Virus record (IMG/VR): IMGVR_UViG_3300030708_003161 | Span: 1 to 60,954 of that record | Direction: 5' to 3' (one strand) | Origin: a virus | Lineage: Duplodnaviria > Caudoviricetes | Length of the DNA: 60,954 nt | In this document: positions 1 to 60,954 of the stretch, piece by piece | Layout: every line of letters begins with the position of its first letter | How positions within the stretch are numbered: position 1 is the stretch's first letter | Notes under the pieces: generated by a model | Databases searched by the model: none | What the model was told of the DNA's origin: nothing | The model's input: the letters and a program-made list of their open reading frames with translations, nothing else | Program-made: the position numbers and the translations under genes

Positions 1-211
1 ATTTAAGACCCCAGCTGACGCTAGGGCTACAGTGGCTAAGGTAAAACGAATAAGTAAGCCTTATGCTAGAAAAATACAAATACTAACTGTGGGAGAACAA
101 AGAGCACGTGTCATGGGTAAAAGACAAGTTGCTTCTATATTTAAAAAAGGTAAGGAACAAATACGTAAAGCTCATGGACGCAAAGATAAGAAAAGTAGTA
201 AGTCAACTTAA
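1..211 (+). CDS. Partial (5'-truncated) small basic phage protein
   Basis: Frame 2 is open from the window edge: FKTPADARATVAKVKRISKPYARKIQILTVGEQRARVMGK...SKST, TAA at 209-211. Not in the ORF track. Confidence 0.65.
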   Translation, partial: FKTPADARATVAKVKRISKPYARKIQILTVGEQRARVMGKRQVASIFKKGKEQIRKAHGRKDKKSSKST

Positions 212-293
212 AAAGGCTTCACAAGCACACGCTAAGCAAGCAGCTATGCTTGAAAAGATGATTAAATCAAACGGTAAAACAAAAAAGAAATAA
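174..293 (+). CDS. Small basic hypothetical protein
   Basis: Track ORF 108..293; ATG at 174 (MDAKIRKVV...) is the likelier start because it reduces overlap with the upstream gene. Confidence 0.5.
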   Translation: MDAKIRKVVSQLKKASQAHAKQAAMLEKMIKSNGKTKKK

Positions 294-294
294 T

Positions 295-420
295 ATGGGA
301 AAACCAGGACCGAAGGCTCACTCTGTAATTAATGACCTTCTAAAAAAAGTAAAAGGCAAATCACCACTTAAAGCTATGTATGGTATGGGTAAGCCTATGA
401 AAAAAAATAAATATAAATAG
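295..420 (+). CDS. Small basic hypothetical protein (41 aa)
   Basis: MGKPGPKAHSVINDLLKKVKGKSPLKAMYGMGKPMKKNKYK*; fills the gap between neighbours almost exactly. Confidence 0.5.
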   Translation: MGKPGPKAHSVINDLLKKVKGKSPLKAMYGMGKPMKKNKYK

Positions 421-422
421 TC

Positions 423-842
423 ATGCCGGGTAAAGATAAAAACAGAGGGTCTAAAAGATTTATGGATGCTGTAAAAAAAGGCCAAGAATTTTCTGCAAGT
501 ATGAAACCTAGCGCTTTACAAAATAATAAATTTATAGGTGAATTAAAAAAAGCTCAAGAAGCCGGTAAAGATTCTTTCGTTGTTAACGGGAAAACATATG
601 AGACAAAAGGGGCTGCATTTACTAGGCTTAATAGAAATATGGAAATGGAAACTATGACGGCTATGAACCCTATGGGAGCTGCCGCTATATCAGGCCCTAA
701 TACTATGCCAAATCCAAATATGGTTTTAAGAAGAGCAAGTAAAATGTCTAATACTAAAGTTAAACCTATAAGTACTAGATATAAGCAAACTAAAAAAAGA
801 ATAAAGGATAAGGACTTATACAAACTTAAAAAAGTTTTTTGA
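423..842 (+). CDS. Hypothetical basic protein
   Basis: 139-aa K/M-rich ORF, tightly packed with neighbours. Confidence 0.65.
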   Translation: MPGKDKNRGSKRFMDAVKKGQEFSASMKPSALQNNKFIGELKKAQEAGKDSFVVNGKTYETKGAAFTRLNRNMEMETMTAMNPMGAAAISGPNTMPNPNMVLRRASKMSNTKVKPISTRYKQTKKRIKDKDLYKLKKVF

Positions 843-1078
843 TGCCTGATACATTTATAAAGAATAACTTATCTATAGTTATTATGTTTGTAACTGCAGT
901 ATTTACAGCAGGAGGTATATTTTCTGAATTTACATCAGTTAAGGATGAAATACACCTAGTGCATGAAAGGCTAGATGAAAAGATTATCGTTATAGATAAG
1001 CTTGAAGCACGCATACTTGAAATTGAAAAACAATTAGAATATGAGCGCGGATTGCTTGAAGCAATAAAAAAACAATAG
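839..1078 (+). CDS. Membrane protein with N-terminal TM helix and coiled coil (possible i-spanin or holin-like protein)
   Basis: Hydrophobic LSIVIMFVTAVFTAGGIF followed by heptad-like IDKLEARILEIEKQLEYE. Confidence 0.6.
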   Translation: MMPDTFIKNNLSIVIMFVTAVFTAGGIFSEFTSVKDEIHLVHERLDEKIIVIDKLEARILEIEKQLEYERGLLEAIKKQ

Positions 1079-1080
1079 TT

Positions 1081-1182
1081 ATGCCATATAAAAGTAATGC
1101 ACAGCGTAAAGCTGTATGGGCTAGTCGTAACGAGCAGGCTGAAAAAAAGAAACGTAAAAGAAAACGTAAAAAGAAGAAGTAA
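1081..1182 (+). CDS. Very basic 33-aa peptide
   Basis: MPYKSNAQRKAVWASRNEQAEKKKRKRKRKKKK*; TAATG coupling to the next gene. Confidence 0.55.
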   Translation: MPYKSNAQRKAVWASRNEQAEKKKRKRKRKKKK

Positions 1183-1406
1183 TGGCTTATAAACTCAGCA
1201 AGCGTGGTAAAGCAAAGAAAAAGAAAAGAGATCTTAAATTTGCTAAAACTACGAGAAGAACCAGAATGAAAGCTGAGAATCAAAAAAAGCGCAGAGCTGC
1301 TAAAAAGAAAGGTATAAATATAAAAGGTAAGGATTACGACCATACTAAGAAAAAATTTGTATCTATTAAAAAAAATAGAGGCGGCTATGGTAAAGGAACT
1401 AAATAA
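1182..1406 (+). CDS. Small basic protein, degenerate HNH-like
   Basis: KGKDYDH...SIKKNRG resembles a reduced HNH signature. Confidence 0.55.
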   Translation: MAYKLSKRGKAKKKKRDLKFAKTTRRTRMKAENQKKRRAAKKKGINIKGKDYDHTKKKFVSIKKNRGGYGKGTK

Positions 1407-1407
1407 T

Positions 1408-1770
1408 ATGAAAGTATTACCAGTAACACATAAGCACTCCACTTGTGGAAGACCAGATATGAAATTACAGGGTGGTCCGCTTGAAAGAAAAAAAAGAAAA
1501 GCTCCTTCTCGTAAAAAGTCTTTAGGCTATTACAATAAAGCTAATAAAACTGGTACCGGCGCAAAAGCAGGTGGTGGTATGAGTAAGAAAGGAGTTGCAA
1601 AGTATAGGAGAGATAACCCTGGAAGTAAACTTAAAACAGCAGTAACAACCCCGCCTTCAAAACTAAAGAAAGGAAGTAAAGCTGCGAAAAGAAGAAAATC
1701 ATTCTGTGCCCGGTCACGTAGCTGGAAATCAGAAAGAGGTAGAGCCGCTAGAAGAAGGTGGAACTGCTAA
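1408..1770 (+). CDS. Small basic phage protein (KRRKSFCAR...RRWNC type)
   Basis: Track ORF 1357..1770, start adjusted to the ATG after the upstream stop; C-terminal motif recalled from marine phage small basic proteins. Confidence 0.65.
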   Translation: MKVLPVTHKHSTCGRPDMKLQGGPLERKKRKAPSRKKSLGYYNKANKTGTGAKAGGGMSKKGVAKYRRDNPGSKLKTAVTTPPSKLKKGSKAAKRRKSFCARSRSWKSERGRAARRRWNC

Positions 1771-1799
1771 AATAAAATATTATAATTTAATCAAATCAA

Positions 1800-3395
1800 A
1801 TGGGAGTACAATTCGGTGGGCCTAAAATAGTTAAGGCCCTTAGTTTTAAAAAAGAAGCCAAAGATGGCCTTATTAAAGGTATTAAAAAGTTATCAAATGC
1901 CGTATCAGTAACACTGGGTGCATCTGGTAGAACAGTAGTTTTAGAAGATGACTTTGGCAATCCTCATGTAACAAAAGACGGTGTTACAGTAGCAAATTAT
2001 GTAAACCTAGAAGATCCACTAGAAAATCTAGGTGCTACTATGTTGAAGCAAGCCGCAAAACAAACAGCAACAAAAGCAGGCGACGGTACAACAACATCCA
2101 CAGTGCTAGCTGAAAACATAATGAAAAGTTACTTTAATTTAAAAGGAGAAGACTTTTCGTTTAGAGATATTAAAAGCGGTATAGATAAGTTTGTAAAAAA
2201 AGTCGTAGAGTTTTTAGATAAAAAAGCATCACCGGTAGATGAAAAGATGTTAAATCACGTATCTACCATTTCTTGTAACAATGACAAAGAGCTTGGAAAC
2301 TTTATTGCGGATGCGTTTAAATTAGCAGGTGAAAATGGTGTAGTAACAATGGAAACATCACCAACAAATGAAACCTATATAGATTCAGTAAACGGTACAC
2401 ATATAAAGTCAATAAGTAAAAGTATACACTTTTATACTAATAGAGAAAAAGAAGTGTCGGAGCTTGAGAAGCCGTTAATATTCCTATGTGCTTCTGATAT
2501 AGATAATATCCGACGTATTCAAACAATATTAGAGTTCGCGATTAAGTCCAACCAGTCGTTGTTACTCATTGCTCCTTGCGACCAGCAAATCATTTCAGCA
2601 TTAGCTATGAATTTCGTAAAGGGCAATATACGTTGCAATGTTATCGATCCTCCTTCTTTCGGACTTAAAAGAAAGGATATACTGGATGACATTGCCCTTT
2701 TAACGGGTGCAACTGTTATAGATGAAAATCTAGGCGACTCACTAGATAATATTACATCTGATGTGCTCGGTAATGCATCAAAGGCTATAATTGATACAGA
2801 TGGTACAACTATAGCTATAGATGAGATTCCAGAAGGAGTCAAAGAAAGAGTTGAGTATCTTCAAAAACAATTAGATGAAGAAGAACACCATATAATGAGG
2901 CCGCATTTAGAATATAGGTTATCTATATTAAATGGCGGTGTTTCAATGGTTTATGTTGGCGGAGATACTGAAGTGGAAGTATCAGAAAAAAAAGATAGAG
3001 TTGACGATGCAATTCATGCTGTTAGAGCTGCAAAGAAAGAAGGTATACTACCGGGAGGTGGTATAGCACTGGTAGCAGCAGCGAGTATGGATTGGGATTT
3101 AACACTCAATCAAGGTGAATTAAAAGGTGTTGATATAATGAAAGAAGCACTTTTATCACCATATAATACAATACTAAGCAATGCAGGATTAAATCCTGAA
3201 GATTTTAAAGGTATATCATTTAAAAAAGGTGTTGACGTAATAGACGGCAGCATAAAAGATATGATAAAAGCCGGTATAGTCGATCCACTGCTTGTAACTA
3301 AATCAGCGCTGTTAAATGCTGTATCAGTTGCAACTACTATACTTTCAACCGATTGTGTAATTTCAAATGTTAGAGATTATGAAAGCGATAGGTAA
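1800..3395 (+). CDS. groEL: Phage chaperonin GroEL (Cpn60)
   Basis: VTKDGVTVA, AGDGTTT, KDRVDDAIHA, GILPGGG and GIVDP motifs; 531 aa; no GGM tail. Confidence 0.97.
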   Translation: MGVQFGGPKIVKALSFKKEAKDGLIKGIKKLSNAVSVTLGASGRTVVLEDDFGNPHVTKDGVTVANYVNLEDPLENLGATMLKQAAKQTATKAGDGTTTSTVLAENIMKSYFNLKGEDFSFRDIKSGIDKFVKKVVEFLDKKASPVDEKMLNHVSTISCNNDKELGNFIADAFKLAGENGVVTMETSPTNETYIDSVNGTHIKSISKSIHFYTNREKEVSELEKPLIFLCASDIDNIRRIQTILEFAIKSNQSLLLIAPCDQQIISALAMNFVKGNIRCNVIDPPSFGLKRKDILDDIALLTGATVIDENLGDSLDNITSDVLGNASKAIIDTDGTTIAIDEIPEGVKERVEYLQKQLDEEEHHIMRPHLEYRLSILNGGVSMVYVGGDTEVEVSEKKDRVDDAIHAVRAAKKEGILPGGGIALVAAASMDWDLTLNQGELKGVDIMKEALLSPYNTILSNAGLNPEDFKGISFKKGVDVIDGSIKDMIKAGIVDPLLVTKSALLNAVSVATTILSTDCVISNVRDYESDR

Positions 3396-3639
3396 GTATA
3401 TAGTAATATCCGAAATAAAAGAGGATATAAAGAAAACAGAAGGTGGATTACTTCTTGCTGAAAACCACAGAGAAGATATAAGATACAGAACAGCTACAGT
3501 GGTATCAATTGGTACACATGTAGAAGGTGTAAAGAATGGCGACAAAATTTATTATGATAGAGTCGCAGGACACAATATAGAAATAGATAACAATATATTT
3601 AAAGTAATACAAGAACAAGACGTAATAATAGTATTGTAA
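3379..3639 (+). CDS. groES: Co-chaperonin GroES (Cpn10)
   Basis: KTEGGLLL mobile loop, VVSIG, VKNGDKIYY, QDVI; directly downstream of groEL. Confidence 0.92.
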   Translation: MKAIGKYIVISEIKEDIKKTEGGLLLAENHREDIRYRTATVVSIGTHVEGVKNGDKIYYDRVAGHNIEIDNNIFKVIQEQDVIIVL

Positions 3640-4088
3640 TGGATCGCTCAGATTTTATACAAAGAGGAGAAATTAAAGTTGATTTTTTAAAATACTACAG
3701 ATTAGTTTCCAGATGGGCATGTAAACAATACGATTTAAACATTGCTGATCTGGAATTGCTATTTTACCTCGATCCTATTAAATATTTTACAATAGACGAT
3801 TTTAAAAGTGGAACCTTGTATTACAGTTGGGATAAAACTAGATTTTACAGATTGCAAAGAAATGATTGGATTAAAAAAATTCATAAAGGTAACGGTAGAC
3901 TAGGAGATCATAACAAATACACTGTTTCAGCAAAGGGGAAAAGATTAATAGCTAGAGTATACAGAATACTAATAGATAAAGAAAGTTTGCCTGAATCATC
4001 GCGAAGAAACAGAATAATGAAAAGAGAAACATATATAGATAAAGTCTATTCGCAAGCAATAAGTAAATTTAACAAAAAAAATTTATAA
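3639..4088 (+). CDS. Conserved phage protein, probable winged-helix DNA-binding protein
   Basis: LNIADLELLFYL ... KYTVSAKGKRL resembles a MarR-type wHTH. Confidence 0.6.
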   Translation: MDRSDFIQRGEIKVDFLKYYRLVSRWACKQYDLNIADLELLFYLDPIKYFTIDDFKSGTLYYSWDKTRFYRLQRNDWIKKIHKGNGRLGDHNKYTVSAKGKRLIARVYRILIDKESLPESSRRNRIMKRETYIDKVYSQAISKFNKKNL

Positions 4089-4438
4089 TGGCAAAAATAT
4101 CATCATTTCCTTTAGATACAACTATATCTAAAACAGATAAAGTTATAGGTACTGATTCGGTAACAGGAGCAACCAAAAACTTTAATCTAGGAGCGGTATT
4201 ATCTTTAGTGTCGGGTACAATAAATGTGCCGGGTCAAGATGAAGTAGATTCATATGAGCATACTCAAGGGGTTGCGTCAGCTACATGGACTATAACACAT
4301 AACTTAGATAAATATCCTTCAATTACTATAGTTGATACAAGCGATAATGTTGTAAACGGGGAAGCACAATACCAAAGTAAAAATACTATTGTGTTAAATT
4401 TTTCTGCAGCTTTTGCTGGTAAAGCATATTTAAACTAA
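4088..4438 (+). CDS. Virion structural / tail-associated protein
   Basis: YEHTQGVASATWTITHNL beta-rich module at the head of the tail-fibre cluster. Confidence 0.65.
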   Translation: MAKISSFPLDTTISKTDKVIGTDSVTGATKNFNLGAVLSLVSGTINVPGQDEVDSYEHTQGVASATWTITHNLDKYPSITIVDTSDNVVNGEAQYQSKNTIVLNFSAAFAGKAYLN

Positions 4439-4444
4439 CAAAAA

Positions 4445-5341
4445 ATGGCAATAAAACATTTAGCAAATCTCGATTTAAATAACAACGAAATAAAAAACGT
4501 CAAGATTGATGTAGTTCAGTCAGATCCATCCGGTATGGGTGCTTCAAATGAAGGTAGAATAATTTACAATTCACAAGAGGACGATATGAAATTCTGGTCT
4601 TATTCAGGAGGAGCGGGTTCATGGGTTAGCATGAAAAATGCTGACGTTGATGTTAGTAAAACAAACCTTTTAGCAAGATTAGCTTCATTTGACGGCACAG
4701 AAACAGTAAATATAGGAGATACTGACGATGATACCACCGTTGTTATTAGAGGTAACTTACAAGTTGATGGTACAACTACAACTGTAAATTCAGCAACCTT
4801 AAACGTAGCTGATAACATTATAGTTTTAAATAAAGATGTTACTGGTTCACCCACTGAAAATGCTGGCCTAGAAGTTGAAAGAGGTTCAGCAACTAATGTT
4901 AAGTTTCGTTGGAATGAATCAACTGATAAATGGCAGTTTACTGAAGACGGAACAACTTTTTATAATTTAGTAAACGTACAAGATGCTTCAGAAACAGTAA
5001 AAGGTATAGTTGAATTAGCTGATAGTAGTGAAGTAACAGCAGGTACTGATGCAACTAAAGCTGTAACTCCAGCTGGCTTAACTAGTAAATTACAATCAAG
5101 AAGTTTTGCTGTAGATTTAGATTCTGGAGAATCTACCGTAACATTAGCAAATAATGTATTTACAGTAACACATAGTTTAAATACAAGAGATGTTATAGTA
5201 CAAGTATATGAAAATAATCTTAGCGGATCTTATGAAACAGCACATGCCGATGTTAACAGACCCACTGTTAATACTATAACAGTATCTTTCACATCCGCAA
5301 CAAACGGGCACCACAGAGTTCTTATTACTAAAATAGACTAA
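4445..5341 (+). CDS. Tail fibre protein
   Basis: GNLQVDGTTTTVNS and ASETVKGIVELA...KAVTPAGL tail-fibre repeat motifs. Confidence 0.8.
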   Translation: MAIKHLANLDLNNNEIKNVKIDVVQSDPSGMGASNEGRIIYNSQEDDMKFWSYSGGAGSWVSMKNADVDVSKTNLLARLASFDGTETVNIGDTDDDTTVVIRGNLQVDGTTTTVNSATLNVADNIIVLNKDVTGSPTENAGLEVERGSATNVKFRWNESTDKWQFTEDGTTFYNLVNVQDASETVKGIVELADSSEVTAGTDATKAVTPAGLTSKLQSRSFAVDLDSGESTVTLANNVFTVTHSLNTRDVIVQVYENNLSGSYETAHADVNRPTVNTITVSFTSATNGHHRVLITKID

Positions 5342-5347
5342 TAACGC

Positions 5348-7786
5348 ATGTCGATTAAATTTAAATCAAGCATTGACTCCGAAGGAAGAATAGTGCAGTC
5401 TAAGCATAGGGCAATAAAACATACCGACACTGTTCAGACTTTAGAAGTTAAAGTTGTAACTAAAACTGCTGCACACCCTCACTATGATCCAAGTAATACT
5501 AATGCTTTAGGCTATACTATAGATGGGGTTGAAGGTGCTTACCTTGAATTAACCCCTGGTATTACATATAGATTTGATCAATCTGATAGTTCTAATGCTA
5601 CTCACCCTTTAAGATTTGCAACAGCTAAAGATGCAGCGGGAAGCACAGCATATACAGGAAGTGAAGTAACTACAAATGGATCACCTGGAAGTTCAGGCGC
5701 ATACACACAAATTATTCCAACTACAACAACACCACCTATATTACATTATTATTGTTCTTCACATGGTAATATGGGTAGCTATGCTAAATTTGGTACCGGT
5801 ACAGTAGGGGATACATATTCTATAAATGCTACACAAGATGGTAATAATGTAGATTTAAATTTAGATGCTGCAAGTGGTACAGATTCAACTGTACAATTAA
5901 CAGCTGGTACAAATATAAGTCTTACAAGAAATGATGCTCAGCAGGTTACAATAGAATCAACTGCTTCTGGTGATTCTTATGATTTAAACGCAACACAAGA
6001 TGGTTCAAATGTAGATATAAATTTAACATCTGGATCTGGTAGTGATAACTCTGTAGTTCAATTAACTGCAGGTACAGGAATAACCCTAACTAGAAATAGT
6101 GCAGCTGAAGTTACTGTTGCATCTTCTAGTACAGGTAGTGGTGGCCAAGTAACTACACAAAAAAATATATCAGGAGATGGTACTACAGAAGCTACCGATT
6201 CATCAAGAAGAGATTTTACAATAACCTCTGCTCCTGTTAGTAAAAATAATTTACAAATATACATAGACGGTGTTTACCAATCAAAAAATGATTTTTCTGT
6301 AAGTGGAACAACTGTAACACTAGATGCCGCTCCTGTAACAGGGGCTGTAGTAGAAATAATACATTTTATTGTAGTGAATGCTAATATATTTTTACAAACA
6401 CATACTGCAACATCTGGACAAACAAGTTTTAATGCAGGAGGTAATATATCATCTGCAAATGATACACAAGTTTATATAGATGGTGTTTATCAAAGTAAAA
6501 ATAATTATTCTGCTTCAGGAAGCAATGTGGTTTTGAATACTGCACCTGCAACGGGTGCTGTTGTTGAAATAGTTAATATAAGAGCTTCTGCTGCTGGTAA
6601 TGATGTAACCTCTGTAAACGGTTTAACTGGAGCAGTAACACTAGAAACAGGTACTGATTGGCAAACTGGAAATAAAGCATCTAATTTTACTGCAGCTGCC
6701 GGTAAAGGATATTTTGTAAATACATCATCTAATGAAGTAACCGTTACATTACCATCTGGTAGTGTAGGAGATGAAATACGGTTTACGGATTATAGTTCTT
6801 CATTTAATACTAATAAAATTAATTTTACTCAAAGCTCTGGAGAAAAAATAATGGGAGCAATTCATCCTGCTAAATGTACAGTTCAAAATTCTTTAATAGA
6901 ATTAATATACCAAGATGCAACTAAAGGCTGGTTTGGAACTAATGTTGTATCAGTTCCACCAGGTGACGGTCATTATCCAACCGCTATTAGTCTTAGAAGT
7001 GGAGGTTATACTACATCACAAAGATCAAGTACTCATAACCCTAGTTTTATAGGTTCATACGTAAGATCAGGTGTGTATATAACTCCGGATGGAACAAAGT
7101 TTTTTCATGTGCATGAATATAGTAATAATATTACATATGAAGCAACCATGAGCACCGCTTTTGACTTAACAACTTTAGCTTCTTCAGATAATTTTGATCC
7201 TCCTAATTCATATGCAGGAGATATGAGTTTTAATGGAGACGGCACAAAATTATTTATATTATCTCAAAATTCTAATCAGTTGACTGAATATACTTTATCA
7301 ACAGCTTATGATTTAAGTACAAGAGGTACAGCTACATCAACCACTGTTCATAGCGGTACACAAATCGTGTATGGGTTTAAGTTTGTAAATCAAGGAAATA
7401 CTCTTTTTGGGCAAACTTATAGTGGTAATACAAATATAACTTTATATAAATGGAATGTTTCTACAGCATATGATAGTACTGTTATAGCTAATGCACCTGA
7501 TCAAACACTTAGCCTTACGGCTTCTACAATAGGAGCGTCTTCGGTTAATAACTATGGAGGAGACTGGTCAGAAGACGGAACTCAATTTATACATGGAGGA
7601 AGTGCCGGTGGGAATTATGATTTATTTACAATTAATTTTGCAACTGCTTATGATCTTAGTAGTACTAAAACTTATAATGCTGTAGGTCATCCTGGTAGAG
7701 TAGGCGCAGTAAGAGTATTAGATGGAGGAACAAGATTTGTTTATGGAGATGAAACAGATCAATCTTTTCATATGTATAACGTATAA
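5348..7786 (+). CDS. Multidomain tail fibre/spike (cupredoxin-like domain, duplicated modules, C-terminal beta-propeller-like region)
   Basis: HPLRF...YYCSSHGNMG; 2x NATQDG-x-NVD..VQLTAGT; 2x YIDGVYQSKN; several STAYDL-like blades. Confidence 0.8.
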   Translation: MSIKFKSSIDSEGRIVQSKHRAIKHTDTVQTLEVKVVTKTAAHPHYDPSNTNALGYTIDGVEGAYLELTPGITYRFDQSDSSNATHPLRFATAKDAAGSTAYTGSEVTTNGSPGSSGAYTQIIPTTTTPPILHYYCSSHGNMGSYAKFGTGTVGDTYSINATQDGNNVDLNLDAASGTDSTVQLTAGTNISLTRNDAQQVTIESTASGDSYDLNATQDGSNVDINLTSGSGSDNSVVQLTAGTGITLTRNSAAEVTVASSSTGSGGQVTTQKNISGDGTTEATDSSRRDFTITSAPVSKNNLQIYIDGVYQSKNDFSVSGTTVTLDAAPVTGAVVEIIHFIVVNANIFLQTHTATSGQTSFNAGGNISSANDTQVYIDGVYQSKNNYSASGSNVVLNTAPATGAVVEIVNIRASAAGNDVTSVNGLTGAVTLETGTDWQTGNKASNFTAAAGKGYFVNTSSNEVTVTLPSGSVGDEIRFTDYSSSFNTNKINFTQSSGEKIMGAIHPAKCTVQNSLIELIYQDATKGWFGTNVVSVPPGDGHYPTAISLRSGGYTTSQRSSTHNPSFIGSYVRSGVYITPDGTKFFHVHEYSNNITYEATMSTAFDLTTLASSDNFDPPNSYAGDMSFNGDGTKLFILSQNSNQLTEYTLSTAYDLSTRGTATSTTVHSGTQIVYGFKFVNQGNTLFGQTYSGNTNITLYKWNVSTAYDSTVIANAPDQTLSLTASTIGASSVNNYGGDWSEDGTQFIHGGSAGGNYDLFTINFATAYDLSSTKTYNAVGHPGRVGAVRVLDGGTRFVYGDETDQSFHMYNV

Positions 7787-7796
7787 TTATAAAAAA

Positions 7797-8144
7797 ATGT
7801 CATTAACAAAAGTAACACATAACGTTTTAGAAGATAGATATACTACCTTAAAAGCAATAGGGAGTGATAATGTATGTAATTGCAATGAAGGTAATATTTT
7901 TACAAAAACTATTTCTGGAGATACAACATTAAATTTTACAAATGCTAAAGTTGGTGATGTTAAAACTGTTATATTAACAGGAAATGGTACAACGGCTACA
8001 ATAACATTGAACGCAAATGGTAGTGCTGGTACATTTAATAATTTAGGAGGATCCTATGACAGTACAAATAATGTTAAAAATTTATTAGAATTAAAATTTG
8101 TTTCAGCAACTGAAGCTTATTTTCAATTTTCAAAACCAAGTTAA
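7797..8144 (+). CDS. Tail-fibre-associated structural protein
   Basis: Likely start MSLTKVT within track ORF 7722..8144; beta-rich, T/N/G-rich composition. Confidence 0.65.
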   Translation: MSLTKVTHNVLEDRYTTLKAIGSDNVCNCNEGNIFTKTISGDTTLNFTNAKVGDVKTVILTGNGTTATITLNANGSAGTFNNLGGSYDSTNNVKNLLELKFVSATEAYFQFSKPS

Positions 8145-8145
8145 T

Positions 8146-8625
8146 ATGGCAAGAGTAAAAGTTATAAATGGTAAACCGGTAGTATTTAATAAATTACCAG
8201 AAAATTGGGCAGGTGTAAATGGATACCATATAAATTTTCATAAAATGTCTGAAGATGTATGGCTTGAAAATGAATTTTTTGAACTTAAACTTCCTGAATA
8301 TAATCCAGAAAATCAAAAGCTAGTTAATTTACATTTTGTGACAGGGGACGATATATATACATATGATGTTAAAGACTTAGATGTACCTAAAAATACATTA
8401 AAATCTTCAAAAGAAAATAAAATAAAACAGTTAAAACAAAACGGGTATCAATTACTATTACCTACAGACTGGTATGTTATAAGAGAAGTAGCAGAAAAAA
8501 AATCTATACCTGATAAAATAAAAGAGCAAAGAAAAGCTATATACGATTCAATTAATAAAAAAGAAGCAGAAATAAATTCTTTAAATACAATAAAAAAAGT
8601 TGAAGAGTTTGATATAACAATTTAA
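8146..8625 (+). CDS. Putative tail fibre assembly chaperone
   Basis: C-terminal LLPTDWYVIR...R motif; lies between fibre genes. Confidence 0.6.
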   Translation: MARVKVINGKPVVFNKLPENWAGVNGYHINFHKMSEDVWLENEFFELKLPEYNPENQKLVNLHFVTGDDIYTYDVKDLDVPKNTLKSSKENKIKQLKQNGYQLLLPTDWYVIREVAEKKSIPDKIKEQRKAIYDSINKKEAEINSLNTIKKVEEFDITI

Positions 8626-8626
8626 T

Positions 8627-11600
8627 ATGGCACTAGACCAAAAATTTTTTAAGAAATCTACAACAGCCGCTACTGGATTAGCAGACCAAGAAGAAGGGCT
8701 TACTGCACATCTGGATGCTAATGATGTAGACTCTTATGATGGGGATGGATCTGTTTGGTATGATATTGCAGGCCATGAGGTAAACATTCCTCTTGCAGAT
8801 AAAGCAGATAATTTACAACTGCATCTCAATGCAAGTGATACAACTTCTTATAGTGGTAGCGGTACTACTTGGACCGATATAAGTGGAAATGATAGACATG
8901 GAACAATTAATGGTGGCGTAGAAAGTACATATGCAAAAGATATAAGAGGAAGTTTTGATTTTGCTCAAGGTACTGGAGATTATGTTAACGTAACACATCA
9001 CGCGGATATAAAACCAAGTTCCAACGGTGTAACATATGAATTTTGGATTACACCTGAAGAAATCAGCGGTACAGATACATACTTATATACAGGTTCAACT
9101 TCTGGCTACGGTTCGGTATATTTTAGATTAGAAAGTGGTGTGCCAAATCAAACAGCTTATAATTCATCTAACGGAGTAGTTACAAATATAAGTACAGGTA
9201 CAGCTTTAACAGCTGGTAGTCTACATCACGTTGTACTTACAATTAGCGATATAACCAATCCAGTAACAAAATTGTATCAAGATGGTACTTTAAAAGCTAC
9301 ACATACGGGTAGCGGTACAATACATTATTTAACAGAAGATTTAAAAATAGGTAGATATACAACAGGTAATGCAAATGATTTTAATGGATTAATACATGCG
9401 GTAAGAGTTTACAATACCGTACTCACAGCCGCAGAGGTAGGGCAAAATTATAGAGCAGGAAATACTTTTAGTTATTCATCTATAATTACATCTAAACACG
9501 AAGCAACTCAAGGCTCTTTAGTTACAGCGCCACCAGTTCAAGGCTCTTTAGCTACAGCACCACCAGTTCAAGGCGCATTACATACAAGTTCAATAGAGCT
9601 GAGTTTAGATGCAAATAGCTATAGTGGTAGTGGAAATTGGTCTGATACTTCTGGGAATAATAGACACGCAACAATAAGTGGTGCTGCATATGTTAATAAT
9701 AATAATTCTGATTATTTTGAATTTGCCGGTTCTGTTAATGATTATGTAAAAATAAGTGATACAGCATTGGTTCAAAGTGGTGGTACAAATTTTTCTGTTG
9801 AAGCTTGGATAAGAAGAGCTGGAACAGGAACATACGATTATGTAGCTTCACAAACAAGTGACAATGGTAACTCACAAAACTGGCTTTTACGTTTTAACAA
9901 TAACAATACACTTGGATGGTATATATATGGCAGTAATAACTATATGTCAACTTCTTCAACTTATTCAGCAAATGTATGGTATCACGTTGTAGCATTAGTA
10001 GAAAGTAATGGAACATCTAGAATATATGTTGATGGTGTATTAGTAAAATCTTCAAGTAGTGGTCAAAGTGCAGGTACACAAAGTTATAATACTTTTATTG
10101 CTAGTTTGGGAGATGGATCCTCTGCTACAATGGGAGATACCGACATTGCACAATTTAGAATATATTCAACAGCTTTAACAGAAGCTCAAATAAATACAAA
10201 CTACGATGCTACTAAAGATTTATATCAGGGACTAACAAGTTTAGAATTACATTTAGATGCAAACGGATATAGCTCTGGAAATTGGTCGGACACCTCTGGA
10301 AATAATAGACATGCCACATTAACCGGTGCAACATATACTGATGATAATAATTCTGACTATTTTGATTTTAACGGTAGTGGCAATTATGCTGAAACAAGTT
10401 TTTCGCAAAACTGGGCCTCTATACCCTTTTCAGTAGAAATGTGGTTTAACACAGATTCAAGAAATAATGAATATTTATGGGGATTAAATGACACAGCGGG
10501 TAATGGAGTAGGTGCGTCTGTTAGAGGTTCTGGTAATAGTTACCATTTACAATTTCTTGGTTCAGGTCTTATTGTAAGTGCTGGGGTTGTTGAAACAAAC
10601 CGGTGGTATCACTTAGTTTTTACTTCTGATGGAACAACTAAAAAAGCATATTTAGATGGAGAATTAAAAGGTACCGGCACAACGACTATTAACAGTGCAG
10701 CAAATGGCAAAGCATTTATATTTGGTAGATACGGAACACATAATGGAGGATATTTTAATGGTAAAATAGCCCAAGTTAGAATATACAATGGAGCTATGGC
10801 TACATCGCAAGTAAAAACTAATTATGATGCTACCAAAGACTTGTATCAAGGTATAACAGGTTTACAGTTAAGTTTAGATGCAAACGGATATACTAGTGGA
10901 TCTTGGTCTAATACTGCAAACAGTAGTTATAATGCAACAGTAAGCGGCGCTACATATACTAATGATGGTAATTCCGATTATTTTGATTTTAACGGTAGTA
11001 ATGATTATGCTGAAGTTACAGCATATGCAGGTACAGATATAGGGAGTGGTGGTTTTACTTTTGAAGCATGGGCACTCTGTGAAGCAAGCTCTAGCGTAGA
11101 TACAATAGTTTCAAATATTGGAAGTGATTTACATGGCTATCAACTATTAGCAAACAATACTAATGTTAAATTATATATATATGCTGGTAGTGACCCGCCT
11201 ATAGCAAATGTGCAGGCATCGTCAAGTATTGTTATTGGTACTTGGAATCATTATTCTTTTACTGTATCATCTACTTCAAGTGGAGCAGCGGTAAAATTAT
11301 ATATTAACGGTTCAGAAGCAGCCACTGGGTCATTAAGTGGTGCTTATTCAGGTGCTAATACTAATTTTAATATAGGAAAATATCCTTATGCTCCAACGAA
11401 TAGATTTTTTGGGGGTAAAATAGCGCAGGTTAGAACATATAGTGGAGCTATGACTGCAGCACAAGTAAAAACTAACTACGATGCTACTAAAGCATTGTAT
11501 CAAAATCCAACTTTAAAGTTACATTTTGATGCATCGGATATAGACACAACTGCTAATACATGGACTGATAAAGTATCTTCACTAGTTTTAACTAAAAGTG

Positions 11601-12754
11601 GTAACTCAAGTTATGATGCTGAATTAGGTGATTTTTTACAATTTGAGGGTGGAGATTATGGGAATAATTCATCAGTAACGCAAGTTAAAGATAGTAATGG
11701 GGATTATACAGTAGAATTCTTTTTTAATTTTGATACTGTAAGTGGTAATAACGGAATTTTAGGAATAACTCAAACATCTACGTTAAGAGGTTTAGTGGTT
11801 CTTTATAATGCGAGTTATTTTGAAGTGTACAACTATGCAAACGGAACACACTCGGCTTCACAATATAATACGCCAACTTTATCAACTTTAGGAATAACTA
11901 CAAGTAGATGGTATCATATAACTATACGTATAGATAACAGTACAGACATAAAAATTTATGTAGACGGATTGTTAAAAGCAACTTCAACAGGCAATGCGGG
12001 TGGTACGCCTTGGCTTTCTACATCAGGGTTACGAATCGGATCTATTCAAACATTAGGTTACCCAGTAAATGGAAAAGTAGGGAATTTAAAAATTTATCAA
12101 GGACTTTTATCAGATGAACAAGTAGCACAAAACTATTTAGCTACAAAAAGTCAATTTCCTAATGGACATAGTGCAACAATAAATGGATCTCCTACTTGGG
12201 GTACTTATAATTTAGGAGGTGTTACATATAATTATTTTAATTTAGATGGTTCAAGTCAATATATGACTATACCTCAAAATACAATACTTGATTTTAAATC
12301 ACCAACAACTATGCAGTTGTGGATTTATAAGGATAATACTACTAGAGAATGGATTATAGATAAAGCTAATGGAGGGTCTGGTAGTTACGGTTGGCAATTA
12401 TTGGTAACTAATGCAAGTGTTTTTAGATTTCAAGTTCATAATACATCAAATGGTACAGCAGAAGCAGACACAAGCACTACTGTAAGTATAGAAACATGGT
12501 ATCATATAGTTGTTACTGGTGATGGTAACAACGTGTATAAAATATATTTAAATGGATCACTTGAAGGTACTGGTACTTTATCAGGCACTCTTTCAGTAAA
12601 TACAAATGGTGTAACCATAGGTAAATACTCATTAGCAGGTGGTTATGAGTATGATGGTAGAATAGGTATGGTTAAATTTCATAATAGAACTTTTTCAGCA
12701 ACAGAGGTTGCTACAGCTTATAATAATACAAAAGGAACATATGGTATTACATAA
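8627..12754 (+). CDS. Tail adhesin with tandem LamG/concanavalin-A-like domains
   Basis: Repeated LxLDA..W.D.SGN / YFDF / W.H / RIY..A.T..QV..NY modules: five complete and one split. Confidence 0.88.
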   Translation: MALDQKFFKKSTTAATGLADQEEGLTAHLDANDVDSYDGDGSVWYDIAGHEVNIPLADKADNLQLHLNASDTTSYSGSGTTWTDISGNDRHGTINGGVESTYAKDIRGSFDFAQGTGDYVNVTHHADIKPSSNGVTYEFWITPEEISGTDTYLYTGSTSGYGSVYFRLESGVPNQTAYNSSNGVVTNISTGTALTAGSLHHVVLTISDITNPVTKLYQDGTLKATHTGSGTIHYLTEDLKIGRYTTGNANDFNGLIHAVRVYNTVLTAAEVGQNYRAGNTFSYSSIITSKHEATQGSLVTAPPVQGSLATAPPVQGALHTSSIELSLDANSYSGSGNWSDTSGNNRHATISGAAYVNNNNSDYFEFAGSVNDYVKISDTALVQSGGTNFSVEAWIRRAGTGTYDYVASQTSDNGNSQNWLLRFNNNNTLGWYIYGSNNYMSTSSTYSANVWYHVVALVESNGTSRIYVDGVLVKSSSSGQSAGTQSYNTFIASLGDGSSATMGDTDIAQFRIYSTALTEAQINTNYDATKDLYQGLTSLELHLDANGYSSGNWSDTSGNNRHATLTGATYTDDNNSDYFDFNGSGNYAETSFSQNWASIPFSVEMWFNTDSRNNEYLWGLNDTAGNGVGASVRGSGNSYHLQFLGSGLIVSAGVVETNRWYHLVFTSDGTTKKAYLDGELKGTGTTTINSAANGKAFIFGRYGTHNGGYFNGKIAQVRIYNGAMATSQVKTNYDATKDLYQGITGLQLSLDANGYTSGSWSNTANSSYNATVSGATYTNDGNSDYFDFNGSNDYAEVTAYAGTDIGSGGFTFEAWALCEASSSVDTIVSNIGSDLHGYQLLANNTNVKLYIYAGSDPPIANVQASSSIVIGTWNHYSFTVSSTSSGAAVKLYINGSEAATGSLSGAYSGANTNFNIGKYPYAPTNRFFGGKIAQVRTYSGAMTAAQVKTNYDATKALYQNPTLKLHFDASDIDTTANTWTDKVSSLVLTKSGNSSYDAELGDFLQFEGGDYGNNSSVTQVKDSNGDYTVEFFFNFDTVSGNNGILGITQTSTLRGLVVLYNASYFEVYNYANGTHSASQYNTPTLSTLGITTSRWYHITIRIDNSTDIKIYVDGLLKATSTGNAGGTPWLSTSGLRIGSIQTLGYPVNGKVGNLKIYQGLLSDEQVAQNYLATKSQFPNGHSATINGSPTWGTYNLGGVTYNYFNLDGSSQYMTIPQNTILDFKSPTTMQLWIYKDNTTREWIIDKANGGSGSYGWQLLVTNASVFRFQVHNTSNGTAEADTSTTVSIETWYHIVVTGDGNNVYKIYLNGSLEGTGTLSGTLSVNTNGVTIGKYSLAGGYEYDGRIGMVKFHNRTFSATEVATAYNNTKGTYGIT
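9509..9580 (+). repeat. 30-bp tandem repeat (about 2.4 copies) in the adhesin linker
   Basis: caaggctctttag(t/c)tacagc(g/a)ccaccagtt x2 plus caaggcgcatta, encoding QGSLVTAPPV QGSLATAPPV QGAL. Confidence 0.9.
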
Positions 12755-12770
12755 AATTTAATTAAATAAT

Positions 12771-13181
12771 ATGAAAAAAAAATTTAAAGATACTGCAGTT
12801 GGAAAATTTTTATTGAAAAAAATACCAACTGTAGTCGGATCAATAGCCACCGGTACACCAGCCGGTGGTATCATAGAAGCTATAATAGGTAGTAGTGAAA
12901 TGTCTGATGGCGATAAACAAATTGCTTTAGAAAAACTAAAACTTGAAAGAGCTGAAATAGACGGGACAACAGAAAGATGGGTCGCAGATGCTGGCTCGGG
13001 AGCATGGCTTGCGGCTAATGTTCGTCCTTTAACATTAATATTTTTAACAGTAAGCTATGTAATTGGGTGGTACTTAGGTTATCCACTTGATTCAATAACC
13101 GGTTTATTAACAATAGTAATCGGAGGCTATTTCGGATCGCGAGGCGTGGAGAAAGTCTTTGGGAATAAAATGCACAAATAA
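12771..13181 (+). CDS. Holin (3TM/GTA-type-like)
   Basis: WLAANVRPLTL, hydrophobic helices and GGYFGSRGVEK; upstream of the endolysin. Confidence 0.75.
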   Translation: MKKKFKDTAVGKFLLKKIPTVVGSIATGTPAGGIIEAIIGSSEMSDGDKQIALEKLKLERAEIDGTTERWVADAGSGAWLAANVRPLTLIFLTVSYVIGWYLGYPLDSITGLLTIVIGGYFGSRGVEKVFGNKMHK

Positions 13182-13183
13182 AA

Positions 13184-13333
13184 ATGCAAGACTTAAGAAT
13201 TTATGGTATAAGTTTAGGTGGTATAACCTTTTCTATAATGCCAGATATAAATCCGCTGCTACAAACAGTAGTATTATTATTAACAATAGTATATACCTTA
13301 ATAGGTATAAAAAATAAATTAAATAATAAATAA
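13184..13333 (+). CDS. Small membrane protein (possible second holin or antiholin)
   Basis: MQDLRIYGISLGGITFSIMPDINPLLQTVVLLLTIVYTLIGIKNKLNNK*; fills the gap between holin and endolysin. Not in the ORF track. Confidence 0.65.
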   Translation: MQDLRIYGISLGGITFSIMPDINPLLQTVVLLLTIVYTLIGIKNKLNNK

Positions 13334-13334
13334 A

Positions 13335-13685
13335 ATGCCTTTAAAATATTTTAATGAATCTGAATTCAATCAGTTTAAAATGATGAACAAAAAGCTTCTT
13401 AATATGTTAGATAACTTACGAGAAGTATATGGTTCACCAATAAAAATAACATCAAGTTATAGAAGCCCTGATCATCCAATAGAAGCAAAGAAAAAAGCAC
13501 CAGGGGAACATGCATATGGTAATGCTGTTGATATTGCAAGCGTAGGTGGTGAGGCAACATTTAAATTGGTTAAAGCTGCTATGGAAGTTGGCTTTACAAG
13601 AATAGGTGTAAGTAGAAAAAATAATTTTGTCCACGTGGGTATTGGTTATCCCGGTGCTCCTGAAATAACTCTTTGGACGTATTAA
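13335..13685 (+). CDS. Endolysin, peptidase M15A family
   Basis: ITSSYRS, H..GNAVDI and FVHV zinc-peptidase motifs. Confidence 0.88.
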   Translation: MPLKYFNESEFNQFKMMNKKLLNMLDNLREVYGSPIKITSSYRSPDHPIEAKKKAPGEHAYGNAVDIASVGGEATFKLVKAAMEVGFTRIGVSRKNNFVHVGIGYPGAPEITLWTY

Positions 13686-13697
13686 ATAAAATTTAAA

Positions 13698-13958
13698 GTG
13701 AAACAATTCTTAATTGAATTTATTATAATTATAGCAATATTTTTTACATTAAAAATATTTTGGAATGCCAGAGTAAAGTTTTGGCTTGGTAATTTTGTAA
13801 TAGGAATGAATGTATTTGCATGCATATTATATCTGTATGGATTTTATACTAATATTATGCCATATGGTGAGGCATTTAGTAAAATATTATTACATTCTAT
13901 TGTAGCTATAATTATTCATACACTTTTTACTTTAGATGAAAAAAACAAAATTAAATGA
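13698..13958 (+). CDS. Three-TM membrane protein
   Basis: Three hydrophobic segments; GTG start; ATGA overlap with the next gene. Confidence 0.55.
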   Translation: MKQFLIEFIIIIAIFFTLKIFWNARVKFWLGNFVIGMNVFACILYLYGFYTNIMPYGEAFSKILLHSIVAIIIHTLFTLDEKNKIK

Positions 13959-14173
13959 AATTAATAAGAAAAATATCAATTGGCCAAGATTATAAAAATG
14001 AGGCTATGCATTATTCTGTAGGCCAAGAAGTTTATGGTGGCCATATAATATGTGATATATTTGAAAAAGAAGATGGTTATCATATATATATAGAAAAAGA
14101 TAATAATCAAATACCTTGGAAACACTTTAATACAAATATGGCAGTTTCTGTAGAATACAATTTAGATTATTAA
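13955..14173 (+). CDS. Conserved hypothetical protein upstream of the packaging module
   Basis: IRKISIG.DYKN.AMHY.VGQ.VYGGH; translationally coupled on both sides. Confidence 0.75.
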   Translation: MKLIRKISIGQDYKNEAMHYSVGQEVYGGHIICDIFEKEDGYHIYIEKDNNQIPWKHFNTNMAVSVEYNLDY

Positions 14174-14769
14174 TGAAATCACTTTACAATTATATTATAT
14201 ATACTGACAGCAGATACGACAATAAAAAAAACATTGATGGTAAAGAGCTTATACTTAATTCAGAATTATCTGAAAGAGATTATAAGTTTGTTAATAGAAT
14301 AGGTACAGTTAAAAGTGTACCTATAAATTATAAAACTAAAATACAACCAGGTGATAAAGTAATTGTTCATCATAATGTTTTTAGAAGATGGATTGATGTT
14401 AAGGGTAAAGAAAAAAATTCATCATCATATATTGATGAAAATATTTATTCTGTAAGTCCAGATCAGGTATATGCGTACAAAAATAATGGCAAATGGAAAT
14501 GTCCTGATAGATATTGTTTTGTTAAGCCATTACCGCAAGATTTTAAATGGAGTGTTTTAAAAGAAAAAGAATTGGTTGGAGAGCTTATATATAGTAGTAA
14601 GCTTTTAAGCTCGTTAAACGTGTCCGTAGGCGATATAGTGGGCTTTACACCAGGTTCTGAATATGAATTTAATATTGAAAACCAAAAATTATACAGAATT
14701 TTATTAAATGATATAACAATAAACTATGGACGTAAAGAAAACAAGAGAAAGACTACTCAAAGCTGCTGA
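14173..14769 (+). CDS. GroES-like protein (tandem GroES-fold domains)
   Basis: Two copies of a G.V.. / (I/V)..GD.V pattern (IQPGDKVIVHH, VSVGDIVGF). Confidence 0.65.
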   Translation: MKSLYNYIIYTDSRYDNKKNIDGKELILNSELSERDYKFVNRIGTVKSVPINYKTKIQPGDKVIVHHNVFRRWIDVKGKEKNSSSYIDENIYSVSPDQVYAYKNNGKWKCPDRYCFVKPLPQDFKWSVLKEKELVGELIYSSKLLSSLNVSVGDIVGFTPGSEYEFNIENQKLYRILLNDITINYGRKENKRKTTQSC

Positions 14770-14983
14770 AAACTCTATAGATGAGTTAATAAAAGTTATG
14801 AATAAAAAGATGGATCCAGAAGAACTAGATCCTGAAAAAGTAAAAATATCAGCATCAGCTTATAGATTAGCTATGGAAGATGCTATGGCTATGATGGCTA
14901 AAGTAGAAGAAATTACAAATGTAGGTAAAGAAGACAAATCTAAAAAACAAGAATTCTTCGGTGTAGAAGATCGTATTAAATAA
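14726..14983 (+). CDS. Putative terminase small subunit
   Basis: Short helical protein immediately upstream of and coupled to terL. Confidence 0.55.
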   Translation: MDVKKTRERLLKAAENSIDELIKVMNKKMDPEELDPEKVKISASAYRLAMEDAMAMMAKVEEITNVGKEDKSKKQEFFGVEDRIK

Positions 14984-17223
14984 TGTATAAACAAAGCTTA
15001 TATAAGATACACACCGAACATTTATCATCTAAGTTAGTTAAAAATAATAATAGATATAAAAAATTCGAGTACGGTTACAATAAAGATTTAGATTGTGTTG
15101 TTATAAGTAAAGACGGTACAATAGGTGAAATATACGAAATACAAGGATTAAAAATTGCACTTCCTTCAATACCTAAAAAAATTAACGGTCAAGAGTTAAA
15201 AAAAGAAGAACAGGTATTTATTAAAACACCAAAACCGGCTACACTTAAAAAAATTAAAAGTATATATAATTTTAAGTCGTATAACGAAGATATAAAAGAA
15301 AAGTATTATGAATACATTAATAAAGAGTTTGATTTTCGTTCTGATGGTTACTGGTTCATGTGCAACGGTAAGCCATGTTACCTCACCGGCTCCCATTATA
15401 TATACCTCAATTGGACAAAGATTGATGTGGGCTCACCCGACTTTAGGCATGCAAACAGAATATTTTTTTATTTCTGGGAGGCATGTAAGGCCGATTATAG
15501 ATGTTATGGAATGTGCTACCTCAAGAATAGACGGTCTGGTTTCTCCTTTATGGCGTCTTCAGAAGTTGTCAACGTTGCAACTATTACCAGAGATGCACGG
15601 TTTGGGATATTATCAAAGACTGGTGCAGATGCAAAAAAGATGTTTACAGACAAGGTTGTACCGATTTCCACAAACTACCCGTTCTTTTTTAAACCAATAC
15701 AGGACGGTATGGAGAGGCCAAAGACAGAATTATCGTACAAGGTACCATCGAGAAGGCTCACAAGAAAGACAATACAGGCAACCACCCAAACCACCGAAGA
15801 GGGTGATCAGATGGGACTTGACACCACCATCGACTGGAAGAATACAGGTGACAATTCCTACGACGGGGAGAAATTACAGATCCTCGTCCATGATGAATCG
15901 GGTAAGTGGGAGAAGCCGGATAACATTCTCAATAACTGGAGGGTCACAAAAACGTGTCTCCGTCTCGGTTCGAAGATAGTTGGTAAATGTATGATGGGAT
16001 CTACATCTAATGCATTAGACAAAGGCGGTAGTAATTTTAAAAAAATTTATAATGACTCAGATCTCACAAAGAAAAAGCGAAATCGCAATGGGCAGACTGC
16101 TAGTGGATTATATGCTTTGTTCATACCTATGGAATGGAACTTCGAAGGATTCATTGACAAATTTGGTTTTCCTGTCTTCGACACTCCGGAAACTCCGGTT
16201 GAAGGAATTGACGGGGAACTTATCTACAACGGAGTTATCGATCATTGGGAGAATGAAGCAGATGGGCTCAAAGATAATGCCGACGCTTTAAACGAATATT
16301 ATAGGCAGTTTCCTAGAACTGAAAAACATGCATTTAGAGATGAAACAAAAGAATCTATATTTAATCTATCAAGAATATACGAACAAATAGATTTTAATGA
16401 AGAAATGGTTGCATCAGGATATGTAACAACAGGTTCTTTCCAATGGAAAAACGGTGTTAAAGATACCGAAGTACAGTTTTATCCTAACCCCAATGGAAGA
16501 TTTAAAATATCTTGGATACTTCCAACAGATATGCAAAACAATATAGAGTTTAAAAATGGTATTAAATATCCAGGTAATAAAGCTTACGGTGCTTTTGGAT
16601 GTGATAGCTATGATATAAGCGGAACAACAGATGGTGGTGGTTCAAATGGATCATTACATGGATTAACAAGTTTTTCGTTATCACCAGATGTTCCTAAATC
16701 ACAATTCTTTTTAGAATATATTGCAAGGCCACAAACAGCTGAAATATTTTTTGAAGATGTATTAATGGCAATAGTGTTTTATGGTATGCCAATACTTGCA
16801 GAAAATAATAAACCAAGATTATTATATCATTTAAAAAGAAGAGGTTATAGAGGGTTTTCTATGAACCGACCAGATAAAGTTAGAAATAAATTATCTGTAA
16901 CAGAAAAAGAATTAGGTGGTATACCTAATACATCAGAAGATATAAGACAAGCTCATGCTTCTGCAATAGAATCTTACATAGAAGAACATGTGGGTATAAC
17001 AAATGAAGAGCATGGTAGAATGTATTTTCAAAGAACACTCGAAGATTGGTCTAAGTTTAATATAAACAATAGAACAAAGTTTGATGCTTCAATAAGTAGT
17101 GGTTTAGCTATAATGGCTTGCCAAAGACATTTATATGCTCCAAGAGCAGAAAGACAAACAAAAAAAATAGATTTTGGATTTTCTAAATATAACAATTCAG
17201 GATTAAAAAGTAAAATATTATAA
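14983..17223 (+). CDS. terL: Terminase large subunit
   Basis: Walker A-like KNRRSGFS, Walker B LVHDESGK, motif III GSTSN, RNase H-like GCDSYD...ENN...DASISSGLA. Confidence 0.93.
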   Translation: MYKQSLYKIHTEHLSSKLVKNNNRYKKFEYGYNKDLDCVVISKDGTIGEIYEIQGLKIALPSIPKKINGQELKKEEQVFIKTPKPATLKKIKSIYNFKSYNEDIKEKYYEYINKEFDFRSDGYWFMCNGKPCYLTGSHYIYLNWTKIDVGSPDFRHANRIFFYFWEACKADYRCYGMCYLKNRRSGFSFMASSEVVNVATITRDARFGILSKTGADAKKMFTDKVVPISTNYPFFFKPIQDGMERPKTELSYKVPSRRLTRKTIQATTQTTEEGDQMGLDTTIDWKNTGDNSYDGEKLQILVHDESGKWEKPDNILNNWRVTKTCLRLGSKIVGKCMMGSTSNALDKGGSNFKKIYNDSDLTKKKRNRNGQTASGLYALFIPMEWNFEGFIDKFGFPVFDTPETPVEGIDGELIYNGVIDHWENEADGLKDNADALNEYYRQFPRTEKHAFRDETKESIFNLSRIYEQIDFNEEMVASGYVTTGSFQWKNGVKDTEVQFYPNPNGRFKISWILPTDMQNNIEFKNGIKYPGNKAYGAFGCDSYDISGTTDGGGSNGSLHGLTSFSLSPDVPKSQFFLEYIARPQTAEIFFEDVLMAIVFYGMPILAENNKPRLLYHLKRRGYRGFSMNRPDKVRNKLSVTEKELGGIPNTSEDIRQAHASAIESYIEEHVGITNEEHGRMYFQRTLEDWSKFNINNRTKFDASISSGLAIMACQRHLYAPRAERQTKKIDFGFSKYNNSGLKSKIL
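15308..15979 (+). CDS. Candidate overprinted lipoprotein in the +1 frame of terL
   Basis: 223 stop-free codons in an AT-rich genome; N-terminus MNTLIKSLIFVLMVTGS-C is lipobox-like; local shift of terL codons to C-ending. Confidence 0.55.
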   Translation: MNTLIKSLIFVLMVTGSCATVSHVTSPAPIIYTSIGQRLMWAHPTLGMQTEYFFISGRHVRPIIDVMECATSRIDGLVSPLWRLQKLSTLQLLPEMHGLGYYQRLVQMQKRCLQTRLYRFPQTTRSFLNQYRTVWRGQRQNYRTRYHREGSQERQYRQPPKPPKRVIRWDLTPPSTGRIQVTIPTTGRNYRSSSMMNRVSGRSRITFSITGGSQKRVSVSVRR

Positions 17224-17225
17224 TA

Positions 17226-19586
17226 ATGGCAGAAGCTACAGGATATACAACTCAATTTCCCAGCCAATCGGTTGATGACGCTACAAAAGCTAGTGAAAAG
17301 TACGGATTGGAAGTGGCAAGAGGTATAAAAAATGAGTGGTTTAGAAAAAGTGCCGGTACGGGTAGGTTTCTTCAAAACCAACGAGAGTTCCATAGACTAA
17401 AATTATATGCTAGAGGTGAACAGTCAATACAAAAATATAAAGATGAATTTTCTATAAATGGTGATTTATCATATTTAAATCTTGATTGGAAACCTGTACC
17501 TATAATTCCAAAGTTTGTTGATATAGTTGTAAATGGTATGCAGGATAGATTATTTACAATTAAAGCATTTGCACAAGATCCTTCTTCTACAAAAAAAAGA
17601 ACTGATTTTGTAGAAATGACGCTTGAGGATATGAATACAAAGGATTTTATAAAACAAGTTGAAACAAAGTTAGGTGTAAATATTGAAAACTTTTCAGGTC
17701 AACCTACTCCTGAAAGCGATGAAGAGCTTGAATTACATATGCAAATAGGATACAAACAAGCTATTGAGTTGGCTCATGAGCAAGCTATTGACAATGTATT
17801 TAAAAGAAATCATTATTATGAACTTAAAAAACGTTTAGATTATGACCAAACTGTCCTGGGTATATCTTGTGCTAAGCATACTTTTAATAATACTGACGGT
17901 ATTAAACTCGAATACGTAGATCCTGCTAATTTAATATATTCTTATACGGAAGATCCTAATTTTCAAGATGTATATTATTTTGGTGAAATAAAACAAATAA
18001 AATCTAATGAGCTTAAAAAACAATTTCCTGAATTATCAGATGAAGAGTTTGAAGATTGTGTAAGAAGATCTAGTAAGATTAATCAATATGATTATACAAA
18101 TAATGATTCTAATGATTCATATGATTCCAATACATTAACTGTAATGTATTTTAATTATAAAACATGGGAACAAAGTGTATTTAAAATAAAAGAAACATCC
18201 TCTGGTGCTAAAAAAGCAATTAAAAAAGATGATACTTTTAATCCACCTAAAGATCAAAGAACAAGATTTGAAAGAGTAGCACAAGCAAGAGAAGTTATAT
18301 ATGAAGGTGTTATGGTTTTAGGTGCTAATAAACTTTTAAAATGGCAAAAAGCTGAAAACATGGTTCGTCCTGACTCAAATGTAAATACGGTTATGATGAA
18401 TTATGTTGTTAGTGCGCCTAGATTTTATAAAGGTAAAATTGAAAGCCTAGTTAGCAGAATGGTTACTTATGCTGATTTAATACAATTAACACATTTAAAA
18501 TTACAGCAAGTAATACAAAGAATGACACCATCTGGTGTATTTGTAGATGCTGATGGATTATCTGAAATAGATTTAGGAAATGGTACAAACTATAATCCAC
18601 AAGAAGCATTAAATTTATATTTTCAAACAGGATCTATTATCGGTCGTTCAATGACTGTAGATGGTGACGCAAACCCAGGTAAAGTACCTATTCAAGAACT
18701 ACCAGGAGGTGGGGGTCAGCAATCGGCACTTTTAATACAGTCGTATAATTATTATTTAAATATGATAAGAGATGTGACTGGATTAAATGAAGCAAGAGAT
18801 GGCTCTGATCCAGATCCTCATGCTTTAGTTGGTGTACAAAAATTAGCAGCTGCAAATTCTAATACAGCTACTAGACATATATTACATAGTTCTATGTATA
18901 TAACTAGTGAACTAGCAGAAGCAATATCTATAAGGTTAAAAGATGTATTAGCTTATCATCCTCAAAGAGATATATTTATTAAAAGCTTAGGAAGATTTAC
19001 GGTAGGTGCATTAAAAGAAATAAACAATATACATTTACATGATTTTGGTGTATTTATAGAATTAGATCCTGATGAAGATGAAAAACAATTAGTTGAAAAT
19101 AATATACAACAAGCTTTATCTAAAGATCAAATACAATTAGAAGATGTAATAGATATTAGAGCAATAAAAAATATAAAATTAGCTAATCAATTATTAAAAT
19201 TTAGAAGAGCTAAAAAAGCGGCTGCAGATCAAGTTAAAGCAGAAAGAAATATTGCTGCTCAATCGCAAGCTAATGCTCAGGCTGCACAAGCTGCTGAAAT
19301 GGCAAAAGCTCAAGCTGAAACTGTAAAAGTTGAATCAAAAATGAAGCTTCAAGAAGCACAGAAAAATTTTGATATACAAAAACTTGAAACAGAGGCTAGA
19401 ACAAAAAAAGAGTTAATGCAGTTTGAATTTGATTTAAATATGAAATTAAAGCAAATGGAGTTAGATTCAAAAGAAAAAATGGAGCTTAGTAAACCTGTAC
19501 GAAGTGCAAAACCTTCTAAGCCATTTGAATCTAAAGGTAACGATGTTTTAGGTGGAATCGATCTTTCAAGATTTGAACCTAAATAA
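17226..19586 (+). CDS. Portal protein
   Basis: 786 aa directly after terL; PIIPKFVDIVVNG, IRDVTGLNEARDG, C-terminal coiled coil. Confidence 0.88.
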   Translation: MAEATGYTTQFPSQSVDDATKASEKYGLEVARGIKNEWFRKSAGTGRFLQNQREFHRLKLYARGEQSIQKYKDEFSINGDLSYLNLDWKPVPIIPKFVDIVVNGMQDRLFTIKAFAQDPSSTKKRTDFVEMTLEDMNTKDFIKQVETKLGVNIENFSGQPTPESDEELELHMQIGYKQAIELAHEQAIDNVFKRNHYYELKKRLDYDQTVLGISCAKHTFNNTDGIKLEYVDPANLIYSYTEDPNFQDVYYFGEIKQIKSNELKKQFPELSDEEFEDCVRRSSKINQYDYTNNDSNDSYDSNTLTVMYFNYKTWEQSVFKIKETSSGAKKAIKKDDTFNPPKDQRTRFERVAQAREVIYEGVMVLGANKLLKWQKAENMVRPDSNVNTVMMNYVVSAPRFYKGKIESLVSRMVTYADLIQLTHLKLQQVIQRMTPSGVFVDADGLSEIDLGNGTNYNPQEALNLYFQTGSIIGRSMTVDGDANPGKVPIQELPGGGGQQSALLIQSYNYYLNMIRDVTGLNEARDGSDPDPHALVGVQKLAAANSNTATRHILHSSMYITSELAEAISIRLKDVLAYHPQRDIFIKSLGRFTVGALKEINNIHLHDFGVFIELDPDEDEKQLVENNIQQALSKDQIQLEDVIDIRAIKNIKLANQLLKFRRAKKAAADQVKAERNIAAQSQANAQAAQAAEMAKAQAETVKVESKMKLQEAQKNFDIQKLETEARTKKELMQFEFDLNMKLKQMELDSKEKMELSKPVRSAKPSKPFESKGNDVLGGIDLSRFEPK

Positions 19587-19614
19587 ATTTTAAATTATTA
19601 TATATTATTAAATT

Positions 19615-20898
19615 ATGGAAAAGTGGAAAGTAAAAGGAATCGTCACAGACGAACCAAAATCTAAACAACAAACAGAACAAGCTGTTTTAGATAAAGCTGT
19701 AGAAAAAGGTGAAATTGAACCAGAAGCTGCAGGTAAAAAAGATACCGATGTTATAAAAGTAGATTTAGATAAATTAAAAAATAAAGAAAAAGATGCCGTT
19801 CAGAAGCAAAGCACAAATGAGGTATCTGTACGCGACGGATCCGAAACTAGCAAAGAAGTTCAAAAGGAAAACAAAGAAGAAGTTAAAGAATCTACCGGAG
19901 AAAATAAACAAGAAGAAAACAATAAAAGTAACAAGGAAGAACAAAGGGAAGAAATAGATTCACCTATTGAACTTATACAAGAAGAAGAAAATAAACAGCC
20001 AGAAAAAGTTGAAACTAATCAACCTAAAGTTGATCAACGTTCGGCTGAAGTAAACGAAAAACCTGAACCAAAAGAACCTGAAGTAAATTTACCAGAAAAT
20101 GTTGATAAGCTAGTAAAGTTTATGGATGAAACTGGAGGTTCAATTGAAGATTATGTAGCTCTTAATAAAGATATATCTAGTTTAAAAGACAGTGAATTAT
20201 TAAGAGAATATTATACAAAATCTAAACCATGGGAACAATCTGAAATATCAGAATATATGGAAGATAATTTTTCATATACTGAAGATGATGACCCTAAAGA
20301 AATACGTGCTAAAAAGCGCGCATACAAAGAAGAAATACATAAAGCTCGACAGTTTTTTACTGTTAATAGGGATAAATATTATGCTGACATCAAGTTGAAG
20401 AAGCAAACTGAAATACCTGAACAATATAAAAATGCTTTGAAGTTTTATGAAGATTCAAAAAGGAACGAAGAAATAAACAAAGAAATAACAAATAAATTTT
20501 TACAGAGAACAGAAAATGTTTTTGGTAATGACTTTAAAGGATTTGATTTCCAAGTTGGAAATAATAAATATAGATATAAAGTTAATAATGTTACAGAAAC
20601 AAAAAATGCTCAATCTAATCTTGCAAATTTTGTAAATCAATTTTTAAATGATAAAGGAGATTTAGAAAATGCAAATGGTTATCATAAAGCTTTATTTACT
20701 GCAAGAAATGCAGATAAAATAGCTCAGCATTTTTATGAGCAGGGCCGTGCCGATGCTTTACAACAAAGTGCAAAAGAAGCTAAAAATATAAATATGGAAC
20801 CAAGGAAAGAAGGATTTATTGAAACTAAATCCGGACAAAAATTTAGAGTTGTTTCAGGTAATTCTAGTTCAAAACTTAGAGTTAAACTTAAACAATAA
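19615..20898 (+). CDS. Capsid scaffolding protein (putative)
   Basis: E/K-rich disordered N-terminal half, HFYEQG motif; lies between portal and capsid genes. Confidence 0.7.
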   Translation: MEKWKVKGIVTDEPKSKQQTEQAVLDKAVEKGEIEPEAAGKKDTDVIKVDLDKLKNKEKDAVQKQSTNEVSVRDGSETSKEVQKENKEEVKESTGENKQEENNKSNKEEQREEIDSPIELIQEEENKQPEKVETNQPKVDQRSAEVNEKPEPKEPEVNLPENVDKLVKFMDETGGSIEDYVALNKDISSLKDSELLREYYTKSKPWEQSEISEYMEDNFSYTEDDDPKEIRAKKRAYKEEIHKARQFFTVNRDKYYADIKLKKQTEIPEQYKNALKFYEDSKRNEEINKEITNKFLQRTENVFGNDFKGFDFQVGNNKYRYKVNNVTETKNAQSNLANFVNQFLNDKGDLENANGYHKALFTARNADKIAQHFYEQGRADALQQSAKEAKNINMEPRKEGFIETKSGQKFRVVSGNSSSKLRVKLKQ

Positions 20899-20911
20899 AA
20901 ATTTATAAAAA

Positions 20912-22333
20912 ATGTCATTAACTGGAATAGAACATTTGACGCCTTCGCCTAGCAAAGGCCAATTGTTTCAAGGTAATTATATTACCAATTTTGATTTTAC
21001 AAACCAGTTCTTACCTGATGTTTATGAAAAGCAAGCTGAAATTTATGGAAACAGATCTATTGGTGGTTTCTTAAAATTAGTATCTGCAGAGATGCCTTCA
21101 GCTTCTGATGAAATAAGATGGGTAGAACAAGGTAGATTACATGTAGCCTATGATAATGTAGCTATAGGTAATAACAACGTATTTACAGTAACTTTAGCAG
21201 CTAATCCTGATGGAACTGCTCATGCTGCTTCTGCTGCTGCTGCAATAAGAGTGGGCCAAACTATTATGGTTCAAGGAATTAATAGTTCAGGAGTCGGAAT
21301 AACACCGGTTTTAAGAGGTGTTGTAACTGTCGCTGGAGCTGCCGCTTCAGGTGATACAACAACATTCACAGCGCCGTGTTTAGAAGCTGCAGACTGGACA
21401 GGTATCACAGGTGTATCTGGATATACTAAATCTAAAATATTAGTATACGGTTCTGAATTTGCAAAAGGTACAGATGGAATGGCTGGATCACTTGATGCTA
21501 GTTATTCTTCTTATACTAATAAACCAATGATACTAAAAGATAATTATCAAATTAATGGTTCTGATACTGCACAAATAGGATGGATTGAAGTTACTTCTGA
21601 AAATGGAGCTTCAGGATATTTATGGTATTTACAATCTGAGCACGAAACTCGTCAAAGATTTGAAGATTACTTAGAAATGTCTATGATTGAAGCTGTTAAA
21701 AGTACGCAATCTGCATCGCCCGCTGGTGGTACAGAAGGTTTATTTGCTGCTTTAACAGGTAGAGGTAATGTTTATACAGATCTTTCTGGAGATTTAGCTA
21801 CAAATATGACTGGCTTTGATAATATATTAAAGCAATTAGACAAAAACGGAGCTATTGAAGAAAACATGCTTTATATTGATAAAACATTATCTTTAGCTAT
21901 TGACGATGCTCTCGCTGCTAAGAACTCTTATGGAACTGGCGGTACTTCTTATGGTGTATTTAACAACAGCGAAGAAATGGCTTTAAATTTAGGATTCTCA
22001 GGATTTAGAAGAGGTGGATATGACTTCTATAAAACGGACTGGAAATATTTAAATGACTTTGGAACAAGAGGTCAATTTAATGATGTTGAAGGTGTTATAA
22101 TTCCTGCTGGAACTTCTACAGTTTACGATCAAGAATTAGGTCAAAATATTAAAAGACCATTCTTACACGTAAGATATAGAGCTTCTGAAACTGATGATAG
22201 AAAAATGAAAACTTGGATTACAGGTTCTGTAGGTGGTTCTTATACTACTACTACAGATGAAATGCGAGTTTCATTTTTATCTGAAAGATGTTTAATAGTA
22301 CAAGGTGCTAATAACTTTGTTTTATTAAAATAA
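20912..22333 (+). CDS. Major capsid protein
   Basis: QFLPDVYEK..E.YGNR, WVEQGRLH, LNLGFSGFRRG; followed by a terminator. Confidence 0.88.
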   Translation: MSLTGIEHLTPSPSKGQLFQGNYITNFDFTNQFLPDVYEKQAEIYGNRSIGGFLKLVSAEMPSASDEIRWVEQGRLHVAYDNVAIGNNNVFTVTLAANPDGTAHAASAAAAIRVGQTIMVQGINSSGVGITPVLRGVVTVAGAAASGDTTTFTAPCLEAADWTGITGVSGYTKSKILVYGSEFAKGTDGMAGSLDASYSSYTNKPMILKDNYQINGSDTAQIGWIEVTSENGASGYLWYLQSEHETRQRFEDYLEMSMIEAVKSTQSASPAGGTEGLFAALTGRGNVYTDLSGDLATNMTGFDNILKQLDKNGAIEENMLYIDKTLSLAIDDALAAKNSYGTGGTSYGVFNNSEEMALNLGFSGFRRGGYDFYKTDWKYLNDFGTRGQFNDVEGVIIPAGTSTVYDQELGQNIKRPFLHVRYRASETDDRKMKTWITGSVGGSYTTTTDEMRVSFLSERCLIVQGANNFVLLK

Positions 22334-22346
22334 TTATTTTTAACGT

Positions 22347-22390
22347 AAAGATGGGGTGTCTTAACAGGCACCTCAATCTTTATTTATTTT
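22347..22390 (+). terminator. Rho-independent terminator after the capsid gene
   Basis: aaagatggggtgtc-ttaaca-ggcacctcaatcttt followed by a T-rich tail. Confidence 0.75.
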
Positions 22391-22405
22391 ATTAAATTAT
22401 ATATT

Positions 22406-23125
22406 ATGGAAAAATGGGAACTAAAGGAAAGAACATATAAATTAAAAAATATGTCTCCTTTAACATACAAAATAAAAAGCTCTGGAATGCTTTGGTTTGA
22501 TGAAGACAAAGGTATAAACAGAGAAATTAGATATGCAAATAATCAAAAAAGTTTATTTGTAGAAGAGCAAGACAAATATGCACAACTACAACATGTAGTA
22601 TTTGAAGATGGCACACTCGTTGTTCCAAGAGAAAATCCTTTATTACAACAACTTTTATCTATATATCATCCCGATAAACATTTATGGGAAGAACTAGATG
22701 CAGTTCAAGAAGCTAAAGACGATATTGATATAATTGAACAAGAAATTGAAGCACAACGATTAGTTCAAGAATTAGAAATAGAACATTTAGAGGCTATACT
22801 TAGAACAGAAGTTGGTTCAGATGTAGTTAAAATGTCTACAAAAGAAATAAAAAGAGATTGTTATTTATTTGCAAAAAATAATCCTGAGTTATTTATTGAA
22901 GTTGCTAATGATGAAGATATAAAACTTAGAAACCTTGCAAATAGAGCTGTAGAATCACATTTAGTAAATTTAACTGATGATAATACAGTATTTAAATGGG
23001 CTAAAAATGGTAAAACAATAATGAAAGTACCATTTGATGAACATCCTTATACAGCGTTTGCTCGTTTCCTTAAAACAGATAAAGGAGTAGACGTTATGAA
23101 AGCTATACAAAAAAAGCTTTCGTAA
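22406..23125 (+). CDS. Conserved hypothetical protein (post-capsid)
   Basis: 239-aa ORF in the structural operon. Confidence 0.8.
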   Translation: MEKWELKERTYKLKNMSPLTYKIKSSGMLWFDEDKGINREIRYANNQKSLFVEEQDKYAQLQHVVFEDGTLVVPRENPLLQQLLSIYHPDKHLWEELDAVQEAKDDIDIIEQEIEAQRLVQELEIEHLEAILRTEVGSDVVKMSTKEIKRDCYLFAKNNPELFIEVANDEDIKLRNLANRAVESHLVNLTDDNTVFKWAKNGKTIMKVPFDEHPYTAFARFLKTDKGVDVMKAIQKKLS

Positions 23126-23131
23126 AACACC

Positions 23132-23161
23132 TGGCTATGGTTATTCGCTTAGCCATAGCTA
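23132..23161 (+). other. Intergenic RNA hairpin without U-tract
   Basis: tggctatggtta-ttcgct-tagccatagcta; G.U pairs favour the + strand. Confidence 0.6.
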
Positions 23162-23180
23162 ACTAATTAATAAATAAATA

Positions 23181-23897
23181 ATGGTACTTACAGATAGTGT
23201 TTATAAAACAGTATTAAATATACTAAATAAAGAAAATAGAGGTTATGTAACGCCGGCTGAGTTTAATACTTTAGCTAAGCAGGCACAGAATGAAATATTT
23301 GAAGGTTACTTTTCTTCAAGAAACTATGCTATAACAAATTCTTCTGATTATTCTGATATAAGAAAAAACATAGAAGAAAAAATAGCTTTATTTGAAAATG
23401 AAGAAACAATATCTTCAGCAAGCTTTACAAATGCCGCTGGTAATACAACCACTAGTTACTATGCTTACCCAGATAATTTTTATAGGCTTAGTAGTGTATT
23501 TCATGTATTAAATTCTGTAAATATACCTATACAAGAAACAACTAATAAATTATTAAATGTTTTAAATAGGTCACCATTAGCAAAACCAACAACTACGTCA
23601 CCAGTATATGTGTTACATGAAAATGGTTTAGTTGTAAATCCTACATCAGGTATATCAAGTATAACAATTAATTATATAAGAAAACCAAATGACCCTAATT
23701 GGGTTGGTGGTACTGCAGCAGGACAAATTGTTGCAAATACATCGGATGCTAATTATAAAAATTTTGAATTACATCCATCTGAGTTTCATGAACTAGTTAT
23801 TAAAATACTTGCTTATGCAGGAGTTATTATAAGAGCTGCAGATATAACACAAGTAGCCGCTGCAAAAGAACAACAAATAATTCAAGCTGAAAGATAA
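23181..23897 (+). CDS. Head-tail connector / tail ring protein
   Basis: LNKENRGYVTPAEFN, YIRKPNDPNW, FELHPSE; position after the capsid genes. Confidence 0.7.
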   Translation: MVLTDSVYKTVLNILNKENRGYVTPAEFNTLAKQAQNEIFEGYFSSRNYAITNSSDYSDIRKNIEEKIALFENEETISSASFTNAAGNTTTSYYAYPDNFYRLSSVFHVLNSVNIPIQETTNKLLNVLNRSPLAKPTTTSPVYVLHENGLVVNPTSGISSITINYIRKPNDPNWVGGTAAGQIVANTSDANYKNFELHPSEFHELVIKILAYAGVIIRAADITQVAAAKEQQIIQAER

Positions 23898-24847
23898 TGG
23901 CAGAAACTAGAAAACAATATACTGAACAACAGTATTATGCACAACATCAAAGCGATAGTAGTAATATACCTTCTGATTTTAAAGGATTAGGATATTATAG
24001 TAGAACTAGTTTAGAAGATATAATTAATAACTTTATAATTGCTTATATAGGTGAAGATAAAGCTTTACCTAAAATACCAAGATATGAATTAGACTTCTGG
24101 GCCCAAAGAGCAATGCAGGAATTTAGTTATGATGTATTGCATTCTGAAAAAAGTATTGAATTAGATTTAGGTGATTCTTTACAATTTCCCTTACCACAAG
24201 ACTATGTAAACTATATTAAAATATCTTGTGTTGGAGTAGATGGTATGAAAAAAGTATTATTACCACAAAGAAGAACAGGAGATCCTACCGCACCTATACA
24301 AGATAATAATAGTAATATTACATTTGATAGTAATGGTGCAATAGTTACAGCGTCTAAATCAACTTTAGCAACGCGGTTTCAAGATGCTAGTAATAGTGCA
24401 AATACGTTACAATCTGCACAGGATTATTATTATTCAAATTATAATAATGATAATTTTTCATATTTTAATAAAAGATATGGTGGTGTACCAGAAGATATGA
24501 ATGCTGCTGGAACTTATTTTATAGACCATGCTAAAGGGTTAATATTTTTTGATGGGTCATTTGCAAATAGAAATGAAGATATAGTTGTATTAGATTATAT
24601 AAGTGATGGTTTAGATAATAATGCAGATTTAAGTAAAGTATATATGCCTAAACTTGCTGAGGATGCAACATATGCATATATGTTATACAACTTAGCTAAA
24701 GTAAGACCTTCAAGTGCTGCTTTAGTTCCTTTGTATAAAAAAGAAGCAACAGCAAAGTTAAAAAATACTAAAATAAGATTAAGTAATTATAAATTAGAAG
24801 AGCTTGCTCAAATACTAAGAGGTAAAAGTAAGTGGATTAAACACTAA
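23897..24847 (+). CDS. Tail ring/tube protein
   Basis: LPQDYVNYIK, LDYISDGL, RGKSKWIKH end. Confidence 0.7.
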   Translation: MAETRKQYTEQQYYAQHQSDSSNIPSDFKGLGYYSRTSLEDIINNFIIAYIGEDKALPKIPRYELDFWAQRAMQEFSYDVLHSEKSIELDLGDSLQFPLPQDYVNYIKISCVGVDGMKKVLLPQRRTGDPTAPIQDNNSNITFDSNGAIVTASKSTLATRFQDASNSANTLQSAQDYYYSNYNNDNFSYFNKRYGGVPEDMNAAGTYFIDHAKGLIFFDGSFANRNEDIVVLDYISDGLDNNADLSKVYMPKLAEDATYAYMLYNLAKVRPSSAALVPLYKKEATAKLKNTKIRLSNYKLEELAQILRGKSKWIKH

Positions 24848-24853
24848 AATTAA

Positions 24854-26683
24854 ATGGCACAAAGTAAAAGAACTTTTAATCAAGCTAAACTTGAAAGAGA
24901 TTTAGATGACAGAATAGTTCCTCAGGGTACCTATAGAGATGCTTTAAATATAAGTATAGATACTTCAGAAGATGCAAATGTTGGTGTAATAGAAAATATG
25001 AAAGGCAACGAGCTTATTGCTAATCAAGATATATTAGGATTAAGTTCATCATCAAATCCAAATGCAAAAGTTATTGGTAGTTATGCACATCCAGAAGAAA
25101 GTAAAATTTATTATTTTGTTACAGGAGATAATACCGATGGTATTTTTGAATATGATATTACAAATAATGCAATTAATACTTTATTATTAGATTCAACAAA
25201 ACCTATTGTTTCTAAAAAAACAACATTTACTTTTGCAATGGCTGGTGTAACAGGTAGTATATCCCAAAATGGTGTAATTAATGTTTCAGCTAATAGAGGT
25301 TCCGCTGTTTCACAAACACCTAGATTTGCAGCTAATACATCAGGGTCAGCTAAAACATTAACTATAAATGTAAAAGTAAGAGTACCAAAAGGTTATGCAA
25401 ATTATAAAACTTCAGGTGCTTTTGTTATGGGTGTTATTACAGCAACCCAACCATCACTTACAGCTCCAACCCCAACAACAGCAGCAGCCACTAATGTTTC
25501 ACTAACTACAGCTACCCTAAATGGAGAATTAGATAATGACGATGTTAATGTAACTAGTCAAGGTTTCTTTTTTGGTTATAAGTCAGCAAGTAACGAGGCT
25601 TTAACTGTTTCTGAATTAACAAATGGTGGAAGCGGAATAGTTAGAAGTACAGTAACATCAACAGGTGTTAATAATGATTTTAATAAAGATGTAACAGGAA
25701 TTCCTAATAATAAATTAGTTAGCTTTGTAGCAACTGCAACTAACAGTGTTGGGCAAGGTATTGCAACAAATGTTCTTACATTTACAACATCACCAGCTCC
25801 AACAAACCCACCGGCAAATAGACCTCACGCAAATAGATTATATATTCATCCTGTTATAGGGCCTAATTTAGGTACTGGTAATACTCCTAATGATTCTCAA
25901 CAAGTAGGGTATGGCGATATTATAAAATCAGACAATAGAATTTATTTTACAGTTTTTGGTTTTAATGCTTCAACAGGGGTATATACAGATCAAGCTGTTA
26001 TAATGGATAATACACCAGCTACTGGTACTATTAATGATCGAATTCAAGTAACATCAAGTACTTCTGGTCCAGCTACATTAACATTATCAAATAGTAATTC
26101 TTTTGCAGTTACTACTGGTGATGTTAGATTTGGCGGATTTAATTCTGCTGCTTTAGGATCTCAAACAGCTGGTATGTATACAATTACAGTAACAGGGAAG
26201 TCAGGTGGTCATGTAGCAAACTTTACACCTGCCACATTGCAACTTAAAATTGGTTCTCCTAGTGCTACAACTTTTAAATCAACAATACAACCTGCTTTTG
26301 CTAAAACGGGTACAGGCACAACTCCATTTTTAGCTAGTGCAGCTATAGGAGCGCTTGCTTATAATGAAGGAGGTTCAAGAACATCTTTTTCAAATATAGG
26401 AATAGGACCTATGGAGTCTGGTAATAAAGGAATAGCTATTATACCTTTTGCAAATACAGCAAATGCAACTGGTATTGATAATTTTCCTAGTTTTGATGCT
26501 ACAAAAGTTGCTGTTTCTATATCAGGTAAAACAGCAGGAACTCATTATGATTATTATGTTTTTGATGGAGGGCCAGCTGTATTTGGAGGCGCTCCTGCTA
26601 TAATGATAGAAGCAGATCCTAATGTTTTAAATGGTGGAACAACTTCAGTTACGCATACAGTAACTATAACTTATAATTATTAA
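24854..26683 (+). CDS. Tail stabilisation/muzzle protein part 1, with Ig/FN3-like extension
   Basis: N-terminus KLERDLDDRIVPQGTYRDALNI...GVIENMKGN is the usual muzzle start; T/S/G-rich extension after about aa 115. Confidence 0.72.
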   Translation: MAQSKRTFNQAKLERDLDDRIVPQGTYRDALNISIDTSEDANVGVIENMKGNELIANQDILGLSSSSNPNAKVIGSYAHPEESKIYYFVTGDNTDGIFEYDITNNAINTLLLDSTKPIVSKKTTFTFAMAGVTGSISQNGVINVSANRGSAVSQTPRFAANTSGSAKTLTINVKVRVPKGYANYKTSGAFVMGVITATQPSLTAPTPTTAAATNVSLTTATLNGELDNDDVNVTSQGFFFGYKSASNEALTVSELTNGGSGIVRSTVTSTGVNNDFNKDVTGIPNNKLVSFVATATNSVGQGIATNVLTFTTSPAPTNPPANRPHANRLYIHPVIGPNLGTGNTPNDSQQVGYGDIIKSDNRIYFTVFGFNASTGVYTDQAVIMDNTPATGTINDRIQVTSSTSGPATLTLSNSNSFAVTTGDVRFGGFNSAALGSQTAGMYTITVTGKSGGHVANFTPATLQLKIGSPSATTFKSTIQPAFAKTGTGTTPFLASAAIGALAYNEGGSRTSFSNIGIGPMESGNKGIAIIPFANTANATGIDNFPSFDATKVAVSISGKTAGTHYDYYVFDGGPAVFGGAPAIMIEADPNVLNGGTTSVTHTVTITYNY

Positions 26684-26684
26684 T

Positions 26685-26939
26685 ATGGCAACAAAAATAT
26701 TAAGGCATGAATCGGTTTTTTTCAATGAAGAATCTTTTACGCCCTCTGTAAATATTAAAATAAATAAAGTAACAAACAGCTATAAACTTCCTATAAATTT
26801 TGAAGAAGGTGATACTATAAATGCTGGTACAGAATTAATAATTAAAGAAATGAAACTTAATTTTTTAGAAGATCTTGAATTAATAAACGGAGTTAGAGAT
26901 ACTGATCCCAAAGTTATAATAGAATATACAGAAATATAA
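26685..26939 (+). CDS. Small hypothetical protein within the muzzle cluster
   Basis: 84-aa ORF with 1-nt spacers on both sides. Confidence 0.6.
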   Translation: MATKILRHESVFFNEESFTPSVNIKINKVTNSYKLPINFEEGDTINAGTELIIKEMKLNFLEDLELINGVRDTDPKVIIEYTEI

Positions 26940-26940
26940 T

Positions 26941-29900
26941 ATGGCAGGTAATATATTAAATTTTAGTACTAGTCGTTTAATTACAGGCATAAACGTTATA
27001 GACGGTATGCTATTTTGGGTAGATAACGAAACTGAGCCACATAAAATTAACATTGAAAAATTTAAAGGTAATTTTGAAGGAGTTGATGTCGATCATAGTT
27101 CTGGCACAACACAAATATATAATAGGCCTTTTGAATTAAGAGACATTACAGTACTTAAAGAACATCCTACAGAAAGTATACAAACCGCTCATACAACGGT
27201 AGCCATGATAGACCCTATTGATATTATTGTTGATGATGACGGTGATGGTGATGATGGTGGAGGTGGTTCTCCTAAAGGAGTAAAAAGTAAAAAATTAGTA
27301 GTAGTTACAAATGATTCATATAATCCGTCTATAGTACAAGTTCAATTTACCGGTTATATTACTAATTCAAAAAATTTAACAGAAGGAGGTTTTTATTGGT
27401 CTCATACTAATTCAACTTACGATACTATAAAAGCAGGATTAAGTGCGTCTCCTCCAACATCCTTTAAAATAGTTACAAATACTAATGTTATTAGTAGAGA
27501 TTATTATAATAGTATACCGTTAAACGCTTCTATACAATCAGTAGATAGCTCATCTTCAAATAAAGATTATAATGCAAACTTAACTACAGGAGCACTTAGT
27601 TATTTTGCTTTTGGAAAAGAAGAGGGTATACCAAAAGAGGATTTTGGTAGGATTATAAATTTGCATGTAAAAACTAACCCTTCTAATCAGGGTAGCGGGA
27701 CTACTACAGATTTTACAACAACGGGTAGTTATTCTTCTGCTTTAACAGGCGCAATAGTATTAAATGGAAAATATACTACTGCTATAACTGTTTCTACGCA
27801 AGGTTTTTATGTAAGTAAGCCATATGTAAATAGTGATTATGGGGCACCGACTGTACAAGAAATTATAGATCAAGCAAATAATAACACGGATCCTGATAAT
27901 AATTTTCCAGGAAAGCATTTATCTTATAATATTTTTGGTAATAAAAGTGGAACTCCTTTAACCTCTTTTTCATCAACTCTTAGAAATGTTAGAGGCGGAT
28001 ATACATATTATTATGTAGGATATTTAGTTGATAGAAATGGAACTCAATATTCAGATGGTCACGTTCTTGCCAGTACTGTAAAAAACAAAATAGTTACAGA
28101 TAGCCAAAAAGCAAAAGCAGCGGTTTTTAATTTATCAGGATCTCCTAAATCTGGTGGTGCAATATTAAAAGGAGAAATATATCATACCGGATTTACCGGC
28201 GCAGATATTTCTGATTTTGGATTTTATTTTTCTACAGTTATTTCAGATCCTTATGATTTAGTAGATGAATTTAGTCAAGGTGTAAATGCAAATGGAACTC
28301 CAAGTAAAACAGGAGCCGCAGCAAATACTTTTAAATTTTCTTCTAATGATACTCTTACTAATGATGTAGGTGAATTTACTTTTGATACTACTTTAGCTGT
28401 ACAAAATTTAGCACCTGGAACAACTATATATTATGTTGCTTTTGCAACAAACCCAGGCGGTGAAGCTTTAGCCACAAACTTTGTTTCACAGTTAAGTTAT
28501 GTTAGTTCATTTGGTAAATCAGCTGAAATAGCTACTGTTCAAACAGCAAAAGATCTAGATGCTCCTGTAATAGAAATAACAGACATACAGACTAAAGATT
28601 ATTCTGGGTATGGTTATCAAAAGCTTAACGATAATGGACAGGTTGAATCGGTTGATTTAAGAGAAGTTAACACTGATCCAAGTGGGCAAGCTCGAGGAAC
28701 AACTGGATATGATGTGACAGTTCATTTTACGCATTCACCTGCATCGTTGGGAACGCCTAAAGCAATTACTTTATATAGTGTAAGACCATATAGTGATAAA
28801 TATATTAATGCAACTAACTACAATGGTTTTAAAGATTTTGATAATTTATTTCAAGCTTTAGATGAATTATCCGATGAAACCGAAGGAATATTAAGTGATA
28901 GAACAAACATAAGTTCAAGTACATTTCCACCTCATCCTCCTGTTAATACAAAATTGTATGAAAATGGTGCTATTAATTCTTTTACTATTGATAGCGCAGC
29001 AAGAGGCAGTGAGCCTACAGTATTTTCTTTTGATCCTGATAGTAGTACAAATACAACTGTAAGTAATACTAATTTTTTAGGGGAATATAAAACAGATTTT
29101 AAATTAGCTATTAAGCATGCTTCCTTAACTGATCAAAGAATTTGGCAAGAAACATTAGAATATTTTTATGGCCCTGATGCTAAAGATCCGCAAGGAGCAG
29201 GCCCACATAAAGCAACAAGTTTTATTGCCGAGGTTGAATATGCTAATAATAAAGTATTTAGAAGTGAAATTAAATATAGCGGAATTCCTCAGTCATATAC
29301 CCCAGCCCCTTTCTCAGGCGGCGCGTGTGGTATAACTTCTGGTGCACCTCTTGTAAGAACAAATGATAGTTCTGGAGACGGTTATTTAAAATCTTCTCTT
29401 ACACAAAATTCTATTACATTATTAGGAATGGTAGGTGCTAACGGTGGTCCAGGAAGATCCCCGTCAGGTGGTAATCAACAAGTAGTGCAAGATATTGGAT
29501 TTTATTATAGTACAACTAAACCACCAACAGATAATAATCCAACATTTTTTAGTAGCGCAACAAATGATGATTTAGATACATGGGCTACCTCTGCTTCTAA
29601 AGCGCCTTTGACAAGCTCAACAACTCCAACTACTTTGTCGCAAGCTAGAGCTCATGCTACTAACCCTGATCCTGATCAAACTGATTCAGCTATAAACGGT
29701 TGTTATAGAGATTATGCGGTGACCGTTCCAAATCTTACCCCAAATACAACATATTATTATGCTGCTTTTTGTTTACCAGAAAATGTAGGAAGAGCGGGCG
29801 GATATGCATCTTTATTAGATTTAACAGGAGGTGCTTATAATGCTAGAAAATGGGGTGTAGTAAAATCATTTACAACAGAAGGAACAGGAAGTATAGTTGA

Positions 29901-31155
29901 TCATCCGCCCACTGTTACAATACTTGATTATGGTGTAGATGCTGGATTAAATAAAGTATTTTTATCCGGTGAAGCAATTGCTGAAGGTAAAAATTATAAA
30001 GTTAATTCTGTAGGTTTTTACTTAAAAAAAGTAAGTATAATTGGTGCTAGTGCAACAGAATCTCAAATATTAACAGGCCTTGCAAATGCAACTTCAAGGA
30101 TAACTATTAATGCAACAGTTGGATCTGGTATTTATGATGATACTTTTAACACAGATACTATTTTACCAACACCTAAGGCAGATTATTATGCTGCTGCTTT
30201 TGCAACATTTAAAATAAATGGTGGTAATATTACAAGTCCTGTTTTAAGTAGTAACTATGAAAAAATTAATTTTGCTTCTAGTGTAACACCTCAATCGTTG
30301 CTGCCTAATGTAGAAAATGTAAAATGGAGTAAAAATGGCAAAAAAGGGACCTTTACTGGAATAGTAAAAGCAAATAATTCTGCTATAACTGATGCCGGCT
30401 TTTACATAATAGGTAAAGAAGGCTCTCATATGACTCAAGATTTAACTATAGGTGGAGTTACAACAACAACTCAATTTGCTAAACCAGCGGATGGAGCTGC
30501 ATTAAAAGCTATTTTTGATTCTCCACCATCTGGTGTAATTACACATAAACTATCTTTACATTCAAGTAATATTACTAGCCCGCTTAATTCTTTTGATTTA
30601 CAATTTGATAATCTTAAATTTAAACATACATATTATGCCGCGGCTTATGCTGTTAATTCTACTGGAGAAAAACAAGCTCCTACCTGTTTAAGAGTTTATG
30701 AAAATCCTCCTGTAGGGCATTTTTTTGGTGTTAATGCTAATGTATTAACATTTGATAAAAATGGTAAATTTTTATTTTCAGATTCAAAAGTAGCAACCAA
30801 TGATACTCTTTATGCATCCACTATTGCCCCCGTTACTCTTCCTAAAATGGGAAGATGGAGAATAAGTGGCTATCCATCAGAATGGAACGATGGTTCTAAA
30901 AGAGTGCCAAAAGCAACAGTAACAAATTGGATATTCGGAGGTACTCCTTGGAAAATACATATTGATTTAAAAGGTATTGTAAATAAAGGTTCGCAGAGGC
31001 ATTGTTTTTATAAAATTTCTGAGATTAATGATTCTAATCAAAACATTGGGGATGGAATTCAAGTTAAAATTGTACAATTAGGACCAGGAAATAATAATCC
31101 TCGTACACCGCTTTATATTCCAACAAGTTTTACAGACAATCCTTCAACATATTAA
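26941..31155 (+). CDS. Tail stabilisation/muzzle protein part 2, with FN3-like repeat array
   Basis: N-terminus ILNF..RLITGINVIDGMLFWVDNETEPHKINI; D/G linker; six GFY-containing modules. Confidence 0.72.
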   Translation: MAGNILNFSTSRLITGINVIDGMLFWVDNETEPHKINIEKFKGNFEGVDVDHSSGTTQIYNRPFELRDITVLKEHPTESIQTAHTTVAMIDPIDIIVDDDGDGDDGGGGSPKGVKSKKLVVVTNDSYNPSIVQVQFTGYITNSKNLTEGGFYWSHTNSTYDTIKAGLSASPPTSFKIVTNTNVISRDYYNSIPLNASIQSVDSSSSNKDYNANLTTGALSYFAFGKEEGIPKEDFGRIINLHVKTNPSNQGSGTTTDFTTTGSYSSALTGAIVLNGKYTTAITVSTQGFYVSKPYVNSDYGAPTVQEIIDQANNNTDPDNNFPGKHLSYNIFGNKSGTPLTSFSSTLRNVRGGYTYYYVGYLVDRNGTQYSDGHVLASTVKNKIVTDSQKAKAAVFNLSGSPKSGGAILKGEIYHTGFTGADISDFGFYFSTVISDPYDLVDEFSQGVNANGTPSKTGAAANTFKFSSNDTLTNDVGEFTFDTTLAVQNLAPGTTIYYVAFATNPGGEALATNFVSQLSYVSSFGKSAEIATVQTAKDLDAPVIEITDIQTKDYSGYGYQKLNDNGQVESVDLREVNTDPSGQARGTTGYDVTVHFTHSPASLGTPKAITLYSVRPYSDKYINATNYNGFKDFDNLFQALDELSDETEGILSDRTNISSSTFPPHPPVNTKLYENGAINSFTIDSAARGSEPTVFSFDPDSSTNTTVSNTNFLGEYKTDFKLAIKHASLTDQRIWQETLEYFYGPDAKDPQGAGPHKATSFIAEVEYANNKVFRSEIKYSGIPQSYTPAPFSGGACGITSGAPLVRTNDSSGDGYLKSSLTQNSITLLGMVGANGGPGRSPSGGNQQVVQDIGFYYSTTKPPTDNNPTFFSSATNDDLDTWATSASKAPLTSSTTPTTLSQARAHATNPDPDQTDSAINGCYRDYAVTVPNLTPNTTYYYAAFCLPENVGRAGGYASLLDLTGGAYNARKWGVVKSFTTEGTGSIVDHPPTVTILDYGVDAGLNKVFLSGEAIAEGKNYKVNSVGFYLKKVSIIGASATESQILTGLANATSRITINATVGSGIYDDTFNTDTILPTPKADYYAAAFATFKINGGNITSPVLSSNYEKINFASSVTPQSLLPNVENVKWSKNGKKGTFTGIVKANNSAITDAGFYIIGKEGSHMTQDLTIGGVTTTTQFAKPADGAALKAIFDSPPSGVITHKLSLHSSNITSPLNSFDLQFDNLKFKHTYYAAAYAVNSTGEKQAPTCLRVYENPPVGHFFGVNANVLTFDKNGKFLFSDSKVATNDTLYASTIAPVTLPKMGRWRISGYPSEWNDGSKRVPKATVTNWIFGGTPWKIHIDLKGIVNKGSQRHCFYKISEINDSNQNIGDGIQVKIVQLGPGNNNPRTPLYIPTSFTDNPSTY

Positions 31156-31169
31156 TTACTAAATTATAA

Positions 31170-34100
31170 ATGTCAAATAAAAAACCCTTTGAAAAAACAT
31201 TTCCGTATTTTAGTTATAGATGGAAATACGATGATGGTGAATACTCGCCTTTTGCTCCTTTCACTGAGGTACAATTTTCAGCTAGAGAAAACCCAGGTGA
31301 TATAGAAAGATTAAAAAATGGTTTTAATGTATTTATGACTAATAATCTTGAATCTATAACACTTACAAATATACCTGTTGGAAGAGAAGATGTTGTAGCT
31401 GTAGATATATTATATACAGAATCAATAAGTTCAACTATATATGTTTTAAAAACTGTTGAAATTGACATTAAAGATAGGGGTAAACTACCACTTAGTGATA
31501 TAATTATAAATAGAAGATCTTTTGGTGCTGCTTTACCAGCTGATCAATTATCAAGACATTTTGACAATGTACCTCGTAAAGCAAAAGCTCAAGAGTTTAC
31601 GGCTAATAGAATAATATATGGAAATTATTTACAAAAATTTAATCAAGATAAAAATGAATTAGGAGGTAATGGATTAATTATACAGCCTGAAATAGGTTAT
31701 AAAACAAGCCCTTCAGCTGGCCCTTCTGTAAAAACAGATAGATCATATGAAATTGGTGTAGTATATATTGACCCATTTGGTAGGCAAGGAGGTTTATTAA
31801 CTCAAAAAGTTGCGGATAATGATTTTGGAGGTGGTTCTTTAATAAAAACAGATTATACATATGAATCAAGAATATGTTTATCTGCATGTATTAAATCTGA
31901 ACCTCCTTCTTGGGCAAAATATTATAGATATTTTATAAAAGATATTTCTAATACAGCATTTAACTTAACAGCATTTAATTCATATTCTGACGGTACCGGA
32001 GATGAAAATGTAAATTGTTATCTTCAATTTGATTCTAAAGATAGAAATAAAATTACAGAAGATTCTTTTCTACTTATAAGAAGAGACGGGCATAGAAACA
32101 TTAGTACAGGAGGGGTTGTTATGAATAAATCAATACGAATACCTGTACTCGCTATAGAAGATGAAGCTCCTGATATTGTAAAATCTCAAGTAAAAGAAAG
32201 ATTTAGTGCTGCTCTTGTTCGAATAATAAGTGAATCTGCTGATATTGTGGGAGCATTTGGATTTACTAGCCCACAGGGTATTAGTAGCTTAACAAGTCCT
32301 TTTTTTGTTACATCTGTTGGTACTGACTATGCTTCTTCCGGTGTATTAGGTATTTTAAATAGTTATTTTTCATCCCAAGGAGTTACCCAATCTAACCTTT
32401 TTGAACTAGATAATTCCGGTAATACAACAGCAGAAGTTACTATTGATTGCTCGGGTTTTGCTGAAAGATTAGCCGTAAAATTAGAATCAAGAAATTTAGC
32501 TGAAAATAAAGTTGTAGGAGAAACTAAAAAAGTTTTAGTAGATAATATAATTTTTGGTAAATCAACTAGTCAAAAACAAAGAACAACATTTAAAATAACT
32601 TTTTCAAACCAAATTGATGATGATGATCAAGTTACTAGTACTATAGGATTTGATACTACATTATCAGGTGGAGCAGGAGGCGATTTTGATTTAGATCCAA
32701 ATGATAATAATATACAACAGTCTGTTGTTTTTTATAAAAGAGGATTAAGCGAAGAAGGTGAGGATAAATTAAAAGGTTCATTTTTTGTTAAAGTACCACA
32801 AAATTTACCAGGAATAGATCCTTTTGATACAACTAATAGAATTTTTAATATTCCTATTGGTCAAACAGAGTTTGATGATGAAGGTGAAGTTAAGGTATTA
32901 CGTTTAATTGATTTTGAAACAGAACCAGCGGATGAATCTAATTTAGATTTATATTGGGAAGGATCAGATACATTTTTAATAACAGACGACCCCGATACAA
33001 ACGAGCATGGGAAAGTAAATGTTATTCCATGGAGTAACTGTATTGCTACCGTTGGAGGAACAACAAACGAAATAATTAGAGAATCTGTAACTATATTAGA
33101 TAAATTTAATGCAACTACTTTAGTAAAAGGAATACGTGTTAATACACCTTTACCTTTTTATACAGAAGAAAGAAGAAAAGCAGGTTTAATATTTTCTGGA
33201 TTATATAATTCTAGAACAGGTATAAATAGATTAAACAATTTTTCTGAAGCTGACGGTATTACAAAAGAAATAGAACCTAATTATGGCGGTATACAAAAAC
33301 TTTATGCATTAGATACAAATTTATTAACAATTACTGAAGATAAAGTTTTTAGAGTATTAGCAGATAAAGATGCGTTGTTTAATGCAGATGAAGGCGTAAA
33401 CGTTACAGCTACTAAATTAGTTTTAGGTCAAGCAATAGCATATCAAGGTAATTATGGAATAAGCACACATCCTGAATCATTTGTATATTTTAGAAATAAT
33501 GTATATTTTTCAGATGCTAAAAGAGGTAGTATAGTTCAATTAACACCTGCTAATGGACAAATGTTTGCCATTAGTTCTAAAGGAATGTCAAACTTTTTTA
33601 GAGATAGGCTAAGAACAGCTAATAATATTATAGGGGCTTACGATGGGCACAAAAAAATTTATGTAGTATCATTACAAGGGTATGACCATACGGATGCTTC
33701 TATTGGCTCCGAAAGTATCCCAAATGAGACATCTAACATAACTTTAGCTTATAGTTTAAATTCTCAAGGGTGGACAAGTAGATATTCTTTTATTCCTGAA
33801 ACAGGAGTTAGCCTAAATAATAAATTTTATACATTTAAAAATGGTAAAGTTTATCTACATCATTCTAATACAGCAAATAGAAATAATTTTTATGGTGTAG
33901 CAGGGCATTCAGAAGTACAAATAATATTTAATGATAATCCTTCTTTTGTTTCAGATTGGTTAGCATTAAATTATGAAGGTACAACAGGTTGGACAGCATC
34001 AGAAATAATAGGCGAACAAGATTCAGCTTATAATATAACCAATGTTAGATTACTAGATTCTGAAGATTCTAATTTTGATGGTTGGTTTTTAAAAGAAGGT

Positions 34101-34322
34101 AAATATCATGGCTCTATAGTTGGTACTCAACCTGTATACATTATACAGCCCGGTAGTTCAATTGGATCAGATGGATTCTATCCGTTAATTCAAGACGGGT
34201 CAAATACACAAGATATATCTGGTACAAAAGGCTTTTTCTTAAAAGCAAGATTTAAAAATACATCAACTTCTGTATGTGAACTTGCAGCAGTTGGAAGTGA
34301 ATATTATATTAGTCAAACTTAA
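31170..34322 (+). CDS. Tail stabilisation/muzzle protein part 3 (C-terminal core)
   Basis: FSYRWKYDDGEYSPFAPF, NRIIYGNY, YGISTHPESF, GWTSRYSFIPE, KEGKY, ELAAVGSE. Confidence 0.8.
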   Translation: MSNKKPFEKTFPYFSYRWKYDDGEYSPFAPFTEVQFSARENPGDIERLKNGFNVFMTNNLESITLTNIPVGREDVVAVDILYTESISSTIYVLKTVEIDIKDRGKLPLSDIIINRRSFGAALPADQLSRHFDNVPRKAKAQEFTANRIIYGNYLQKFNQDKNELGGNGLIIQPEIGYKTSPSAGPSVKTDRSYEIGVVYIDPFGRQGGLLTQKVADNDFGGGSLIKTDYTYESRICLSACIKSEPPSWAKYYRYFIKDISNTAFNLTAFNSYSDGTGDENVNCYLQFDSKDRNKITEDSFLLIRRDGHRNISTGGVVMNKSIRIPVLAIEDEAPDIVKSQVKERFSAALVRIISESADIVGAFGFTSPQGISSLTSPFFVTSVGTDYASSGVLGILNSYFSSQGVTQSNLFELDNSGNTTAEVTIDCSGFAERLAVKLESRNLAENKVVGETKKVLVDNIIFGKSTSQKQRTTFKITFSNQIDDDDQVTSTIGFDTTLSGGAGGDFDLDPNDNNIQQSVVFYKRGLSEEGEDKLKGSFFVKVPQNLPGIDPFDTTNRIFNIPIGQTEFDDEGEVKVLRLIDFETEPADESNLDLYWEGSDTFLITDDPDTNEHGKVNVIPWSNCIATVGGTTNEIIRESVTILDKFNATTLVKGIRVNTPLPFYTEERRKAGLIFSGLYNSRTGINRLNNFSEADGITKEIEPNYGGIQKLYALDTNLLTITEDKVFRVLADKDALFNADEGVNVTATKLVLGQAIAYQGNYGISTHPESFVYFRNNVYFSDAKRGSIVQLTPANGQMFAISSKGMSNFFRDRLRTANNIIGAYDGHKKIYVVSLQGYDHTDASIGSESIPNETSNITLAYSLNSQGWTSRYSFIPETGVSLNNKFYTFKNGKVYLHHSNTANRNNFYGVAGHSEVQIIFNDNPSFVSDWLALNYEGTTGWTASEIIGEQDSAYNITNVRLLDSEDSNFDGWFLKEGKYHGSIVGTQPVYIIQPGSSIGSDGFYPLIQDGSNTQDISGTKGFFLKARFKNTSTSVCELAAVGSEYYISQT

Positions 34323-34336
34323 AAAAAAATTAAAAA

Positions 34337-34948
34337 ATGGCAATACCATTAGCAGCAGTAGGCGCATTAGTAGGCGGTTTGGGACAAATGGCAGGGGGAA
34401 TAATTGGTAGTGGAAAAAGAAGGCGTGAAGCAGCAGCGGCACAAGCTCAATTTGCACAAGCACAATCCAATTTTGCAACACAGCAAATGACAAATCAATT
34501 TTCAGGTCTTGAAAATCCGTTTGAAGATTTAACTGTTAATCAACAAGCATCTCAGTTTCAAGCACAACAAACAGACCAAGCTTTAGCACAGGCTCTAGAT
34601 GCCGCTGCTTTAACTGGGGGAAGTGGTGGTGCTCAAGCTATAGCAGATGCAGCGCTTAGAGCTAAACAAGGTATCAGTGCAGATCTTGCAAAACAAGAAC
34701 AAGCTAATGCACGATTAGCAGCTCAAGCACAAGCACAAATGGATTTCCAAGCAGCACAATCTGCAGATGATATACAACTTAGAAATTATACAAGAAGTCA
34801 ACAAATGCTAAACATGGCTTCTGCTCGGGTTGAAGCATCTAATGCAGCAAGAGCACAAGCAACACAAGCAATTATAGGAGGGTTTGGATCATTAGCTGGA
34901 TCAGCTCAAAAAGGAGCTTTTGATGGCATATCATTTGGTGGTAAATAA
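34337..34948 (+). CDS. Putative ejection (internal virion) protein
   Basis: G/A-rich hydrophobic N-terminus, Q/A-rich helical body, NPFEDLTVNQQ. Confidence 0.7.
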   Translation: MAIPLAAVGALVGGLGQMAGGIIGSGKRRREAAAAQAQFAQAQSNFATQQMTNQFSGLENPFEDLTVNQQASQFQAQQTDQALAQALDAAALTGGSGGAQAIADAALRAKQGISADLAKQEQANARLAAQAQAQMDFQAAQSADDIQLRNYTRSQQMLNMASARVEASNAARAQATQAIIGGFGSLAGSAQKGAFDGISFGGK

Positions 34949-34954
34949 TAAATT

Positions 34955-37351
34955 ATGAGTAAAAATAAATCAAATAGTCCATTTTTTGCAATAGGACAAG
35001 GAATAGACAATATATTAGATTACGCTTCAATAGCAAGAGCAGGACAACCTACAAATTTTTTAGGCAATGCTGTTTACAAAATAGGTGAAATAATATCTCA
35101 GTTAGATTTTGATAAAATGCAACAAAATAGAATTGCAAAAAAAATTGAAAATCTTACAGATCAAGAAAAATATATTGAACCAACGTTAGAGCCAAAAGAA
35201 GTTCCAGTTGAGCTTGAAGAAATGCCGGTATCAAATCTTAGAATTAACCTTCTTGATGTTAACCCAAAAAGAACTACAGGTCAAGTTGTTAAAAAGCAAG
35301 TTGAAGAAATTAAAAAAGAAGTTGTTGATAAAACAAAACCTACAGTTCAATCAGCAACAGTTAGCCCTACGACTGGTGAGAAAGTTGTTATAGATAACAA
35401 AGGCACAATAGGTACAATACAAGGAACAGAAGGTTATGATGTTAGTTTAAAATCAGACGATTTAAAGGGTATAAATGCTAACCAACAAAGACAAGCCCAA
35501 ATACAAGCAATAGCTAGAGAAAAAAATATTTCTATAGAAGAAGCTGAAGCTATAATTAAAGAAGAAGAAAAACAAAGTAAAATTAGTGTTGGCAGCGCGG
35601 GAGATTTATTAGCATCTTCAAATCAATTTTTAGTTACAGATTTAGATGCAAATACCCCTTCAGGGCCTGATCAAGAATTTGTATATAAAGATACACGTCC
35701 TTGGTATGAACAGCTTTTATTTGGAGCAGAAAGTCCTGAAATGATTGAGGCAAAAAAACAGGATTTTTTAAATAATCCAGGGTCATCTAATAAACGACTT
35801 AAATCTGAAATATTAGAAATAATAGAAGCATCTAGATATAAAAGAGAAGGCGCTGAAGATACACCATTACATAGAATATCACATGTATTGAATAGTCCTT
35901 ATTATAGAACTGATGGCAAATCTTACAAGTATTTAAGAGAGTTAACTCAACCTTCTGCTTCAGCACAAGCGGCAGCCGCTTCAAAATCTAGATTTTTTTC
36001 TGATTTTGGTTTAGGTCCCGGAAGTTTTAATTTAGGCATAGAAAACTTCAATGCACAAATTAAACAAGAAAATTATAAAAGAAAAGTTCAAAATGATTTT
36101 GATGAAGATTTAACAAAAGAACTTAATAGTTTAAATGTAGATTTAGATAAATCTAATGTAGACGGGCAACAAAGAAAAGATCTTCTTGATTATGTTACGC
36201 AAAAGAAAAAAGAATTAGCTGGAGCTTTTACAAAATATACTAATGGTGATATAGATGCAACAGCATATAATCTTTTAAATCAAAAATATAATGCCGAGGT
36301 AGATACTTTAGCTTCTGATTTAGGTATAATAAAAACAAAAGCACAAGAGTATATAAAACAAAAAGATAACATTGATTTAAGAGCAAGTAATCCAGAAGCT
36401 GCAGATTTTTATGAAACCGCTATAAAAAATCCTAATAGCATAAGAATTAAAACAATAAATAATAGAAGTTATTTTACAGGTGAAACTAATAGTGGTAAAA
36501 AATTTAAAATAGAAGTTGGTGCATTAACTAATGGAGACGCTTCTTTTATGTTAACTGGTAAAGCAGATCCTGCTACTTATATAACAAATGCTTTAAAATC
36601 TATGCAAGATTATACCGAAGAAATGCGCACAAAATTCGGGCAAGGCGTAGGACAATTAAAAGACGACACAGAAAGAGATAGTAGAGGTAATATTGTTAGA
36701 AAAAGCAAAATAAGAGAAATTGGAGAAAACAAAATGCTTGCTAATTTTAGACAAGACTCTGATACGGTTAGATCTTTACTTTCACAGATTAGAGGAATTG
36801 ATTTTGATGGTTATCAAACATTAATTAATCAAGACAGAAATGGTGATGGTAAAACAGATTCAACAGAAATAAAGCAAAATGAAGAAGAAATAATGAAACA
36901 GCTTGCTGAAGAAATGTATGATCAATTTGTTTCTCCTCAATATAATCCTAAAACAGAAACTAAAAGCAGAACTTCAACAACAGGTAGTAGATCTGGTGGC
37001 GGTGGTGGCCGAGGAACTCAAGGAGAAAGAGAAAGATTTGCTTTAGGTCAATTAATAAATCAATTACCTGAAAAACCTACTGCAGAAAATTTTAAACAAT
37101 TTGCAGATTACCTTGATACAAATGAAATTAATTATACTATAAAAGATGGTAAATTAATAATAGGTAAAAAAGGTAAAAAAATGGATGAAATAGATTTTAC
37201 AGATCCAGGTTTTAAAACTAAATTTTCAAAATTTGCAACATTACCAGCTTTTGTAAATCCAAATGCTTATAATGTACAACAAAATAACACAGGTGTAACA
37301 CAAGAACAAATAAATGCAGCTTATAAAGCATATTTAGATAGAAAAAAATAA
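34955..37351 (+). CDS. Putative ejection (internal virion) protein
   Basis: 798-aa helical protein between tail genes and the giant gene; contains an EF-hand-like loop. Confidence 0.65.
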   Translation: MSKNKSNSPFFAIGQGIDNILDYASIARAGQPTNFLGNAVYKIGEIISQLDFDKMQQNRIAKKIENLTDQEKYIEPTLEPKEVPVELEEMPVSNLRINLLDVNPKRTTGQVVKKQVEEIKKEVVDKTKPTVQSATVSPTTGEKVVIDNKGTIGTIQGTEGYDVSLKSDDLKGINANQQRQAQIQAIAREKNISIEEAEAIIKEEEKQSKISVGSAGDLLASSNQFLVTDLDANTPSGPDQEFVYKDTRPWYEQLLFGAESPEMIEAKKQDFLNNPGSSNKRLKSEILEIIEASRYKREGAEDTPLHRISHVLNSPYYRTDGKSYKYLRELTQPSASAQAAAASKSRFFSDFGLGPGSFNLGIENFNAQIKQENYKRKVQNDFDEDLTKELNSLNVDLDKSNVDGQQRKDLLDYVTQKKKELAGAFTKYTNGDIDATAYNLLNQKYNAEVDTLASDLGIIKTKAQEYIKQKDNIDLRASNPEAADFYETAIKNPNSIRIKTINNRSYFTGETNSGKKFKIEVGALTNGDASFMLTGKADPATYITNALKSMQDYTEEMRTKFGQGVGQLKDDTERDSRGNIVRKSKIREIGENKMLANFRQDSDTVRSLLSQIRGIDFDGYQTLINQDRNGDGKTDSTEIKQNEEEIMKQLAEEMYDQFVSPQYNPKTETKSRTSTTGSRSGGGGGRGTQGERERFALGQLINQLPEKPTAENFKQFADYLDTNEINYTIKDGKLIIGKKGKKMDEIDFTDPGFKTKFSKFATLPAFVNPNAYNVQQNNTGVTQEQINAAYKAYLDRKK

Positions 37352-37361
37352 ATCCTAATAC

Positions 37362-40300
37362 ATGGAAGAATTAAATAGTATTATTGGGGAAATGATTGCT
37401 AACGGGGAGCCGCAAGAAGTAATGGATGCTGTAATTGCAGAATGGGAAAACCGAAACCCAGGTGTATTAAATAACGAATCATTAAATACAGAACCTTTAG
37501 GCACTGAACAATCTAATTTTGATGAAATAATACCTGAAGATCAAAATTGGTTTGAAAGAAATATTGGAGATAATATACCCGGTATTGAGTTTATGAGTGA
37601 TTTATATAGAGATATACAAAGGGGTATTGCTATAGGTCAAACTACAGACGAAAAAGCTAGATTATTCACAGGAGATAGTTCAGATGAAGCAATTCAAGAT
37701 TATATTAAAACCACTAAAGAAGTTGGTGAGTTAAAGCAATCTGAAGAAATGCAACAATATAATAAATTTTTGCAAGAATATAAAGATCAAGGTGACTCCG
37801 ATGCATTAGCTTGGTTTAAAGCACAGGCTAAGTCAACTTTAAAAGGTGATGGTGTTTTAATGGGTATGTTTGCAGAATCATTAGCTTCTCAGGCTTCTAC
37901 AATATTTGCATCACCTGGGCAAGCCGCAATAGTAGGAGCAGGAGCTTTTACTGGAGCAAAAGTAAGTGGAGCTATAGGTGCGGCGGCTAGCAGCTGGACA
38001 GGGCCTTTAGCAGGTGTTTTTTCTGCTTTTAGTGCCGCTGGTGGTGCAGTAGCAGGTGCAAGGTCTGCTTCTATGGGTATATTAGAAACAACCTCAACAT
38101 TTAATGATTTATTATCTGAAAAAATAAAAGAAAGAGGAGGCGATCCATTAAATGCTGAAGATATTAGAGCTGTACTTGAAGATGAAGAAGCAATGGGTGA
38201 ATTAAGAAGAAATTCATTAGCGAGAGGATTTACTATTAGTGCATTTGAAGGAGCTGCTGGATTAGTTGGAGCAGGTGTTGCTGCTAAAACTGTAGTTTCA
38301 AAAGCAGGCAAATTTGTAAGAGCTTCTAAAGTAGCCGGAGTTGAAGCCGTAGGTGGTGGTACTGGTGAATTTGCGGGTCAATTAGCAGCCGGTCAAGATA
38401 TAAATGTAGAAGAAATACTAACTGAAGCATTTACAGGTACAGGTATGGCTGCAACAAGTATTGCAGCAGGACAGTTTAATAGAAAAGGTATTGCAGAATA
38501 TAATTTAAATGGTGAGAAAGATGCAAAGCTTAGAGGTGAAATTGAAGATCTTGTAGAAAATGGTACAGATGAACAGTTTGTAAATAGTAAAGTAAAAGTT
38601 GAAAACGATAAAACTCTTCAAGATAAAATAAATAAAAGAAGAAAAAAGATTGTTAAAGAAAACAAACAAGTAGTAAAAGATAAAATTAAACCTAAAGTTG
38701 TTGAAGAAGTTGAAAAAAGAATTGATGCAAAAATTTTAAAACTACAACAACAAATAAAACAAGTTGAAAAAGAAGATGGCCCAGTTGCTGCTGCTGCTTT
38801 TAAAAAACAACTAGAAATAGAAAAAAAGAAGAAAGAAGATATTAATAAAATCATGTTTGAGCAGTTAGATCAATTAAGTGAAGAAGAAACACTTAATTTG
38901 ATGAACATGGATGACGAAGTATCTATTTATCAGTCTATATTAAATGATCCTAATTCTACTGAGTTAGCAAAACAATCTGCAAAAGAACAATTAGCTTTAT
39001 TAAAAGCAGCACAATTAGAAGTAGTAAACAATCCTGATTCTGTTGATATGGCTAAAGAAGATGGACCAGTAAGTAAAAAGAATAAAGACTTATCTGATAA
39101 AACTCAAAAGGCTTACGAAAGAAAAGGTAAAGATGCATGGGCTGAAGTTTCAGAATATCAAGCAGGTATTATAAATACTATAGCACATTCTATGTGGTCT
39201 AAAATACCAAAAGAAAAAAGAGTAGGCACTATAGAAGATTTTATATCTGGTCTTAAAAGTGATAAAGAAGGGATAAGAGGATTACTTAAAACTTATGATC
39301 CTACAACAGGTGTGCCTTTAGCTGCTTATATCCAAAATCCTATATCTGGAATAAGAGTAAGAGCTAATAGGATAATAAAAAGATATGTAAAGCAAGACAT
39401 AGAAGAAGATGTAACTAGTCAACAGTTTAAAGATTATTATACTACAGAAGAAGCTATAGATTTAGATAGAAGATATTTACACGAGAAGCTTAAATTAAAT
39501 CCTATATTAGCAGATTTAGAAAGTACAACAGAGGTAGCATATCAAAAAGCTAGAAATGAATTAGAAACAATAGGTAATGTTACACAGAAAAAACAAAGAA
39601 AAGCTTTAATAAAAGCATTTGATAAAATATTTAAAGGTAAATATGATAAAAAAATAAAAGACTTTGTAGGTAAAAATACTAAATCTGAAAAAACATTTAG
39701 TAAATTTTTAAAAGATAATTTACCTGCATTAAAATTAGCGGTGGTTGCAAATATTAATTCTCAAATGTCTAATGATAATATTATGAGTACGTGGACAAAG
39801 GTTCCTCCTACCGATCAAGATTTTTTAGATTATTATGAAGGTAAAGATATTAGCCCTGACCAACCTGCTAGTGTTAAAAGTGATAGAAAAACAAAATTAG
39901 TAGAAGCTATTAGAAGACAATTAGGTATAGACGCCCGCGCTTCCTTTAGAGAACAATTTGCTGAAGATCTACCTCAATTTCAACAAATCGATGAAGTCGA
40001 AGTATTTAATTCTAAAGATTTTTTAGATAAACTAAATTTTATTTTTACAGAACCCAGCGAGGTTATTGGTAAAGAAGCTAAAGATGTAGAAGATGCTGAG
40101 GTAGAAAACAATATTAACAAAGTTATAGAAAATCAAATTGTTCCAAATTTAAATAAAAACTTTGATAACCAAAATACTAAAAAGTTAGATCCTAATAATG
40201 AAAATGATTTGCCAGAAATTTATGAAGAATGGCAAAGCTATATTACTAAAGGTTATGTATCTCCTGCTGTATTACAAAAAATGGGACAGTTTGGAGCTAA

Positions 40301-43300
40301 GGTTGCTTATAAAGATATAAATGGTAAATTTCATCCTACTAAAACAGCTGCTAAATTAGGTAATGATAAAGCTAAGCCTAAAAAGTATTATGAAATGAAA
40401 GAGGCTGTAGAGGGAAGTGAAGAGTCTAATGGAAAACAATATTTACCGTTTGACATTGACACTAAAAACCCTGAGCTTGAAGGAAAATTTAAACCTGCAA
40501 GAGGCGGTTTATATTATGGTACTGTAGATCCCTTATATAAAAACCATTTAAAATTAGCTCAAGAAAAATATCCTAAACAAAAAATTTCTAAAAAAGGAAA
40601 ATTAAATTTATTTGGTAAAATAAATAATGTAATATCAAATAATTTAGTAAATTATCCTATATTAAAAAAATTAGTAGACGGTTATGCTTCAAGTGTACAA
40701 GACAATCAAGAAATTGTTATGCAAATGGCTGAAGATATGGCGGATGCTATCCAAAAAGGAGAAGCAAATCCGTGGGTTATGTCATTAGGATTAAAAACTG
40801 CATATAAAGGTACTGATGGATTATTAAAAACTTCATATGAATTTAAAGGATATGAGCAAGGTACCTTAGAATTTGGAGATGGTAAATTTGCAGAAAATTA
40901 TAAAGGTAACTCTAAGCGTAGAGTAAGAGAAGAACACTCCCCACCTGTTAGTTCATTTGCAGCTAAACTTTTATTAGCTACATCTATGGTAAAATCTGAA
41001 AACATGCGTCCTCTCATTCAAAAAATGTATAAGGATGCAGGGCAATATTTAATTTCTTTTAAGCATGATCAAGATTTAGAAACCGCTAAGTTAGGTGCTA
41101 GTATTGTAGAGGGAGATGTAATTGGGCAAAACTCAGGACTACATAGAATTTTACAAGTTATTCCTGCAAATAAATTAGTTTTAATTAAAGATAATATTAC
41201 TGTAGAAGAATTAAATGATAAAATTAAAGATGCAATTCAAACAAAAAAGCCTGCAGAAAGAATATTACAAGGCGTAACACAGCAATTTGAACAGGATAAT
41301 CAGCAAGATATTCCTTTATCAGATAACGAAAGAATAGAAGCATTTACTGATATACTTAGTTTAGCTTATCCTGATAAAATCATAATGACTAACAGAGAAG
41401 ATGTTATTAAATATCTAACAGCTAATTTTCCTAGAAAATTTCCAAATAGAAAAGCAGCAGAAAAAGTTATAGATAATGCAAGAGGATTTAGAGATAGTAA
41501 TGTTATATTTCTTAATCCCGGAAAAGCTACTTTAGAAACGGTAATGCATGAATTTACTCATGAATGGGCTTATATAGTTAAAGATAGAGATCCTGAATTA
41601 TTCAACGCTATATATGAAAAAATACAAGGGCACCCTAGATTTAAAGAGGCTGTTGAAAGAATGAAAGAACCTGGAGTTGGTGGTTATAGCGAAATGAGTC
41701 CTGATTCATTTGAATATAAAAATGAAGTAATAGCTTATATATTAGGAAAAGAAGGCTCATCTCTTTATGAATTATTTGCAGGTGATGCTGAAGCTAAATC
41801 TTTAATAGATAAGTTCTTTGATTATGTAAGAGAAGCTTTAGGTTTTGATCCTACAGTTAAAAACTTTTCAGATTTAACAGTTGAAGAAGTAATTAAATTA
41901 ACTGTTAAAGATATTGTAGAGGGTAATCCTGCTGCTAATTTTGATAAATTAAAAAATAAATCTGAAGGTAAAAGTTGGTTTGCTAAAACAGAAGCAAATC
42001 AAAGTCCTAGTCAAAAAGCTAAATTAGATCCTATATTAAGAGCTTTTAATAAAATTAAATTATCATATAGAGAAAATAAAGATTTAGCACAAGCTATTGT
42101 TGACGCTTATCCAGAAGTAGAAAGCAGCATGGAGTTTGGTGATTTTGTTAAATTAGTATTACAAAATACTAAAGAAACTGAAATAGGTGAATCTAAAACG
42201 CTTCTTATAGCAAAAAATGATGTATTAAAAGCAAATAAAATAGCTGAAGAAAGTACTAAAAAGTTAGAACAAGATAAAATTAAAGAAGAAGATAAATCTA
42301 CTCTTCAAAATAAATTTAGAAGAATGATTTATAAAGCCGCAGCGGAAGGGGCAAAAGCATCTAGATGGTTTATACCACCAAGTGCTGAAGACTTTAAAGG
42401 TTTGCTATACACGTTTTTACCAAAAGGCAAAGCTGGTGTTGAAGCCCGTAAATTTTTAGAAGAACATTTATTAAAACCTTATTCTGATGGTATTGCTGCC
42501 CTTGATACTGAAATATTAAATAAAAGTAAAGCTTGGGAAAAAATGTCTAAAGGATATAACCTTAATGAAAAAGTAGAGGGTACTCCATATACAATAGGCG
42601 ATGCTATAAAAATTTATAATGCTGTTAAGCGTGGTGATGATGTTACTATTGCAAAACAAAAACACATGGATGCTTTAATTCATAAAGTTGAAAGTGATCA
42701 AAGTCTTTTAGATTTAGCTGAAGCTATTGAAGAAAGTTTTCCTATTGATATAAAAGATGGGTGGCAAAATAAAACTTTAGCTAAAGAAGTATTTGATGCT
42801 ATTAATAATGGTGCTAGAGAAAGAGCTTTAAAAACTTTTTCTGAAAATGTAGATGCAATATTTAATGATACCACAATGGATCTTATTGGTGATCAATTTG
42901 GAAACAACTTTAAACAAGCATTAAAAAACACCCTTAGAAGGATGAAATCTGGTCGTAATAGGGTAAGTACAGACGCACAGTCTAATGTGTGGTTAAACTG
43001 GATTAATAGAGCCGTAGGGACGACTATGTTCTTTAATAGCAGATCAGCTTTGCTGCAAACTATTTCATCTCTTAATTTTATAGGATTAAAAGATAACAAT
43101 ATATTTCAAGCAGCAGCTGCATATGCAAATAGAAAACAATTTCAAGAAGATTATAAAAAATTATGGAATAGTGACTATTTAAAAAATAGAAGAGACGGTG
43201 CAAAGTTTGATGTACTAGCAGATGAAATTGCAGAAGGAGATCCACAAGGAATAAATAAATTATTAAAAAACGGATTTCTACCAACTAGATATGCAGATAG

Positions 43301-44546
43301 TTTTGCTATTGCTTTAGGAGGTGCGGCGTTTTATAGAAATAGAGTAAATGCTTTAGTTAAGCAAGGGATGGATGTAAAGCAAGCTGAACAACAAGCTATG
43401 AATGATTGGAGAAAAGAAGCTGAAAATTCACAGCAATCTGCAGATCCTTCTAAAATATCTGAAATACAAGCATCGTCACTTGGTAGAATTATATATGCTT
43501 TTGCTAATACACCTTTCCAGTATGCTAGAATTGTTAAAAGAAGATTACAAGATATAACATCTGGTAGGTCTGCAGCTGAAGGTAGAGTACAAAGTGATCT
43601 TGGTACTATATTATATTATGGGGCTGTGCAAGCTGTAATGTTTAATGCATTACAATCAGGGTTAGCTGCTCTTGCTTTTGGAGATGATGATGATGAAGAA
43701 ATTAAAAAACTAAAAGATAAAAAATATTTAATGTCTATTGAAAGAGGTTTAACTTCTTTTGCTAAATCTTTAGGTAATCCAGGTGCGGTTTCTGCTACAC
43801 TTTATTCTTTAATGAAAGAAGGGTATTTGCAACAAACAGGACAAAAAAGACCTGATCCAAATGCTTTTGCAATAACAGCTACAAGCATATCACCACCTAT
43901 AAATTCTAAACTTAGAGATTTAGCTTCTGCTTATAGATCATTTAATAAAATAGATGAGGATGATTTGTTAACACCTTCTTTAGACAATGAAGCTTTAACT
44001 ATGTCTGGTGAAATCGCTTCTTTTGCAGGTGTACCTTTAGATAGAGTAATTCGTAAAGCTAGACACTTAGCAGCTATTAAAAATGAAGAATTAGAAGCTT
44101 GGCAAAAATTATGGTTAGTATTAGGATGGAATGAATGGGATTTAGGTGTTGATACTAAAGTTAGTAAAAATTTATTTCAAGAGGCGGAATTTGATAGTGA
44201 TGATTTTAAAGAAGCAGAGTTTGAAGAATCAACATTTAAAAAATTAAAACCCGGTGTTGCAGGTGTAGCAAATAATGATGGAACTATAGAATTAGATCCT
44301 AATTTATCACCTGAAGAAAAAAGAAAAACTATACAACACGAGAAGCAACATTTGCTTGATATGAAAAATAAAAAAATAAAGTTAAACTACGACGATAACT
44401 TTGTTTATTATAAAAATAAAAAATATAAAAGAGCAAATGGTAATATAGTATATAACGGGAAATCCTATATAGAGGGTCACCCAGACTTGCCTTGGGAAAA
44501 GAGGGCATATAAAGCAGAGAAAACTAGAAAGTTTTTGTATGCATAA
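37362..44546 (+). CDS. Giant polyvalent virion/ejection protein (G/A-rich membrane segment, sigma-like segment, two HExxH motifs)
   Basis: 2394 aa; YDPTTGVPLAAY; MHEFTH; C-terminal QHEKQH...LPWEKRAY. Confidence 0.78.
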   Translation: MEELNSIIGEMIANGEPQEVMDAVIAEWENRNPGVLNNESLNTEPLGTEQSNFDEIIPEDQNWFERNIGDNIPGIEFMSDLYRDIQRGIAIGQTTDEKARLFTGDSSDEAIQDYIKTTKEVGELKQSEEMQQYNKFLQEYKDQGDSDALAWFKAQAKSTLKGDGVLMGMFAESLASQASTIFASPGQAAIVGAGAFTGAKVSGAIGAAASSWTGPLAGVFSAFSAAGGAVAGARSASMGILETTSTFNDLLSEKIKERGGDPLNAEDIRAVLEDEEAMGELRRNSLARGFTISAFEGAAGLVGAGVAAKTVVSKAGKFVRASKVAGVEAVGGGTGEFAGQLAAGQDINVEEILTEAFTGTGMAATSIAAGQFNRKGIAEYNLNGEKDAKLRGEIEDLVENGTDEQFVNSKVKVENDKTLQDKINKRRKKIVKENKQVVKDKIKPKVVEEVEKRIDAKILKLQQQIKQVEKEDGPVAAAAFKKQLEIEKKKKEDINKIMFEQLDQLSEEETLNLMNMDDEVSIYQSILNDPNSTELAKQSAKEQLALLKAAQLEVVNNPDSVDMAKEDGPVSKKNKDLSDKTQKAYERKGKDAWAEVSEYQAGIINTIAHSMWSKIPKEKRVGTIEDFISGLKSDKEGIRGLLKTYDPTTGVPLAAYIQNPISGIRVRANRIIKRYVKQDIEEDVTSQQFKDYYTTEEAIDLDRRYLHEKLKLNPILADLESTTEVAYQKARNELETIGNVTQKKQRKALIKAFDKIFKGKYDKKIKDFVGKNTKSEKTFSKFLKDNLPALKLAVVANINSQMSNDNIMSTWTKVPPTDQDFLDYYEGKDISPDQPASVKSDRKTKLVEAIRRQLGIDARASFREQFAEDLPQFQQIDEVEVFNSKDFLDKLNFIFTEPSEVIGKEAKDVEDAEVENNINKVIENQIVPNLNKNFDNQNTKKLDPNNENDLPEIYEEWQSYITKGYVSPAVLQKMGQFGAKVAYKDINGKFHPTKTAAKLGNDKAKPKKYYEMKEAVEGSEESNGKQYLPFDIDTKNPELEGKFKPARGGLYYGTVDPLYKNHLKLAQEKYPKQKISKKGKLNLFGKINNVISNNLVNYPILKKLVDGYASSVQDNQEIVMQMAEDMADAIQKGEANPWVMSLGLKTAYKGTDGLLKTSYEFKGYEQGTLEFGDGKFAENYKGNSKRRVREEHSPPVSSFAAKLLLATSMVKSENMRPLIQKMYKDAGQYLISFKHDQDLETAKLGASIVEGDVIGQNSGLHRILQVIPANKLVLIKDNITVEELNDKIKDAIQTKKPAERILQGVTQQFEQDNQQDIPLSDNERIEAFTDILSLAYPDKIIMTNREDVIKYLTANFPRKFPNRKAAEKVIDNARGFRDSNVIFLNPGKATLETVMHEFTHEWAYIVKDRDPELFNAIYEKIQGHPRFKEAVERMKEPGVGGYSEMSPDSFEYKNEVIAYILGKEGSSLYELFAGDAEAKSLIDKFFDYVREALGFDPTVKNFSDLTVEEVIKLTVKDIVEGNPAANFDKLKNKSEGKSWFAKTEANQSPSQKAKLDPILRAFNKIKLSYRENKDLAQAIVDAYPEVESSMEFGDFVKLVLQNTKETEIGESKTLLIAKNDVLKANKIAEESTKKLEQDKIKEEDKSTLQNKFRRMIYKAAAEGAKASRWFIPPSAEDFKGLLYTFLPKGKAGVEARKFLEEHLLKPYSDGIAALDTEILNKSKAWEKMSKGYNLNEKVEGTPYTIGDAIKIYNAVKRGDDVTIAKQKHMDALIHKVESDQSLLDLAEAIEESFPIDIKDGWQNKTLAKEVFDAINNGARERALKTFSENVDAIFNDTTMDLIGDQFGNNFKQALKNTLRRMKSGRNRVSTDAQSNVWLNWINRAVGTTMFFNSRSALLQTISSLNFIGLKDNNIFQAAAAYANRKQFQEDYKKLWNSDYLKNRRDGAKFDVLADEIAEGDPQGINKLLKNGFLPTRYADSFAIALGGAAFYRNRVNALVKQGMDVKQAEQQAMNDWRKEAENSQQSADPSKISEIQASSLGRIIYAFANTPFQYARIVKRRLQDITSGRSAAEGRVQSDLGTILYYGAVQAVMFNALQSGLAALAFGDDDDEEIKKLKDKKYLMSIERGLTSFAKSLGNPGAVSATLYSLMKEGYLQQTGQKRPDPNAFAITATSISPPINSKLRDLASAYRSFNKIDEDDLLTPSLDNEALTMSGEIASFAGVPLDRVIRKARHLAAIKNEELEAWQKLWLVLGWNEWDLGVDTKVSKNLFQEAEFDSDDFKEAEFEESTFKKLKPGVAGVANNDGTIELDPNLSPEEKRKTIQHEKQHLLDMKNKKIKLNYDDNFVYYKNKKYKRANGNIVYNGKSYIEGHPDLPWEKRAYKAEKTRKFLYA

Positions 44547-44590
44547 AAAAAAGGGATGTTACAATTAAGTAGCATCCCTTTATTATTTTA
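44545..44590. terminator. Bidirectional rho-independent terminator between the converging arms
   Basis: A-run, gggatgttac-aattaa-gtagcatccc stem-loop, then a T-rich run. Confidence 0.85.
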
Positions 44591-44779
44591 AAAGAATAAT
44601 ATTCCAATAACTAAACCAAATACTGGGCCTAGTAATGCCCATACTTTATATAGTTTTATAATTTTATTCTCTTTAGAAGAATAAATATTATCTTCAGTAT
44701 TTAAATTTAAAGACTCTATTTTATTTTCTAATTCTTTTATTTTTGCTTTTGCATCCGCAAAGGTAAATCTTTTTGCCAT
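44588..44779 (-). CDS. Small protein with coiled coil and C-terminal TM helix
   Basis: MAKRFTFADAKAKIKELE...VWALLGPVFGLVIGILFF. Confidence 0.6.
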   Translation of the reverse strand: MAKRFTFADAKAKIKELENKIESLNLNTEDNIYSSKENKIIKLYKVWALLGPVFGLVIGILFF

Positions 44780-44793
44780 AAAATTAATTTTAA

Positions 44794-46536
44794 TTATCCA
44801 TCGCAGCTTAAACAATTAGGATCCATAGCTGCTGCTGCTATATCCCCTCTCAATACAGACTCGGTCCTCATATAATATAAGGTCTTTATTCCATGTTTCC
44901 ATGCGTCCATATGAACTTTATTAATCCATCTAGGTGTAGCCTCAGAAGGAAAAGCTAGATTAAGTGATACTGATTGATCAATATAATCTTGTCTTATACC
45001 TGCTTGCCTAACTAATTCTAGTTGATTTATTTCTTTAAACGTTTTAAACACGTTTTTGACTGGCTCTCCATCTTCTTTATTGAGCCGTCCTCTTTCGTCA
45101 TAATACCATCCGTTAAGTGCATCGAGTGCTTGAACAGATCCACCATCGGCAAGTATCTTATCCCATGTATCTTTGTTATCAATCCCAAGTTTCTTAAATA
45201 CTTTTTTAAGTTCGTTATTTTTTCTAATAAATGTTCCTTTAGCAGACTGCTCTGTAAATACATTAGCAGCCCAAGGTTCAATACCAGCTGAAACATTACC
45301 TGATAGTTTTGAATTACTAACTGTTGGTGCAATAGATCTTAAATGTGTATTTCTAAATCCTGTACCAACACACCACAGTGGTTCACCATATATTTCAGCA
45401 AGTGCTCTTGAAGCACGCTCAGTTTCAATTTTTATTTTTGAAAATATTTCTCGCGTTTTGAATTGCGCTAATAAACTTTCGAAAGCGATTCCCTTCTTTT
45501 GTAATAGGCTGTGCCACCCAAGGACACCAAGTCCAAGCGCCCTGCCTTTTTCCGCACTGCGTACAGAGTTCTCGAATCCCTTCATATTCTTTGCTCTCTG
45601 AATAAATTCTTCTAGCACACCGTCCAGGAACCATGTTGCGTCGTAAATTAAATTTGTATTCTTCCATTCATCATATTTATCTAAATTAACCGAAGATAAA
45701 CAACAAACAAAACTGTGTGACTCATCTGTATGCAATACTATTTCGCTGCATATATTAGTCATATGTACTTTTAAACTGTTTTTCTTATATGCTTCTGGAT
45801 TAGCTTTGTTTGTATTTCCTTTAAATAAGATATATGGTTCTCCAGTTGCTTTACGCTTTTGGATAAGCTTTGACCATTTGATTCTTGCTTCTTCATCTCC
45901 AAGTTCAAGCTTTCGCATAAACTTATCGCCAACGACAGCACACTGCTGCAGGTTAAGAGATTGTCTATTGACATCTCCTTTAGGTTCTCTAATCTCCAAC
46001 CATTCGAGGAAGTCACTGTGTTCAATATTGATATTAACGCTTGCAGCTCCTCTTCTAACGGAACCTTGATTGGTCGCCAATATAGTTGAGTCGTATATTT
46101 TGCAAAAAGGGACAACGCCGTCAGAAGTTCCATTACCTGTAATTTTAGCACCAGCGGGACGAATCATATTAACTCCGATACCTACACCCCCGCCGTGTTT
46201 TGCAAGTAACATCATTTCTAAATTTTTATTTCCTATATCCTGTATACTATCTGCAACATCAATTCCAAAACAACTTATAGGTAAACCTCTATCTGATCCC
46301 GTGTTAGATAATACAGGTGATGCTAAACACAACCATCCTTTCCATATATAATCAAAAAACTTATCTGCAAGTTCTGGTTTGTATAAACGCTTTGCTACAG
46401 TTTTAGCAACACGCATATATGCATCACGAGGTGACTCACCATTAATTAAATACCCACCTGATATTGTTTTCTTATATATATCCGTATCACCCCACGCAGG
46501 GTAATCTTTATTTTTTTTCCAGTTATTATTCCACAT
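44794..46536 (-). CDS. nrdA: Ribonucleotide reductase class Ia alpha subunit (no ATP cone)
   Basis: SPVLSN, ISCF, GGGVG, TNICSEI, APTVSNS, KTLYY, C-terminal CLSC. Confidence 0.96.
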   Translation of the reverse strand: MWNNNWKKNKDYPAWGDTDIYKKTISGGYLINGESPRDAYMRVAKTVAKRLYKPELADKFFDYIWKGWLCLASPVLSNTGSDRGLPISCFGIDVADSIQDIGNKNLEMMLLAKHGGGVGIGVNMIRPAGAKITGNGTSDGVVPFCKIYDSTILATNQGSVRRGAASVNINIEHSDFLEWLEIREPKGDVNRQSLNLQQCAVVGDKFMRKLELGDEEARIKWSKLIQKRKATGEPYILFKGNTNKANPEAYKKNSLKVHMTNICSEIVLHTDESHSFVCCLSSVNLDKYDEWKNTNLIYDATWFLDGVLEEFIQRAKNMKGFENSVRSAEKGRALGLGVLGWHSLLQKKGIAFESLLAQFKTREIFSKIKIETERASRALAEIYGEPLWCVGTGFRNTHLRSIAPTVSNSKLSGNVSAGIEPWAANVFTEQSAKGTFIRKNNELKKVFKKLGIDNKDTWDKILADGGSVQALDALNGWYYDERGRLNKEDGEPVKNVFKTFKEINQLELVRQAGIRQDYIDQSVSLNLAFPSEATPRWINKVHMDAWKHGIKTLYYMRTESVLRGDIAAAAMDPNCLSCDG

Positions 46537-46882
46537 TTAAATAATATATTAAATATCCTATTGACACATTTAAATTTACTAATACTAAGTTCCATTGTTT
46601 TGCAACCCATACTTGAGGTATAGATAATATTCCCCCTATAATATAAGTTATAATACCTATACCTTCGTATGCTAATAAATATGGTGACATCATAATAAAT
46701 GCTGTACCCATATATCCTAATCTATTTGCAATTCTTTCTTTTGCTGTAAGTCTTCTATCTTGTACTAATAATCGCATAAAAGATCTTTTCCATCTAAACT
46801 CACATCGTATGCATGTTTTTTTACCCGCGTGTTTAAACTTATGATCTTTTTTCTTTTTCTTACAGACATTACAAACTCTCAT
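46526..46882 (-). CDS. Zn-finger plus three-TM membrane protein
   Basis: CNVC...CIRC followed by three hydrophobic helices containing LSIPQVW. Confidence 0.7.
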   Translation of the reverse strand: MRVCNVCKKKKKDHKFKHAGKKTCIRCEFRWKRSFMRLLVQDRRLTAKERIANRLGYMGTAFIMMSPYLLAYEGIGIITYIIGGILSIPQVWVAKQWNLVLVNLNVSIGYLIYYLNVE

Positions 46883-47121
46883 CTATTACATCTATTTCTT
46901 TTAGGTTGAGCATATAGAGTTGGCAATGGTTCAGTATATAATAAATTGTAATTGTAATTATATGCAGGTTCAGTTATTATAATAATTTGTCTTTGATAAT
47001 TATTTAAATTATTTAAATAATATAAATCTTCTAATATTAAATCATTATAATTATAGTTATAATTATATTGTGCATTGCTATAAAAACCTATAGCTAAAAA
47101 TAGTATTAAAATTTTTTTCAT
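46879..47121 (-). CDS. Small secreted Y/N-rich protein
   Basis: Signal peptide MKKILILFLAIGFYSNA|Q, then YNYNYNY low-complexity sequence. Confidence 0.6.
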   Translation of the reverse strand: MKKILILFLAIGFYSNAQYNYNYNYNDLILEDLYYLNNLNNYQRQIIIITEPAYNYNYNLLYTEPLPTLYAQPKRNRCNR

Positions 47122-47133
47122 AATTAATTGTTT

Positions 47134-48102
47134 TTACCAAATATCTTCAAAGTCTTCGCCTTCGTTAGCTTTCGAATAATCAGTCGGCCTAATAGAAAAG
47201 AAATCAGTATGAGTGTGCCCGCCGGTAAGATGGTAGAACCAGTCCAAATCGCTCGCTCCCACTTCGTCATATTCAAAGTACTTCCCGCTGTTTGAGTAAC
47301 CGAGCTCAACAATTTTTTCGTTAAGACGTTTCCTGATAAATTGTTTAAGATCATATGCTTTGAGGTTTTCAATATCTCCTTGTTCAAACATTTTGTCAAT
47401 GTATCTTTCTTCTGCTTTAAGCATTGTCTTTGCTGCTTTAATAACGTGTTCATAACAGTCATCTTGTAATCCTTTAATTTCTTTACACATATGTCTAAAT
47501 AATTGACATCCCATTTTAGAATGTAGAGATTCATCTCTTACACTCCATTTCATCTGTTGGCCAATACCTTTGAGTAAATTACGTAACTGAAAGCTATATA
47601 GCACAGCAAAGGCAGAATATAAAGAAACCCCTTCGGCAAAAGCAGAAAATACAGCCAGTGACCTACCAATACCAACAGGATTATTACCATTATAGCTAAC
47701 AAGATTATCAAACCGTGCAGCTGTTGCAGGTTCGTGTAAAAATGCTTCAAAGTTTTCAAGTCCAAGTGTTTCATTTAAATAAGAATAAGCAACAGCGTGT
47801 ATTGTTTCTTGTGAGCCAAACATCATTGCCATTTGTTGTATTTCGTGTTTAGGAAACCAGCCTACAACTTTTTGTGTCCAATAATCTGATACCGCACATT
47901 CTGTTTGTGCAAATCCTAAAAGGATATTACCAACTAAATTTTTTTCTGATTTAGTTAGCTTTTCATTCCAGTCTTTAACGTCGCTAGACATAGGTATTTC
48001 AGTATGTAACCAAAAAGCTTGAGCTTGTTTAAGCCAACCTTCTGTATAATATTCAGGATATTCAAAAGGTTTATAAGGTATTCTTTCGTCAAATAATCCC
48101 AT
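47134..48102 (-). CDS. nrdB: Ribonucleotide reductase class Ia beta subunit
   Basis: FWLHTE, QETIHAVAYS, AEGVSLYSAF, RDESLH, TDFF. Confidence 0.96.
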   Translation of the reverse strand: MGLFDERIPYKPFEYPEYYTEGWLKQAQAFWLHTEIPMSSDVKDWNEKLTKSEKNLVGNILLGFAQTECAVSDYWTQKVVGWFPKHEIQQMAMMFGSQETIHAVAYSYLNETLGLENFEAFLHEPATAARFDNLVSYNGNNPVGIGRSLAVFSAFAEGVSLYSAFAVLYSFQLRNLLKGIGQQMKWSVRDESLHSKMGCQLFRHMCKEIKGLQDDCYEHVIKAAKTMLKAEERYIDKMFEQGDIENLKAYDLKQFIRKRLNEKIVELGYSNSGKYFEYDEVGASDLDWFYHLTGGHTHTDFFSIRPTDYSKANEGEDFEDIW

Positions 48103-48302
48103 TACTTTTTATCTTCTTTTTCTTTTGTGTTTTCTTTTTTAAGTTCTTCAAGAGCTTCGGCATAGCCAGGTAATTTTTTAGTAACCATCATTGTACCTAC
48201 AGCTAAGTCTTTTAAATTATGTAACTCTTGTACTACTCTATTCATAGAGTTACCAAGTACCTCTATTTTATTGCGCATTTCTATTAGTTTACTTTCCTTC
48301 AT
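48102..48302 (-). CDS. Hypothetical protein
   Basis: 66-aa ORF coupled to nrdB. Confidence 0.6.
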   Translation of the reverse strand: MKESKLIEMRNKIEVLGNSMNRVVQELHNLKDLAVGTMMVTKKLPGYAEALEELKKENTKEKEDKK

Positions 48303-48504
48303 TAAAATATTTATTTAATGTTTTAATTCTATCATCAGCATCAACTAACATTTGTAATGCTTGTTCTGCATTTTTATAATAATCATCTGTTGAATGATCA
48401 CCAATACCTGCAGCTTTATTACTTAATAAATCTAAACTAAGTAATGCTTTTGTTTTATCTGCTTCAGCAGACTTTAATAACATTTCATATAATTGCTTGT
48501 ACAT
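48289..48504 (-). CDS. Conserved small phage protein (AGIGDHS motif)
   Basis: Helical hairpin with a GIGDHS motif. Confidence 0.7.
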   Translation of the reverse strand: MYKQLYEMLLKSAEADKTKALLSLDLLSNKAAGIGDHSTDDYYKNAEQALQMLVDADDRIKTLNKYFNEGK

Positions 48505-48700
48505 CTTTGCTAAGTATTATAGGACTTGCATCCTTGTTGTTTTTAACTTCAATATGTGTTTCTTTAATAGTAATAATAGGATCAATAGATTCCATTATTC
48601 TTCTAATAACTTTACCGTGCTGATCTCTAATTACTTTCTTTTTTGAAAATAAACGTTTATAATTTTTTAAAACGTATTCTTTTATCTTCTCTTCATTCAT
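48485..48700 (-). CDS. Hypothetical protein
   Basis: 71-aa ORF packed in the operon. Confidence 0.55.
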   Translation of the reverse strand: MNEEKIKEYVLKNYKRLFSKKKVIRDQHGKVIRRIMESIDPIITIKETHIEVKNNKDASPIILSKDVQAII

Positions 48701-48836
48701 AATGCATTGTTAAACATAGTTCTACAAAAGGTATATATAATACGTGTTCTATAAATGTTTCCTCAGGATAACTTCGTATGCCTACTAATACACCCGGATA
48801 TAATCCTAAACTAATTTCCCAACCTGCTATTTTCAT
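48693..48836 (-). CDS. Small hypothetical protein (47 aa)
   Basis: MKIAGWEISLGLYPGVLVGIRSYPEETFIEHVLYIPFVELCLTMHYE*; fills a gap. Not in the ORF track. Confidence 0.6.
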   Translation of the reverse strand: MKIAGWEISLGLYPGVLVGIRSYPEETFIEHVLYIPFVELCLTMHYE

Positions 48837-48916
48837 TTAAATAATAATTTAGCATTTTCATATGGAACTTTATTCTTTCAATATAATGATTTTGAAGTGA
48901 AGGTATCTCGATGTCT

Positions 48917-49135
48917 TTAAATTCCGTATCGTTCATGTATGTTTAATATGTCTTTATACCTTATAGGGTTTCTTTTAATTAACTTTTTAATTTCTTTATC
49001 TATTTTACGTCTTCTATACATTATTTCCGCCTCTTTTTTTTTCTTGATTCTTTTATCAAATTTATCGTCAGATCTACTTCTTTCTGATTTTGAGGCTTGT
49101 AAAGTATCTTTCCAATATTGTTTTTCGTAAGCCAT
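48917..49135 (-). CDS. Basic hypothetical protein
   Basis: 72-aa ORF overlapping the 3' end of the endonuclease gene. Confidence 0.5.
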   Translation of the reverse strand: MAYEKQYWKDTLQASKSERSRSDDKFDKRIKKKKEAEIMYRRRKIDKEIKKLIKRNPIRYKDILNIHERYGI

Positions 49136-49482
49136 AGTTTAAATAATTTCCATCTTATAGGAAAAGATTCATTAGGTCTGCCTTTGCATTCTATAATATA
49201 ATCTTTACCAATAAAATCCGGTGTATATTTTATACCTAAAATTTTTTTAATCCCTCTGTTTATATATTCGCCTTTACCATTAGCTTGTTTTTCATAACTT
49301 GTATTAGGAAATTGAAATGAATTTATTAATTCAAATGTTTCGCTTTCATATCCTTCAAACAATTTATTTTTTTTTAAAGCTATATAAGTGTATCTTTCAA
49401 GACCTGATGCAAACTTAATACCGTCATAAGATATTTTTTTAGCCTGCACAGGACCTCGTTTTTTACTTCTTCTTTTTACCAT
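49021..49482 (-). CDS. PD-(D/E)XK endonuclease (T7 endonuclease I / resolvase-like)
   Basis: FASGLE, YTPDF...IIECKG. Confidence 0.8.
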   Translation of the reverse strand: MVKRRSKKRGPVQAKKISYDGIKFASGLERYTYIALKKNKLFEGYESETFELINSFQFPNTSYEKQANGKGEYINRGIKKILGIKYTPDFIGKDYIIECKGRPNESFPIRWKLFKLWLTKNNIGKILYKPQNQKEVDLTINLIKESRKKKRRK

Positions 49483-49483
49483 A

Positions 49484-49759
49484 CTAATATGTAATATCCC
49501 AGTTTTGATCTGTAGTATCTGATGTCCAACTAGACTCAGGGTATTTACTTATTTTTTTATCTTCTTCAATTAATACAGCTCTAATTTTTTCAATATAGTT
49601 AGCAGCATCCATAAGTTCTTCTTGTAGATGATTAAGCCAAGTATCAAGTGATTGTTCATCTTTATCTAAACCAACACCATACTTTTTATAACCTGCTTCA
49701 GCACGCTTTTGAATCTTATCAATTACGCGATTAATTATTTTATCGTTTATTTTACTCAT
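49484..49759 (-). CDS. MazG-superfamily-like small NTP pyrophosphatase
   Basis: R...G..KYG...WLNHLQEELMDAANY. Confidence 0.6.
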   Translation of the reverse strand: MSKINDKIINRVIDKIQKRAEAGYKKYGVGLDKDEQSLDTWLNHLQEELMDAANYIEKIRAVLIEEDKKISKYPESSWTSDTTDQNWDITY

Positions 49760-50513
49760 CTTTTACAAATGTTCCGTTAACCATTTTACCTGTTCTTTTA
49801 GAAATTACATTAAATGATTCATTAATACAATCTTCAATTTTAAACCCTTCTAGCTCTGAAAGATTAGCAAGGACTATTACCATATCACCAATAGCGTCTT
49901 TTATTTCAGCTTTATTTTGCTTTAATAATGCTTGCGCAAGTTCTCCTGCTTCTTCCATTAATTTAACATACTGAGTTTTACTATCACCTTTTTGGTATAG
50001 ATTACGATCTTTAGCCCAGTTTCTTATCTTATTAAATGCTGATGTGCTATTAGGTTTAAATGCTTTAGTAAAAGCTTTATTGTAAATATAACACGTACCC
50101 GGGCCAAACTGGCTTGCATGTACATTAGTTAATATCCAATCAATATAATCTTCATTATTTAATTCAAATATGCCTTCAGGTAATTCTAATGTAATGTCTT
50201 TTAAAAATTCAGCATTAATATCATTAGGTGATATTTTAAATGTTGTTGTTGCCTGCGATGAGCTATGCTTATTCATTTTTTTACGGAATAAATCTTTATA
50301 TAATTTAATATCTGTTTTATATTTAAGTTCTTTTTGTAAATTTCTTTCAGCCTCTGAAGCCTCTACTATATCATCTGTTTCATATAGTATATCGTATTCA
50401 CCAGGTTTATATCCCTGTTCTTCTTCAACGCGTTTCTTAACATTAGTTGTACAACCAATCTTAACACCGGGTATATGGTATATTTTGTATTTACCTTTCT
50501 GTAGTTCTATCAT
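49752..50513 (-). CDS. MazG-like NTP pyrophosphohydrolase with N-terminal GIY-YIG-like domain
   Basis: C-terminal KLMEEAGELA...DAIGD...KRTG; N-terminal KIYHI..KIGCT..KKR. Confidence 0.8.
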   Translation of the reverse strand: MIELQKGKYKIYHIPGVKIGCTTNVKKRVEEEQGYKPGEYDILYETDDIVEASEAERNLQKELKYKTDIKLYKDLFRKKMNKHSSSQATTTFKISPNDINAEFLKDITLELPEGIFELNNEDYIDWILTNVHASQFGPGTCYIYNKAFTKAFKPNSTSAFNKIRNWAKDRNLYQKGDSKTQYVKLMEEAGELAQALLKQNKAEIKDAIGDMVIVLANLSELEGFKIEDCINESFNVISKRTGKMVNGTFVKDE

Positions 50514-51325
50514 GTATTTAATTTAGCTTTAATTGGTGGGTGTGGGTTATAATTTTTTAGTTTAATCATATCTAACTCTGGTAATATTACTTCTTCGTTG
50601 ACAAGAGTAATTCCGCAAGAAGAATCAACTCTAGGCAATTCCCTAAAATCATTATCAAGTTGTTGCTTGGCTTGATCAATATGGTTATTATACAAATGAC
50701 AGTCACCAAAACAACCAATAAGTTCGCCTTTAGCATATTCAAATCCTTCAGCCAACAGCTGAAGTAATAAACCATACATTGCAATATCATAAGGTAGCCC
50801 AAGGAAAACATCAACTGATCGTTGCTGCCACATAAGATTAAGCTTTCCATCATTTATATATACTTGAAAGCCATAGTGGCAAGGTGGCAACACCATATCA
50901 GCCAAATCGTTGGGATTCCATAAGCTTGCCATAATGCGCCGCGAGCTTGGGTTGTTTTTAATTTCGACGAGTACTCTTTTAAGCTGATCAACGCCATTGA
51001 AGTCCCTAAGCTGCTTGCCGTAAACAGGGCCAAGCGTACCATCAGATCTACCTGATCTTTCATAATCAGGATTCCAGTAATTAACGCCGTTTGACTGCAA
51101 GTAATGCATATCAGTACGACCTTGAAGAATCCATAATAGTTCCGTAACTGCATGTTTAAAATATATTTTTTTAGTTGTTAATAATGGAAAGCCAAGTGAC
51201 ATATCATGTTTTATCATTCTACCAAATACAGATCTAGTACCTGTACCTGTTCTATCTTCTTTTGTTTTACCATTATATAATACACCAGCTAATAAGCTTC
51301 TGTATTCATCTTGTATGTTTATCAT
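50510..51325 (-). CDS. thyA: Thymidylate synthase
   Basis: DRTGTGT, FPLLTTKK, LPPCH, QRSVDVFLGLPYD, HLYNNH; start adjusted to MINIQDEY. Confidence 0.96.
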   Translation of the reverse strand: MINIQDEYRSLLAGVLYNGKTKEDRTGTGTRSVFGRMIKHDMSLGFPLLTTKKIYFKHAVTELLWILQGRTDMHYLQSNGVNYWNPDYERSGRSDGTLGPVYGKQLRDFNGVDQLKRVLVEIKNNPSSRRIMASLWNPNDLADMVLPPCHYGFQVYINDGKLNLMWQQRSVDVFLGLPYDIAMYGLLLQLLAEGFEYAKGELIGCFGDCHLYNNHIDQAKQQLDNDFRELPRVDSSCGITLVNEEVILPELDMIKLKNYNPHPPIKAKLNT

Positions 51326-51593
51326 AATAATATTTACACATTTGATAATATTCAGGCCATATATTATGTTTGTTATAAACACTTGGCGAAAAATTTATTT
51401 TTTCACCTTTTTTATATGGCCCAAAAGCAATTGCGATTTTCCATTTACCCGGCTCTTGATGTATACCATAAGGTGATATTCTTATATTGTTATCAATACA
51501 ATATTTTTGCCACGTTTCTTCTTCTAAACTAGAAGTATAGAATGGCATCTTATATGCATCTTTTTTACTTCTACCAGTTAATCCGCTTCCCAT
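51306..51593 (-). CDS. Hypothetical protein
   Basis: 95-aa ORF overlapping both neighbours by a few codons. Confidence 0.65.
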   Translation of the reverse strand: MGSGLTGRSKKDAYKMPFYTSSLEEETWQKYCIDNNIRISPYGIHQEPGKWKIAIAFGPYKKGEKINFSPSVYNKHNIWPEYYQMCKYYYDKHTR

Positions 51594-53287
51594 GGCATTT
51601 TATTATTTATTTGTTGTGTTATTGGTATATAGTTACCACTTATTTTATCCCAAGTAAAATGTGCTTCAGCTTGATTTTCACCTAAATTTTGAAACTTAAC
51701 TTTAAGAACTTTTACTTTTACAGTTTGCTTTTCATAATCTCTATGAACAAGCAATCCGTGATAAGAAGCGTCATACCATTCACCACCACCTTTAATATTA
51801 TACATATTAGGTTCATCAATAGTACCATCTTCTTTCTTATACATTTTAGTAGGATGAGCTACAACAATAACAAGCACATCGTGTTTCTTAGCAAAAGCTT
51901 CAACCCTCGTTAAGTATTCCATAGTAGCATCTGTAATACTCATATTACTAGCACCATTCATCTTAACTTTATTATATGGATCTATTACTAAACACTTAAT
52001 ACCTTTACGTTTTACAAGCTCCGCTCCTTTTTCTAATACAGAATCTAAATCATATCTTTCATTTTCTATAAAGAAAAAGTTATTATTAACTACATCAGTT
52101 ACTTCATTCCATTTAGCAGAACCAATATCTGTTTCTCTTGGCATCCATCCACCTATCTTACGAATAAGTTTATGAGCATGTAAGAATGTTGGTTTGTTTT
52201 CTGGAGAAGCAAATGCTGTTTTCCAGCCATACTTTAAATAATATCCTATAATCATTCTATCTACAAAATCAGATTTACCTGAACTTGGTACACCTGTTAC
52301 TGTAATAAACTGACCTGTATAAGTTGAAAATATATCATCAAAAGGCTCCAACCCGATTTGATAACCGGGTTTGAAACCATCTTGAATAAACTCTTTTAAT
52401 TCATCACTTACATCTGATAATGTTAAAACATTTTCAAGAGGGACGGGACTAGCATTATTAATGATACTAGCAAGCATGTCGCTCCCATTGTGAATAAGAA
52501 ATTCATTAGCGTCTTTGTGATTACCGAAGTCGATCGTATAACACGCTTCCGCTCCGAGTCTTCTAATAAGTTCTTGTTTAAGATTTTCTCCCGCCTCATC
52601 TTGATCAACTGCGATAATGATTTTTTCTTTTGACTCAAAATAATCAATGCAGTTGTCCAAGTAATCAAGGTTAGTGTTATTAATTGTAGCTCCGTTTGGG
52701 ACGCTAACCACTGAATCAATCCCAGCTTCAATAAAAGATAAAGCGTCAATCTCTCCTTCCACAATAACCACATATCTACTGCCAAGAGTAGAATCAATAT
52801 TATAAAATATTTTTTCTGCACCTTTAACAAGTTTAAAATTTTTTCTTCCATCTCTATACTTTATGTTTGTTAATTCATTATTAATAAAGTAATTAAATTG
52901 GATTGTGTTTTCTTTTTTTCCTGTCTGTGGCATATATTCTAATCCCTCAGATACTTTCATTTTATTTAAAGTATCTTCTGATATACCACGCTGTTTAAAC
53001 CATTGAATAACTTTATTACTTAGTTTAGTATTTGTAATAGGTTCAGGTTTAACATATTCTTTATTAGGGTTTTTCCTTTTAAAGGTATGTAACTGAAAAG
53101 TACTATTACAATTATGACAAGTACCAAGACCACGTTCCCAGTCATAAGATGCACATTTCTTTTTCTGGTTAGCAGGTTTTCTGTTAGAAGAGCAAAGAGG
53201 ACAAACGCCCTCTTGCTCACCAACTTTAAGATTGTATTGATTAAATACATCTATATCGAAACCATTAATCTCGATGTCATTTATCAT
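51578..53287 (-). CDS. DNA primase-helicase (Zn-binding, TOPRIM and SF4 helicase domains)
   Basis: CPLC...CHNC, VEGEIDALS, DQDEAG, KDANE, GVPSSGKS, VIDPYN, VAHP. Confidence 0.95.
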   Translation of the reverse strand: MINDIEINGFDIDVFNQYNLKVGEQEGVCPLCSSNRKPANQKKKCASYDWERGLGTCHNCNSTFQLHTFKRKNPNKEYVKPEPITNTKLSNKVIQWFKQRGISEDTLNKMKVSEGLEYMPQTGKKENTIQFNYFINNELTNIKYRDGRKNFKLVKGAEKIFYNIDSTLGSRYVVIVEGEIDALSFIEAGIDSVVSVPNGATINNTNLDYLDNCIDYFESKEKIIIAVDQDEAGENLKQELIRRLGAEACYTIDFGNHKDANEFLIHNGSDMLASIINNASPVPLENVLTLSDVSDELKEFIQDGFKPGYQIGLEPFDDIFSTYTGQFITVTGVPSSGKSDFVDRMIIGYYLKYGWKTAFASPENKPTFLHAHKLIRKIGGWMPRETDIGSAKWNEVTDVVNNNFFFIENERYDLDSVLEKGAELVKRKGIKCLVIDPYNKVKMNGASNMSITDATMEYLTRVEAFAKKHDVLVIVVAHPTKMYKKEDGTIDEPNMYNIKGGGEWYDASYHGLLVHRDYEKQTVKVKVLKVKFQNLGENQAEAHFTWDKISGNYIPITQQINNKMPWEAD

Positions 53288-53288
53288 A

Positions 53289-53600
53289 CTAAAATGGTAA
53301 ATCTGGTTCTTCTTCTTTAGGAGTATTCATTTGCATTGCAGGTTGGCCATCTCTCGGTGGCGGCTCTGGAAATACACCATTACTCCATACTACTTGCACA
53401 TTACCTAAATAAACTTTGTCGACCTTAGCTTCTCTTTCTTCTTGAGATTGAGAAACAATCATTGGGCCTTGATTATTAAACTGGTCAACTTCATCATTAA
53501 CTGTTATAGTAATAGGTAAATACTTACCTTTCTTACCAGTAATAATCTTATCCTTAGGTATTGCAGATAAATTAATACTTCCTTTTACAATACCTGCCAT
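53289..53600 (-). CDS. Single-stranded DNA-binding protein (putative)
   Basis: Short beta-rich protein with an acidic ...EEPDLPF tail, in the replication module. Confidence 0.75.
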   Translation of the reverse strand: MAGIVKGSINLSAIPKDKIITGKKGKYLPITITVNDEVDQFNNQGPMIVSQSQEEREAKVDKVYLGNVQVVWSNGVFPEPPPRDGQPAMQMNTPKEEEPDLPF

Positions 53601-53767
53601 TAGTAACTATTTATTTGAGTGAACATTCTTCTAAGCTGATTCTTGTTAGCGCCTGTAGTTCTTCTTATGTTATCTACAGCTTTAACATGAGACTGATTAG
53701 AATAAAAGTTTTTTGCACTTGTAGTTATACCTGTAACATCACAGGTCATTTTTCTAGTTCTTGCCAT
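53600..53767 (-). CDS. Small hypothetical protein (55 aa)
   Basis: MARTRKMTCDVTGITTSAKNFYSNQSHVKAVDNIRRTTGANKNQLRRMFTQINSY*; TAATG coupled to the SSB gene. Confidence 0.65.
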   Translation of the reverse strand: MARTRKMTCDVTGITTSAKNFYSNQSHVKAVDNIRRTTGANKNQLRRMFTQINSY

Positions 53768-53783
53768 ATTAAATTAATTTAAA

Positions 53784-54515
53784 TTAAAGTGTTTTTGAAA
53801 TATAAAATTGTGTTAAATCAAATTGCTCATCACCAAAAAATTCATTATAAGCTTGAGCCGCTCTCGCAACTTTGTTCTGTCCTGATTGTAAGAACTCCTC
53901 GCTGCAGTCATATAAACCTAATTGGTGTGTTTTTTTATCTATTACTATAAACACTAGCTCATAACCAAATAGCTTAGAATAAATATAAGCTTGGCTGTCA
54001 TAATTAAATTTATATGCACTAGAACGAAATGAATCGATCGATGATGTAGTCTTTAAGTCTACTATTAGTTGTTGTGAGTGGTTAACAATATCTGCTTTAC
54101 CTTTCCACATCACTCCTTCTAATTCGGTGACACCCGGAACCTCATAATCAACTTTACCTTCTTGTATTAAGTCTTTAAATAATTCAACTTCAAGCACTCT
54201 CTCGCGCATATTCTGAATAGAATCTGCTTCATGTTCTAGCAAACATATTTCGCCGCCGGAGAGTTCTTTGTAGACTTTTGTATTTCTTGTTGTTGAACTA
54301 ATAACTTTATACTTATCTAGCTTATGAGGTTCGAGTATACACGTATGAAAATAACCTCCTATTACAAACGCAGTAGAAGGTTCACTAGGCTTCTTAAAAT
54401 CAAGAGGATTATTCAATAGTGCTCTTATGTCACTATTAGAAAGAAACTGTTTACCATAATCACCATAATAGTGTTCATCGGATTTTAGTTTCTTTAATAT
54501 TTCCTCTTTATTCAT
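53784..54515 (-). CDS. PD-(D/E)XK exonuclease, RecE/ExoVIII-like
   Basis: LSNSDI, G.YFH..ILEP, KGKADI...DLKTT, YDSQAYIY. Confidence 0.85.
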   Translation of the reverse strand: MNKEEILKKLKSDEHYYGDYGKQFLSNSDIRALLNNPLDFKKPSEPSTAFVIGGYFHTCILEPHKLDKYKVISSTTRNTKVYKELSGGEICLLEHEADSIQNMRERVLEVELFKDLIQEGKVDYEVPGVTELEGVMWKGKADIVNHSQQLIVDLKTTSSIDSFRSSAYKFNYDSQAYIYSKLFGYELVFIVIDKKTHQLGLYDCSEEFLQSGQNKVARAAQAYNEFFGDEQFDLTQFYISKTL

Positions 54516-55095
54516 TTACAAGCTCAGTCCTAGCTTCTTCAGTTATTGTATATTTATCTTCAAGTGTTTTCATTAATCCACCGTTAGATAAGAACTTCTT
54601 AGCTTGTTCTATATTAGCTTTATTAATTAAAGGTTTTTTAGAACTTGCTATTTTATTTTGTAAATTTTGTACTTTAGATTTAACCGATGTATCTCTACCG
54701 TGCGAATTTGTAGCATCAGCATCAGCGGTATCATCAATTAACAATAGATTACCAAGTGCATACTTTTTACCATATGAGGATGCACTACCAAATCTTTGAG
54801 GCATTTGTTGTCCTTTAGCGTTCAAATCAACACCAACTATCGCTGTAGCTTCAATTGTTTCACCAGATTCAGCATCAACCATAATAGCTGTTGAATGTAT
54901 TATAGGAAAGTCAACACCCATAACAGTTAGATTTTCTTTAACTGTAAAATAAACACCATACTTTTCATTTAATGGTTTTAATGATTCAAGTATATCTTCA
55001 GCTGACCTAAAGTTATACTTACCAAAAGAGTTATAACGAGACTTTTTGGATTTAAATTCATATTGTATTCTACTTAATTTCTCTCGTATATTCAT
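54508..55095 (-). CDS. ERF-family ssDNA annealing protein
   Basis: YNFRSAEDIL, GSASSYGKKYAL..L.IDD..DAD. Confidence 0.88.
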   Translation of the reverse strand: MNIREKLSRIQYEFKSKKSRYNSFGKYNFRSAEDILESLKPLNEKYGVYFTVKENLTVMGVDFPIIHSTAIMVDAESGETIEATAIVGVDLNAKGQQMPQRFGSASSYGKKYALGNLLLIDDTADADATNSHGRDTSVKSKVQNLQNKIASSKKPLINKANIEQAKKFLSNGGLMKTLEDKYTITEEARTELVNE

Positions 55096-55333
55096 AATTA
55101 GTTAATTTATGCCACTTTTTATTTTTCATTTTTAATTGTCTAATTGCATACTTTTTATCTTTATAATACATATTATGATAAAGTGCATCGCCATGCAATT
55201 GGTTATCAATATCTTTTTTATCATCTGTCGATGTATCGATGTTAAAATAATTTAATGCTTCAGATAAATTAGTGGCATCGCCTCTATCTATAGCATCATC
55301 TTCAATGTCGTAAAGTATATGTTTATATTCCAT
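55070..55333 (-). CDS. Hypothetical protein
   Basis: 87-aa ORF downstream of an AT-rich intergenic segment. Confidence 0.55.
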   Translation of the reverse strand: MEYKHILYDIEDDAIDRGDATNLSEALNYFNIDTSTDDKKDIDNQLHGDALYHNMYYKDKKYAIRQLKMKNKKWHKLTNYEYTREIK

Positions 55334-55372
55334 TGTCTTATTATATATTACATAAAAAATTAGTTATGTATA

Positions 55373-56104
55373 CTATTTTTCTAAAAATTTTTCAATAATT
55401 TCTTTTACTTCAGTTTGTTTTAATTTTTGCAAAGCTTTAGCTTTTGTTTTCTTAATCCACACAATTGATTTTTTATATTTTTCAGCTATTCTAGCTAATC
55501 CTACTTTTCTATCAAATGGTTCATCTATACCATAAAACATGCATAACACATCTTTTTCAAATGGTGTTAAAAATATATCCATAACATCATTTAAATGTTC
55601 ATTTAATCTATCATTGCTATAATTAGATATTTCATCAACTACATCCATATAATGCGCATTGAAAAACGATGCAAATGTTCTAGTTAAAAATATATCAATT
55701 TGATAGTTTAAATCATATTTACCCTCGTAGGCAGTTCCGTGAGGCTTTAACTTATAATATGCCTCAGGAATTCTAATAGTGTCTCTATCGTGAGCTATGG
55801 CCCGTTTAATTCCGTTTTTAATATTGATTTTAAGATAATTAATTATAATTCCAGTTCTTTCTTCTTCTGGGGCCGCATTAATTATCTTCCAATCAAGTTT
55901 TGACCAAGCTCTATAAAAACTATAATAGCCTTCCTGTAATAAATCATTTAAGTCTAATATACCTATTCTGTTCCACGCTCTTTCAAACGAATTAGCCAAA
56001 CTTCTTGGCCATTGTATATAAGGCATGTGTTCAGAGTCTATTAGCTTACCACTGTCTATTTCTTTTAAATGAAATTTATATGTTGGGTGGCTATACCACT
56101 TCAT
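55373..56104 (-). CDS. Phage sigma-70-family RNA polymerase sigma factor
   Basis: Region 2 DLLQEG...IKRAI..RDTIRIP; region 4 LTPFEKDVL..FYGI...LARIA...KAKALQKLK. Confidence 0.85.
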   Translation of the reverse strand: MKWYSHPTYKFHLKEIDSGKLIDSEHMPYIQWPRSLANSFERAWNRIGILDLNDLLQEGYYSFYRAWSKLDWKIINAAPEEERTGIIINYLKINIKNGIKRAIAHDRDTIRIPEAYYKLKPHGTAYEGKYDLNYQIDIFLTRTFASFFNAHYMDVVDEISNYSNDRLNEHLNDVMDIFLTPFEKDVLCMFYGIDEPFDRKVGLARIAEKYKKSIVWIKKTKAKALQKLKQTEVKEIIEKFLEK

Positions 56105-56593
56105 TTTCTATTTTTCTTTTTTGATTTTCTAAATTCTTTACATTTTTTTGCTACGTCGAACTTGTTCGTGTATAGCAAATGCATATATATTTTTCTGCTC
56201 ATATTAATCCATTTTATGAATCCAAGTTATTCCTTTATCGTTATACCACAACCATTTATTTTTGTCGTGTTTATCAAAACTTGGTGGAATATCACCAATT
56301 AAATAAGGCTTAAATTCAAACTTTATACCTATTCTAGTTAATTTTAATTTTTTATTTTTCATATTACGTCTTTAAATTCTACTTCGTCAAACCATTCCCA
56401 TTCAGCATCAGGATAACTATTAAGAATTGAATTAATAGTTTCTTCCTGAACTTTATGAGAAACATCGGTATTTATTAAATAAGTTTTATTATTTACTATT
56501 AGTTTACCTAAACTCATTTACCAAATATTAATCCGATTATACATATTAGAATCCATATTAATCCTAGACCTAATATAATTATATTTTCATTTA

Positions 56594-56833
56594 TCATCTT
56601 CCATATTTTTGGTATAGTATAAATACAATAACCTTAAGCATAGTGCCTGCCATAACGCCTACAGCTATTGTTAATTTTATTTGAACAATTGATGCAATAG
56701 TAAAAATTGTCACAGCATCAAATGCAAACATTATCGGTATGAGTATCAATAAGTTATGCTTAAATGTATCGCCTAATAAAGCTACTACATAAGCCGATAA
56801 CCCAAGAAGAAAAGCAATAGATATACTACTCAT
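56594..56833 (-). CDS. Small membrane protein
   Basis: Three hydrophobic helices from MSSISIAF (track ORF 56594..56899, start adjusted). Confidence 0.55.
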   Translation of the reverse strand: MSSISIAFLLGLSAYVVALLGDTFKHNLLILIPIMFAFDAVTIFTIASIVQIKLTIAVGVMAGTMLKVIVFILYQKYGR

Positions 56834-57716
56834 AGTTTCGAATTGTTTTAGCTCTTGGAAATCTGTAAGCTCCAGCTGGAGTTCTTTCAAAGAATTCAAA
56901 TGTTAATACTTTACCAATGTATCTATTTCTAGCTTGCCACATTTCTCTTCTATTTTTAATAGATAATGTAGGCCAAGGTATTTCAACTTCTCTACCGTCT
57001 TCATCAACAGCTATCCACTTACCAAGACCTTTAGCAAACTTACCTCTACCTTCAACATAACCTGTAATAGTTGCTTCAGTATCCGACCAGTCTTTTATTT
57101 TCATTAGATTATTACTTCGTTTAGTTTCATAAGCAGTATTATATCTAAGTATTGAACCTTCATAACCTAAATTTTTAAACTCATTATGATAGTCTTTTAT
57201 TTCTGTATCTGAAGTAACTTCATATGTAGGAACTGTTTTAATTGAACGCCACTTGTAATATTCTTTATAACCTTTAATTCTATTACTTCTTGTAATAAAA
57301 GGAATAAGATTAAACCCATTTTTAGATATGGTTGGAATAAATTGGTCGTAGCAATGAAACTGTAAATACATTGCAGACCAAAATTTATCAGCTTGTGTTG
57401 GTTTTTGCTTTTTAACCATCGATATAATTTTATTAAAATCATTTTTAAATTTATGATTGTACAACTCGCCGTCAAGTATTCTATTAGGATAATCTTTAAA
57501 GAAAGATTGTAGTGTAGTTGTAATATGTTTACAATTTTTAAACGGTTTATGGTTTCTGCTAAACGCACCATCTTTAGTTATGTAGCATCTAACGCCATCT
57601 AATTTTGGTTGTATAAAGTTTTTAATATCGAGTCGCCTGTTCATAGGGTCAAACTCTTTAGCTAACATTACGTTAAAGTTTGTCATATTCTTTTTTAATT
57701 CTTTCATATATTTCAT
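56826..57716 (-). CDS. ATP-dependent DNA ligase
   Basis: QPKLDGVRC, LDGELY, YEGSILR, LMKIK, YRFP; true start may be MTNFNV. Confidence 0.92.
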   Translation of the reverse strand: MKYMKELKKNMTNFNVMLAKEFDPMNRRLDIKNFIQPKLDGVRCYITKDGAFSRNHKPFKNCKHITTTLQSFFKDYPNRILDGELYNHKFKNDFNKIISMVKKQKPTQADKFWSAMYLQFHCYDQFIPTISKNGFNLIPFITRSNRIKGYKEYYKWRSIKTVPTYEVTSDTEIKDYHNEFKNLGYEGSILRYNTAYETKRSNNLMKIKDWSDTEATITGYVEGRGKFAKGLGKWIAVDEDGREVEIPWPTLSIKNRREMWQARNRYIGKVLTFEFFERTPAGAYRFPRAKTIRNYE

Positions 57717-57966
57717 TTAATTCTATTACTAATTCATATTTTTCGTCGGCTAATAACTTAGCTCGTTTAGCTTCTAAATCTAATAGTTGAGCTTTCAACA
57801 TATCTTTTTTAGAAGGATGTTTTATATTTCCAAAACCATCAACTTCAGCTTCAAAAAATTCTTTAGGAGTCATGGGTTTAAAGTTTTCCTGTACTCTAGC
57901 ATCAAACTCTTCTAAAATTTTATCTGCTACTAATTGCGCTAATTTTTCTAAATCTTTAGGAGTCAT
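57673..57966 (-). CDS. Hypothetical protein with C-terminal UVR-like coil
   Basis: ...LADEKYELVIEL motif. Confidence 0.6.
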   Translation of the reverse strand: MTPKDLEKLAQLVADKILEEFDARVQENFKPMTPKEFFEAEVDGFGNIKHPSKKDMLKAQLLDLEAKRAKLLADEKYELVIELNEIYERIKKEYDKL

Positions 57967-58192
57967 GATTTACAATTATAGTGTACATATATTTTAACAA
58001 TTCTTTTTTTCTAGTTAAACATTCAACTTGTTTAGCTATTTCTTCTTTACTAGGCCCAAAGAATGAATCAGGAGTCATATTCTCCCAGTCTTTTATTTTT
58101 TCATCTAAAGGACCTTGCCTACTCATAATGTATATAAGTGCTTGGCCTTTCAAATCGTCGTGGTCAAGCTTTAAGTGTTTTTCTCTTAACAT
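57956..58192 (-). CDS. Hypothetical protein
   Basis: 78-aa ORF packed in the operon. Confidence 0.55.
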   Translation of the reverse strand: MLREKHLKLDHDDLKGQALIYIMSRQGPLDEKIKDWENMTPDSFFGPSKEEIAKQVECLTRKKELLKYMYTIIVNHDS

Positions 58193-58193
58193 A

Positions 58194-58526
58194 TTAATCT
58201 TCTTTTTGTTCTAGCCATTCAATTACTTCTTGCTCAGGCAAATAAGCTTCAGCATCTACATATATTCTTACCTCACTACCATAACCTAAATCGTGACATG
58301 TTTCTTCTATCCTTTCCATAATAGTATCAAATCTTGGTTCGTAATAATATACATCATTTTCCCAATCAATGTTTCTAGCATCATTTGTCATAACATATAA
58401 TGTATAATCATCAGCAGTATACCATTCAGATAATTCTAAATCAGGATTGTGTAAGTCATCACTGATTTTAACAATGCTATCATATTTATCGCTTAAGTAT
58501 TTTTCTAATTCATTTATATAATTCAT
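58194..58526 (-). CDS. Acidic hypothetical protein
   Basis: Start moved to MNYINELEK because the track start lies inside tRNA-Gly. Confidence 0.65.
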   Translation of the reverse strand: MNYINELEKYLSDKYDSIVKISDDLHNPDLELSEWYTADDYTLYVMTNDARNIDWENDVYYYEPRFDTIMERIEETCHDLGYGSEVRIYVDAEAYLPEQEVIEWLEQKED

Positions 58527-58546
58527 TCTATTTAATTTAAAGTTAG

Positions 58547-58619
58547 AGCGAAAAGTGGGAATCGAACCCACAACCTTTAGATTGGAAATCTAATGCTCTG
58601 CCAATTGAGCTATTTTCGC
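58547..58619 (-). tRNA. tRNA-Gly(TCC)
   Basis: GCGAAAA/TTTTCGC acceptor stem, U73, TTAGA-TT-TCC-AA-TCTAA anticodon arm, GTGGG-TTCGATT-CCCAC T arm; CCA not encoded. Confidence 0.95.
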
Positions 58620-58623
58620 ATAA

Positions 58624-58744
58624 GGAGGCGGATGAAACTAGGAATGATATGCAATACACTTCCGTAATGTCTCTCATGTCAACAAGACACACATGCACAA
58701 CTGTTTATATCATCTTTCTACCTTTCGGCTTCCTGACTACCTCC
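58624..58744 (-). ncRNA. Candidate structured ncRNA
   Basis: GGAGGT/GCCTCC closing stem, GCC-GAAA-GGT hairpin, GATGATAT/ATATCATT and TGTCT/AGACA helices; lies between two tRNAs. Confidence 0.55.
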
Positions 58745-58809
58745 AATAGCAGTTGTATGTTCCTGAATGAGATTTAACCATTTGAACAAGAAACTATCAA
58801 TCTGCTTTT

Positions 58810-58883
58810 GTGCGCGGGGTGGACTCGAACCACCGACCTCGAGTTTATGAGACTCGCGAGCTGACCATCTGCTCTACCGCGCA
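58810..58883 (-). tRNA. tRNA with CAT anticodon (Met, atypical initiator-like)
   Basis: TGCGCGG/CCGCGCA acceptor stem, GAGC/GCTC D stem, CGAGT-CT-CAT-AA-ACTCG anticodon arm, GGTGG-TTCGAGT-CCACC T arm. Confidence 0.92.
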
Positions 58884-58973
58884 ATATTATATCGTTTCCA
58901 ATATTCTATTTCAAACAATTCAATTTGTTCTTTTGACATTTTTAATAGAACATTTTTTTTATTTCTTCTTTTT

Positions 58974-59207
58974 TTAGTCAATATATTCTTCATCTGTATC
59001 TTTTAACCATTCTTTTTTAGAATCTAATTCCATAATTTTGATTGTCATATAGTCAATTACATTTTGAACTGAAAACTTTTTAGATTTCATAAGTTTAGGA
59101 TATACTTTTTCTATAGCATATTCAACTGAAAATGTATCAATATGTTTTTCAACATTATTTTTTAAATCTAATATATCTACATAATTTTTTAAGTCTATTT
59201 TATTCAT
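58974..59207 (-). CDS. Hypothetical early protein
   Basis: 77-aa ORF just downstream of the repeated promoter motif. Confidence 0.6.
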   Translation of the reverse strand: MNKIDLKNYVDILDLKNNVEKHIDTFSVEYAIEKVYPKLMKSKKFSVQNVIDYMTIKIMELDSKKEWLKDTDEEYID

Positions 59208-59224
59208 ATTTATTTAATTTTATT

Positions 59225-59257
59225 ATATTATCACATTTATTTTTAATTTGTAACGTA
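59225..59257 (-). promoter_or_regulatory. Putative phage early promoter, copy 1
   Basis: TACGTTACAAA-N12-GTGATAATAT; both boxes and spacing identical to copy 2. Confidence 0.7.
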
Positions 59258-59271
59258 TATGTATAGCAAAT

Positions 59272-59423
59272 TTATTTTCTTCGCCATGATTTATGTACTA
59301 AGTTACTTAACTCTTGCGACACGATTTGAATACTATTACCAGTTTTATGTTCTATTATAGGTACATAACTAATTCTATCCTTACTGGGTGTAGTACTGAA
59401 CCACATCTACAAAATTTATTCAT
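59272..59423 (-). pseudogene. Frameshifted small Zn-finger (DksA/TraR-like) gene
   Basis: MNKFCRCGSVLHPVRIEL in one frame, then YVPIIEHKTGNSIQIVSQE...RRK* in another; 152 nt in total. Confidence 0.5.
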
Positions 59424-59618
59424 ATTATTTTAAATTTAGTTTATAGTATATATTTTTTATGACCGGACCATAATTTTTATAGTCATCGCTATTAATTGCA
59501 TTTTGCAATATATCGGTCAACAATTCTTTTTCTACTTTATTAAACATTTTTTAATTTATTTATTTCATTTATATCTTCAACTTCTAATTCTTTGAACATA
59601 TTTATTATTTCTTTATTA

Positions 59619-59651
59619 ATATTATCACTTTCAATATTAGTTTGTAACGTA
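59619..59651 (-). promoter_or_regulatory. Putative phage early promoter, copy 2
   Basis: TACGTTACAAA-N12-GTGATAATAT. Confidence 0.7.
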
Positions 59652-59671
59652 TTTTTCATAATTATTTTATT

Positions 59672-59908
59672 TTAACCACAAATTTCTCTTGTTCCATCAT
59701 TATTCATATCATATCTATGCTGATTATCTAAATCAAACTTTATAAGTTCACCATTTGTTTCCATCCACTGACAATTTGTCATATTATGGCCTTTATCATC
59801 TAAAAATTGTTCAGCTAAAACCGAACTTGTAAACCATTCTATTAATTCATATTGAAAAACTTTACCTTTTTCTGAATCAAGCACTGTTATATATTTTTTA
59901 TCTTTCAT
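59672..59908 (-). CDS. Hypothetical early protein
   Basis: 78-aa ORF coupled to the upstream gene. Confidence 0.65.
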   Translation of the reverse strand: MKDKKYITVLDSEKGKVFQYELIEWFTSSVLAEQFLDDKGHNMTNCQWMETNGELIKFDLDNQHRYDMNNDGTREICG

Positions 59909-60324
59909 TATTTAAAATTTTTATTAAAATTATCTTTATTATATGCATCTATAAACAAATCTGAATCAAATTTTAATTTAGGCACTTGCTTTAGATGTCT
60001 TTTATTATATATTAATTTACCTTTATAATTATCAATAAGAATCGCAATGCAATCTTGTTGTAATATATCGCATAAATCTTTTACTTTATCTTTTATTTCT
60101 TTTATAGAAGCAACTATTGAAGTCAAACCTACAAAAGTTGGTTCATCATTTCCTAAATACTTACCTTTATCTACAAAATAAGCATCGTCATATATTTTAA
60201 ATCCAGCTTGTCTTAATAAAGTTGCAACACCGTTTTCAGTATACATATGGCCATTAAGACCAATGTTGAATTCAACTTGAGTTATTTTAACTCCGCTTCC
60301 AATACAATTTTCTATTTTACTCAT
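59908..60324 (-). CDS. Putative SAM lyase/hydrolase (anti-restriction)
   Basis: G.Y....EPTFV ... LCDILQQDCIA resembles phage SAMase motifs; located in the early region. Confidence 0.5.
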   Translation of the reverse strand: MSKIENCIGSGVKITQVEFNIGLNGHMYTENGVATLLRQAGFKIYDDAYFVDKGKYLGNDEPTFVGLTSIVASIKEIKDKVKDLCDILQQDCIAILIDNYKGKLIYNKRHLKQVPKLKFDSDLFIDAYNKDNFNKNFK

Positions 60325-60335
60325 TTTTATTTTAT

Positions 60336-60479
60336 TTAATTATTTTCTATATAATCAATTATGTCATCAGTTATTTCAATATCATATTTATTAAGTATGA
60401 TTTGACACATTTCAACTGTATTCAAATGTTCATAGTTTTGAATTACATAATCTATTATATTTACAATACTATCATTCAT
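60336..60479 (-). CDS. Small hypothetical protein
   Basis: Start moved to MNDSIV because the track GTG start lies within the tRNA-like element. Confidence 0.45.
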   Translation of the reverse strand: MNDSIVNIIDYVIQNYEHLNTVEMCQIILNKYDIEITDDIIDYIENN

Positions 60480-60493
60480 AATTTTTAATTTAG

Positions 60494-60558
60494 TGGACGT
60501 GGTGAGATTCGAACTCACGTTACAATTATAATATAATTGTGCTTAACCTTTCACGCCC
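60494..60558 (-). ncRNA. tRNA-like RNA resembling a minimal tmRNA tRNA-like domain (Ala identity)
   Basis: GGGCGTG/CACGTCC-A acceptor stem with G3.U70, stemless D loop AAAGGTTAAGC, hairpin ACAATTAT-ATT-ATAATTGT, AAC linker, GTGAG-TTCGAAT-CTCAC T arm. Confidence 0.7.
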
Positions 60559-60869
60559 TAAGTTCCTGAGTATGTCCAAGGATTATTTAAACAATACTCA
60601 TCTATTTCTTTTTCATCTTGATATATTTCATCTAGATTTTCAATTGTTTCATTTATTCTTTTAACACTGTAGTTAATATCATCTTTATCTTGAAGATATA
60701 TTTTTTCTACACCCATTGGAGTTTTAATGTAACAAACTTTTGTACCATCAAATTCTTTTTCTAATTCATATACGAATTTATCATTTAAATGTTTTTCATA
60801 TCCATTAAAAGAACCTGACATAAAGTCATTTATTATTAATCTATCAAAATCATTTCTTTTTACTATCAT
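60558..60869 (-). CDS. Hypothetical early protein
   Basis: 103-aa ORF; its TAG stop overlaps G1 of the tRNA-like RNA. Confidence 0.6.
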   Translation of the reverse strand: MIVKRNDFDRLIINDFMSGSFNGYEKHLNDKFVYELEKEFDGTKVCYIKTPMGVEKIYLQDKDDINYSVKRINETIENLDEIYQDEKEIDEYCLNNPWTYSGT

Positions 60870-60954
60870 ATTTTTATTTTATTTAATTCTTTATCAATTT
60901 TTTCCAGTTCATTTGAAAAGTATTTTTTAATCGATTTTGGTTGATGTTGTGTAT

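What the first reader, a model, noticed from the sequence alone, without database searches (positions are those of the whole stretch)
15308..15979. Hidden 223-codon lipoprotein-like gene overprinted on the terminase ATPase domain
Seen: the +1 frame of terL is stop-free for 223 codons, although NTA-(A/G) and NTG-A codon junctions make +1 stops frequent elsewhere in this genome. Over this span terL uses otherwise uncommon C-ending codons (ctc aag, gtc aac, atc gac, ctc aat, ctc ggt) where TTA/GTA/ATA would create stops. The ORF starts MNTLIKSLIFVLMVTGS-C (basic, hydrophobic, lipobox-like) and has an R/Y/Q/P-rich tail. The Cys arises at terL W-F-M-C (ATG TGC); an M-N there, which I recall from related terminases but have not verified, would give TGA. 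Established: nested lipoprotein genes exist (lambda Rz1 within Rz), but I know of none inside a terminase. Inference: a real dual-coding gene, perhaps an o-spanin, superinfection-exclusion or receptor-blocking lipoprotein. Caveat: +1 frames of AT-rich genes are inherently hydrophobic, so the signal peptide alone is weak evidence.
Basis: partly seen in the sequence, partly recalled or inferred. Interest (0 to 1): 0.88.

Follow-up and report, generated by a model that had tools for sequence, protein, structure and literature searches.

The report
Hidden exported-protein gene inside phage terminase
A second reading frame inside the DNA-packaging (terminase) gene of an uncultured marine phage is kept open by selection in many related phages, and most likely encodes a new exported, membrane-targeted, unstructured basic protein of unknown role.

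Summary
ORF 15308-15979 (223 aa) lies in the +1 frame of terL (14983-17223). Its openness is not chance. Synonymous-codon permutation that keeps the local codon usage expects 5.6 +1 stops; none are observed (0 of 5000 permutations stop-free). In an unbiased set of 80 relatives, 43 of 43 loci of the window's clade keep a +1 ORF of 133-240 codons. A second, ORF-targeted set added 79 holders.

Four signatures support translation:
- Only the +1 frame is depleted of stops.
- terL GC3 is about 0.5 inside the ORF against 0.1-0.25 outside, and it ends at each lineage's own stop.
- Stop depletion is lost downstream of lineage-specific truncating stops.
- 92 of 97 holders have one N-terminal hydrophobic segment, at either of two positions, followed by a body with no hydrophobic window.

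Against a conventional gene, terL synonymous divergence is not reduced, an OLGenie-like ratio equals the control, and AlphaFold gives pLDDT 38. Selection therefore appears to act on frame, composition and architecture, not on sequence.

The lipobox fits a relaxed rule only in the window's clade. Function is unknown; a late envelope or lysis role is a guess. No prior report turned up in three literature searches.

The parts
14983..17223 (+). terL (terminase large subunit), the host gene. Its frame is frame 0.
   Evidence: 746-aa ORF. phrog_6681, E 6e-164, covering residues 26-743. Portal gene follows at 17226-19586.
15308..15979 (+). Overlapping +1-frame ORF: 223 codons plus a TAG stop at 15977-15979.
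   Evidence: No +1 stops against 5.6 expected under local synonymous permutation. Conserved as an open frame in relatives.
15293..15295 (+). TAA in the +1 frame that closes the frame upstream. It is specific to the window's subclade, which has also lost the older ATG (equivalent to 15265) used by sister lineages.
   Evidence: terL reads 'ata aaa' here where other lineages read att/ttt/act/gtt aaa, and 'tat aat' where others read 'tat gat'.
15308..15358 (+). Predicted signal peptide (residues 1-17, MNTLIKSLIFVLMVTGS): Lys6, then a hydrophobic core.
   Evidence: Read from the sequence. Maximum 11-residue Kyte-Doolittle mean 2.62. Fits the PROSITE-type lipoprotein rule, which I recalled from memory, as one of only 3 ORFs in the window that do.
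15359..15361 (+). Cys18 codon (TGT, spanning terL ATG|TGC): candidate lipidation site.
   Evidence: The Cys is invariant in 44 of 44 sequences of the window's clade. In L006 it is kept even though terL Cys became Arg (ATG CGC).
15362..15976 (+). Mature part, 205 aa: hydrophilic, basic, probably disordered. The whole protein has pI 11.5 and a net charge (K+R minus D+E) of +27.
   Evidence: pI and charge; hydrophobic residues (F, I, L, M, V) are 0.23 of the body against 0.38-0.41 in control +1 frames; pLDDT below 50 for 210 of 223 residues; no hydrophobic window among 17210 body windows.
15283..16330 (+). Patch of raised third-position G+C in terL. GC3 is 0.40-0.60 up to about 16030 and 0.34-0.36 from there to about 16330, against 0.06-0.22 elsewhere in the gene.
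   Evidence: Highest 100-codon GC3 of any gene in the window: 0.58, next 0.43. Its extent tracks the lineage-specific end of the ORF.
12771..13685 (+). Context: lysis cassette on the same strand, 1.3-2.2 kb upstream. Holin at 12771-13181, endolysin/peptidase at 13335-13685.
   Evidence: phrog_3427, E 8.6e-13. phrog_894, E 2.1e-22.

Best explanation
The ORF is a genuine overprinted gene, translated in the +1 frame of terL. I infer that translation starts by internal initiation at ATG 15308 on the late lysis/packaging transcript. The product has a short N-terminal Sec-type signal peptide followed by about 205 residues of hydrophilic, strongly basic, probably disordered chain.

In the window's own clade the signal ends V-T-G-S-Cys, so the protein may be lipid-anchored at Cys18 (about 40% likely). 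In sister lineages it is more likely signal-anchored or simply secreted.

Selection maintains three things: the open frame, the composition, and the architecture of one hydrophobic head on a polar tail. It does not maintain the residue sequence. The gene is accessory. It was probably present in the ancestor of this group of uncultured marine phages, whose hosts are likely Flavobacteriaceae, and it has been truncated or lost repeatedly.

My guess at its role (about 20-25%) is a late cell-envelope function, such as helping to breach the outer membrane at lysis or masking the surface.

What is shown: selection on frame, composition and architecture. What is inferred: translation, export, lipidation and role.
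For: 1. Stop depletion is specific to the +1 frame.
- In 13 full-length lineages, 0 stops are observed against 4.2-8.3 expected under local synonymous permutation (P <= 0.0035 each, 2000 shuffles).
- The +2 frame and the three antisense frames are at expectation or above it.
- Five ORF-less relatives have 11-16 observed against 12.8-17.0 expected (P 0.10-0.69), so the null is calibrated.

2. Conservation.
- Of 80 loci picked only by TerL similarity, all 43 in the window's clade keep a run of at least 133 codons, and with the window 40 of 44 keep at least 202.
- 11 of the 37 other loci keep 138-182 codons.
- TerL identity across holders is about 75-80%, and synonymous sites are near saturation.
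- A second set of 79 analysed loci, ascertained through the ORF itself, all show 0 stops against 2.3-7.8 expected. Their GC3 is 0.39-0.61 inside and 0.10-0.32 outside.
- 134 database protein clusters (50% identity) match the profile.

3. Polarity.
- In 15 of 15 truncated lineages, stops are depleted upstream of the lineage's own stop (P <= 0.0245).
- In 13 of 15 they are not depleted downstream (P > 0.1).
- GC3 falls to background after each lineage's stop. Where the ORF ends at the 15655-equivalent it goes from 0.35 to 0.23 and 0.21. In full-length lineages it is 0.44, 0.53 and 0.63, then 0.31 and 0.18.

4. Composition changes that stop avoidance alone does not need. In codons that cannot create +1 stops, third-position C and G rise from 0.08 to about 0.25, and T falls from 0.42 to 0.21. 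This removes hydrophobic residues from the +1 product.

5. Architecture.
- 92 of 97 holders have a hydrophobic window in the N-terminal 32 aa, against 116 of 1540 control blocks and 2 of 27 ORF-less sequences.
- The body has 0 such windows among 17210.
- The hydrophobic segment sits at one of two non-homologous positions, and no holder scores above the threshold at both.

6. Openness is set by synonymous codon choice. Forced M-[IMTNK] stops are absent in 97 of 97 holders, and also in 21 of 27 ORF-less sequences.

7. No other gene in the window has such a GC3 patch. The structural genes have GC3 of 0.09-0.16.
Against: - No constraint on residue sequence was detected. Same-amino-acid codon differences inside the ORF are not lower than outside: 0.43 against 0.39 across lineages, and a pooled ratio of 1.30 in 84 closer pairs.
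- An OLGenie-like NN/NS ratio is 0.92 in holders against 0.90 in ORF-less controls. Only the signal-peptide part hints at constraint: 0.69 [0.46-1.04] against 1.12.
- AlphaFold with 23 sequences gives mean pLDDT 38.4 and pTM 0.16.
- The ORF has no significant Pfam match (best E 0.094) and no PHROG family. There was no usable ESM Atlas hit, and the recognition score of 1783 is below the usual 2300.
- Much of the apparent conservation of the +1 protein, including the G-(S/L)-C motif, is dictated by conserved TerL motifs.
- The basic charge is largely the default of this +1 frame: K+R is 0.16 against 0.12-0.21 in controls.
- The ORF is absent from all cultured relatives checked: elemoF, phi46:3, phi38:1, and also MW202828. 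It has been lost or truncated often, so it is dispensable.
- The lineages are related, so per-lineage P values are not independent.
- There is no expression data of any kind.
Confidence: 0.7

Rival explanations
1. The frame is translated but the product has no function of its own. Flavobacteriia initiate without a Shine-Dalgarno sequence, so an A-rich context plus an ATG forced by TerL (Y-D or Y-E) might give unavoidable internal initiation. Selection would then only shape a harmless, soluble, non-aggregating product, or it would favour the act of translation itself, for example to protect or unfold the mRNA.
For: There is no sequence-level purifying selection in the body. No fold is predicted. 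Losses and truncations are frequent. The start codons arise from common TerL dipeptides.
Against: A harmless outcome is reached most cheaply by an early stop, which is the state of the ORF-less lineages. Instead 200-240 codons are kept open in about a hundred sampled lineages. The N-terminal hydrophobic segment is maintained at one of two positions and is lost together with the ORF. That points to targeting, not mere tolerance.
Confidence: 0.15
2. By-product of a GC3-rich patch. Some non-coding force, such as mRNA or DNA structure, a packaging signal, local translation speed or recombination, keeps third positions G+C-rich in the ATPase part of terL. The +1 frame is open only because G+C-rich sequence has few stops.
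For: The ORF coincides with the GC3 patch. Where GC3 is low, stops are present. A milder GC3 rise (0.31 against 0.18) continues about 300 nt past the ORF end.
Against: Permutations that preserve the local codon usage still expect 4-8 stops where none is seen. Only the +1 frame of five alternative frames is depleted. Lineages with only moderate GC3 (0.31-0.38) still have zero stops up to their own terminator, against 4.4-5.9 expected in five of them (L017, L008, L010, L012, L021). Relaxation is polar, occurring downstream of each lineage's stop only. T is removed more than A at third positions, and the head segment goes the other way and is T-rich. Highly expressed structural genes have the lowest GC3.
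Confidence: 0.07
3. Frameshift product. Ribosomes translating terL shift into the +1 frame within the ORF, making a TerL N-terminal domain fused to the basic tail. There would be no independent initiation.
For: Database proteins exist that begin in the terL frame and continue in the +1 frame, such as P0040 and P0045.
Against: Those chimeras switch frames at varied places, some several times (P0058, P0064, P0081). P0040 also skips about 40 residues. This is what assembly indels look like. Every holder keeps an ATG followed by a basic stretch and a hydrophobic segment directly after the upstream +1 stop, which a fusion product would not need. I did not look systematically for a conserved slippery site.
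Confidence: 0.05

Closest known systems
Lambda Rz1 embedded in Rz (o-spanin inside the i-spanin gene; recalled, not checked in a call)
   Same: A gene wholly nested in the +1 frame of another late phage gene. It encodes a protein with a lipoprotein-type signal and an unstructured mature part that evolves fast.
   Different: The host gene here is the packaging ATPase, not a partner lysis gene. The mature chain is about 205 aa, not about 40. No i-spanin partner was identified. The ORF lies 1.6 kb downstream of the endolysin. The lipobox is missing in most relatives.
phiX174 E overprinted on D (single-gene lysis protein; recalled)
   Same: +1-frame overprinting. An N-terminal hydrophobic segment carries what constraint there is, and a basic C-terminal part is weakly constrained (one search shows the same asymmetry here).
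   Different: This is a 61-kb tailed phage with its own holin and endolysin. The product is 223 aa, not 91. The hydrophobic segment has signal-peptide length (about 10-16 residues). No link to cell-wall synthesis is known.
phiKT gp28 'disruptin' (bioRxiv 10.1101/515445; abstract read)
   Same: A cationic phage protein proposed to breach the outer membrane in a phage without recognisable spanins. The window likewise has no other lipobox ORF or obvious spanin pair.
   Different: gp28 is a 56-aa amphipathic helix without a signal peptide and is a free-standing gene. This ORF is four times longer, has no predicted amphipathic fold, and its charge is close to the default of this +1 frame.
De novo overprinted viral genes in general (listings and abstract starts seen: bioRxiv 10.1101/229690, PMC6195259, PMC8227390)
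   Same: Restricted phylogenetic range, biased composition, predicted disorder, and an accessory role.
   Different: Most documented cases are in small RNA or ssDNA viruses and show reduced synonymous change in the older gene. Here none is seen.

Membership tests
Bacterial lipoprotein (signal peptidase II substrate) | Basic N-terminal region followed by a hydrophobic core of about 7-20 residues | tested here: met
   Lys6, then SLIFVLMVT. Maximum 11-residue hydropathy 2.62.
Bacterial lipoprotein (signal peptidase II substrate) | Lipobox before an invariant Cys. Strict form [LVI][ASTVI][GAS]C; relaxed PROSITE-type rule. Both recalled from memory. | tested here: inconclusive
   V-T-G-S-C fits the relaxed rule but not the strict one, since positions -3 (Thr) and -2 (Gly) do not match. 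No SignalP or LipoP was available.
Bacterial lipoprotein (signal peptidase II substrate) | Lipobox conserved among orthologues | tested here: not met
   Position -1 is Ser in 32 and Leu in 12 of 44 sequences of the window's clade. The sister group ends (I/T)-(T/I)-C.
o-spanin (Rz1-like) | Lipoprotein gene embedded in, overlapping or adjacent to an i-spanin gene within the lysis cassette | tested here: not met
   The host gene is terL. Holin and endolysin lie 1.6-2.5 kb upstream. No i-spanin-like neighbour was found.
o-spanin (Rz1-like) | Short mature chain (tens of residues) | tested here: not met
   205 residues follow Cys18.
Overprinted (dual-coding) viral gene | Alternative-frame ORF longer than synonymous-codon nulls allow | tested here: met
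Overprinted (dual-coding) viral gene | ORF conserved across diverged relatives and restricted to one clade | tested here: met
   Absent from MW202828, elemoF, phi46:3 and phi38:1.
Overprinted (dual-coding) viral gene | Reduced synonymous rate in the host gene, or purifying selection on the new frame's residues | tested here: not met
   Only selection against nonsense codons and on composition is seen.
Overprinted (dual-coding) viral gene | Evidence of translation | not testable with these tools
   The sequencing-run tool was unreachable. No cultured ORF-bearing phage was found.
Disruptin (phiKT gp28-like) | Short cationic amphipathic helix | tested here: not met
   223 aa. No confident helix: pLDDT below 50 for 210 of 223 residues.

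The most novel reading that the evidence does not exclude
An old, widespread gene is written in the second frame of the packaging ATPase of marine Flavobacteriia phages. It makes an exported, membrane-tethered polycationic disordered protein that carries out the outer-membrane step of lysis, or blocks the cell surface, in phages that have no spanins. It would be a functional protein held by selection only through its frame, charge and polarity and its signal peptide, with a signal peptide that has moved along the gene during evolution.
Probability: 0.15. Interest if true: 0.9.

Novelty: new variant of a known kind. Interest (0 to 1): 0.75.

Why it matters
Nested genes are routinely missed by phage annotation.

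If it is translated, it shows three things:
- An essential motor enzyme can carry a second gene of more than 200 codons at almost no amino-acid cost.
- Selection can hold a protein by frame, composition and targeting signal alone.
- terL codon usage and terL-based trees and rate estimates in this group are distorted by a second layer of selection.

It also offers a candidate for the unknown envelope or lysis factors of Bacteroidota phages.

Tried and rejected
- Pfam and PHROGs on the ORF gave nothing significant.
- AlphaFold on a 23-sequence alignment gave no fold, so no fold search was run.
- The ESM Atlas gave no usable hit.
- Profile search of 1.84 billion representatives: all inspected hits are the same nested ORF or frame-switching chimeras (32 of 134 inspected). 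No free-standing homologue was seen among those 32.
- Synonymous-rate tests and an OLGenie-like count of my own found no sequence-level constraint. I report this as evidence against a conventional gene.
- The second +1 open stretch at 16019-16288 shows only weak depletion (P 0.002-0.5 in the window's clade, none elsewhere). I do not treat it as part of the gene.
- Search for a compensating free-standing lipoprotein in ORF-less relatives with long flanks: 1 of 11 ORF-less loci (L210, about 8 kb upstream) has a convincing one. The other 10 have none within 2.6-9.4 kb upstream. This is inconclusive.
- Translational-optimisation reading of the GC3 patch: rejected, because structural genes have the lowest GC3.
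- Forced-stop (Met-Asn type) reading of ORF loss: mostly rejected, because 21 of 27 ORF-less sequences have no forced stop.
- Three literature searches listed no paper describing a gene overlapping a terminase gene. This covers only the held open-access library, and supplements were not consulted.
Full report
**What is there**

The window (60,954 nt, 31.7% G+C) looks like a tailed-phage genome. A 746-codon ORF at 14983-17223 is the terminase large subunit (phrog_6681, E 6e-164). The portal gene follows it. A holin, an endolysin and a GroES-like gene precede it on the same strand.

It is 223 codons from its ATG and 227 from stop to stop. The rest of terL carries 33 +1 stops. terL third-position G+C is 0.40-0.60 from about 15283 to 16030. 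It is 0.14-0.22 before that and 0.06-0.18 after about 16330. No other gene in the window has such a patch: the best 100-codon GC3 is 0.58 here and 0.43 next. The 223-aa ORF is the longest nested ORF; the next is 142 aa.

**Is it chance?**

- Permuting synonymous codons over the whole gene gives a mean longest +1 run of 69 codons, maximum 158, in 3000 trials.
- Permuting only within the segment keeps its unusual codon usage, so it is conservative. It expects 5.57 stops. None of 5000 permutations was stop-free, and 1 of 5000 reached 227 codons.

**Relatives**

A scan of IMG/VR with TerL confirmed 597 of 599 stretches, and the best 80 were kept (68-99% identity). On the TerL tree the window falls in a clade of 44 tips (43 loci plus the window). 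All 44 keep a +1 run of at least 133 codons:
- 22 run to the same stop as the window (227-240 codons);
- 6 have 223-225 codons;
- 12 have 202-213 codons;
- 4 have 133-136 codons.

Of the other 37 loci, 11 keep 138-182 codons and 26 have runs of 101 or fewer.

Local permutation was repeated for 13 full-length lineages. Each showed 0 stops against 4.2-8.3 expected (P <= 0.0035 each). The +2 frame and the three antisense frames were at expectation or above it. Five ORF-less relatives were at expectation in the +1 frame. Cultured or named relatives do not have the ORF: MW202828 (62% TerL identity), Flavobacterium phage elemoF (46%), and Cellulophaga phages phi46:3 and phi38:1 (35-38%).

A profile of 23 +1 proteins hit 134 clusters among 1.84 billion representatives. 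Many belong to a second form. Using 11 of them as the query, I fetched 80 further loci. This set is biased towards holders. Of 79 analysed, all show zero stops against 2.3-7.8 expected. Their GC3 is 0.39-0.61 inside and 0.10-0.32 outside. terL is intact at 733-760 codons where the contig is complete.

**Signatures that point to translation**

1. *Third positions.* In codons with T at position 2, which are the only ones that can make +1 stops, A drops from 0.50-0.60 to 0.21 and C rises from 0.03-0.04 to 0.41. G stays at 0.06. In all other codons C and G both rise from 0.08 to about 0.25, and T halves from 0.42 to 0.21. Stop avoidance does not require this second change. terL position 3 is +1 position 2, so this removes hydrophobic residues. 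Hydrophobic residues (F, I, L, M, V) make up 0.23 of the ORF body. They make up 0.38 in ORF-less relatives and 0.38-0.41 in other parts of the same +1 frame.

2. *Co-extension and polarity.* The GC3 rise ends where each lineage's ORF ends. In 15 of 15 truncated lineages, stops are depleted upstream of the lineage's own stop (P <= 0.0245). In 13 of 15 they are not depleted downstream. A non-coding cause has no reason to relax only 3' of a stop codon in one frame.

3. *Architecture.* On a tree of 139 terL genes, the window's clade has a strongly hydrophobic segment at codons 110-124. The second form has one about 14 residues further on. ORF-less lineages lie nested among the second form. In most of them the strong segment is gone: 2 of 27 keep a window above the threshold, and many carry +1 stops in this stretch. 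Overall, 92 of 97 holders have an 11-residue window with mean hydropathy of at least 2.3 in the first 32 residues. The figures for comparison are 116 of 1540 control +1 blocks and 2 of 27 ORF-less sequences. The ORF body has no such window among 17,210.

4. *Cost to TerL is small.* Unavoidable stops (Met followed by Ile, Met, Thr, Asn or Lys) are absent in 97 of 97 holders. They are also absent in 21 of 27 ORF-less sequences, so openness is decided by synonymous choice.

Two anecdotes fit. In L006, TerL Cys became Arg while the +1 Cys was kept. The window's subclade lost the older ATG and acquired a TAA at 15293-15295, yet it has an ATG 12 nt later that is homologous to the start used by the second form.

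**What speaks against a conventional gene**

- terL synonymous differences are not lower inside the ORF. Across lineages the values are 0.43 inside against 0.39 outside. In 84 closer pairs the pooled inside/outside ratio is 1.30, and it varies widely between pairs, which suggests recombination.
- My OLGenie-like count gives NN/NS of 0.92 in holders and 0.90 in ORF-less controls. Only the signal-peptide part leans towards constraint: 0.69 [0.46-1.04] against 1.12.
- AlphaFold gives pLDDT 38.
- No family, atlas or named database match exists.
- Conserved residues of the +1 protein, including G-(S/L)-C, are largely imposed by TerL motifs.
- The positive charge is close to the default of this frame.
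- The lineages are related, so the many small P values are not independent. The near-saturation of synonymous sites between subclades and the repeated, polar losses reduce this concern but do not remove it.

**Interpretation**

The best reading (0.7) is a real overprinted accessory gene. Its product is an exported or membrane-tethered, basic, disordered protein, held by selection on frame, composition and targeting signal.

In the window itself the signal fits a recalled, relaxed lipoprotein rule. It is the only plausible lipoprotein candidate in the genome. The lipobox is not conserved, however: Ser in 32 of 44 and Leu in 12 of 44 in the window's clade, and no lipobox in the second form. I therefore put lipidation at about 40%.

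The gene lies on the same strand as the lysis cassette, 1.6 kb downstream of the endolysin gene, and would be made with late genes. No spanin pair is evident. A late envelope role is therefore my preferred guess at about 20-25%, either outer-membrane disruption comparable in effect to the phiKT disruptin (abstract) or surface masking. A look for compensating lipoproteins in ORF-less relatives was inconclusive.

The rivals are translation without function (0.15), a by-product of a GC3 patch (0.07) and a frameshift fusion (0.05).

**Novelty**

Three full-text searches found no description of a gene overlapping a terminase gene. Nested lipoprotein or lysis genes are known (Rz1 in Rz and E in D, both recalled), so the kind is known. 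What is new is the host gene, the length, the moving signal peptide and the lack of sequence constraint.

No earlier notes or expression data entered this report.

Noticed in passing
window 16019-16288 (ORF 16052-16291, 79 aa, +1 frame of terL): After the ORF's TAG and one further stop at 16016-18, the +1 frame is open for another 90 codons. Stop depletion is weak and inconsistent (P 0.002-0.5 in the window's clade, none elsewhere). terL synonymous diversity dips to 0.21-0.27 at 16018-16108 in the window's clade, against 0.39-0.48 in ORF-less lineages. Unexplained.
   Followed up: partly
window 1800-3639 and 14173-14769: The phage encodes a GroEL homologue (phrog_5725, E 1e-131), a GroES (phrog_3188) and a second, longer GroES-like protein just upstream of terL (phrog_13932, E 1e-23).
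   Followed up: no
window 44794-46536, 47134-48102, 50510-51382, 51578-53287 (- strand): The ribonucleotide reductase subunits, thymidylate synthase and primase/helicase genes have the next-highest local GC3 (0.35-0.43). Some carry nested ORFs of 101-142 aa. These were not tested with relatives or shuffles.
   Followed up: no
window 37801-38400, inside the 2395-codon gene 37362-44546: This 600-nt stretch ties for the highest G+C in the window (0.422) and has strong GC skew (0.31). It holds a 140-aa antisense ORF at 37889-38311.
   Followed up: no
database proteins P0028, P0033, P0040, P0045, P0050, P0058, P0064, P0081, P0084: These predicted proteins switch between the TerL frame and the +1 frame, some several times. 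They are most simply explained as assembly indels, but a real frameshift was not excluded.
   Followed up: partly
L210, about 7.5-8.1 kb upstream of terL: An ORF-less relative carries a free-standing 160-aa ORF with a textbook lipoprotein signal. It was the only such case among 11 ORF-less loci with long flanks.
   Followed up: no
window 13181-13340 and 13698-13958: Small ORFs flanking the endolysin gene encode hydrophobic, multi-span-looking peptides. They may be further lysis-cassette membrane proteins. Neither looks like a spanin.
   Followed up: no

Follow-up and report, generated by a model that had tools for sequence, protein, structure and literature searches.

Several conserved enzyme genes of this phage appear to contain small genes in a second reading frame. 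From comparison of sequences across relatives, we consider it probable that at least seven open reading frames (ORFs) nested on the same strand as their host genes are overprinted genes maintained by selection: terL_a and terL_b in the large terminase gene, nrdA_a and nrdA_b in nrdA, thyA_a and thyA_b in thyA, and pri_b in the primase-helicase gene. A further ORF, nrdB_b, is partly supported, and the other four (nrdA_c, nrdB_a, pri_a and lig_a) are likely to be chance products or very young. A first-pass annotation had proposed all twelve as overprinted small genes missed by annotation; that proposal stands for the seven, in part for nrdB_b, and falls for the four, its basis being bimodal open and closed states, starts and stops that are conserved in most cases, context-dependent avoidance of stop-creating codons, and turnover at wobble positions.

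Nested frames and their length relative to chance

The window, by which we mean the whole stretch of DNA analysed (60,954 nucleotides), is a roughly 61-kb, podophage-like genome of 31% GC; the nearest cultured relatives of the phage have Flavobacteriia as hosts. Taking 60 aa as the minimum length for a nested same-strand ORF, and checking host-gene identities against Pfam and PHROGs, we confirmed the placement of all twelve ORFs in six genes. Five of these lie on the minus strand: nrdA (class I ribonucleotide reductase alpha, 44794-46536; PF02867 and PF00317), nrdB (ribonucleotide reductase small chain, 47134-48102; PF00268), thyA (thymidylate synthase, 50510-51382; PF00303, E = 1e-86), the primase-helicase gene (51578-53287; Pfam Toprim and DnaB_C/AAA_25) and the gene for an ATP-dependent DNA ligase (56826-57716; PF01068 and PF14743). 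The sixth, terL (large terminase, 14983-17223), is on the plus strand and matches PHROG 6681 over residues 26-743 (E = 6e-164). As had been noted, eleven of the twelve ORFs are in the +1 frame, the exception being nrdA_b in the +2 frame, and the large structural genes hold a single nested same-strand ORF (35208-35393, 61 aa). The size range given earlier, 74-142 codons, does not accommodate terL_a with its 223 codons, and the 136-aa ORF of nrdB is not completely nested, overrunning the nrdB stop by 10 nt.

When synonymous codons are shuffled over each whole gene (1000 replicates), the six genes together should hold 1.40 nested +1 ORFs that reach 60 aa; they hold 10 (Poisson P = 2e-6). Judged by its longest +1 ORF, each of terL, nrdA, thyA, primase and ligase lies beyond this null at P <= 0.001, and nrdB does so at P = 0.013. 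The remaining genes with 150 aa or more, 24 in number, fall within it, save for two marginal values: GroEL (1800-3395, plus strand; identified via Pfam/PHROGs), whose longest +1 ORF is 44 aa (P = 0.050), and the 61-aa ORF of the structural genes (P = 0.031). When local GC3 is kept by shuffling inside blocks (30 or 60 codons long, 2000 replicates), the null is still exceeded by terL (P = 0.0045 and 0.0005 for the two block sizes), nrdA (0.007 and 0.009) and primase (0.001 and 0), and by thyA for codons within ORFs of at least 60 (0.001 and 0). Ligase reaches 0.039 and 0.017 in the window, nrdB is weak (0.25 and 0.02), and neither GroEL nor portal is significant. The per-gene permutation of synonymous codons that the first-pass annotation had put forward as a null is, in other words, exceeded both gene-wide and at local GC3, with nrdB weak in the latter.

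Open and closed states among relatives

Relatives were drawn from IMG/VR as representatives clustered below 92% nucleotide identity. Of the genome-wide pattern named in the first-pass annotation, the comparison covered the six enzyme genes, with codons 1-330 of portal serving as a negative control; because these relatives are not independent samples, Fisher-type P values are inflated. For the supported ORFs, the corresponding columns are either stop-free or laden with stops, with few or no intermediates, and most of these ORFs have a conserved ATG and stop. The portal N-terminus of the same contigs has no conserved open run, and the antisense ORFs of nrdA, a second negative control, behave passively. 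The nested ORFs are absent from those cultured relatives that were checked.

A further signal comes from leucine, isoleucine and valine codons ending in A (NTA), which create a +1 stop when the next host codon begins with a purine. In the open state NTA makes up 0-4% of such codons before a purine as against 42-65% before a pyrimidine (49-65% in open thyA_a, thyA_b, pri_b and terL), whereas in closed relatives of these four its share is 46-65% in purine and pyrimidine contexts alike. Most critical wobble columns vary among T, C and G and never carry A (0 of 655 in nrdA_a, 0 of 451 in pri_b). A +1 stop needs a T at the host's second codon position and then a purine, so that every such stop can be removed synonymously, which may be what favours the +1 frame.

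These observations bear on a passive origin, in which +1 ORFs grow longer with no selection acting on them, in patches where GC is higher through recombination from relatives or through local codon usage. GC-richer patches and nested ORFs do go together, as the first-pass annotation had seen: GC3 in the window is higher inside than outside nested-ORF columns in terL (0.465 versus 0.142), nrdA (0.355 versus 0.203), thyA (0.333 versus 0.154), primase (0.279 versus 0.182) and nrdB (0.400 versus 0.194), and four of the twelve ORFs behave like chance products. Yet lengths go beyond shuffles that hold local GC3 constant, relatives split bimodally in their stop counts, start and stop columns are conserved for most of the ORFs, and critical sites turn over without ever admitting A. 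The rise in GC3 is limited to the open state, with closed relatives showing no matching rise over the same columns. Since stop avoidance depends on context, NTA remaining frequent before pyrimidines inside the very same patches, we reject recombination patches from higher-GC relatives as the explanation; a passive origin is already contradicted for the seven supported ORFs and would be very hard to credit overall. The GC patch is instead probably a footprint of dual coding, the raised GC3 plausibly arising because each wobble base of the host also serves as the middle base of a codon in the nested gene. The combination of lengths within the local-GC3 null and positions not conserved across relatives is not what we find for the seven supported ORFs.

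In nrdA, the first ORF was listed at 45771-46151 (126 aa), but its conserved start is the ATG at 46133 rather than the GTG at 46151, giving nrdA_a 120 codons (45771-46133). It is open in 53 of 62 representatives, all 53 of which have the ATG, and ends at either of two columns (42 and 11 representatives). Across its 13 columns of leucine, isoleucine or valine before a purine, all 655 third bases are T, C or G and none is A, against A in 57 of 134 cases in closed relatives. Over columns 298-374, nrdA_b (45425-45667, 80 codons) is stop-free in 15 representatives and carries 3-13 stops in 47, with no representative at 1-2; all 16 open representatives have the ATG, and the product is basic and contains Cys. 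A different +1 ORF occupies this stretch in 17 other relatives and never co-occurs with nrdA_b (both 0, neither 30). nrdA_c (45027-45332, 101 codons), with a unimodal stop histogram, is open in 1 of 62 representatives, the window itself, and is probably due to chance or very recent.

The picture in nrdB is less clear-cut. Over the last 90 or so columns of nrdB_b (47124-47534, 136 codons), 29 of 71 representatives have no stop, 6 have 1-2 and 36 have at least 3; NTA before purine occurs in 0 of 364 cases in open and 160 of 511 in closed relatives, and the frame overruns the end of nrdB in all 29 open relatives. Its start column is variable, and we regard it as a partly supported overlapping gene. 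The stop histogram of nrdB_a (47550-47774, 74 codons) is unimodal in the 71 representatives (0 stops in 15, 1 in 17, 2 in 15, 3 in 12 and so on), and this ORF is probably a chance one.

thyA carries two ORFs end to end, the stop of thyA_a (50854-51153, 99 codons) abutting the start of thyA_b (50587-50853, 88 codons) as TAA then ATG. Of 60 representatives, 38 have no stop in thyA_a and 22 have 3-8, with none at 1-2. NTA stands at 0/370 before purine versus 208/402 before pyrimidine in its open relatives, and at 104/227 and 86/190, respectively, in closed ones; the ATG column occurs in 30 of the 38 open relatives and in 1 of the 22 closed ones. thyA_b has 0 stops in 20, 1 in 2 and 7-14 in 38, with NTA before purine at 0/248 in open relatives and a stop column common to 19 of the 20. 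On the thyA tree, thyA_a needs 2 state changes (shuffled mean 18) and thyA_b needs 4 (shuffled mean 17); carriers of thyA_b fall within the thyA_a side, and the gains and losses follow a nested order. Since the tree calls for about three losses of thyA_b and one of thyA_a, the protection from loss that the first-pass annotation expected of overprinting is not evident here.

pri_b (52423-52851, 142 codons) is open in 18 of 55 representatives, namely all 18 with at least 73% identity, each of which has the ATG; the remaining 37 hold 5-19 stops. Over 29 critical columns, 25 of them polymorphic, A is the third base in 0 of 451 cases, compared with 452 of 851 in closed relatives, and NTA before purine is found in 0 of 322 cases in open relatives. 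By comparison, pri_a (53020-53250, 76 codons) has a unimodal stop histogram (0 stops in 9, 1 in 10, 2 in 15, 3 in 20, 4 in 1) and a poor start context and is probably a chance ORF. lig_a (57197-57571, 124 codons) is interrupted in all three full-length relatives (83-90% aa identity) and looks like chance, with only three relatives compared.

In terL, 26 of the 45 cluster representatives have terL_a (15308-15979) open, among them every one of the 23 whose terL identity is 73% or more; its length among open relatives is 117-237 codons. In the open clade, NTA over terL columns 100-300 stands at 14/337 before purine versus 159/245 before pyrimidine. terL_b (16052-16291, 79 codons) is open in 25 of 45 representatives, with NTA before purine in 0 of 172 cases in open and 62 of 132 in closed relatives. 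Taken across the aligned genes, purifying selection can be seen to hold the seven frames open over long divergence, and the supported ORFs are accessory, present in some sub-lineages and absent in others.

Second-frame products and their initiation

None of the nested-ORF products has a family match in Pfam or PHROG searches. The clearest candidate is terL_a, whose product has a basic start, a hydrophobic stretch, a G-S-C motif and then a region rich in R, S, T, G and P; the conserved N-terminus is predicted to be a lipoprotein-type signal peptide, which makes it a candidate secreted lipoprotein. Codon contrasts between open and closed relatives (CGT 19 versus AGA 8; GAT 18 versus GAA 11; TTC 17 and TTT 6 versus TTT 14 and TTC 1; ATG-TGC in 22 of 25 versus 2 of 16) build the hydrophobic core and the Cys, closed relatives using synonymous or conservative alternatives that give K, E or N in the second frame. 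Under a shuffle preserving the absence of stops, the signal region has a median P of 0.08, with 8 of 25 at P <= 0.05. The protein has 41 database homologues, all without a name, and AlphaFold2 finds no confident fold (mean pLDDT 36); for nrdA_a it gives a four-helix model (pLDDT 69, pTM 0.60).

Overall, the proteins of the second frame show little sign of selection on their sequence, terL_a being the clearest case. Beyond stop avoidance, the synonymous-site constraint that the first-pass annotation had suggested checking in alignments of relatives is mild in nrdA_a (P = 0.02) and terL_b (codon entropy 0.514 inside, 0.649 outside, P = 0.02) and absent from terL_a, thyA_a and thyA_b, where codon entropy is no lower inside than outside. 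At matched host identity, second-frame identity in open-open pairs exceeds that in closed-closed pairs mostly by only 0.01-0.07, with a few bins reaching 0.10-0.16 and two showing a slight deficit. Hydrophobic arrangement is only modestly non-random when stop absence is preserved, with no signal in thyA_b and nrdA_a. TM-like segments are more numerous in open than in closed relatives for thyA_a, thyA_b and the nrdA ORF of another clade, and equal in both for pri_b and nrdB_b.

One might therefore imagine that the frames are translated and kept open for the act of translation itself (ribosome traffic, coupling, mRNA protection), the peptides having no sequence-dependent function. Nonsense is strongly selected against while missense constraint is weak or absent in terL_a (taken whole), thyA_a and thyA_b, as this scenario would have it. 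However, a regulatory ORF need not span 80-237 codons with a fixed stop, and the same RNA is already translated in the host frame. The signal-peptide and Cys codon contrasts of terL_a, the shift in wobble composition in the open state and the extra TM-like segments point to the product, and we consider selection on translation alone unlikely. Of the nested genes, terL_a would yield one lipoprotein-like secreted protein; thyA_a and pri_b (hydrophobic, with 1-3 TM-like segments each), thyA_b (hydrophobic) and nrdB_b would probably yield small, hydrophobic membrane proteins; and nrdA_a, nrdA_b and terL_b (hydrophilic) small soluble ones.

How might they be made? The annotated genes of the window are preceded by A/T-rich sequence that lacks a Shine-Dalgarno motif, which fits Bacteroidota initiation as described in PMC6847099. 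The nested ORFs may be translated off the host gene's mRNA by internal initiation, likewise without Shine-Dalgarno sequences, at A/U-rich start contexts normal for Bacteroidota, with thyA_b perhaps coupled to the thyA_a stop. Among 876 internal out-of-frame ATGs, the start contexts of terL_a (97th percentile), terL_b (99th) and thyA_a (97th) are in the top 3% (3 of 7, binomial P = 9e-4). Those of nrdA_a (52nd percentile, ordinary), nrdA_b and nrdB_b (poor) are not favourable, which, together with the unconserved start of nrdB_b, would suit programmed ribosomal frameshifting from the host gene into trans-frame fusions instead of independent small proteins. Against this, most open relatives have a stop a few codons 5' of the conserved nested ATG, terL_a opens with a signal peptide that is functional only at an N-terminus, and the thyA_b ATG adjoins the thyA_a stop; frameshifting thus strikes us as very improbable.

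Known nested genes and implications

The lambda o-spanin gene Rz1 sits entirely within the i-spanin gene Rz, in the +1 frame; terL_a resembles it in being nested in another gene in that frame and in having a lipoprotein-like product. It differs in that its host gene is a terminase and not a spanin partner, that its mature part spans about 200 residues as against a few dozen, and that no i-spanin partner or lysis role is seen for it. A holin and an endolysin are encoded 1.3-2.5 kb upstream and no recognised spanin was found in the phage. In T7, internal out-of-frame ORFs were predicted in the primase-helicase gene (4.1, 4.2) and the terminase gene (19.2, 19.3), two of the host genes seen here. 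They were proposed on start signals alone and to our knowledge have no known function, whereas the ORFs described here come with comparative evidence of selection.

Overprinted genes of small viruses, such as E inside D in phiX174, show a usual +1-frame bias, and their products tend to be disordered or membrane-active. The products of single-gene lysis (sgl) genes in ssRNA phages are hydrophobic. As outlined in PMC8227390 and PMC3494269, overprinting creates a new protein when an existing gene is read in another frame, and the ORFs of the window would be of this kind; unlike the small-virus cases, at least seven would share a single dsDNA tailed-phage genome, where they gather in conserved enzyme genes and vary in presence between relatives. 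The sgl genes, according to PMC7693330, are small, resemble one another little or not at all, lie mostly within the replicase gene, at times number more than one in a genome, and evolve de novo easily. Several products of the window are similarly small, hydrophobic, located in replication genes and gained or lost between close relatives, but ssRNA phages have 3-4 genes under severe genome-size limits, while this is a 61-kb dsDNA phage with a holin and an endolysin. As a guess, the likeliest role of the nested genes would be an accessory one at the cell envelope or in host takeover, for example superinfection exclusion or lysis control. Several core genes of a marine phage would hide, in their second frame, unannotated candidates for small proteins.

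Nested frames and chance expectation

The window, 60,954 bp long at about 31% GC, falls into two blocks: one on the + strand (1800-44546) with GroEL, a GroES-like gene, tail genes, holin, endolysin, terL, portal, capsid-related proteins and very large virion proteins, and one on the - strand (44794-60869) with nrdA, nrdB, thyA, primase-helicase, ERF recombinase, PDDEXK nuclease, a sigma-like protein and an ATP-dependent ligase. By terL, podophages that infect Flavobacterium and Cellulophaga come closest among cultured phages (46% amino acid identity); hundreds of IMG/VR contigs are much closer. A megablast search of the 'phages' collection with the nrdA-nrdB region returned no match. Several features deserve mention in passing. 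GroEL and the GroES-like co-chaperonin are encoded at 1800-3639 (+), and a 198-aa protein just upstream of the terminase genes (14173-14769, +) gives a second 'co-chaperonin GroES' PHROG match. A single 2394-aa ORF (37362-44546, +) closes the structural block. A 243-aa protein (55373-56104, -) shows a weak match to sigma-70 region 4 that misses the Pfam cut-off (E = 1e-4); a sigma-like or transcription factor of the phage is possible. Directly downstream of thyA lies a fusion of a T5orf172 domain to a MazG-like pyrophosphohydrolase (49752-50513, -), the start of which overlaps the thyA stop by 4 nt; T5orf172 has a relationship to the GIY-YIG nucleases, so that one might ask whether homing activity occurs next to thyA.

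All the nested same-strand ORFs reported in the first-pass annotation were recovered at their coordinates: terL_a (15308-15979) and terL_b (16052-16291) in terL; nrdA_a (45771-46133), nrdA_b (45425-45667) and nrdA_c (45027-45332) in nrdA; nrdB_a (47550-47774) and nrdB_b (47124-47534) in nrdB; thyA_a (50854-51153) and thyA_b (50587-50853) in thyA; pri_a (53020-53250) and pri_b (52423-52851) in the primase gene; and lig_a (57197-57571) in the ligase gene. As that annotation had noted, the +1 frame predominates (11 of 12), and the sole nested ORF in the structural genes is one of 61 aa (35208-35393). When codons were shuffled synonymously across each gene, the expected number of nested +1 ORFs reaching 60 aa or more in the six genes was 1.40, against 10 observed (Poisson P = 2e-6). 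Counts of +1 stops are below the shuffle mean in every one of these genes (z = -3.7 for terL, -3.9 for nrdA, -4.7 for nrdB, -3.4 for thyA, -1.8 for primase and -2.4 for ligase), while z-scores for the structural genes spread about zero, portal being the most extreme at -2.3.

The first-pass annotation had called for a null that takes local GC3 into account. With the shuffle confined to blocks of 30 or 60 codons, and local GC3 thereby respected, terL, nrdA, thyA and primase still exceed the null, ligase is marginal, and the signal for nrdB is weak; GroEL and portal behave as controls. Considering both shuffles, alternative-frame ORFs are longer than expected in terL, nrdA, thyA and primase, and marginally so in ligase and nrdB. 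The bias of nested ORFs towards the +1 frame probably arises because +1 stops are sparser than +2 stops in these genes (0.025-0.065 versus 0.12-0.20 per codon) and because a synonymous change suffices to remove any +1 stop.

Four antisense ORFs of 87-142 aa also oppose nrdA (window 45022-46351, +). These lie within or near the synonymous-shuffle null (P = 0.13 for long ORFs such as the 142-aa frame at 45173-45601, +; P = 0.006 for one 89-aa frame) and are not conserved in relatives, so that they appear passive.

Open and closed states among relatives

For each gene we took the best 80 of 171-600 confirmed IMG/VR loci as relatives (all 4 for ligase) and kept full-length coding sequences only, excluding truncated loci, which left, window included, 68 sequences for terL, 80 for nrdA, 81 for thyA, 81 for nrdB, 79 for primase and 4 for ligase. 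Codon alignments retained one representative per cluster at 92% nucleotide identity (45 terL, 62 nrdA, 60 thyA, 71 nrdB, 55 primase); a 99.5% threshold kept all 4 ligase sequences.

Over the columns of a nested ORF, relatives are either free of stops (open) or carry them at normal density (closed). Among the 60 thyA representatives, thyA_a contains no stop in 38, 1-2 stops in none and 3-8 in 22; for thyA_b the figures are 0 stops in 20, 1 in 2 and 7-14 in 38. The +2 ORF nrdA_b is stop-free in 15 of 62, has 1-2 stops in none and 3-13 in 47, and pri_b is open in 18 of 55, the other 37 having 5-19 stops. Open states are also found for nrdA_a (53 of 62), terL_b (25 of 45) and terL_a (26 of 45, including 23 of 23 with at least 73% terL identity). 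Boundaries are kept as well. The ATG is present in all 53 open relatives for nrdA_a, with the stop at either of two columns, and in 18/18 for pri_b; the thyA_b stop column is common to 19 of 20. At the thyA_a ATG column, 30 of 38 open but only 1 of 22 closed relatives have the start, the closed host protein having a different residue there. In the first 330 codons of portal from the same contigs, taken as a negative control, no open run is conserved; the longest runs, of 51 columns at the median and 98 at most, do not recur between relatives.

Not every nested ORF behaves in this fashion. We rejected nrdA_c as a conserved gene since it is open solely in the window, nrdB_a and pri_a on account of unimodal stop histograms, and lig_a since it is interrupted in 3/3 full-length relatives. 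Somewhere between lies nrdB_b, whose distal ~90 codons are bimodal (29 / 6 / 36), but whose start is unconserved and which extends past the nrdB stop. The cultured relatives checked (immuto, elemo and MW202828) lack the nested ORFs: nrdA of Flavobacterium phage immuto has 53 +1 stops and no ORF of 50 or more codons, the sole ORF in elemo terL comprises 52 codons elsewhere in the gene, and there is no such ORF in MW202828 terL. Separately, 5 of the 55 primase representatives, within the group at 66-68% identity (L371, L373, L374, L379 and L388, for example), lack +1 stops over ~80 columns downstream of the pri_b region (alignment columns 322-400); the histogram is not clearly bimodal, and the stretch may be another lineage-specific nested ORF.

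Might open frames be a passive consequence of recombination with higher-GC relatives, as the first-pass annotation had offered by way of alternative? GC3 does rise over nested ORFs. The rise is specific to the open state, closed relatives showing no matching rise over the same columns, and outside nested ORFs the wobble positions of the host genes are as AT-rich as those of structural genes. More telling is the context of individual codons. A +1 stop forms when a codon for L, I or V ends in A before a codon starting with a purine, or in G before A. In open relatives, such NTA codons before purines number 0/370 in thyA_a, 0/248 in thyA_b, 0/322 in pri_b and 0/256 in a different +1 ORF found in nrdA of another clade, and 14/337 in the open clade over terL columns 100-300; before pyrimidines, the same stretches use NTA at 42-65%, as is normal for the genome. 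In closed relatives, NTA use differs little between the two contexts. Nor are the critical wobble columns frozen: 13 of 13 in nrdA_a and 25 of 29 in pri_b are polymorphic, in nrdA_a for T, C or G, with A in 0/655 and 0/451 cases, respectively, as opposed to 39-65% in closed relatives. Stop avoidance that depends on the first base of the next codon is therefore not the product of a higher-GC recombination patch, and a GC3 rise confined to the open state makes the GC patch a footprint of dual coding rather than its cause. On these two grounds we reject the passive explanation. The contrary proposal, that small genes are overprinted on these enzyme genes, is supported for about seven ORFs, which combine bimodal stop counts, boundaries conserved among relatives and context-dependent NTA use; it extends in part to nrdB_b, which is intermediate, and fails for nrdA_c, nrdB_a, pri_a and lig_a.

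Predicted products and their expression

Selection on the nested products emerges less clearly than selection on the frames. Codon entropy at conserved host residues is mildly lower inside nrdA_a and terL_b (P = 0.02 each) and, taken over whole ORFs, not lower inside than outside for terL_a, thyA_a and thyA_b. Clear exclusion is limited to stop-creating changes, with local constraint at the putative terL_a signal peptide. Second-frame identity is mostly only 0.01-0.07 higher in open than in closed relatives, with a few larger gaps and two that are slightly negative, and under a shuffle preserving the absence of stops the hydrophobic layout is only modestly non-random. TM-like segments are nonetheless more numerous in the open than in the closed state for thyA_a (2.37 vs 0.91), thyA_b (2.0 vs 1.08) and the other-clade nrdA ORF (1.88 vs 0.63), with no such excess in pri_b and nrdB_b. 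AlphaFold2 models nrdA_a as four helices (pLDDT 69, pTM 0.60), for which Foldseek found generic helical bundles only (best E 0.3 in PDB, 0.21 in BFVD). A scan at E <= 1 covered ten of the 12 nested products, all but nrdB_a and pri_a: none has a Pfam match at the curated cut-off, all PHROGs matches have E >= 0.066, and the absence of HNH, GIY-YIG and LAGLIDADG domains led us to reject a hidden or free-standing homing endonuclease among them.

One product, that of terL_a, is a candidate lipoprotein. Bacterial lipoproteins, the substrates of signal peptidase II, have a basic N-terminus, a hydrophobic core and a lipobox that ends in an invariant Cys ~15-35 residues from the start. By inspection, terL_a begins with K-rich basic residues followed by ~12 hydrophobic residues and G-S-C; across 35 sequences (the window and 34 database homologues) S17 never varies and conservation reaches 90% or more at G16, C18 and A19, with T, I or F at position -3 where L is classical. 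Open relatives encode the hydrophobic stretch through particular host codons, synonymous or conservative with respect to those of closed relatives: CGT not AGA, GAT not GAA and TTC not TTT, and the second-frame Cys arises from host Met-Cys; the alternative codons of closed relatives would put K, E or N into the stretch. Homologues of terL_a include 41 unnamed metagenome proteins of 128-241 aa, hence gene callers have occasionally chosen this frame. AlphaFold2 gave no confident fold (pLDDT 36). In two-component spanins, the gene of the o-spanin lipoprotein is embedded in, overlaps or adjoins that of the i-spanin in the lysis cassette. We also considered terL_a as the missing o-spanin and rejected this, because it sits inside terL without i-spanin context. 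The lysis cassette itself (12771-14173, +) opens with a holin (12771-13181), followed by an endolysin or peptidase (13335-13685) and by two small proteins, one with three TMs (13698-13958) and one soluble (13955-14173); after the endolysin no type-II membrane partner was recognised, nor was a spanin pair in the cassette, though the presumed host is Gram-negative.

How would such frames be translated? A start profile built from the 49 annotated ATG genes of the window is A/T-rich and G/C-poor upstream, without a Shine-Dalgarno signal, which matches initiation in Bacteroidota as outlined in PMC6847099. Compared to 876 internal out-of-frame ATGs, the start contexts of terL_a, terL_b and thyA_a rank in the 97th-99th percentile and that of pri_b in the 87th; those of nrdA_a and nrdA_b are ordinary and those of unsupported ORFs poor. 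Nested starts would be used through A/T-rich initiation of the Bacteroidota type, free of Shine-Dalgarno pairing. The ATG of thyA_b abuts the thyA_a stop (TAA then ATG), suggesting that the two are coupled. Ribosomes could instead enter the nested frames from the host gene by programmed frameshifting, for which one would expect a slippery heptamer with a stimulator at the entry point and no independent start; the presence of conserved ATGs shortly downstream of stops speaks against such a route.

Gains, losses and implications

On a thyA protein tree built from all protein columns, including those under nested ORFs, the 19 representatives with neither ORF make up one side of a strongly supported branch. 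On the other side, 38 of 41 carry thyA_a, the remaining three forming one clade that accounts for a single loss, and carriers of thyA_b fall within a 26-member subclade, where about three losses are needed. The states of thyA_a and thyA_b change 2 and 4 times, respectively, compared to means of 18 and 17 when shuffled. In nrdA, the place of the window's +2 ORF nrdA_b is taken in another clade (L126-L133, L137, L141-L146 and L150-L159, for example) by a +1 ORF, 149-174 codons long and strongly hydrophobic at its C-terminus, spanning alignment columns 294-449 (approximately window 45100-45670). The two are mutually exclusive: 15 representatives have the former, 17 the latter, none both and 30 neither. 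From the thyA tree and this exclusion it follows that nested ORFs are accessory, heritable and repeatedly invented.

The closest analogues are Rz1 inside Rz, the sgl lysis genes embedded in the replicases of ssRNA phages, as outlined in PMC7693330, and the classical overprinted genes of small viruses. What sets the present case apart is the number of nested genes: they occur in a tailed dsDNA phage under no shortage of space, cluster in conserved enzyme genes and vary in presence within a large environmental clade. Among listings and abstracts outside subscription journals, no published account of such frames in these phages came up. Because gene callers do not allow long nested ORFs, genes of this kind are invisible in phage annotation.

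Alignments and codon usage, then, support the reading of about seven nested ORFs as overprinted small genes whose translation is predicted. Beyond this, we lean modestly towards a wider picture, in which an abundant clade of marine phages, uncultured and with Flavobacteriia as probable hosts, would carry a hidden second layer of accessory genes, at least seven or eight in number, written into alternative frames of the enzyme genes that it conserves most. The nested genes would have been born de novo and stepwise (thyA_a first, thyA_b appended at its stop), with sub-lineages inventing different nested genes in one stretch of nrdA and products going mainly to the cell envelope, so that core genes would act as nurseries for new phage genes.

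Several nested genes coexist here in one dsDNA phage of ordinary size, and hundreds of environmental relatives supply natural "knock-out" and "knock-in" states for each. The purine-versus-pyrimidine context test of stop-forming synonymous codons offers a simple scan for other phage clades. Core genes such as terL, nrdA and thyA are widely used as markers and in rate estimates; if the nested genes are real, the synonymous sites of these core genes would not be neutral, the coding capacity and accessory gene content of phages would be underestimated, and this lineage would provide a tractable succession of genes born de novo, in which gains and losses are dated and rival solutions compete for one locus.

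Follow-up and report, generated by a model that had tools for sequence, protein, structure and literature searches.

The tRNA operon and its spacer

The window, i.e., the whole stretch of 60,954 nucleotides that was analysed (positions 1 to 60,954 of IMG/VR record IMGVR_UViG_3300030708_003161, Caudoviricetes), carries two tRNA genes on its minus strand, tRNA-Met and tRNA-Gly, which are separated by a spacer of 190 nt. A sigma-70-like promoter, which matches 11 of the 12 consensus letters, lies 2 nt ahead of the 5′ end of tRNA-Met, and from this match the site is probably the start of the tRNA operon. The stretch containing it (58,884 to 58,973) is 100% identical in two sister contigs. The original prediction placed two separate structured RNAs in the spacer, an element of 121 nt and a hairpin of 59 nt, and described the DNA there as richer in GC than its surroundings, which it is (0.36–0.44 vs. 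0.10–0.25 in the upstream intergenic DNA). The features of the locus are as follows.

58,886–58,914, minus strand: sigma-70-like promoter, TTGAAA-17 nt-TATAAT
58,810–58,883, minus strand: tRNA-Met (anticodon CAT), found by ARAGORN; 63 bits with the Rfam tRNA model
58,748–58,806, minus strand: hairpin C, a 59-nt stem-loop module; MFE −13.3 kcal/mol, z −2.09
58,624–58,744, minus strand: the 121-nt element, a member of a covarying structured-RNA family
58,546–58,619, minus strand: tRNA-Gly (anticodon TCC), found by ARAGORN; 77.8 bits with the Rfam tRNA model; its 5′ end lies 4 nt past helix P1 of the element

The element thus shares its strand with both tRNAs and ends 4 nt before tRNA-Gly. Two viral contigs end inside tRNA-Gly, adjoining the element. 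Contigs from RNA libraries also fall on the locus: a 122-nt contig on 58,627–58,748 in library X1, a 518-nt contig across the locus, with a different second variable arm (hp2), in X2, and a contig joining tRNA-Met to a variant member in X4; these are contigs, from which RNA ends, sizes and abundance cannot be read, and DNA can occur in such libraries. Library X3 has no contig on the locus, and parts of the locus are uncovered in X1 and X4. The 19 window ORFs that were scanned yielded no RNA enzyme, no reverse transcriptase, no RNA-guided nuclease and no TnpB-like family.

Covariation and fold of the 121-nt element

Comparison with its relatives shows that the 121-nt element belongs to an RNA family which is conserved among uncultured marine phages and folds independently. 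Covariation backs three helices, namely the closing helix P1, an inner helix P3 and a 6-bp pseudoknot, and gives the strand order P1, pseudoknot strand, hp1, P3, hp2, pseudoknot return, P3 return and P1 return. From 5′ to 3′, the parts of the element are the following.

58,739–58,744, minus strand: P1 5′ strand, GGAGGU; all 6 P1 pairs vary on both sides (22 rows)
58,736–58,738, minus strand: junction A-G-U; G and U invariant in alignments A4 and A6
58,730–58,735, minus strand: pseudoknot 5′ strand, CAGGAA, pairing with 58,638–58,644
58,720–58,729, minus strand: hp1, the GCC-GAAA-GGU hairpin, first variable arm; its stem covaries
58,715–58,719, minus strand: junction AGAAA; the three A's ahead of P3 are invariant (A3, A4)
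58,710–58,714, minus strand: P3 5′ strand, GAUGA, pairing with 58,631–58,635
58,701–58,709, minus strand: loop L2, UAUAAACAG; nearly invariant, (U/G)AUAAA(C/A)AG in 29 of 29 members
58,645–58,700, minus strand: hp2 region, second variable arm, here a 56-nt cassette; unalignable in sister contigs
58,638–58,644, minus strand: pseudoknot 3′ strand, UUCCUAG, which includes an additional A; backed by covariation
58,636–58,637, minus strand: linker UU; the parse gives UU in 27 of 29 members, the exceptions being L024 (UGU) and L054 (mis-registered by the script)
58,631–58,635, minus strand: P3 3′ strand, UCAUC, pairing with GAUGA
58,630, minus strand: C between P3 and P1; an invariant column in A3
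58,624–58,629, minus strand: P1 3′ strand, GCCUCC, pairing with GGAGGU

The core letters are thus a G-U after P1, an A-rich GAAA before P3 and the loop AUAAA(C/A)AG after P3, and about 17 unpaired letters of the pseudoknotted core are invariant. Members lacking the linker suggest that the junction G could form a pair with C 58,630, which is likewise invariant. The AGUC...ACAG letters may bear a likeness to helix P4 of RNase P.

The main alignment, A6, has 22 rows; the copies of L022, L030, L035 and L042, whose hp1 is long and whose 5′ half is misaligned by model R1, were left out, as were those of L024 and L267. In A6, 93.1% of the cells are paired vs. 77.7% in shuffles, with 0 of 500 shuffles as high, and 15 of the 20 pairs show changes on both sides, although such cell counts overstate the number of independent events because the sequences are related. 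In a control in which the 3′ partner was slid by 1–3 columns, 31.6–53.7% of the cells are paired. The predicted closing helix GGAGGU/GCCUCC is present as P1, which covaries in the relatives and is paired in 88.4% of its cells (A6, 22 rows), and the predicted GNRA hairpin GCC-GAAA-GGU is likewise present and covarying. The G.U pairs favour the minus strand, as had been proposed, e.g., U:G at the last P1 pair in 9 of the 22 rows.

P3 was assessed in A3, a MAFFT-only and hence structure-blind alignment, in which its 5 bp are paired in 98.4% of cells vs. 81.3% in shuffles (0 of 500 as high); 4 of the 5 pairs show double changes, and 12 different strand pairs occur among the members. The 6-bp pseudoknot is absent from the model used for alignment, yet it pairs: in A6, 95.2% of its cells are paired, with 2 pairs double-changed and 3 constant, and at its second position A:U and U:A are switched in step in 29 of 29 members. 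P3 (GAUGA-UCAUC) and the pseudoknot (CAGGAA-UUCCU(A)G) stand in place of the helix GAUGAUAU/AUAUCAUU, which the original prediction had put at the centre of the core. That helix is wrong: 75.7% of its cells are paired, as against 75.2% for shuffles, 179 of 500 of which do as well, and its covariation score is 0.128 vs. 0.142. The other nested helix, UGUCU/AGACA, lies inside the variable arm hp2, where one compensatory change was seen by eye in two relatives (GUCU/AGAC to GUCC/GGAC).

Folding energy contributes less. The element alone folds with a z of −1.71, and 10 of 200 shuffles fold as well; for the spacer as a whole, z is −1.23 on the minus strand and −0.61 on the plus strand. Because single-sequence folding hardly beats shuffles, the case stands on covariation, not on energy. 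The MFE folds of minimal members give P1, hp1 and P3 (z −3.34 for L069 and −3.09 for L048). In addition, the core arms are identical over 68 of 68 nt in two sister contigs whose flanking ORFs are 88–95% identical, and we count this identity against diverged flanks as a likely sign of selection.

Members, exchangeable arms and genomic setting

The family was found in 34 marine viral or metagenomic contigs and comprises 29 distinct full-length members and 2 truncated ones. Its members are 64–167 nt long, the shortest being L069 with 64 nt; L027 and L048 have 83 nt. P1 has 6–11 bp, the linkers 0–5 nt, and the 3′ flanks of P1 include UUAU, UAAA and ACUUAUA. L267 carries a tandem pair of copies whose arms differ, and two copies are also present in L020. 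Eighteen members were located via a tRNA-Gly pattern and 8 by the motif alone; L024 and L037, which R1 misses, were identified from the pattern and by inspection. Searching with exact sub-patterns of the element yielded 2 viral contigs only, and the ligase used as bait gave 4 close relatives only.

Outside these contigs, the family was sought widely. A blastn search of 58,400–59,000 against 50,697 phage records matched 32 of them, at the tRNAs only. With Rfam 15 (4227 models), the window at gathering score gave only the two tRNAs, and 19 related loci at gathering score gave tRNAs only, in line with the original prediction of an unassigned structured ncRNA. At E values up to 10, nothing fell on the element in five loci with minimal members, and in 58,400–59,000 nothing fell on it except a 12-nt, 13-bit SAM-SAH fragment on the opposite strand. 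In five cultured or complete relatives (terminase identity from 62% down to 30%), R1 finds no member in any of the five, its matches being a single one of 19 bits inside a primase/helicase gene and one of 13 bits; no cultured phage is known to contain the element. For cellular genomes, two degenerate patterns covering hp1 arms of up to 38 nt gave 67 and at least 120 stretches, and R1 run over 187 cellular loci gave one true member, L234 (66.2 bits), all others scoring 29 bits or less among the matches listed. L234 belongs to a contig binned with a Gammaproteobacteria MAG; since it is 99.5% identical to the viral contig L054 over 5.3 kb, it is the same phage and does not count as evidence for a cellular gene. 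Many pattern matches in Okeania and Dapis turned out to be GUCAGG-rich repeats. A literature search for the motif letters returned unrelated primer sequences only, and the accessible part of Weinberg 2010 names no such motif. The family is thus new relative to Rfam 15; with the candidate structured RNAs of PMC10690425 it was compared by their description only, in the accessible part of that paper.

The sequences further show that the arms hp1 and hp2 behave as exchangeable cassettes of 0 to about 65 nt. In L048, hp1 is a simple stem, GUCAC-GCAA-GUGAC, and in other members a domain fills an hp1 region of 43–69 nt; the hp2 region measures 4–61 nt. In the sister contigs with 100% identical core arms and 88–95% identical flanking genes, hp2 is unalignable. 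The hp2 cassette type of the window recurs in L020, L026 and L028; one type sits on different chassis variants in L003, L020 and L067; another is common to L035 and copy 1 of L267; and the hp2 core of L059 occurs in L039 as a free-standing module closed by a stem. Being self-complementary, the cassettes are hairpins and offer no free single strand. Because the minimal members L027, L048, L054 and L069 have no hp2, the core works without it.

The second predicted structure, hairpin C, also folds (11 of 200 shuffles are as good) and is a module apart from the pseudoknot family, as far as the sequences indicate. One relative was found, in viral contig L267, in which 21 pairs are kept, 2 of them via double changes, and one U.G has become C-G. 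Hairpin C is missing from L002 and is replaced by module B in L003, and this absence or replacement in relatives bears out the prediction of two separate modules.

With regard to neighbours, 19 of the 29 members stop no more than 15 nt short of a tRNA 5′ end (2–12 nt away), and a same-strand tRNA lies within 300 nt in 25 of the 29, the other 4 having none nearby; this association is partly built in, because 18 members came from the tRNA-Gly pattern. Of the 8 that came from the motif without the tRNA pattern, 3 stop at most 15 nt short of a tRNA, 1 is followed by a tRNA after 147 nt, and the remaining 4 lack a neighbouring tRNA. In L048, L054, L064 and L069, the element lies 17–20 nt ahead of a protein start codon. 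The next feature downstream thus varies, being tRNA-Gly, tRNA-Met, another RNA module, a replication protein or a 90-aa protein.

Possible roles and comparison with known RNAs

The reading that we favour, to which we give somewhat less than an even chance, is that the element is a stable RNA cut from the tRNA operon transcript. The promoter ahead of tRNA-Met would drive a transcript of tRNA-Met, hairpin C, the element and tRNA-Gly, from which host tRNA-processing nucleases would free the element. RNase P would cut at the 5′ end of tRNA-Gly, 4 nt behind P1, and RNase E, RNase Z or exonucleases would act at the AU-rich linkers, leaving a small stable RNA with both of its ends locked in P1. It is conceivable that the unpaired letters that never vary near the pseudoknot make up a binding pocket, whether for a protein or for another molecule, that the exchangeable arms stabilise the fold or determine which partner is recognised, and that the RNA acts alone, in trans, during infection. 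The variety of downstream features, the tandem copies in L267 and the two copies in L020 count for a stand-alone RNA that is not specific to one gene, and release by tRNA processing, as originally proposed, fits the arrangement of the locus. Taken as a whole, the original observation is partly confirmed and its interpretation partly supported; the compensatory changes in P1, P3 and the pseudoknot, together with an Rfam search returning tRNAs alone, agree with a structured RNA outside the known families, whereas a decoy or antitoxin-like role is speculation.

The element could instead act in cis on the next gene or tRNA, as a 5′ stabiliser, a processing or insulation signal, an antitermination RNA or a ligand-sensing aptamer. 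A same-strand feature does follow closely behind every member, be it a tRNA 2–12 nt away (19 of 29) or a protein start 17–20 nt away (the four contigs named above), some members end in CCUCU followed by a run of 5–6 U, and aptamers are usually built as a closing helix of variable length that encloses a constant, pseudoknotted core. However, the downstream features (two tRNAs, RNA modules, a replication protein and a 90-aa protein) share no common function, no conserved alternative pairing with a ribosome-binding site or terminator was seen, there is no obvious target for a regulator between two tRNAs of one operon, and the tandem copies in L267 also speak against a leader, which leaves this alternative unlikely. 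Rather less plausible is a small self-cleaving ribozyme of a new class, which would help to cut the polycistronic tRNA and early transcripts of the phage, as HDV-like theta ribozymes are proposed to do next to tRNAs in gut phages. A minimum of 64 nt, a pseudoknotted core with its invariant unpaired letters and optional peripheral stems would suit such a ribozyme, but the element has no Rfam match at E values up to 10, its strand order is not that of HDV, the hammerhead core letters are absent by eye, and RNase P already cuts at the tRNA 5′ end. Its place directly beside phage tRNAs, in turn, is a position known for small ribozymes, according to the accessible part of PMC10879173.

The behaviour of the arms raises a further alternative, in which a constant chassis would expose the hypervariable hp2 (and hp1) to variable host or phage targets, with the arm serving as decoy or guide. 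The wholesale replacement of hp2 between sister phages with identical core arms, the recurrence of one cassette type on different chassis variants (L003, L020 and L067; L035 and L267 copy 1), the free-standing L059 hp2 core in L039 and the break of two viral contigs inside tRNA-Gly, beside the element, all point in this direction. Against it, minimal members dispense with hp2, the cassettes are closed hairpins and not single strands, and the 19 window ORFs scanned include no nuclease partner; nor does loop L2 look like an antisense seed, its complement occurring at 3 sites in the window vs. 1.87 expected, a count reached by 26 of 100 shuffles. We therefore regard a display scaffold or guide as very unlikely. 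A degenerate tRNA or a tRNA mimic recognised by tRNA enzymes is largely refuted: the element does sit in a tRNA operon with its ends paired like an acceptor stem, and in the copy of the window P1, the G:C pair and P3 may line up into an unbroken 3′ strand of 12 nt, as when an acceptor stem stacks on a T stem, but neither ARAGORN nor the tRNA model of Rfam reports it, the length of P1 ranges from 6 to 11 bp and that of the linkers from 0 to 5 nt, and there is neither a T-loop motif nor an NCCA. A tRNA minihelix (P1 + G:C + P3, 12 bp) was dropped because the length of P1 varies. Least credible of all is an element at the DNA level, such as a recombination site or a mobile miniature element, or chance complementarity. 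Modules do come and go among close relatives, and AU-rich linkers of 4–5 nt flank each of them, but covariation contradicts this reading, with compensatory changes in three helices including the pseudoknot, invariant loops, and G.U pairs on the minus strand only.

A bolder reading, which we consider improbable, is a phage RNA chassis, the invariant pseudoknot core, with exchangeable hairpin cassettes, some of them also free-standing in the same tRNA operons. An arms race would then lie behind the cassette swaps; variable host factors, e.g., tRNA-directed defence nucleases, would be bound or titrated by the cassettes, and the core would provide stability, processing or a new catalysis. Cassette mosaicism at one spot in near-identical phages points to a fast, selected turnover of RNA parts that is rarely documented. 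The 64-nt core, the covarying pseudoknot, the natural arm swaps and the tandem paralogues make the family suitable for structure probing, ribozyme or ligand screens and pull-downs. Annotation would also gain, as the spot of the element breaks assemblies and carries spurious ORFs. More generally, phage tRNA clusters have yielded unexplained stable RNAs ever since species 1 and 2 of T4, with GOLLD and ROOL as later cases, to which one small family is now added.

Among the known RNAs, pseudoknotted riboswitch aptamers such as SAM-II/V and preQ1-II combine a pseudoknot core, A-rich invariant loops and a closing helix of variable length, all of which the element shares. Unlike riboswitches, it has no single class of downstream gene, lies between tRNAs and has no expression platform that can be seen; the invariant pseudoknotted core is present, and a conserved alternative pairing was not seen. 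Rfam models the known self-cleaving ribozyme classes, and at E values up to 10 no match to hammerhead, twister, twister-sister, pistol or hatchet was found; CUGAUGA, the hammerhead core, is absent from the element by eye. The HDV-like fold is a nested double pseudoknot whose 5′-terminal strand pairs internally, whereas the 5′-most strand of the element pairs with its 3′-most strand. Theta ribozymes, which are minimal HDV-like ribozymes, nevertheless resemble the element in being small, pseudoknotted and placed beside phage tRNAs; the accessible part of PMC10879173 describes them as adjoining phage tRNA genes, with a proposed role in tRNA maturation. With respect to tRNAs, ARAGORN and the Rfam tRNA model report only the two flanking genes, and neither a T-loop motif nor an NCCA after P1 is present. 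As to CRISPR-like RNAs, the two conserved arms do not form a pair of repeats.

Closest in setting are rnaC (species 1) and rnaD (species 2) of T4, non-tRNA structured RNAs of 119 and 139 nt according to the T4 record, which, like the element, abut a tRNA gene on the same strand in a phage tRNA cluster, at 1–6 nt. However, host and phage type differ, rnaC has a tRNA-like T arm by eye whereas the element family has none, and when the T4 region was searched with R1 without filters, none of the 13 matches listed fell on rnaC or rnaD. GOLLD and ROOL, whose models are included in Rfam, share with the element family a conserved core with variable parts, but they are far larger RNA-only cages, whereas the element family spans 64–167 nt without an Rfam match. 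The accessible part of bioRxiv 10.1101/2024.12.08.627333 describes both as phage or prophage RNAs often found near tRNA islands, with many GOLLD members exceeding 800 nt and one marine GOLLD lying downstream of a Met-tRNA. Lastly, the 10,006 candidate structured RNAs (csRNAs) reported from IMG/VR, some tRNA-like and some upstream of genes in the accessible part of PMC10690425, share both their data source and their type of prediction with the element.

The tRNA-Met/tRNA-Gly spacer and its surroundings

The viral record of 60,954 bp is rated 94% complete, and its terminase shares 62% identity with that of an uncultured podovirus, 46% with those of Flavobacterium elemo phages and 35–38% with those of Cellulophaga phages. 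Its tRNA-Met and tRNA-Gly genes are separated by a 190-nt spacer, which holds two elements where the original prediction had placed them and is, as that prediction also said, richer in GC (0.36–0.44) than the upstream intergenic DNA (0.10–0.25).

Features of the locus
58886–58914, minus strand: sigma-70-type promoter-like sequence TTGAAA-17-TATAAT, 11/12 consensus letters
58810–58883, minus strand: tRNA-Met(cat)
58748–58806, minus strand: hairpin C, 59 nt, inside the spacer
58624–58744, minus strand: the element, 121 nt, with GGAGGU/GCCUCC as closing helix and an internal GCC-GAAA-GGU hairpin
58546–58619, minus strand: tRNA-Gly(tcc)

The promoter-like stretch is identical across two sister contigs and ends only 2 nt ahead of the mature tRNA-Met 5′ end, so that a transcript would start at or inside tRNA-Met with almost no leader for RNase P. 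Neighbouring genes belong to replication and nucleotide metabolism (ligase, primase/helicase, ERF, PDDEXK nuclease, ThyA, RNR, MazG and a sigma-like protein), and no RNA enzyme, reverse transcriptase or RNA-guided nuclease was found among the 19 window ORFs scanned. Unusual phage proteins are encoded at 1800–3395 (+), 37362–44546 (+), 49752–50513 (−) and 55373–56104 (−), namely a GroEL-type chaperonin, a 2394-aa ORF, a T5orf172–MazG fusion and a weak sigma-70 region 4 match.

Single-sequence folding is weak evidence for structure here: compared with shuffled controls, the fold predicted for the element alone reached z = −1.71 (10/200 shuffles equally good), that of hairpin C −2.09 (11/200) and that of the whole spacer −1.23 on the minus and −0.61 on the plus strand. 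Rfam at the gathering score returned only the two tRNAs in the window, and relaxing the threshold to E = 10 brought no meaningful match to the element, in agreement with the original reader's failure to assign a known family.

Relatives and the conserved core

A phage collection search gave matches at tRNAs only. An exact 27-mer of the element led to two viral contigs, and in the three-way alignment all sequences share its 5′ 44 nt and 3′ 24 nt without a difference, while the middle is unalignable and of unequal length; hairpin C is missing from one of these contigs, and the other has a different sequence there. A pattern from the 5′ part of tRNA-Gly added one more viral contig and 31 marine metagenome contigs, with many diverged versions of the element upstream of tRNA-Gly. 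A degenerate core pattern over viral contigs gave 23 new stretches, eight with the complete architecture. A covariance model derived from 12 members (R1) scored 30 places at E ≤ 0.05, among them a single place within the window and 18 of the 31 metagenome loci. Finally, a 23-mer of hairpin C led to contig L267, which carries the hairpin, two tandem members and then tRNA-Met. The family thus comprises 29 distinct full-length and two truncated members on 34 contigs, gathered partly via tRNA bait and with pattern scans that cover hp1 regions of up to 38 nt. Two more sister viral contigs (G001 and G002, behind L005 and L006) end within tRNA-Gly, next to the variable stretch; assembly seems to be interrupted by the mosaic structure there.

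None of the five cultured or complete relatives checked, chosen by terminase, carries the element. Among at least 187 pattern matches in prokaryotic genome contigs there is one true member, on L234, a 17.5-kb contig binned with a Gammaproteobacteria MAG and 99.5% identical over 5.3 kb to the viral contig L054, which has the same minimal member. As far as the patterns reach, this is therefore a phage family, and L234 could be a host hint for the L054 phage or a binning error. Many matches in the filamentous marine cyanobacteria Okeania, Dapis, Trichodesmium and Microcoleaceae (e.g., L203, L229) are instead their own dispersed repeat, rich in GUCAGG and with an A-rich stretch behind it, and not the phage RNA.

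Members, of which the shortest is 64 nt (L069), begin with the closing helix P1 (6–11 bp), a linker of 0–5 nt, an invariant G-U and the 5′ strand of a pseudoknot, C(A/U)GG(AA/CG). The hp1 arm follows (region of 7–69 nt), then an A-rich GAAA, the 5′ strand of P3 (G + 4 nt), the loop (U/G)AUAAA(C/A)AG and the hp2 arm (region of 4–61 nt). Towards the 3′ end, the second pseudoknot strand is followed by UU, the 3′ strand of P3, an invariant C and finally the 3′ strand of P1.

In a model-guided alignment of 22 rows (A6), 93.1% of cells are paired vs. 77.7% in shuffles (0/500 reach this value), a count that overstates independent events since the sequences are related. Two-sided changes occur in 15 of 20 pairs, giving a covariation score of 0.476 vs. 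0.197, and sliding the 3′ partners by 1–3 columns leaves 31.6–53.7% paired. Covariation among homologues, the check proposed with the original prediction, thus bears out a structured RNA. The model behind A6 included P1 and P3 and hence favoured them, so P3 was retested on a plain MAFFT alignment of 25 members, where 98.4% of cells are paired vs. 81.3% (0/500), with double changes in four of five pairs; a more robust figure than such cell counts is the number of different P3 strand pairs, 12. The pseudoknot was absent from the model and is paired in 95.2% of A6 cells, with six non-pairs in one column being extra-letter variants in which a neighbouring U is able to pair. At its second position, all 29 members pair, A with U in 14 and U with A in 15, and its last two positions are either AA/UU or CG/UG. 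The inner helix originally proposed, GAUGAUAU/AUAUCAUU, fared differently: energy minimisation selects it for the window's copy, yet it is not conserved (75.7% paired vs. 75.2%, reached by 179/500 shuffles). Overall, there is good evidence that a conserved family of pseudoknotted RNAs with exchangeable arms exists.

Exchangeable arms and accompanying modules

In many members hp1 is a GNRA hairpin on a covarying stem (e.g., GCC-GAAA-GGU, GUCAC-GCAA-GUGAC, AUCAC-GCAA-GUGAU), and in others a larger domain filling a 43–69-nt region. hp2 is missing from minimal members and elsewhere takes several unrelated cassette types, one common to L003, L020 and L067 on different core variants and another to L035 and L267 copy 1. 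The tandem members of L267 (7638–7939, minus strand), flanked by the hairpin C relative and tRNA-Met, differ in both arms. The inner part of hp2 in L059 (405–519) recurs in L039 as a free-standing, stem-closed module in the spacer upstream of tRNA-Gly, between tRNAs, so that arms and free modules share parts. Between the window and two sister contigs, flanking ORFs are 88–95% identical, tRNAs 95–100% and the core arms 100% (68/68 nt), whereas hp2 and hairpin C are alignable over only 26–36% of their length, a case of cassette replacement, not drift. A natural arm-length variant also appears in a 518-nt contig from RNA-library run X2, which skips 38 nt within hp2 (window 58655–58694).

Hairpin C had no relative among the family loci first compared, before L267 turned up. 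The L267 copy has an almost identical interior, a closing stem in which two pairs differ by compensatory substitution (A-U for G-C, U-A for C-G) and one C-G in place of U·G, and these two sequences give modest support to hairpin C as a real module. Other stem-closed modules occupy equivalent slots in relatives:

L016, 4703–4775, minus strand: module B, ~63 nt; also in L003, L017, L020, L032, L039 and L043–L045
L022, 608–721, plus strand: a further stem-closed module of ~100 nt, GGCUAGU/ACUAGCC, 3′ of the element; also in L030, L020 and L025

Module B (fold z = −3.54) fills the tRNA-Met/tRNA-Gly spacer by itself or ahead of the element, and both sides of its closing stem change together (GGAGACG/CGUCUCC vs. 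GAAAACG/CGUUUUC). Still other modules were seen in L028, L036 and L019. A whole series of small structured RNAs is present in these tRNA operons.

Production, possible roles and known systems

A same-strand tRNA begins within 15 nt after the member in 19 of 29 cases, in four a tRNA 3′ end lies no more than 15 nt from the member's start, and 25 of 29 have a tRNA within 300 nt, an association biased by the 18 members that came via the tRNA-Gly pattern. Among the eight members found by motif only, three end within 15 nt of tRNA-Met, one lies 147 nt before tRNA-Met, and four have no tRNA in the locus and lie 17–20 nt before protein starts. Judging by its position, the element would be co-transcribed with the tRNAs and freed by host tRNA-processing nucleases. 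Parts of the stretch occur in 14 RNA-library runs, and contigs from four of these (X1–X4, one per study, four studies) were compared with the locus. In X1, a 122-nt contig on 58627–58748 has nearly the extent of the element, and another of 173 nt lies on 58758–58930; the X2 contig covers 58400–58808 at 90–95% likeness, an X4 contig spans tRNA-Met and continues into a variant member, and X3 yielded none. Such contigs speak for presence and are not proof of transcription, since they carry no ends, strand or level and DNA is possible in RNA libraries.

We tentatively rank first, at somewhat under even chances, an independent processed RNA with a partner-binding core. A cis-acting leader, ranked second, is unlikely. 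Doubtful to a greater degree is a new self-cleaving ribozyme, and a decoy or guide displaying its arms as cassettes, the fourth-ranked reading, appears improbable. Readings of the element as a tRNA mimic or as acting at the DNA level are largely excluded.

By position, the nearest analogues of the element are two stable RNAs of T4 without an assigned function, rnaC and rnaD, which lie directly against tRNA-Arg; R1 matches neither. Theta ribozymes have a helix order other than that of the element family. They are described as lying beside phage tRNAs (PMC10879173), and GOLLD and ROOL are likewise described as phage RNAs near tRNA islands (bioRxiv 10.1101/2024.12.08.627333), but are far larger than members of the element family. 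A survey of IMG/VR reports 10,006 candidate RNAs (PMC10690425), among which the element family may already be listed, unnamed.

What the first reader, a model, noticed from the sequence alone, without database searches (positions are those of the whole stretch)
60494..60558. 65-nt 'mini-tmRNA': alanine-identity tRNA-like domain with no anticodon and no tag ORF
Seen (- strand): GGGCGUG AAAGGUUAAGC ACAAUUAU-AUU-AUAAUUGU AAC GUGAG-UUCGAAU-CUCAC CACGUCC A. It has a full 7-bp acceptor stem with G3.U70 and A73, a canonical T arm, a stemless D loop containing GG, a 3-nt linker before the T stem, and an 8-bp hairpin instead of an anticodon arm. Established: G3.U70/A73 specify alanylation; a stemless D loop, 3-nt linker and helix in place of the anticodon arm describe the SmpB-binding domain of tmRNA; message-less tmRNAs are known from some protist mitochondria. 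Inference: a phage RNA that is alanylated and binds SmpB/EF-Tu, either rescuing stalled ribosomes without proteolytic tagging or jamming host trans-translation, or acting as a decoy for tRNA-targeting defences. The intact stems argue against a decayed tRNA.
Basis: partly seen in the sequence, partly recalled or inferred. Interest (0 to 1): 0.85.

Follow-up and report, generated by a model that had tools for sequence, protein, structure and literature searches.

The report
Phage mini-tmRNA without a tag
A marine phage carries a 65-base RNA gene that is a stripped-down transfer-messenger RNA, keeping only the alanine-accepting tRNA-like end, and it probably lets the phage interfere with or replace the host's rescue of stalled ribosomes.

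Summary
Window 60494-60558 (- strand) folds exactly as described (-20.1 kcal/mol, z -4.0, 0 of 200 shuffles as good).

It belongs to a family I found in uncultured marine phage contigs. The layout is GGGCGUG / stemless GG-loop / variable helix / AAC / T arm / CACGUCC / A73.
- 71 unique sequences of 65-243 nt, 69 of them with G3.U70.
- A covariance model built from 53 relatives, without the window, finds the window element at 54.3 bits, E 5e-11. It is the only hit in 321 kb.
- Rfam's tmRNA model gives the element 35.7 bits (cut-off 47). It gives 15.5 and 7.1 bits to the window's two true tRNAs.
- tmRNA is the best Rfam family at 8 of 10 relatives' loci. One 81-nt relative passes the cut-off.
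- One 243-nt relative is a real tmRNA with tag ANKNQFALAA and the same acceptor stem.

The "mini-tmRNA" reading is therefore supported by homology. Alanylation, SmpB binding and the effect on trans-translation remain inferred.

The kind is already known from one phage: mycobacteriophage DS6A has a "TLD only" tmRNA (PMC4131195, PMC11915505). This is a new member, in a large new marine family. The element is accessory: 0 of 20 records with the nearest terminase carry it.

The parts
60494..60558 (-). Whole 65-nt tag-less tmRNA-like gene (tRNA-like domain plus one helix)
   Evidence: Sequence. Fold -20.1 kcal/mol, z -4.0. Family model R2 54.3 bits, E 5.3e-11. Rfam tmRNA 35.7 bits. Rfam tRNA 31.3 bits.
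60552..60558 (-). Acceptor stem 5' strand GGGCGTG. G1 is also the G of the upstream TAG stop codon.
   Evidence: The same 7-mer is found in 69 of 71 unique family sequences.
60541..60551 (-). Stemless D-loop equivalent AAAGGTTAAGC, with GG
   Evidence: The family consensus is AAATGGTTAG. Bacteroidetes MAG tmRNAs have ACCGGTTTTGAC and ACTGGTTTTGAC at this place.
60522..60540 (-). 8-bp hairpin with a 3-nt loop, standing where tmRNA helix P2 stands (in place of an anticodon arm)
   Evidence: Unique in the window. In relatives this place holds helices of many different sequences: 47 distinct first-5-nt 5' strands, and 52 of 71 have 5 bp or more.
60519..60521 (-). 3-nt linker AAC
   Evidence: AAC is the linker in 33 of 71 family sequences.
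60502..60518 (-). T arm GTGAG-TTCGAAT-CTCAC
   Evidence: Against the family's usual GCAGG/CCTGC (62 of 71) it has three pairs changed on both sides.
60495..60501 (-). Acceptor stem 3' strand CACGTCC (T70 pairs with G3)
   Evidence: 16 of 16 hits of a pattern that leaves the acceptor free have this same strand.
60494..60494 (-). Discriminator A73. No CCA is encoded; the next bases are CTAA.
   Evidence: The trailer starts CTAA in 50 and CTAT in 16 of 71. The window's tRNA-Gly is also followed by CTAAC.
60558..60869 (-). Upstream ORF (103 aa). Context: its stop codon overlaps the first base of the RNA gene.
   Evidence: Homologues in relatives. In relative G003 the same ORF ends with no element after it.
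60336..60482 (-). Downstream ORF (48 aa from the ATG at 60482). Context: it starts 14 nt after the discriminator.
   Evidence: The homologue in G003 is preceded by a different small ORF instead of the element.

Best explanation
The element is a phage gene for a message-less tmRNA. It keeps only the tRNA-like domain (acceptor stem, GG loop, T arm) and a short stand-in for helix P2.

Shown here by computation:
- the structure;
- membership of a conserved family in phage contigs;
- kinship with tmRNA;
- strong conservation of the acceptor stem, including G3.U70 and, with one noted exception (U73 in L202), A73.

Inferred mechanism:
1. The RNA is transcribed with the early genes on the - strand.
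2. Host RNase P cuts at G1, inside the upstream stop codon. The 3' end is trimmed after A73.
3. The host's CCA-adding enzyme adds CCA.
4. Host AlaRS charges the RNA through G3.U70 and A73.
5. The RNA binds host SmpB and EF-Tu and enters ribosomes stalled at mRNA ends.
6. It has no resume codon and no tag frame, so it cannot add the degradation tag.

The net effect would be to compete with host tmRNA for SmpB and for stalled ribosomes. Tagging trans-translation is then reduced, and either blocked or replaced by tag-less peptide transfer. I think competition with loss of tagging is the most likely outcome. Whether ribosomes are also released productively is open.
For: Structure.

Family:
- 84 IMG/VR stretches match the 3' pattern.
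- With the window they give 71 unique sequences of 65-243 nt, 69 with GGGCGTG.
- Model R2, built from 53 relatives without the window, finds the element at 54.3 bits, E 5.3e-11. It is the only hit in 321,294 bases of five phage genomes.

tmRNA kinship:
- RF00023 gives the element 35.7 bits, against 15.5 and 7.1 for the window's true tRNAs.
- tmRNA is the best Rfam family at 8 of 10 relatives' loci, 33.5-42.6 bits.
- L227 4417-4497 (81 nt) scores 65.9 bits, above the cut-off.
- L237 (243 nt) scores 111.2 bits, has tag ANKNQFALAA, and has the same acceptor stem and CTA trailer.
- The family's GG loop resembles that of full tmRNAs in two Bacteroidetes MAGs.

Selection:
- The acceptor stem is the same in 16 of 16 hits of a pattern that leaves it free, while helix P2 varies widely.
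- G3.U70 is kept in 10 of 12 elements with four different acceptor sequences.
- The window's T stem has three compensated pairs.
- Two metagenome contigs carry the identical 65 nt. One of them (L371) differs at 8 of about 116 flanking columns and at 0 of 65 inside the element.

Alanine identity: the same acceptor stem and A73 occur in ARAGORN-called tRNA-Ala genes at 7 of 16 cellular loci checked.

Precedent: the DS6A TLD-only tmRNA. [quoted passage not shown] It inhibits endogenous tmRNA in E. coli (PMC11915505, passages).
Against: - Nothing here shows a transcript, CCA addition, charging or SmpB binding.
- The element is below Rfam's tmRNA cut-off (35.7 against 47) and above its tRNA cut-off (31.3 against 29). 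A tRNA-Ala origin cannot be fully excluded.
- mt-tmRNA RF02544 does not match the element.
- The one full-length tmRNA with the same acceptor stem (L237) lies in a locus that shares no protein with the window: 0 window ORFs hit in 14 kb. Direct descent is not shown.
- Two family variants lack G3.U70: L125 has A3-U70, and L222 2376-2466 has G3-C70 and U73.
- The element is accessory. 0 of 20 records with the nearest terminase carry it, including 0 of 4 that are at least 90% complete. A close relative has 10 other letters in its place.
- The phage encodes no SmpB, so everything depends on host factors.
- If SmpB titration needs no charging, as PMC4131195 cites for the E. coli experiment, then conserved G3.U70 is not explained by titration alone.
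Confidence: 0.6

Rival explanations
1. Tag-less rescue factor. The charged RNA, with SmpB, releases ribosomes from non-stop phage mRNAs and so raises translation capacity. Such mRNAs could arise from host RNase attack, or from RNase P cutting inside the upstream stop codon. Without a tag, products are not marked for proteolysis. Here the benefit is rescue, not inhibition.
For: - Conserved G3.U70 and A73 imply that charging matters.
- CDS-less tmRNAs persist in organelles and are thought to work with SmpB (PMC11915505 and PMC4131195, passages).
- G1 overlaps the upstream TAG. The same overlap is seen in L230 and L259.
Against: - Nothing known explains how a peptidyl-TLD without a resume codon leaves the ribosome.
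- The published test of a similar molecule reported inhibition (as cited in PMC4131195 and PMC11915505).
- Only 3 of 71 family members overlap an upstream stop codon.
Confidence: 0.22
2. RNA-processing punctuation. The acceptor/T-arm helix serves only as an RNase P and 3'-end processing site. It cuts the early polycistronic transcript and frees the downstream mRNA with a short leader. Alanine identity is then a leftover.
For: - The element lies between two ORFs on the same strand. The stop codon overlaps G1, and the next ATG is 14 nt after A73.
- An ORF starts within 120 nt downstream in 60 of 71 family members.
- The CTAA trailer is shared with the window's true tRNA-Gly.
- 41-nt relatives without a helix and without G3.U70 sit in similar places.
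Against: - RNase P needs neither G3.U70 nor a fixed acceptor sequence. Yet the stem is invariant in 16 of 16, and G.U is kept across four stem variants.
- Helix P2 is kept by covariation, which a bare processing site does not need.
- Close relatives do without the element at the same gene junction.
Confidence: 0.1
3. A tRNA-Ala derivative unrelated to tmRNA. It would be a decoy for defence nucleases or toxins that act on tRNA acceptor ends, or an alanine donor outside translation.
For: - The acceptor stem and A73 are identical to those of cellular tRNA-Ala genes at 7 of 16 loci checked.
- The Rfam tRNA model passes its cut-off, 31.3 against 29.
Against: - No relative has a D stem or an anticodon loop. 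The other 65-nt form (L125) has a 6-bp hairpin with a 4-nt loop.
- The tmRNA model beats the tRNA model in relatives.
- The size series reaches a tagged tmRNA.
- Most known anticodon nucleases need an anticodon loop (recalled, not from a call).
Confidence: 0.05
4. A decaying remnant with no function, or a real D-armless tRNA with anticodon AUU.
For: - The gene is accessory and sits in a variable region.
- Rfam's tRNA alignment and ARAGORN at -ps80 can force a 7-nt loop AUAUUAU, giving "tRNA-Asn(att)".
Against: - All stems are intact, with compensated changes.
- 0 of 65 positions changed against 8 of about 116 in the flanks.
- The family-wide conservation.
- ARAGORN's alternative calls disagree with each other on register and anticodon.
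- The thermodynamic fold closes the loop to 3 nt.
Confidence: 0.03

Closest known systems
TLD-only tmRNA of mycobacteriophage DS6A (tmRNA Website entry; PMC4131195 Table 2 and text, PMC11915505; passages read)
   Same: It is phage-encoded, little more than the tmRNA tRNA-like domain, and has no tag reading frame. The function proposed in print is inhibition of host tmRNA, perhaps by titrating SmpB.
   Different: The host phylum differs (Actinobacteria against a probable Bacteroidota host). I did not see or compare the DS6A sequence. Here the RNA is one member of a large family with a size series of 65-243 nt, found only in uncultured marine contigs. No match was found in 50,697 cultured phage records.
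CDS-less organellar tmRNAs: about 65 bp in Mallomonadaceae plastids (PMC11915505); reduced mitochondrial tmRNA, Rfam RF02544 (jakobids, PMC3590771, search listing only)
   Same: Similar size (about 65 nt), no message part, and only the tRNA-like domain kept.
   Different: RF02544 does not match the element at E<=10. Those are cellular or organellar genes that work with an imported SmpB. This one is a viral accessory gene beside a host that presumably has its own full tmRNA.
Standard one-piece tmRNA (Rfam RF00023)
   Same: Acceptor stem with G3.U70 and A73, stemless GG loop, helix P2, short linker and T arm. The model aligns end to end (positions 1-374) at 35.7 bits. A relative with the same acceptor stem is a full tmRNA.
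   Different: The pseudoknots, resume codon and tag frame are all absent. The score is below the cut-off of 47.
tRNA-Ala and alanine minihelices (G3:U70 identity; established knowledge, recalled)
   Same: The acceptor stem GGGCGUG/CACGUCC with A73 is identical to tRNA-Ala genes of several bacteria. An acceptor/T-arm helix of 12 bp is the known minimal AlaRS substrate.
   Different: There is no D stem and no anticodon loop, and relatives are tmRNA-like.

Membership tests
tmRNA tRNA-like domain (TLD-only, CDS-less tmRNA) | 7-bp acceptor stem with a G3.U70 wobble and discriminator A73 | tested here: met
   Conserved in 69 of 71 family sequences and in 10 of 12 elements from the differently selected loci.
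tmRNA tRNA-like domain (TLD-only, CDS-less tmRNA) | T arm (5 bp, 7-nt loop UUCGAAU) stacked directly on the acceptor stem | tested here: met
   The stem changes are compensated.
tmRNA tRNA-like domain (TLD-only, CDS-less tmRNA) | D-loop equivalent without a stem, containing GG | tested here: met
   AAAGGTTAAGC. It resembles the family consensus AAATGGTTAG and Bacteroidetes tmRNA ACTGGTTTTGAC.
tmRNA tRNA-like domain (TLD-only, CDS-less tmRNA) | A helix (P2) in place of the anticodon arm, joined to the T stem by a short linker | tested here: met
   8-bp hairpin plus AAC. In relatives the helix is kept with many sequences. Mean closing helix is 5.59 bp against 3.42 in shuffles; 18.7% of shuffles reach the observed value, so the per-sequence support is modest.
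tmRNA tRNA-like domain (TLD-only, CDS-less tmRNA) | Detectable homology to tmRNA by covariance model | tested here: inconclusive
   RF00023 scores 35.7 bits, E 2.4e-14, below the cut-off of 47. The link runs through relatives: R2 54.3 bits; relatives at 33.5-42.6 bits, 65.9 and 111.2.
tmRNA tRNA-like domain (TLD-only, CDS-less tmRNA) | Alanylation, SmpB binding and EF-Tu delivery | not testable with these tools
   No tool here tests RNA-protein binding or charging. No SmpB gene in the window.
Canonical tmRNA (RF00023) | Resume codon and tag reading frame, with pseudoknots | tested here: not met
   65 nt leave no room for them. ARAGORN tmRNA mode finds nothing. Only 2 of 84 relatives get a tag call, one of them dubious.
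tRNA (RF00005) | Cloverleaf with a D arm and a 7-nt anticodon loop | tested here: not met
   No D stem. The Rfam alignment deletes the D arm. The fold closes the hairpin to a 3-nt loop. ARAGORN on default settings finds nothing.
tRNA (RF00005) | Score above Rfam's gathering cut-off | tested here: met
   31.3 bits against 29 in a local search. Not reported in the whole-window gathering search.
Mitochondrial tmRNA (RF02544) | Match to the family model | tested here: not met
   No match on the element at E<=10.

The most novel reading that the evidence does not exclude
These phages may carry a graded toolkit of tRNA-like RNAs aimed at the host's ribosome-rescue system:
- alanine-accepting, message-less tmRNAs of many sizes, which would enter stalled ribosomes and add untemplated alanine or release the peptide without a degradation tag;
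- 41-45-nt versions that have lost both the helix and the alanine identity, possibly pure SmpB sponges or processing signals;
- a conserved pseudoknot-like leader in front of many of them.

The window element has the acceptor stem of the first class and the loop and T arm of the second. It would then be a recombinant link between the two classes.
Probability: 0.2. Interest if true: 0.85.

Novelty: new member of a known kind. Interest (0 to 1): 0.6.

Why it matters
In the passages I read, a tmRNA reduced to its tRNA-like domain was on record for one cultured phage (DS6A) and for a few organelles. Here the same design turns up as a conserved family in uncultured marine phages that probably infect Flavobacteriia.
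- There are 71 unique sequences from 85 elements, with sizes from 243 nt down to 65 nt.
- The alanine-identity acceptor stem is almost invariant.

This suggests that interference with trans-translation, or its replacement, is a recurrent phage strategy and not a one-off. It also gives a natural deletion series for asking what minimum of tmRNA is needed to bind SmpB, be charged and enter the ribosome.

For annotation: these genes are missed by ARAGORN and by Rfam at default thresholds.

Tried and rejected
- Exact 26-nt search in IMG/VR: 0 hits.
- blastn of the region against 50,697 cultured phage records: only ordinary tRNA hits. blastn of a family member: only T-arm hits.
- First model R1, built from three 41-nt elements, was too narrow. 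It scored the window element only 21.3 bits as a T-arm fragment, and found nothing new in 20 relatives' records.
- The hairpin as a repeated operator or mobile palindrome: it is unique in the window. A 14-nt partial match at 14186 lies inside a coding region.
- ARAGORN with relaxed or mitochondrial settings gave two mutually inconsistent tRNA calls, Asn(att) and mt-Tyr(ata), and no tmRNA. I rejected these as forced fits.
- Host identification through the shared 3' end in 185,579 species genomes: 57 hits. Most are tRNA-Ala of unrelated phyla, plus reduced forms on small MAG contigs. No Flavobacteriia tmRNA has this 3' end.
- attP fragment idea: both acceptor strands are present, and the window has no tyrosine integrase.
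- Phage SmpB: none.
- Expression: RNA-library contigs cover the flanking genes of a relative, but none covers 60502-60540. One contig has 10 other letters in place of the element. All runs were contigs, so neither transcription nor its absence is shown.
- Single-sequence folding of the 190-nt spacer between the two tRNAs: z -1.23, not informative. Rfam found nothing there.
- Literature searches found no description of TLD-only tmRNAs in marine or Flavobacteriia phages. Supplements were not available, and Mao et al. 2009 was not seen, so a listing in a supplement or in the tmRNA database cannot be excluded.

Full report
**Observation.**
- The minimum-free-energy fold is that structure: -20.1 kcal/mol, shuffles -9.81 +/- 2.57, z -4.00, and 0 of 200 shuffles as good.
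- ARAGORN on default settings and Rfam at gathering thresholds on the whole window report only tRNA-Gly (58546-58619) and tRNA-Met (58810-58883).
- A local Rfam search gives the tRNA model 31.3 bits (cut-off 29), with the D arm deleted.
- The tmRNA model RF00023 gives 35.7 bits over its whole length (cut-off 47, E 2.4e-14). It gives 15.5 and 7.1 bits to the two true tRNAs.
- The mitochondrial tmRNA model does not match the element.
- G1 is the last base of the TAG stop of the upstream ORF 60558-60869. The next ORF starts 14 nt after A73.

**Setting.** The window is a whole IMG/VR virus record, 94% complete and about 31% G+C.
- It encodes a GroEL-like chaperonin, terminase, portal, ribonucleotide reductase, primase-helicase, ligase and a sigma-like protein.
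- Its terminase is nearest to phages of Flavobacterium, Cellulophaga and Tenacibaculum: 87 records, 46% identity for the isolates listed.
- It has no SmpB and no tyrosine integrase.

**First relatives.** Three related contigs were found through the flanking proteins.
- None has the element at the same junction. In G003 another small ORF sits there.
- They carry 41-43-nt elements elsewhere: a 7-nt stem strand, a 9-11-nt GG loop, a T arm, the other stem strand, then N73 and CTAA. These have different, compensated stems and no G3.U70.

**The family.** A scan of IMG/VR for the element's 3' end (T loop, CCACGTCC, A, CTA) gave 84 stretches.
- With the window, 83 of 85 elements have a recognisable 5' strand, giving 71 unique sequences of 65-243 nt.
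- The layout is GGGCGTG / A-AATGG(T/A)TAG / variable helix / (A)AC / GCAGG-TTCGAWT-CCTGC / CACGTCC / A / CTA.
- 69 of 71 have GGGCGTG (G3.U70) and 2 have GGACGTG.
- The helix after the GG loop has 47 distinct first-5-nt 5' strands. It is at least 5 bp in 52 of 71, with a mean of 5.59 bp against 3.42 in shuffles. 18.7% of shuffles reach the observed value, so this crude test is only moderately strong.
- T-stem variants are compensated. The window's GTGAG/CTCAC differs from GCAGG/CCTGC at three pairs, on both sides of each.
- Model R2, built from 53 relatives of at most 110 nt without the window, finds the window element at 54.3 bits, E 5.3e-11. It is the only hit in 321,294 bases of five phage genomes.

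**Is it tmRNA?**
- Rfam's tmRNA model is the best family for L125 (31.7 bits).
- It is also the best family at 8 of 10 further loci, 33.5-42.6 bits. Two loci gave no hit at E<=0.01.
- An 81-nt relative with acceptor GGGGGTG/CACCTCC scores 65.9 bits, above the cut-off.
- L237 holds a 243-nt tmRNA at 111.2 bits with tag ANKNQFALAA and the same acceptor stem, A73 and CTA trailer.
- Full tmRNAs of two Bacteroidetes MAGs have GG loops ACCGGTTTTGAC and ACTGGTTTTGAC, close to the family's AAATGGTTAGAC. One of them also lacks an encoded CCA.
- ARAGORN calls a tmRNA in only 2 of 84, and the second call (tag ERTEVYYIC) is dubious.
- Caveat: the L237 locus shares no protein with the window. It shows that the acceptor stem belongs to a tmRNA, not that it is the direct ancestor.

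**Is G3.U70 selected?** My first pattern fixed U70, so I ran two checks.
- A pattern that leaves the acceptor free gave 16 hits, all with GGGCGTG/CACGTCC and A73.
- In loci fetched with an unrelated pattern, R2 finds 12 family elements. Position 3:70 is G.U in 10 of them, with four different acceptor sequences (GGGCGTG, GGGAGTG, GGGGGTG, GGGGGTA). It is A-U in L125 and G-C in a second copy in L222, which also has A1-U72 and U73. L202 has U73.
- In cellular genomes the same 3' end belongs mostly to tRNA-Ala. ARAGORN calls tRNA-Ala at the matching place in 7 of 16 loci checked. This fits alanine identity, and it keeps a tRNA-Ala origin as a minor rival.

**Conservation of this very copy.** Two metagenome contigs hold the identical 65 nt in the same context. 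L371 differs at 8 of about 116 flanking columns and at 0 of 65 inside the element.

**Distribution.**
- 61 of 76 family-bearing loci share at least one protein with the window, most often the ligase (37 loci) and the 78-aa ORF 59672-59908 (28 loci). So the family sits in the same early region of a broad phage lineage.
- The gene is nevertheless accessory. R2 finds it in 0 of 20 records with the nearest terminase, including 0 of 4 that are at least 90% complete.
- A contig of a close relative has 10 other letters exactly in its place.
- No member was found in cultured phage records by blastn.

**Mechanism.**
- Established knowledge (recalled): G3:U70 with A73 directs AlaRS even on minihelices. 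SmpB binds the elbow of the tmRNA TLD. An acceptor/T-arm helix suffices for RNase P, the CCA-adding enzyme and EF-Tu.
- In print (passages read): DS6A carries a TLD-only tmRNA. A similar molecule inhibits tmRNA, perhaps by titrating SmpB (PMC4131195). It inhibits endogenous tmRNA in E. coli, and CDS-less tmRNAs of about 65 bp exist in plastids (PMC11915505). About 2.3% of phage genomes carry tmRNA genes (PMC9004378).
- Inference: the RNA is processed, CCA-tailed and alanylated, binds host SmpB and EF-Tu, competes with host tmRNA at stalled ribosomes, and cannot add a tag.
- Conserved chargeability argues that it enters ribosomes and does not merely soak up SmpB. Whether the result is a block or tag-less rescue is open.

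**Verdict.** It is a new member of a known but barely sampled kind, in a large, previously unannotated marine family.

Noticed in passing
L003 454-494 and 2263-2305; L006 476-516; many loci among L108-L227: A second family of 41-45-nt tRNA-like elements: a 7-bp stem, the loop A[TC]GGT.., a T arm (often GTGAG-TTCGATT-CTCAC, as in the window element), N73 and CTAA. They have no helix and no G3.U70. The stems covary widely (TGACATA/TATGTCA, AGTCACA/TGTGACT, GAGATAA/CTATCTC and others). 38 of the first 120 IMG/VR hits of one pattern are of this kind. They occur in the same loci as the tmRNA-like genes: L125, L151, L162, L175, L206, L222. Function unknown.
   Followed up: partly
Upstream of many 41-nt and tmRNA-like elements, e.g. 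L129 5061-5125 and L003 387-453: Conserved leader modules of about 70 nt, in at least three types, that look like a hairpin plus a pseudoknot. In one type the loop ACTTGTT pairs with a downstream AACAAGT, and the variant AATGAGT keeps pairing only through G.U. No Rfam match.
   Followed up: partly
window 58620-58809 (-): A 190-nt non-coding spacer between tRNA-Met and tRNA-Gly. Its 3' end (..tcatccgcctcctta) resembles motifs just upstream of tRNA and tmRNA-like genes in relatives. Its 15-mer TTACGGAAGTGTATT recurs inside two longer tmRNA-like elements (L262, L265) and near a third (L151). No Rfam match. Single-sequence fold z -1.23.
   Followed up: partly
L222 2376-2466 (-) and 3957-4043 (-): Two tmRNA-like copies 1.5 kb apart in one phage contig. 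One is canonical. The other has A1-U72, G3-C70 and U73, so it has lost alanine identity.
   Followed up: no
window 60481-60558, compared with a run contig: A contig from a metatranscriptome library, from a close relative, joins 60480 to 60559 with 10 other letters in between. This is a presence/absence difference that matches the element plus its trailer exactly.
   Followed up: no
L108, L112, L134, L152, L173, L178, L216, L226 and others: Other phage groups, on contigs of 17-40 kb, carry shortened tRNA-like elements beside a tRNA. They have stem AGCAAGC/ACTTGCT, a 12-29-nt spacer with GG, and T arm CAGGG-TTCGACT-CCCTG.
   Followed up: no
window 1800-3395 (+) and 37362-44546 (+): A GroEL-like chaperonin gene (phrog_5725, E 1.3e-131) and a 2394-aa ORF that I did not examine.
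   Followed up: no
L118 5700-7700: A 2-kb stretch of a 95.5-kb viral contig holds three tRNA genes and at least five short tRNA-like elements of different stem sequence.
   Followed up: no
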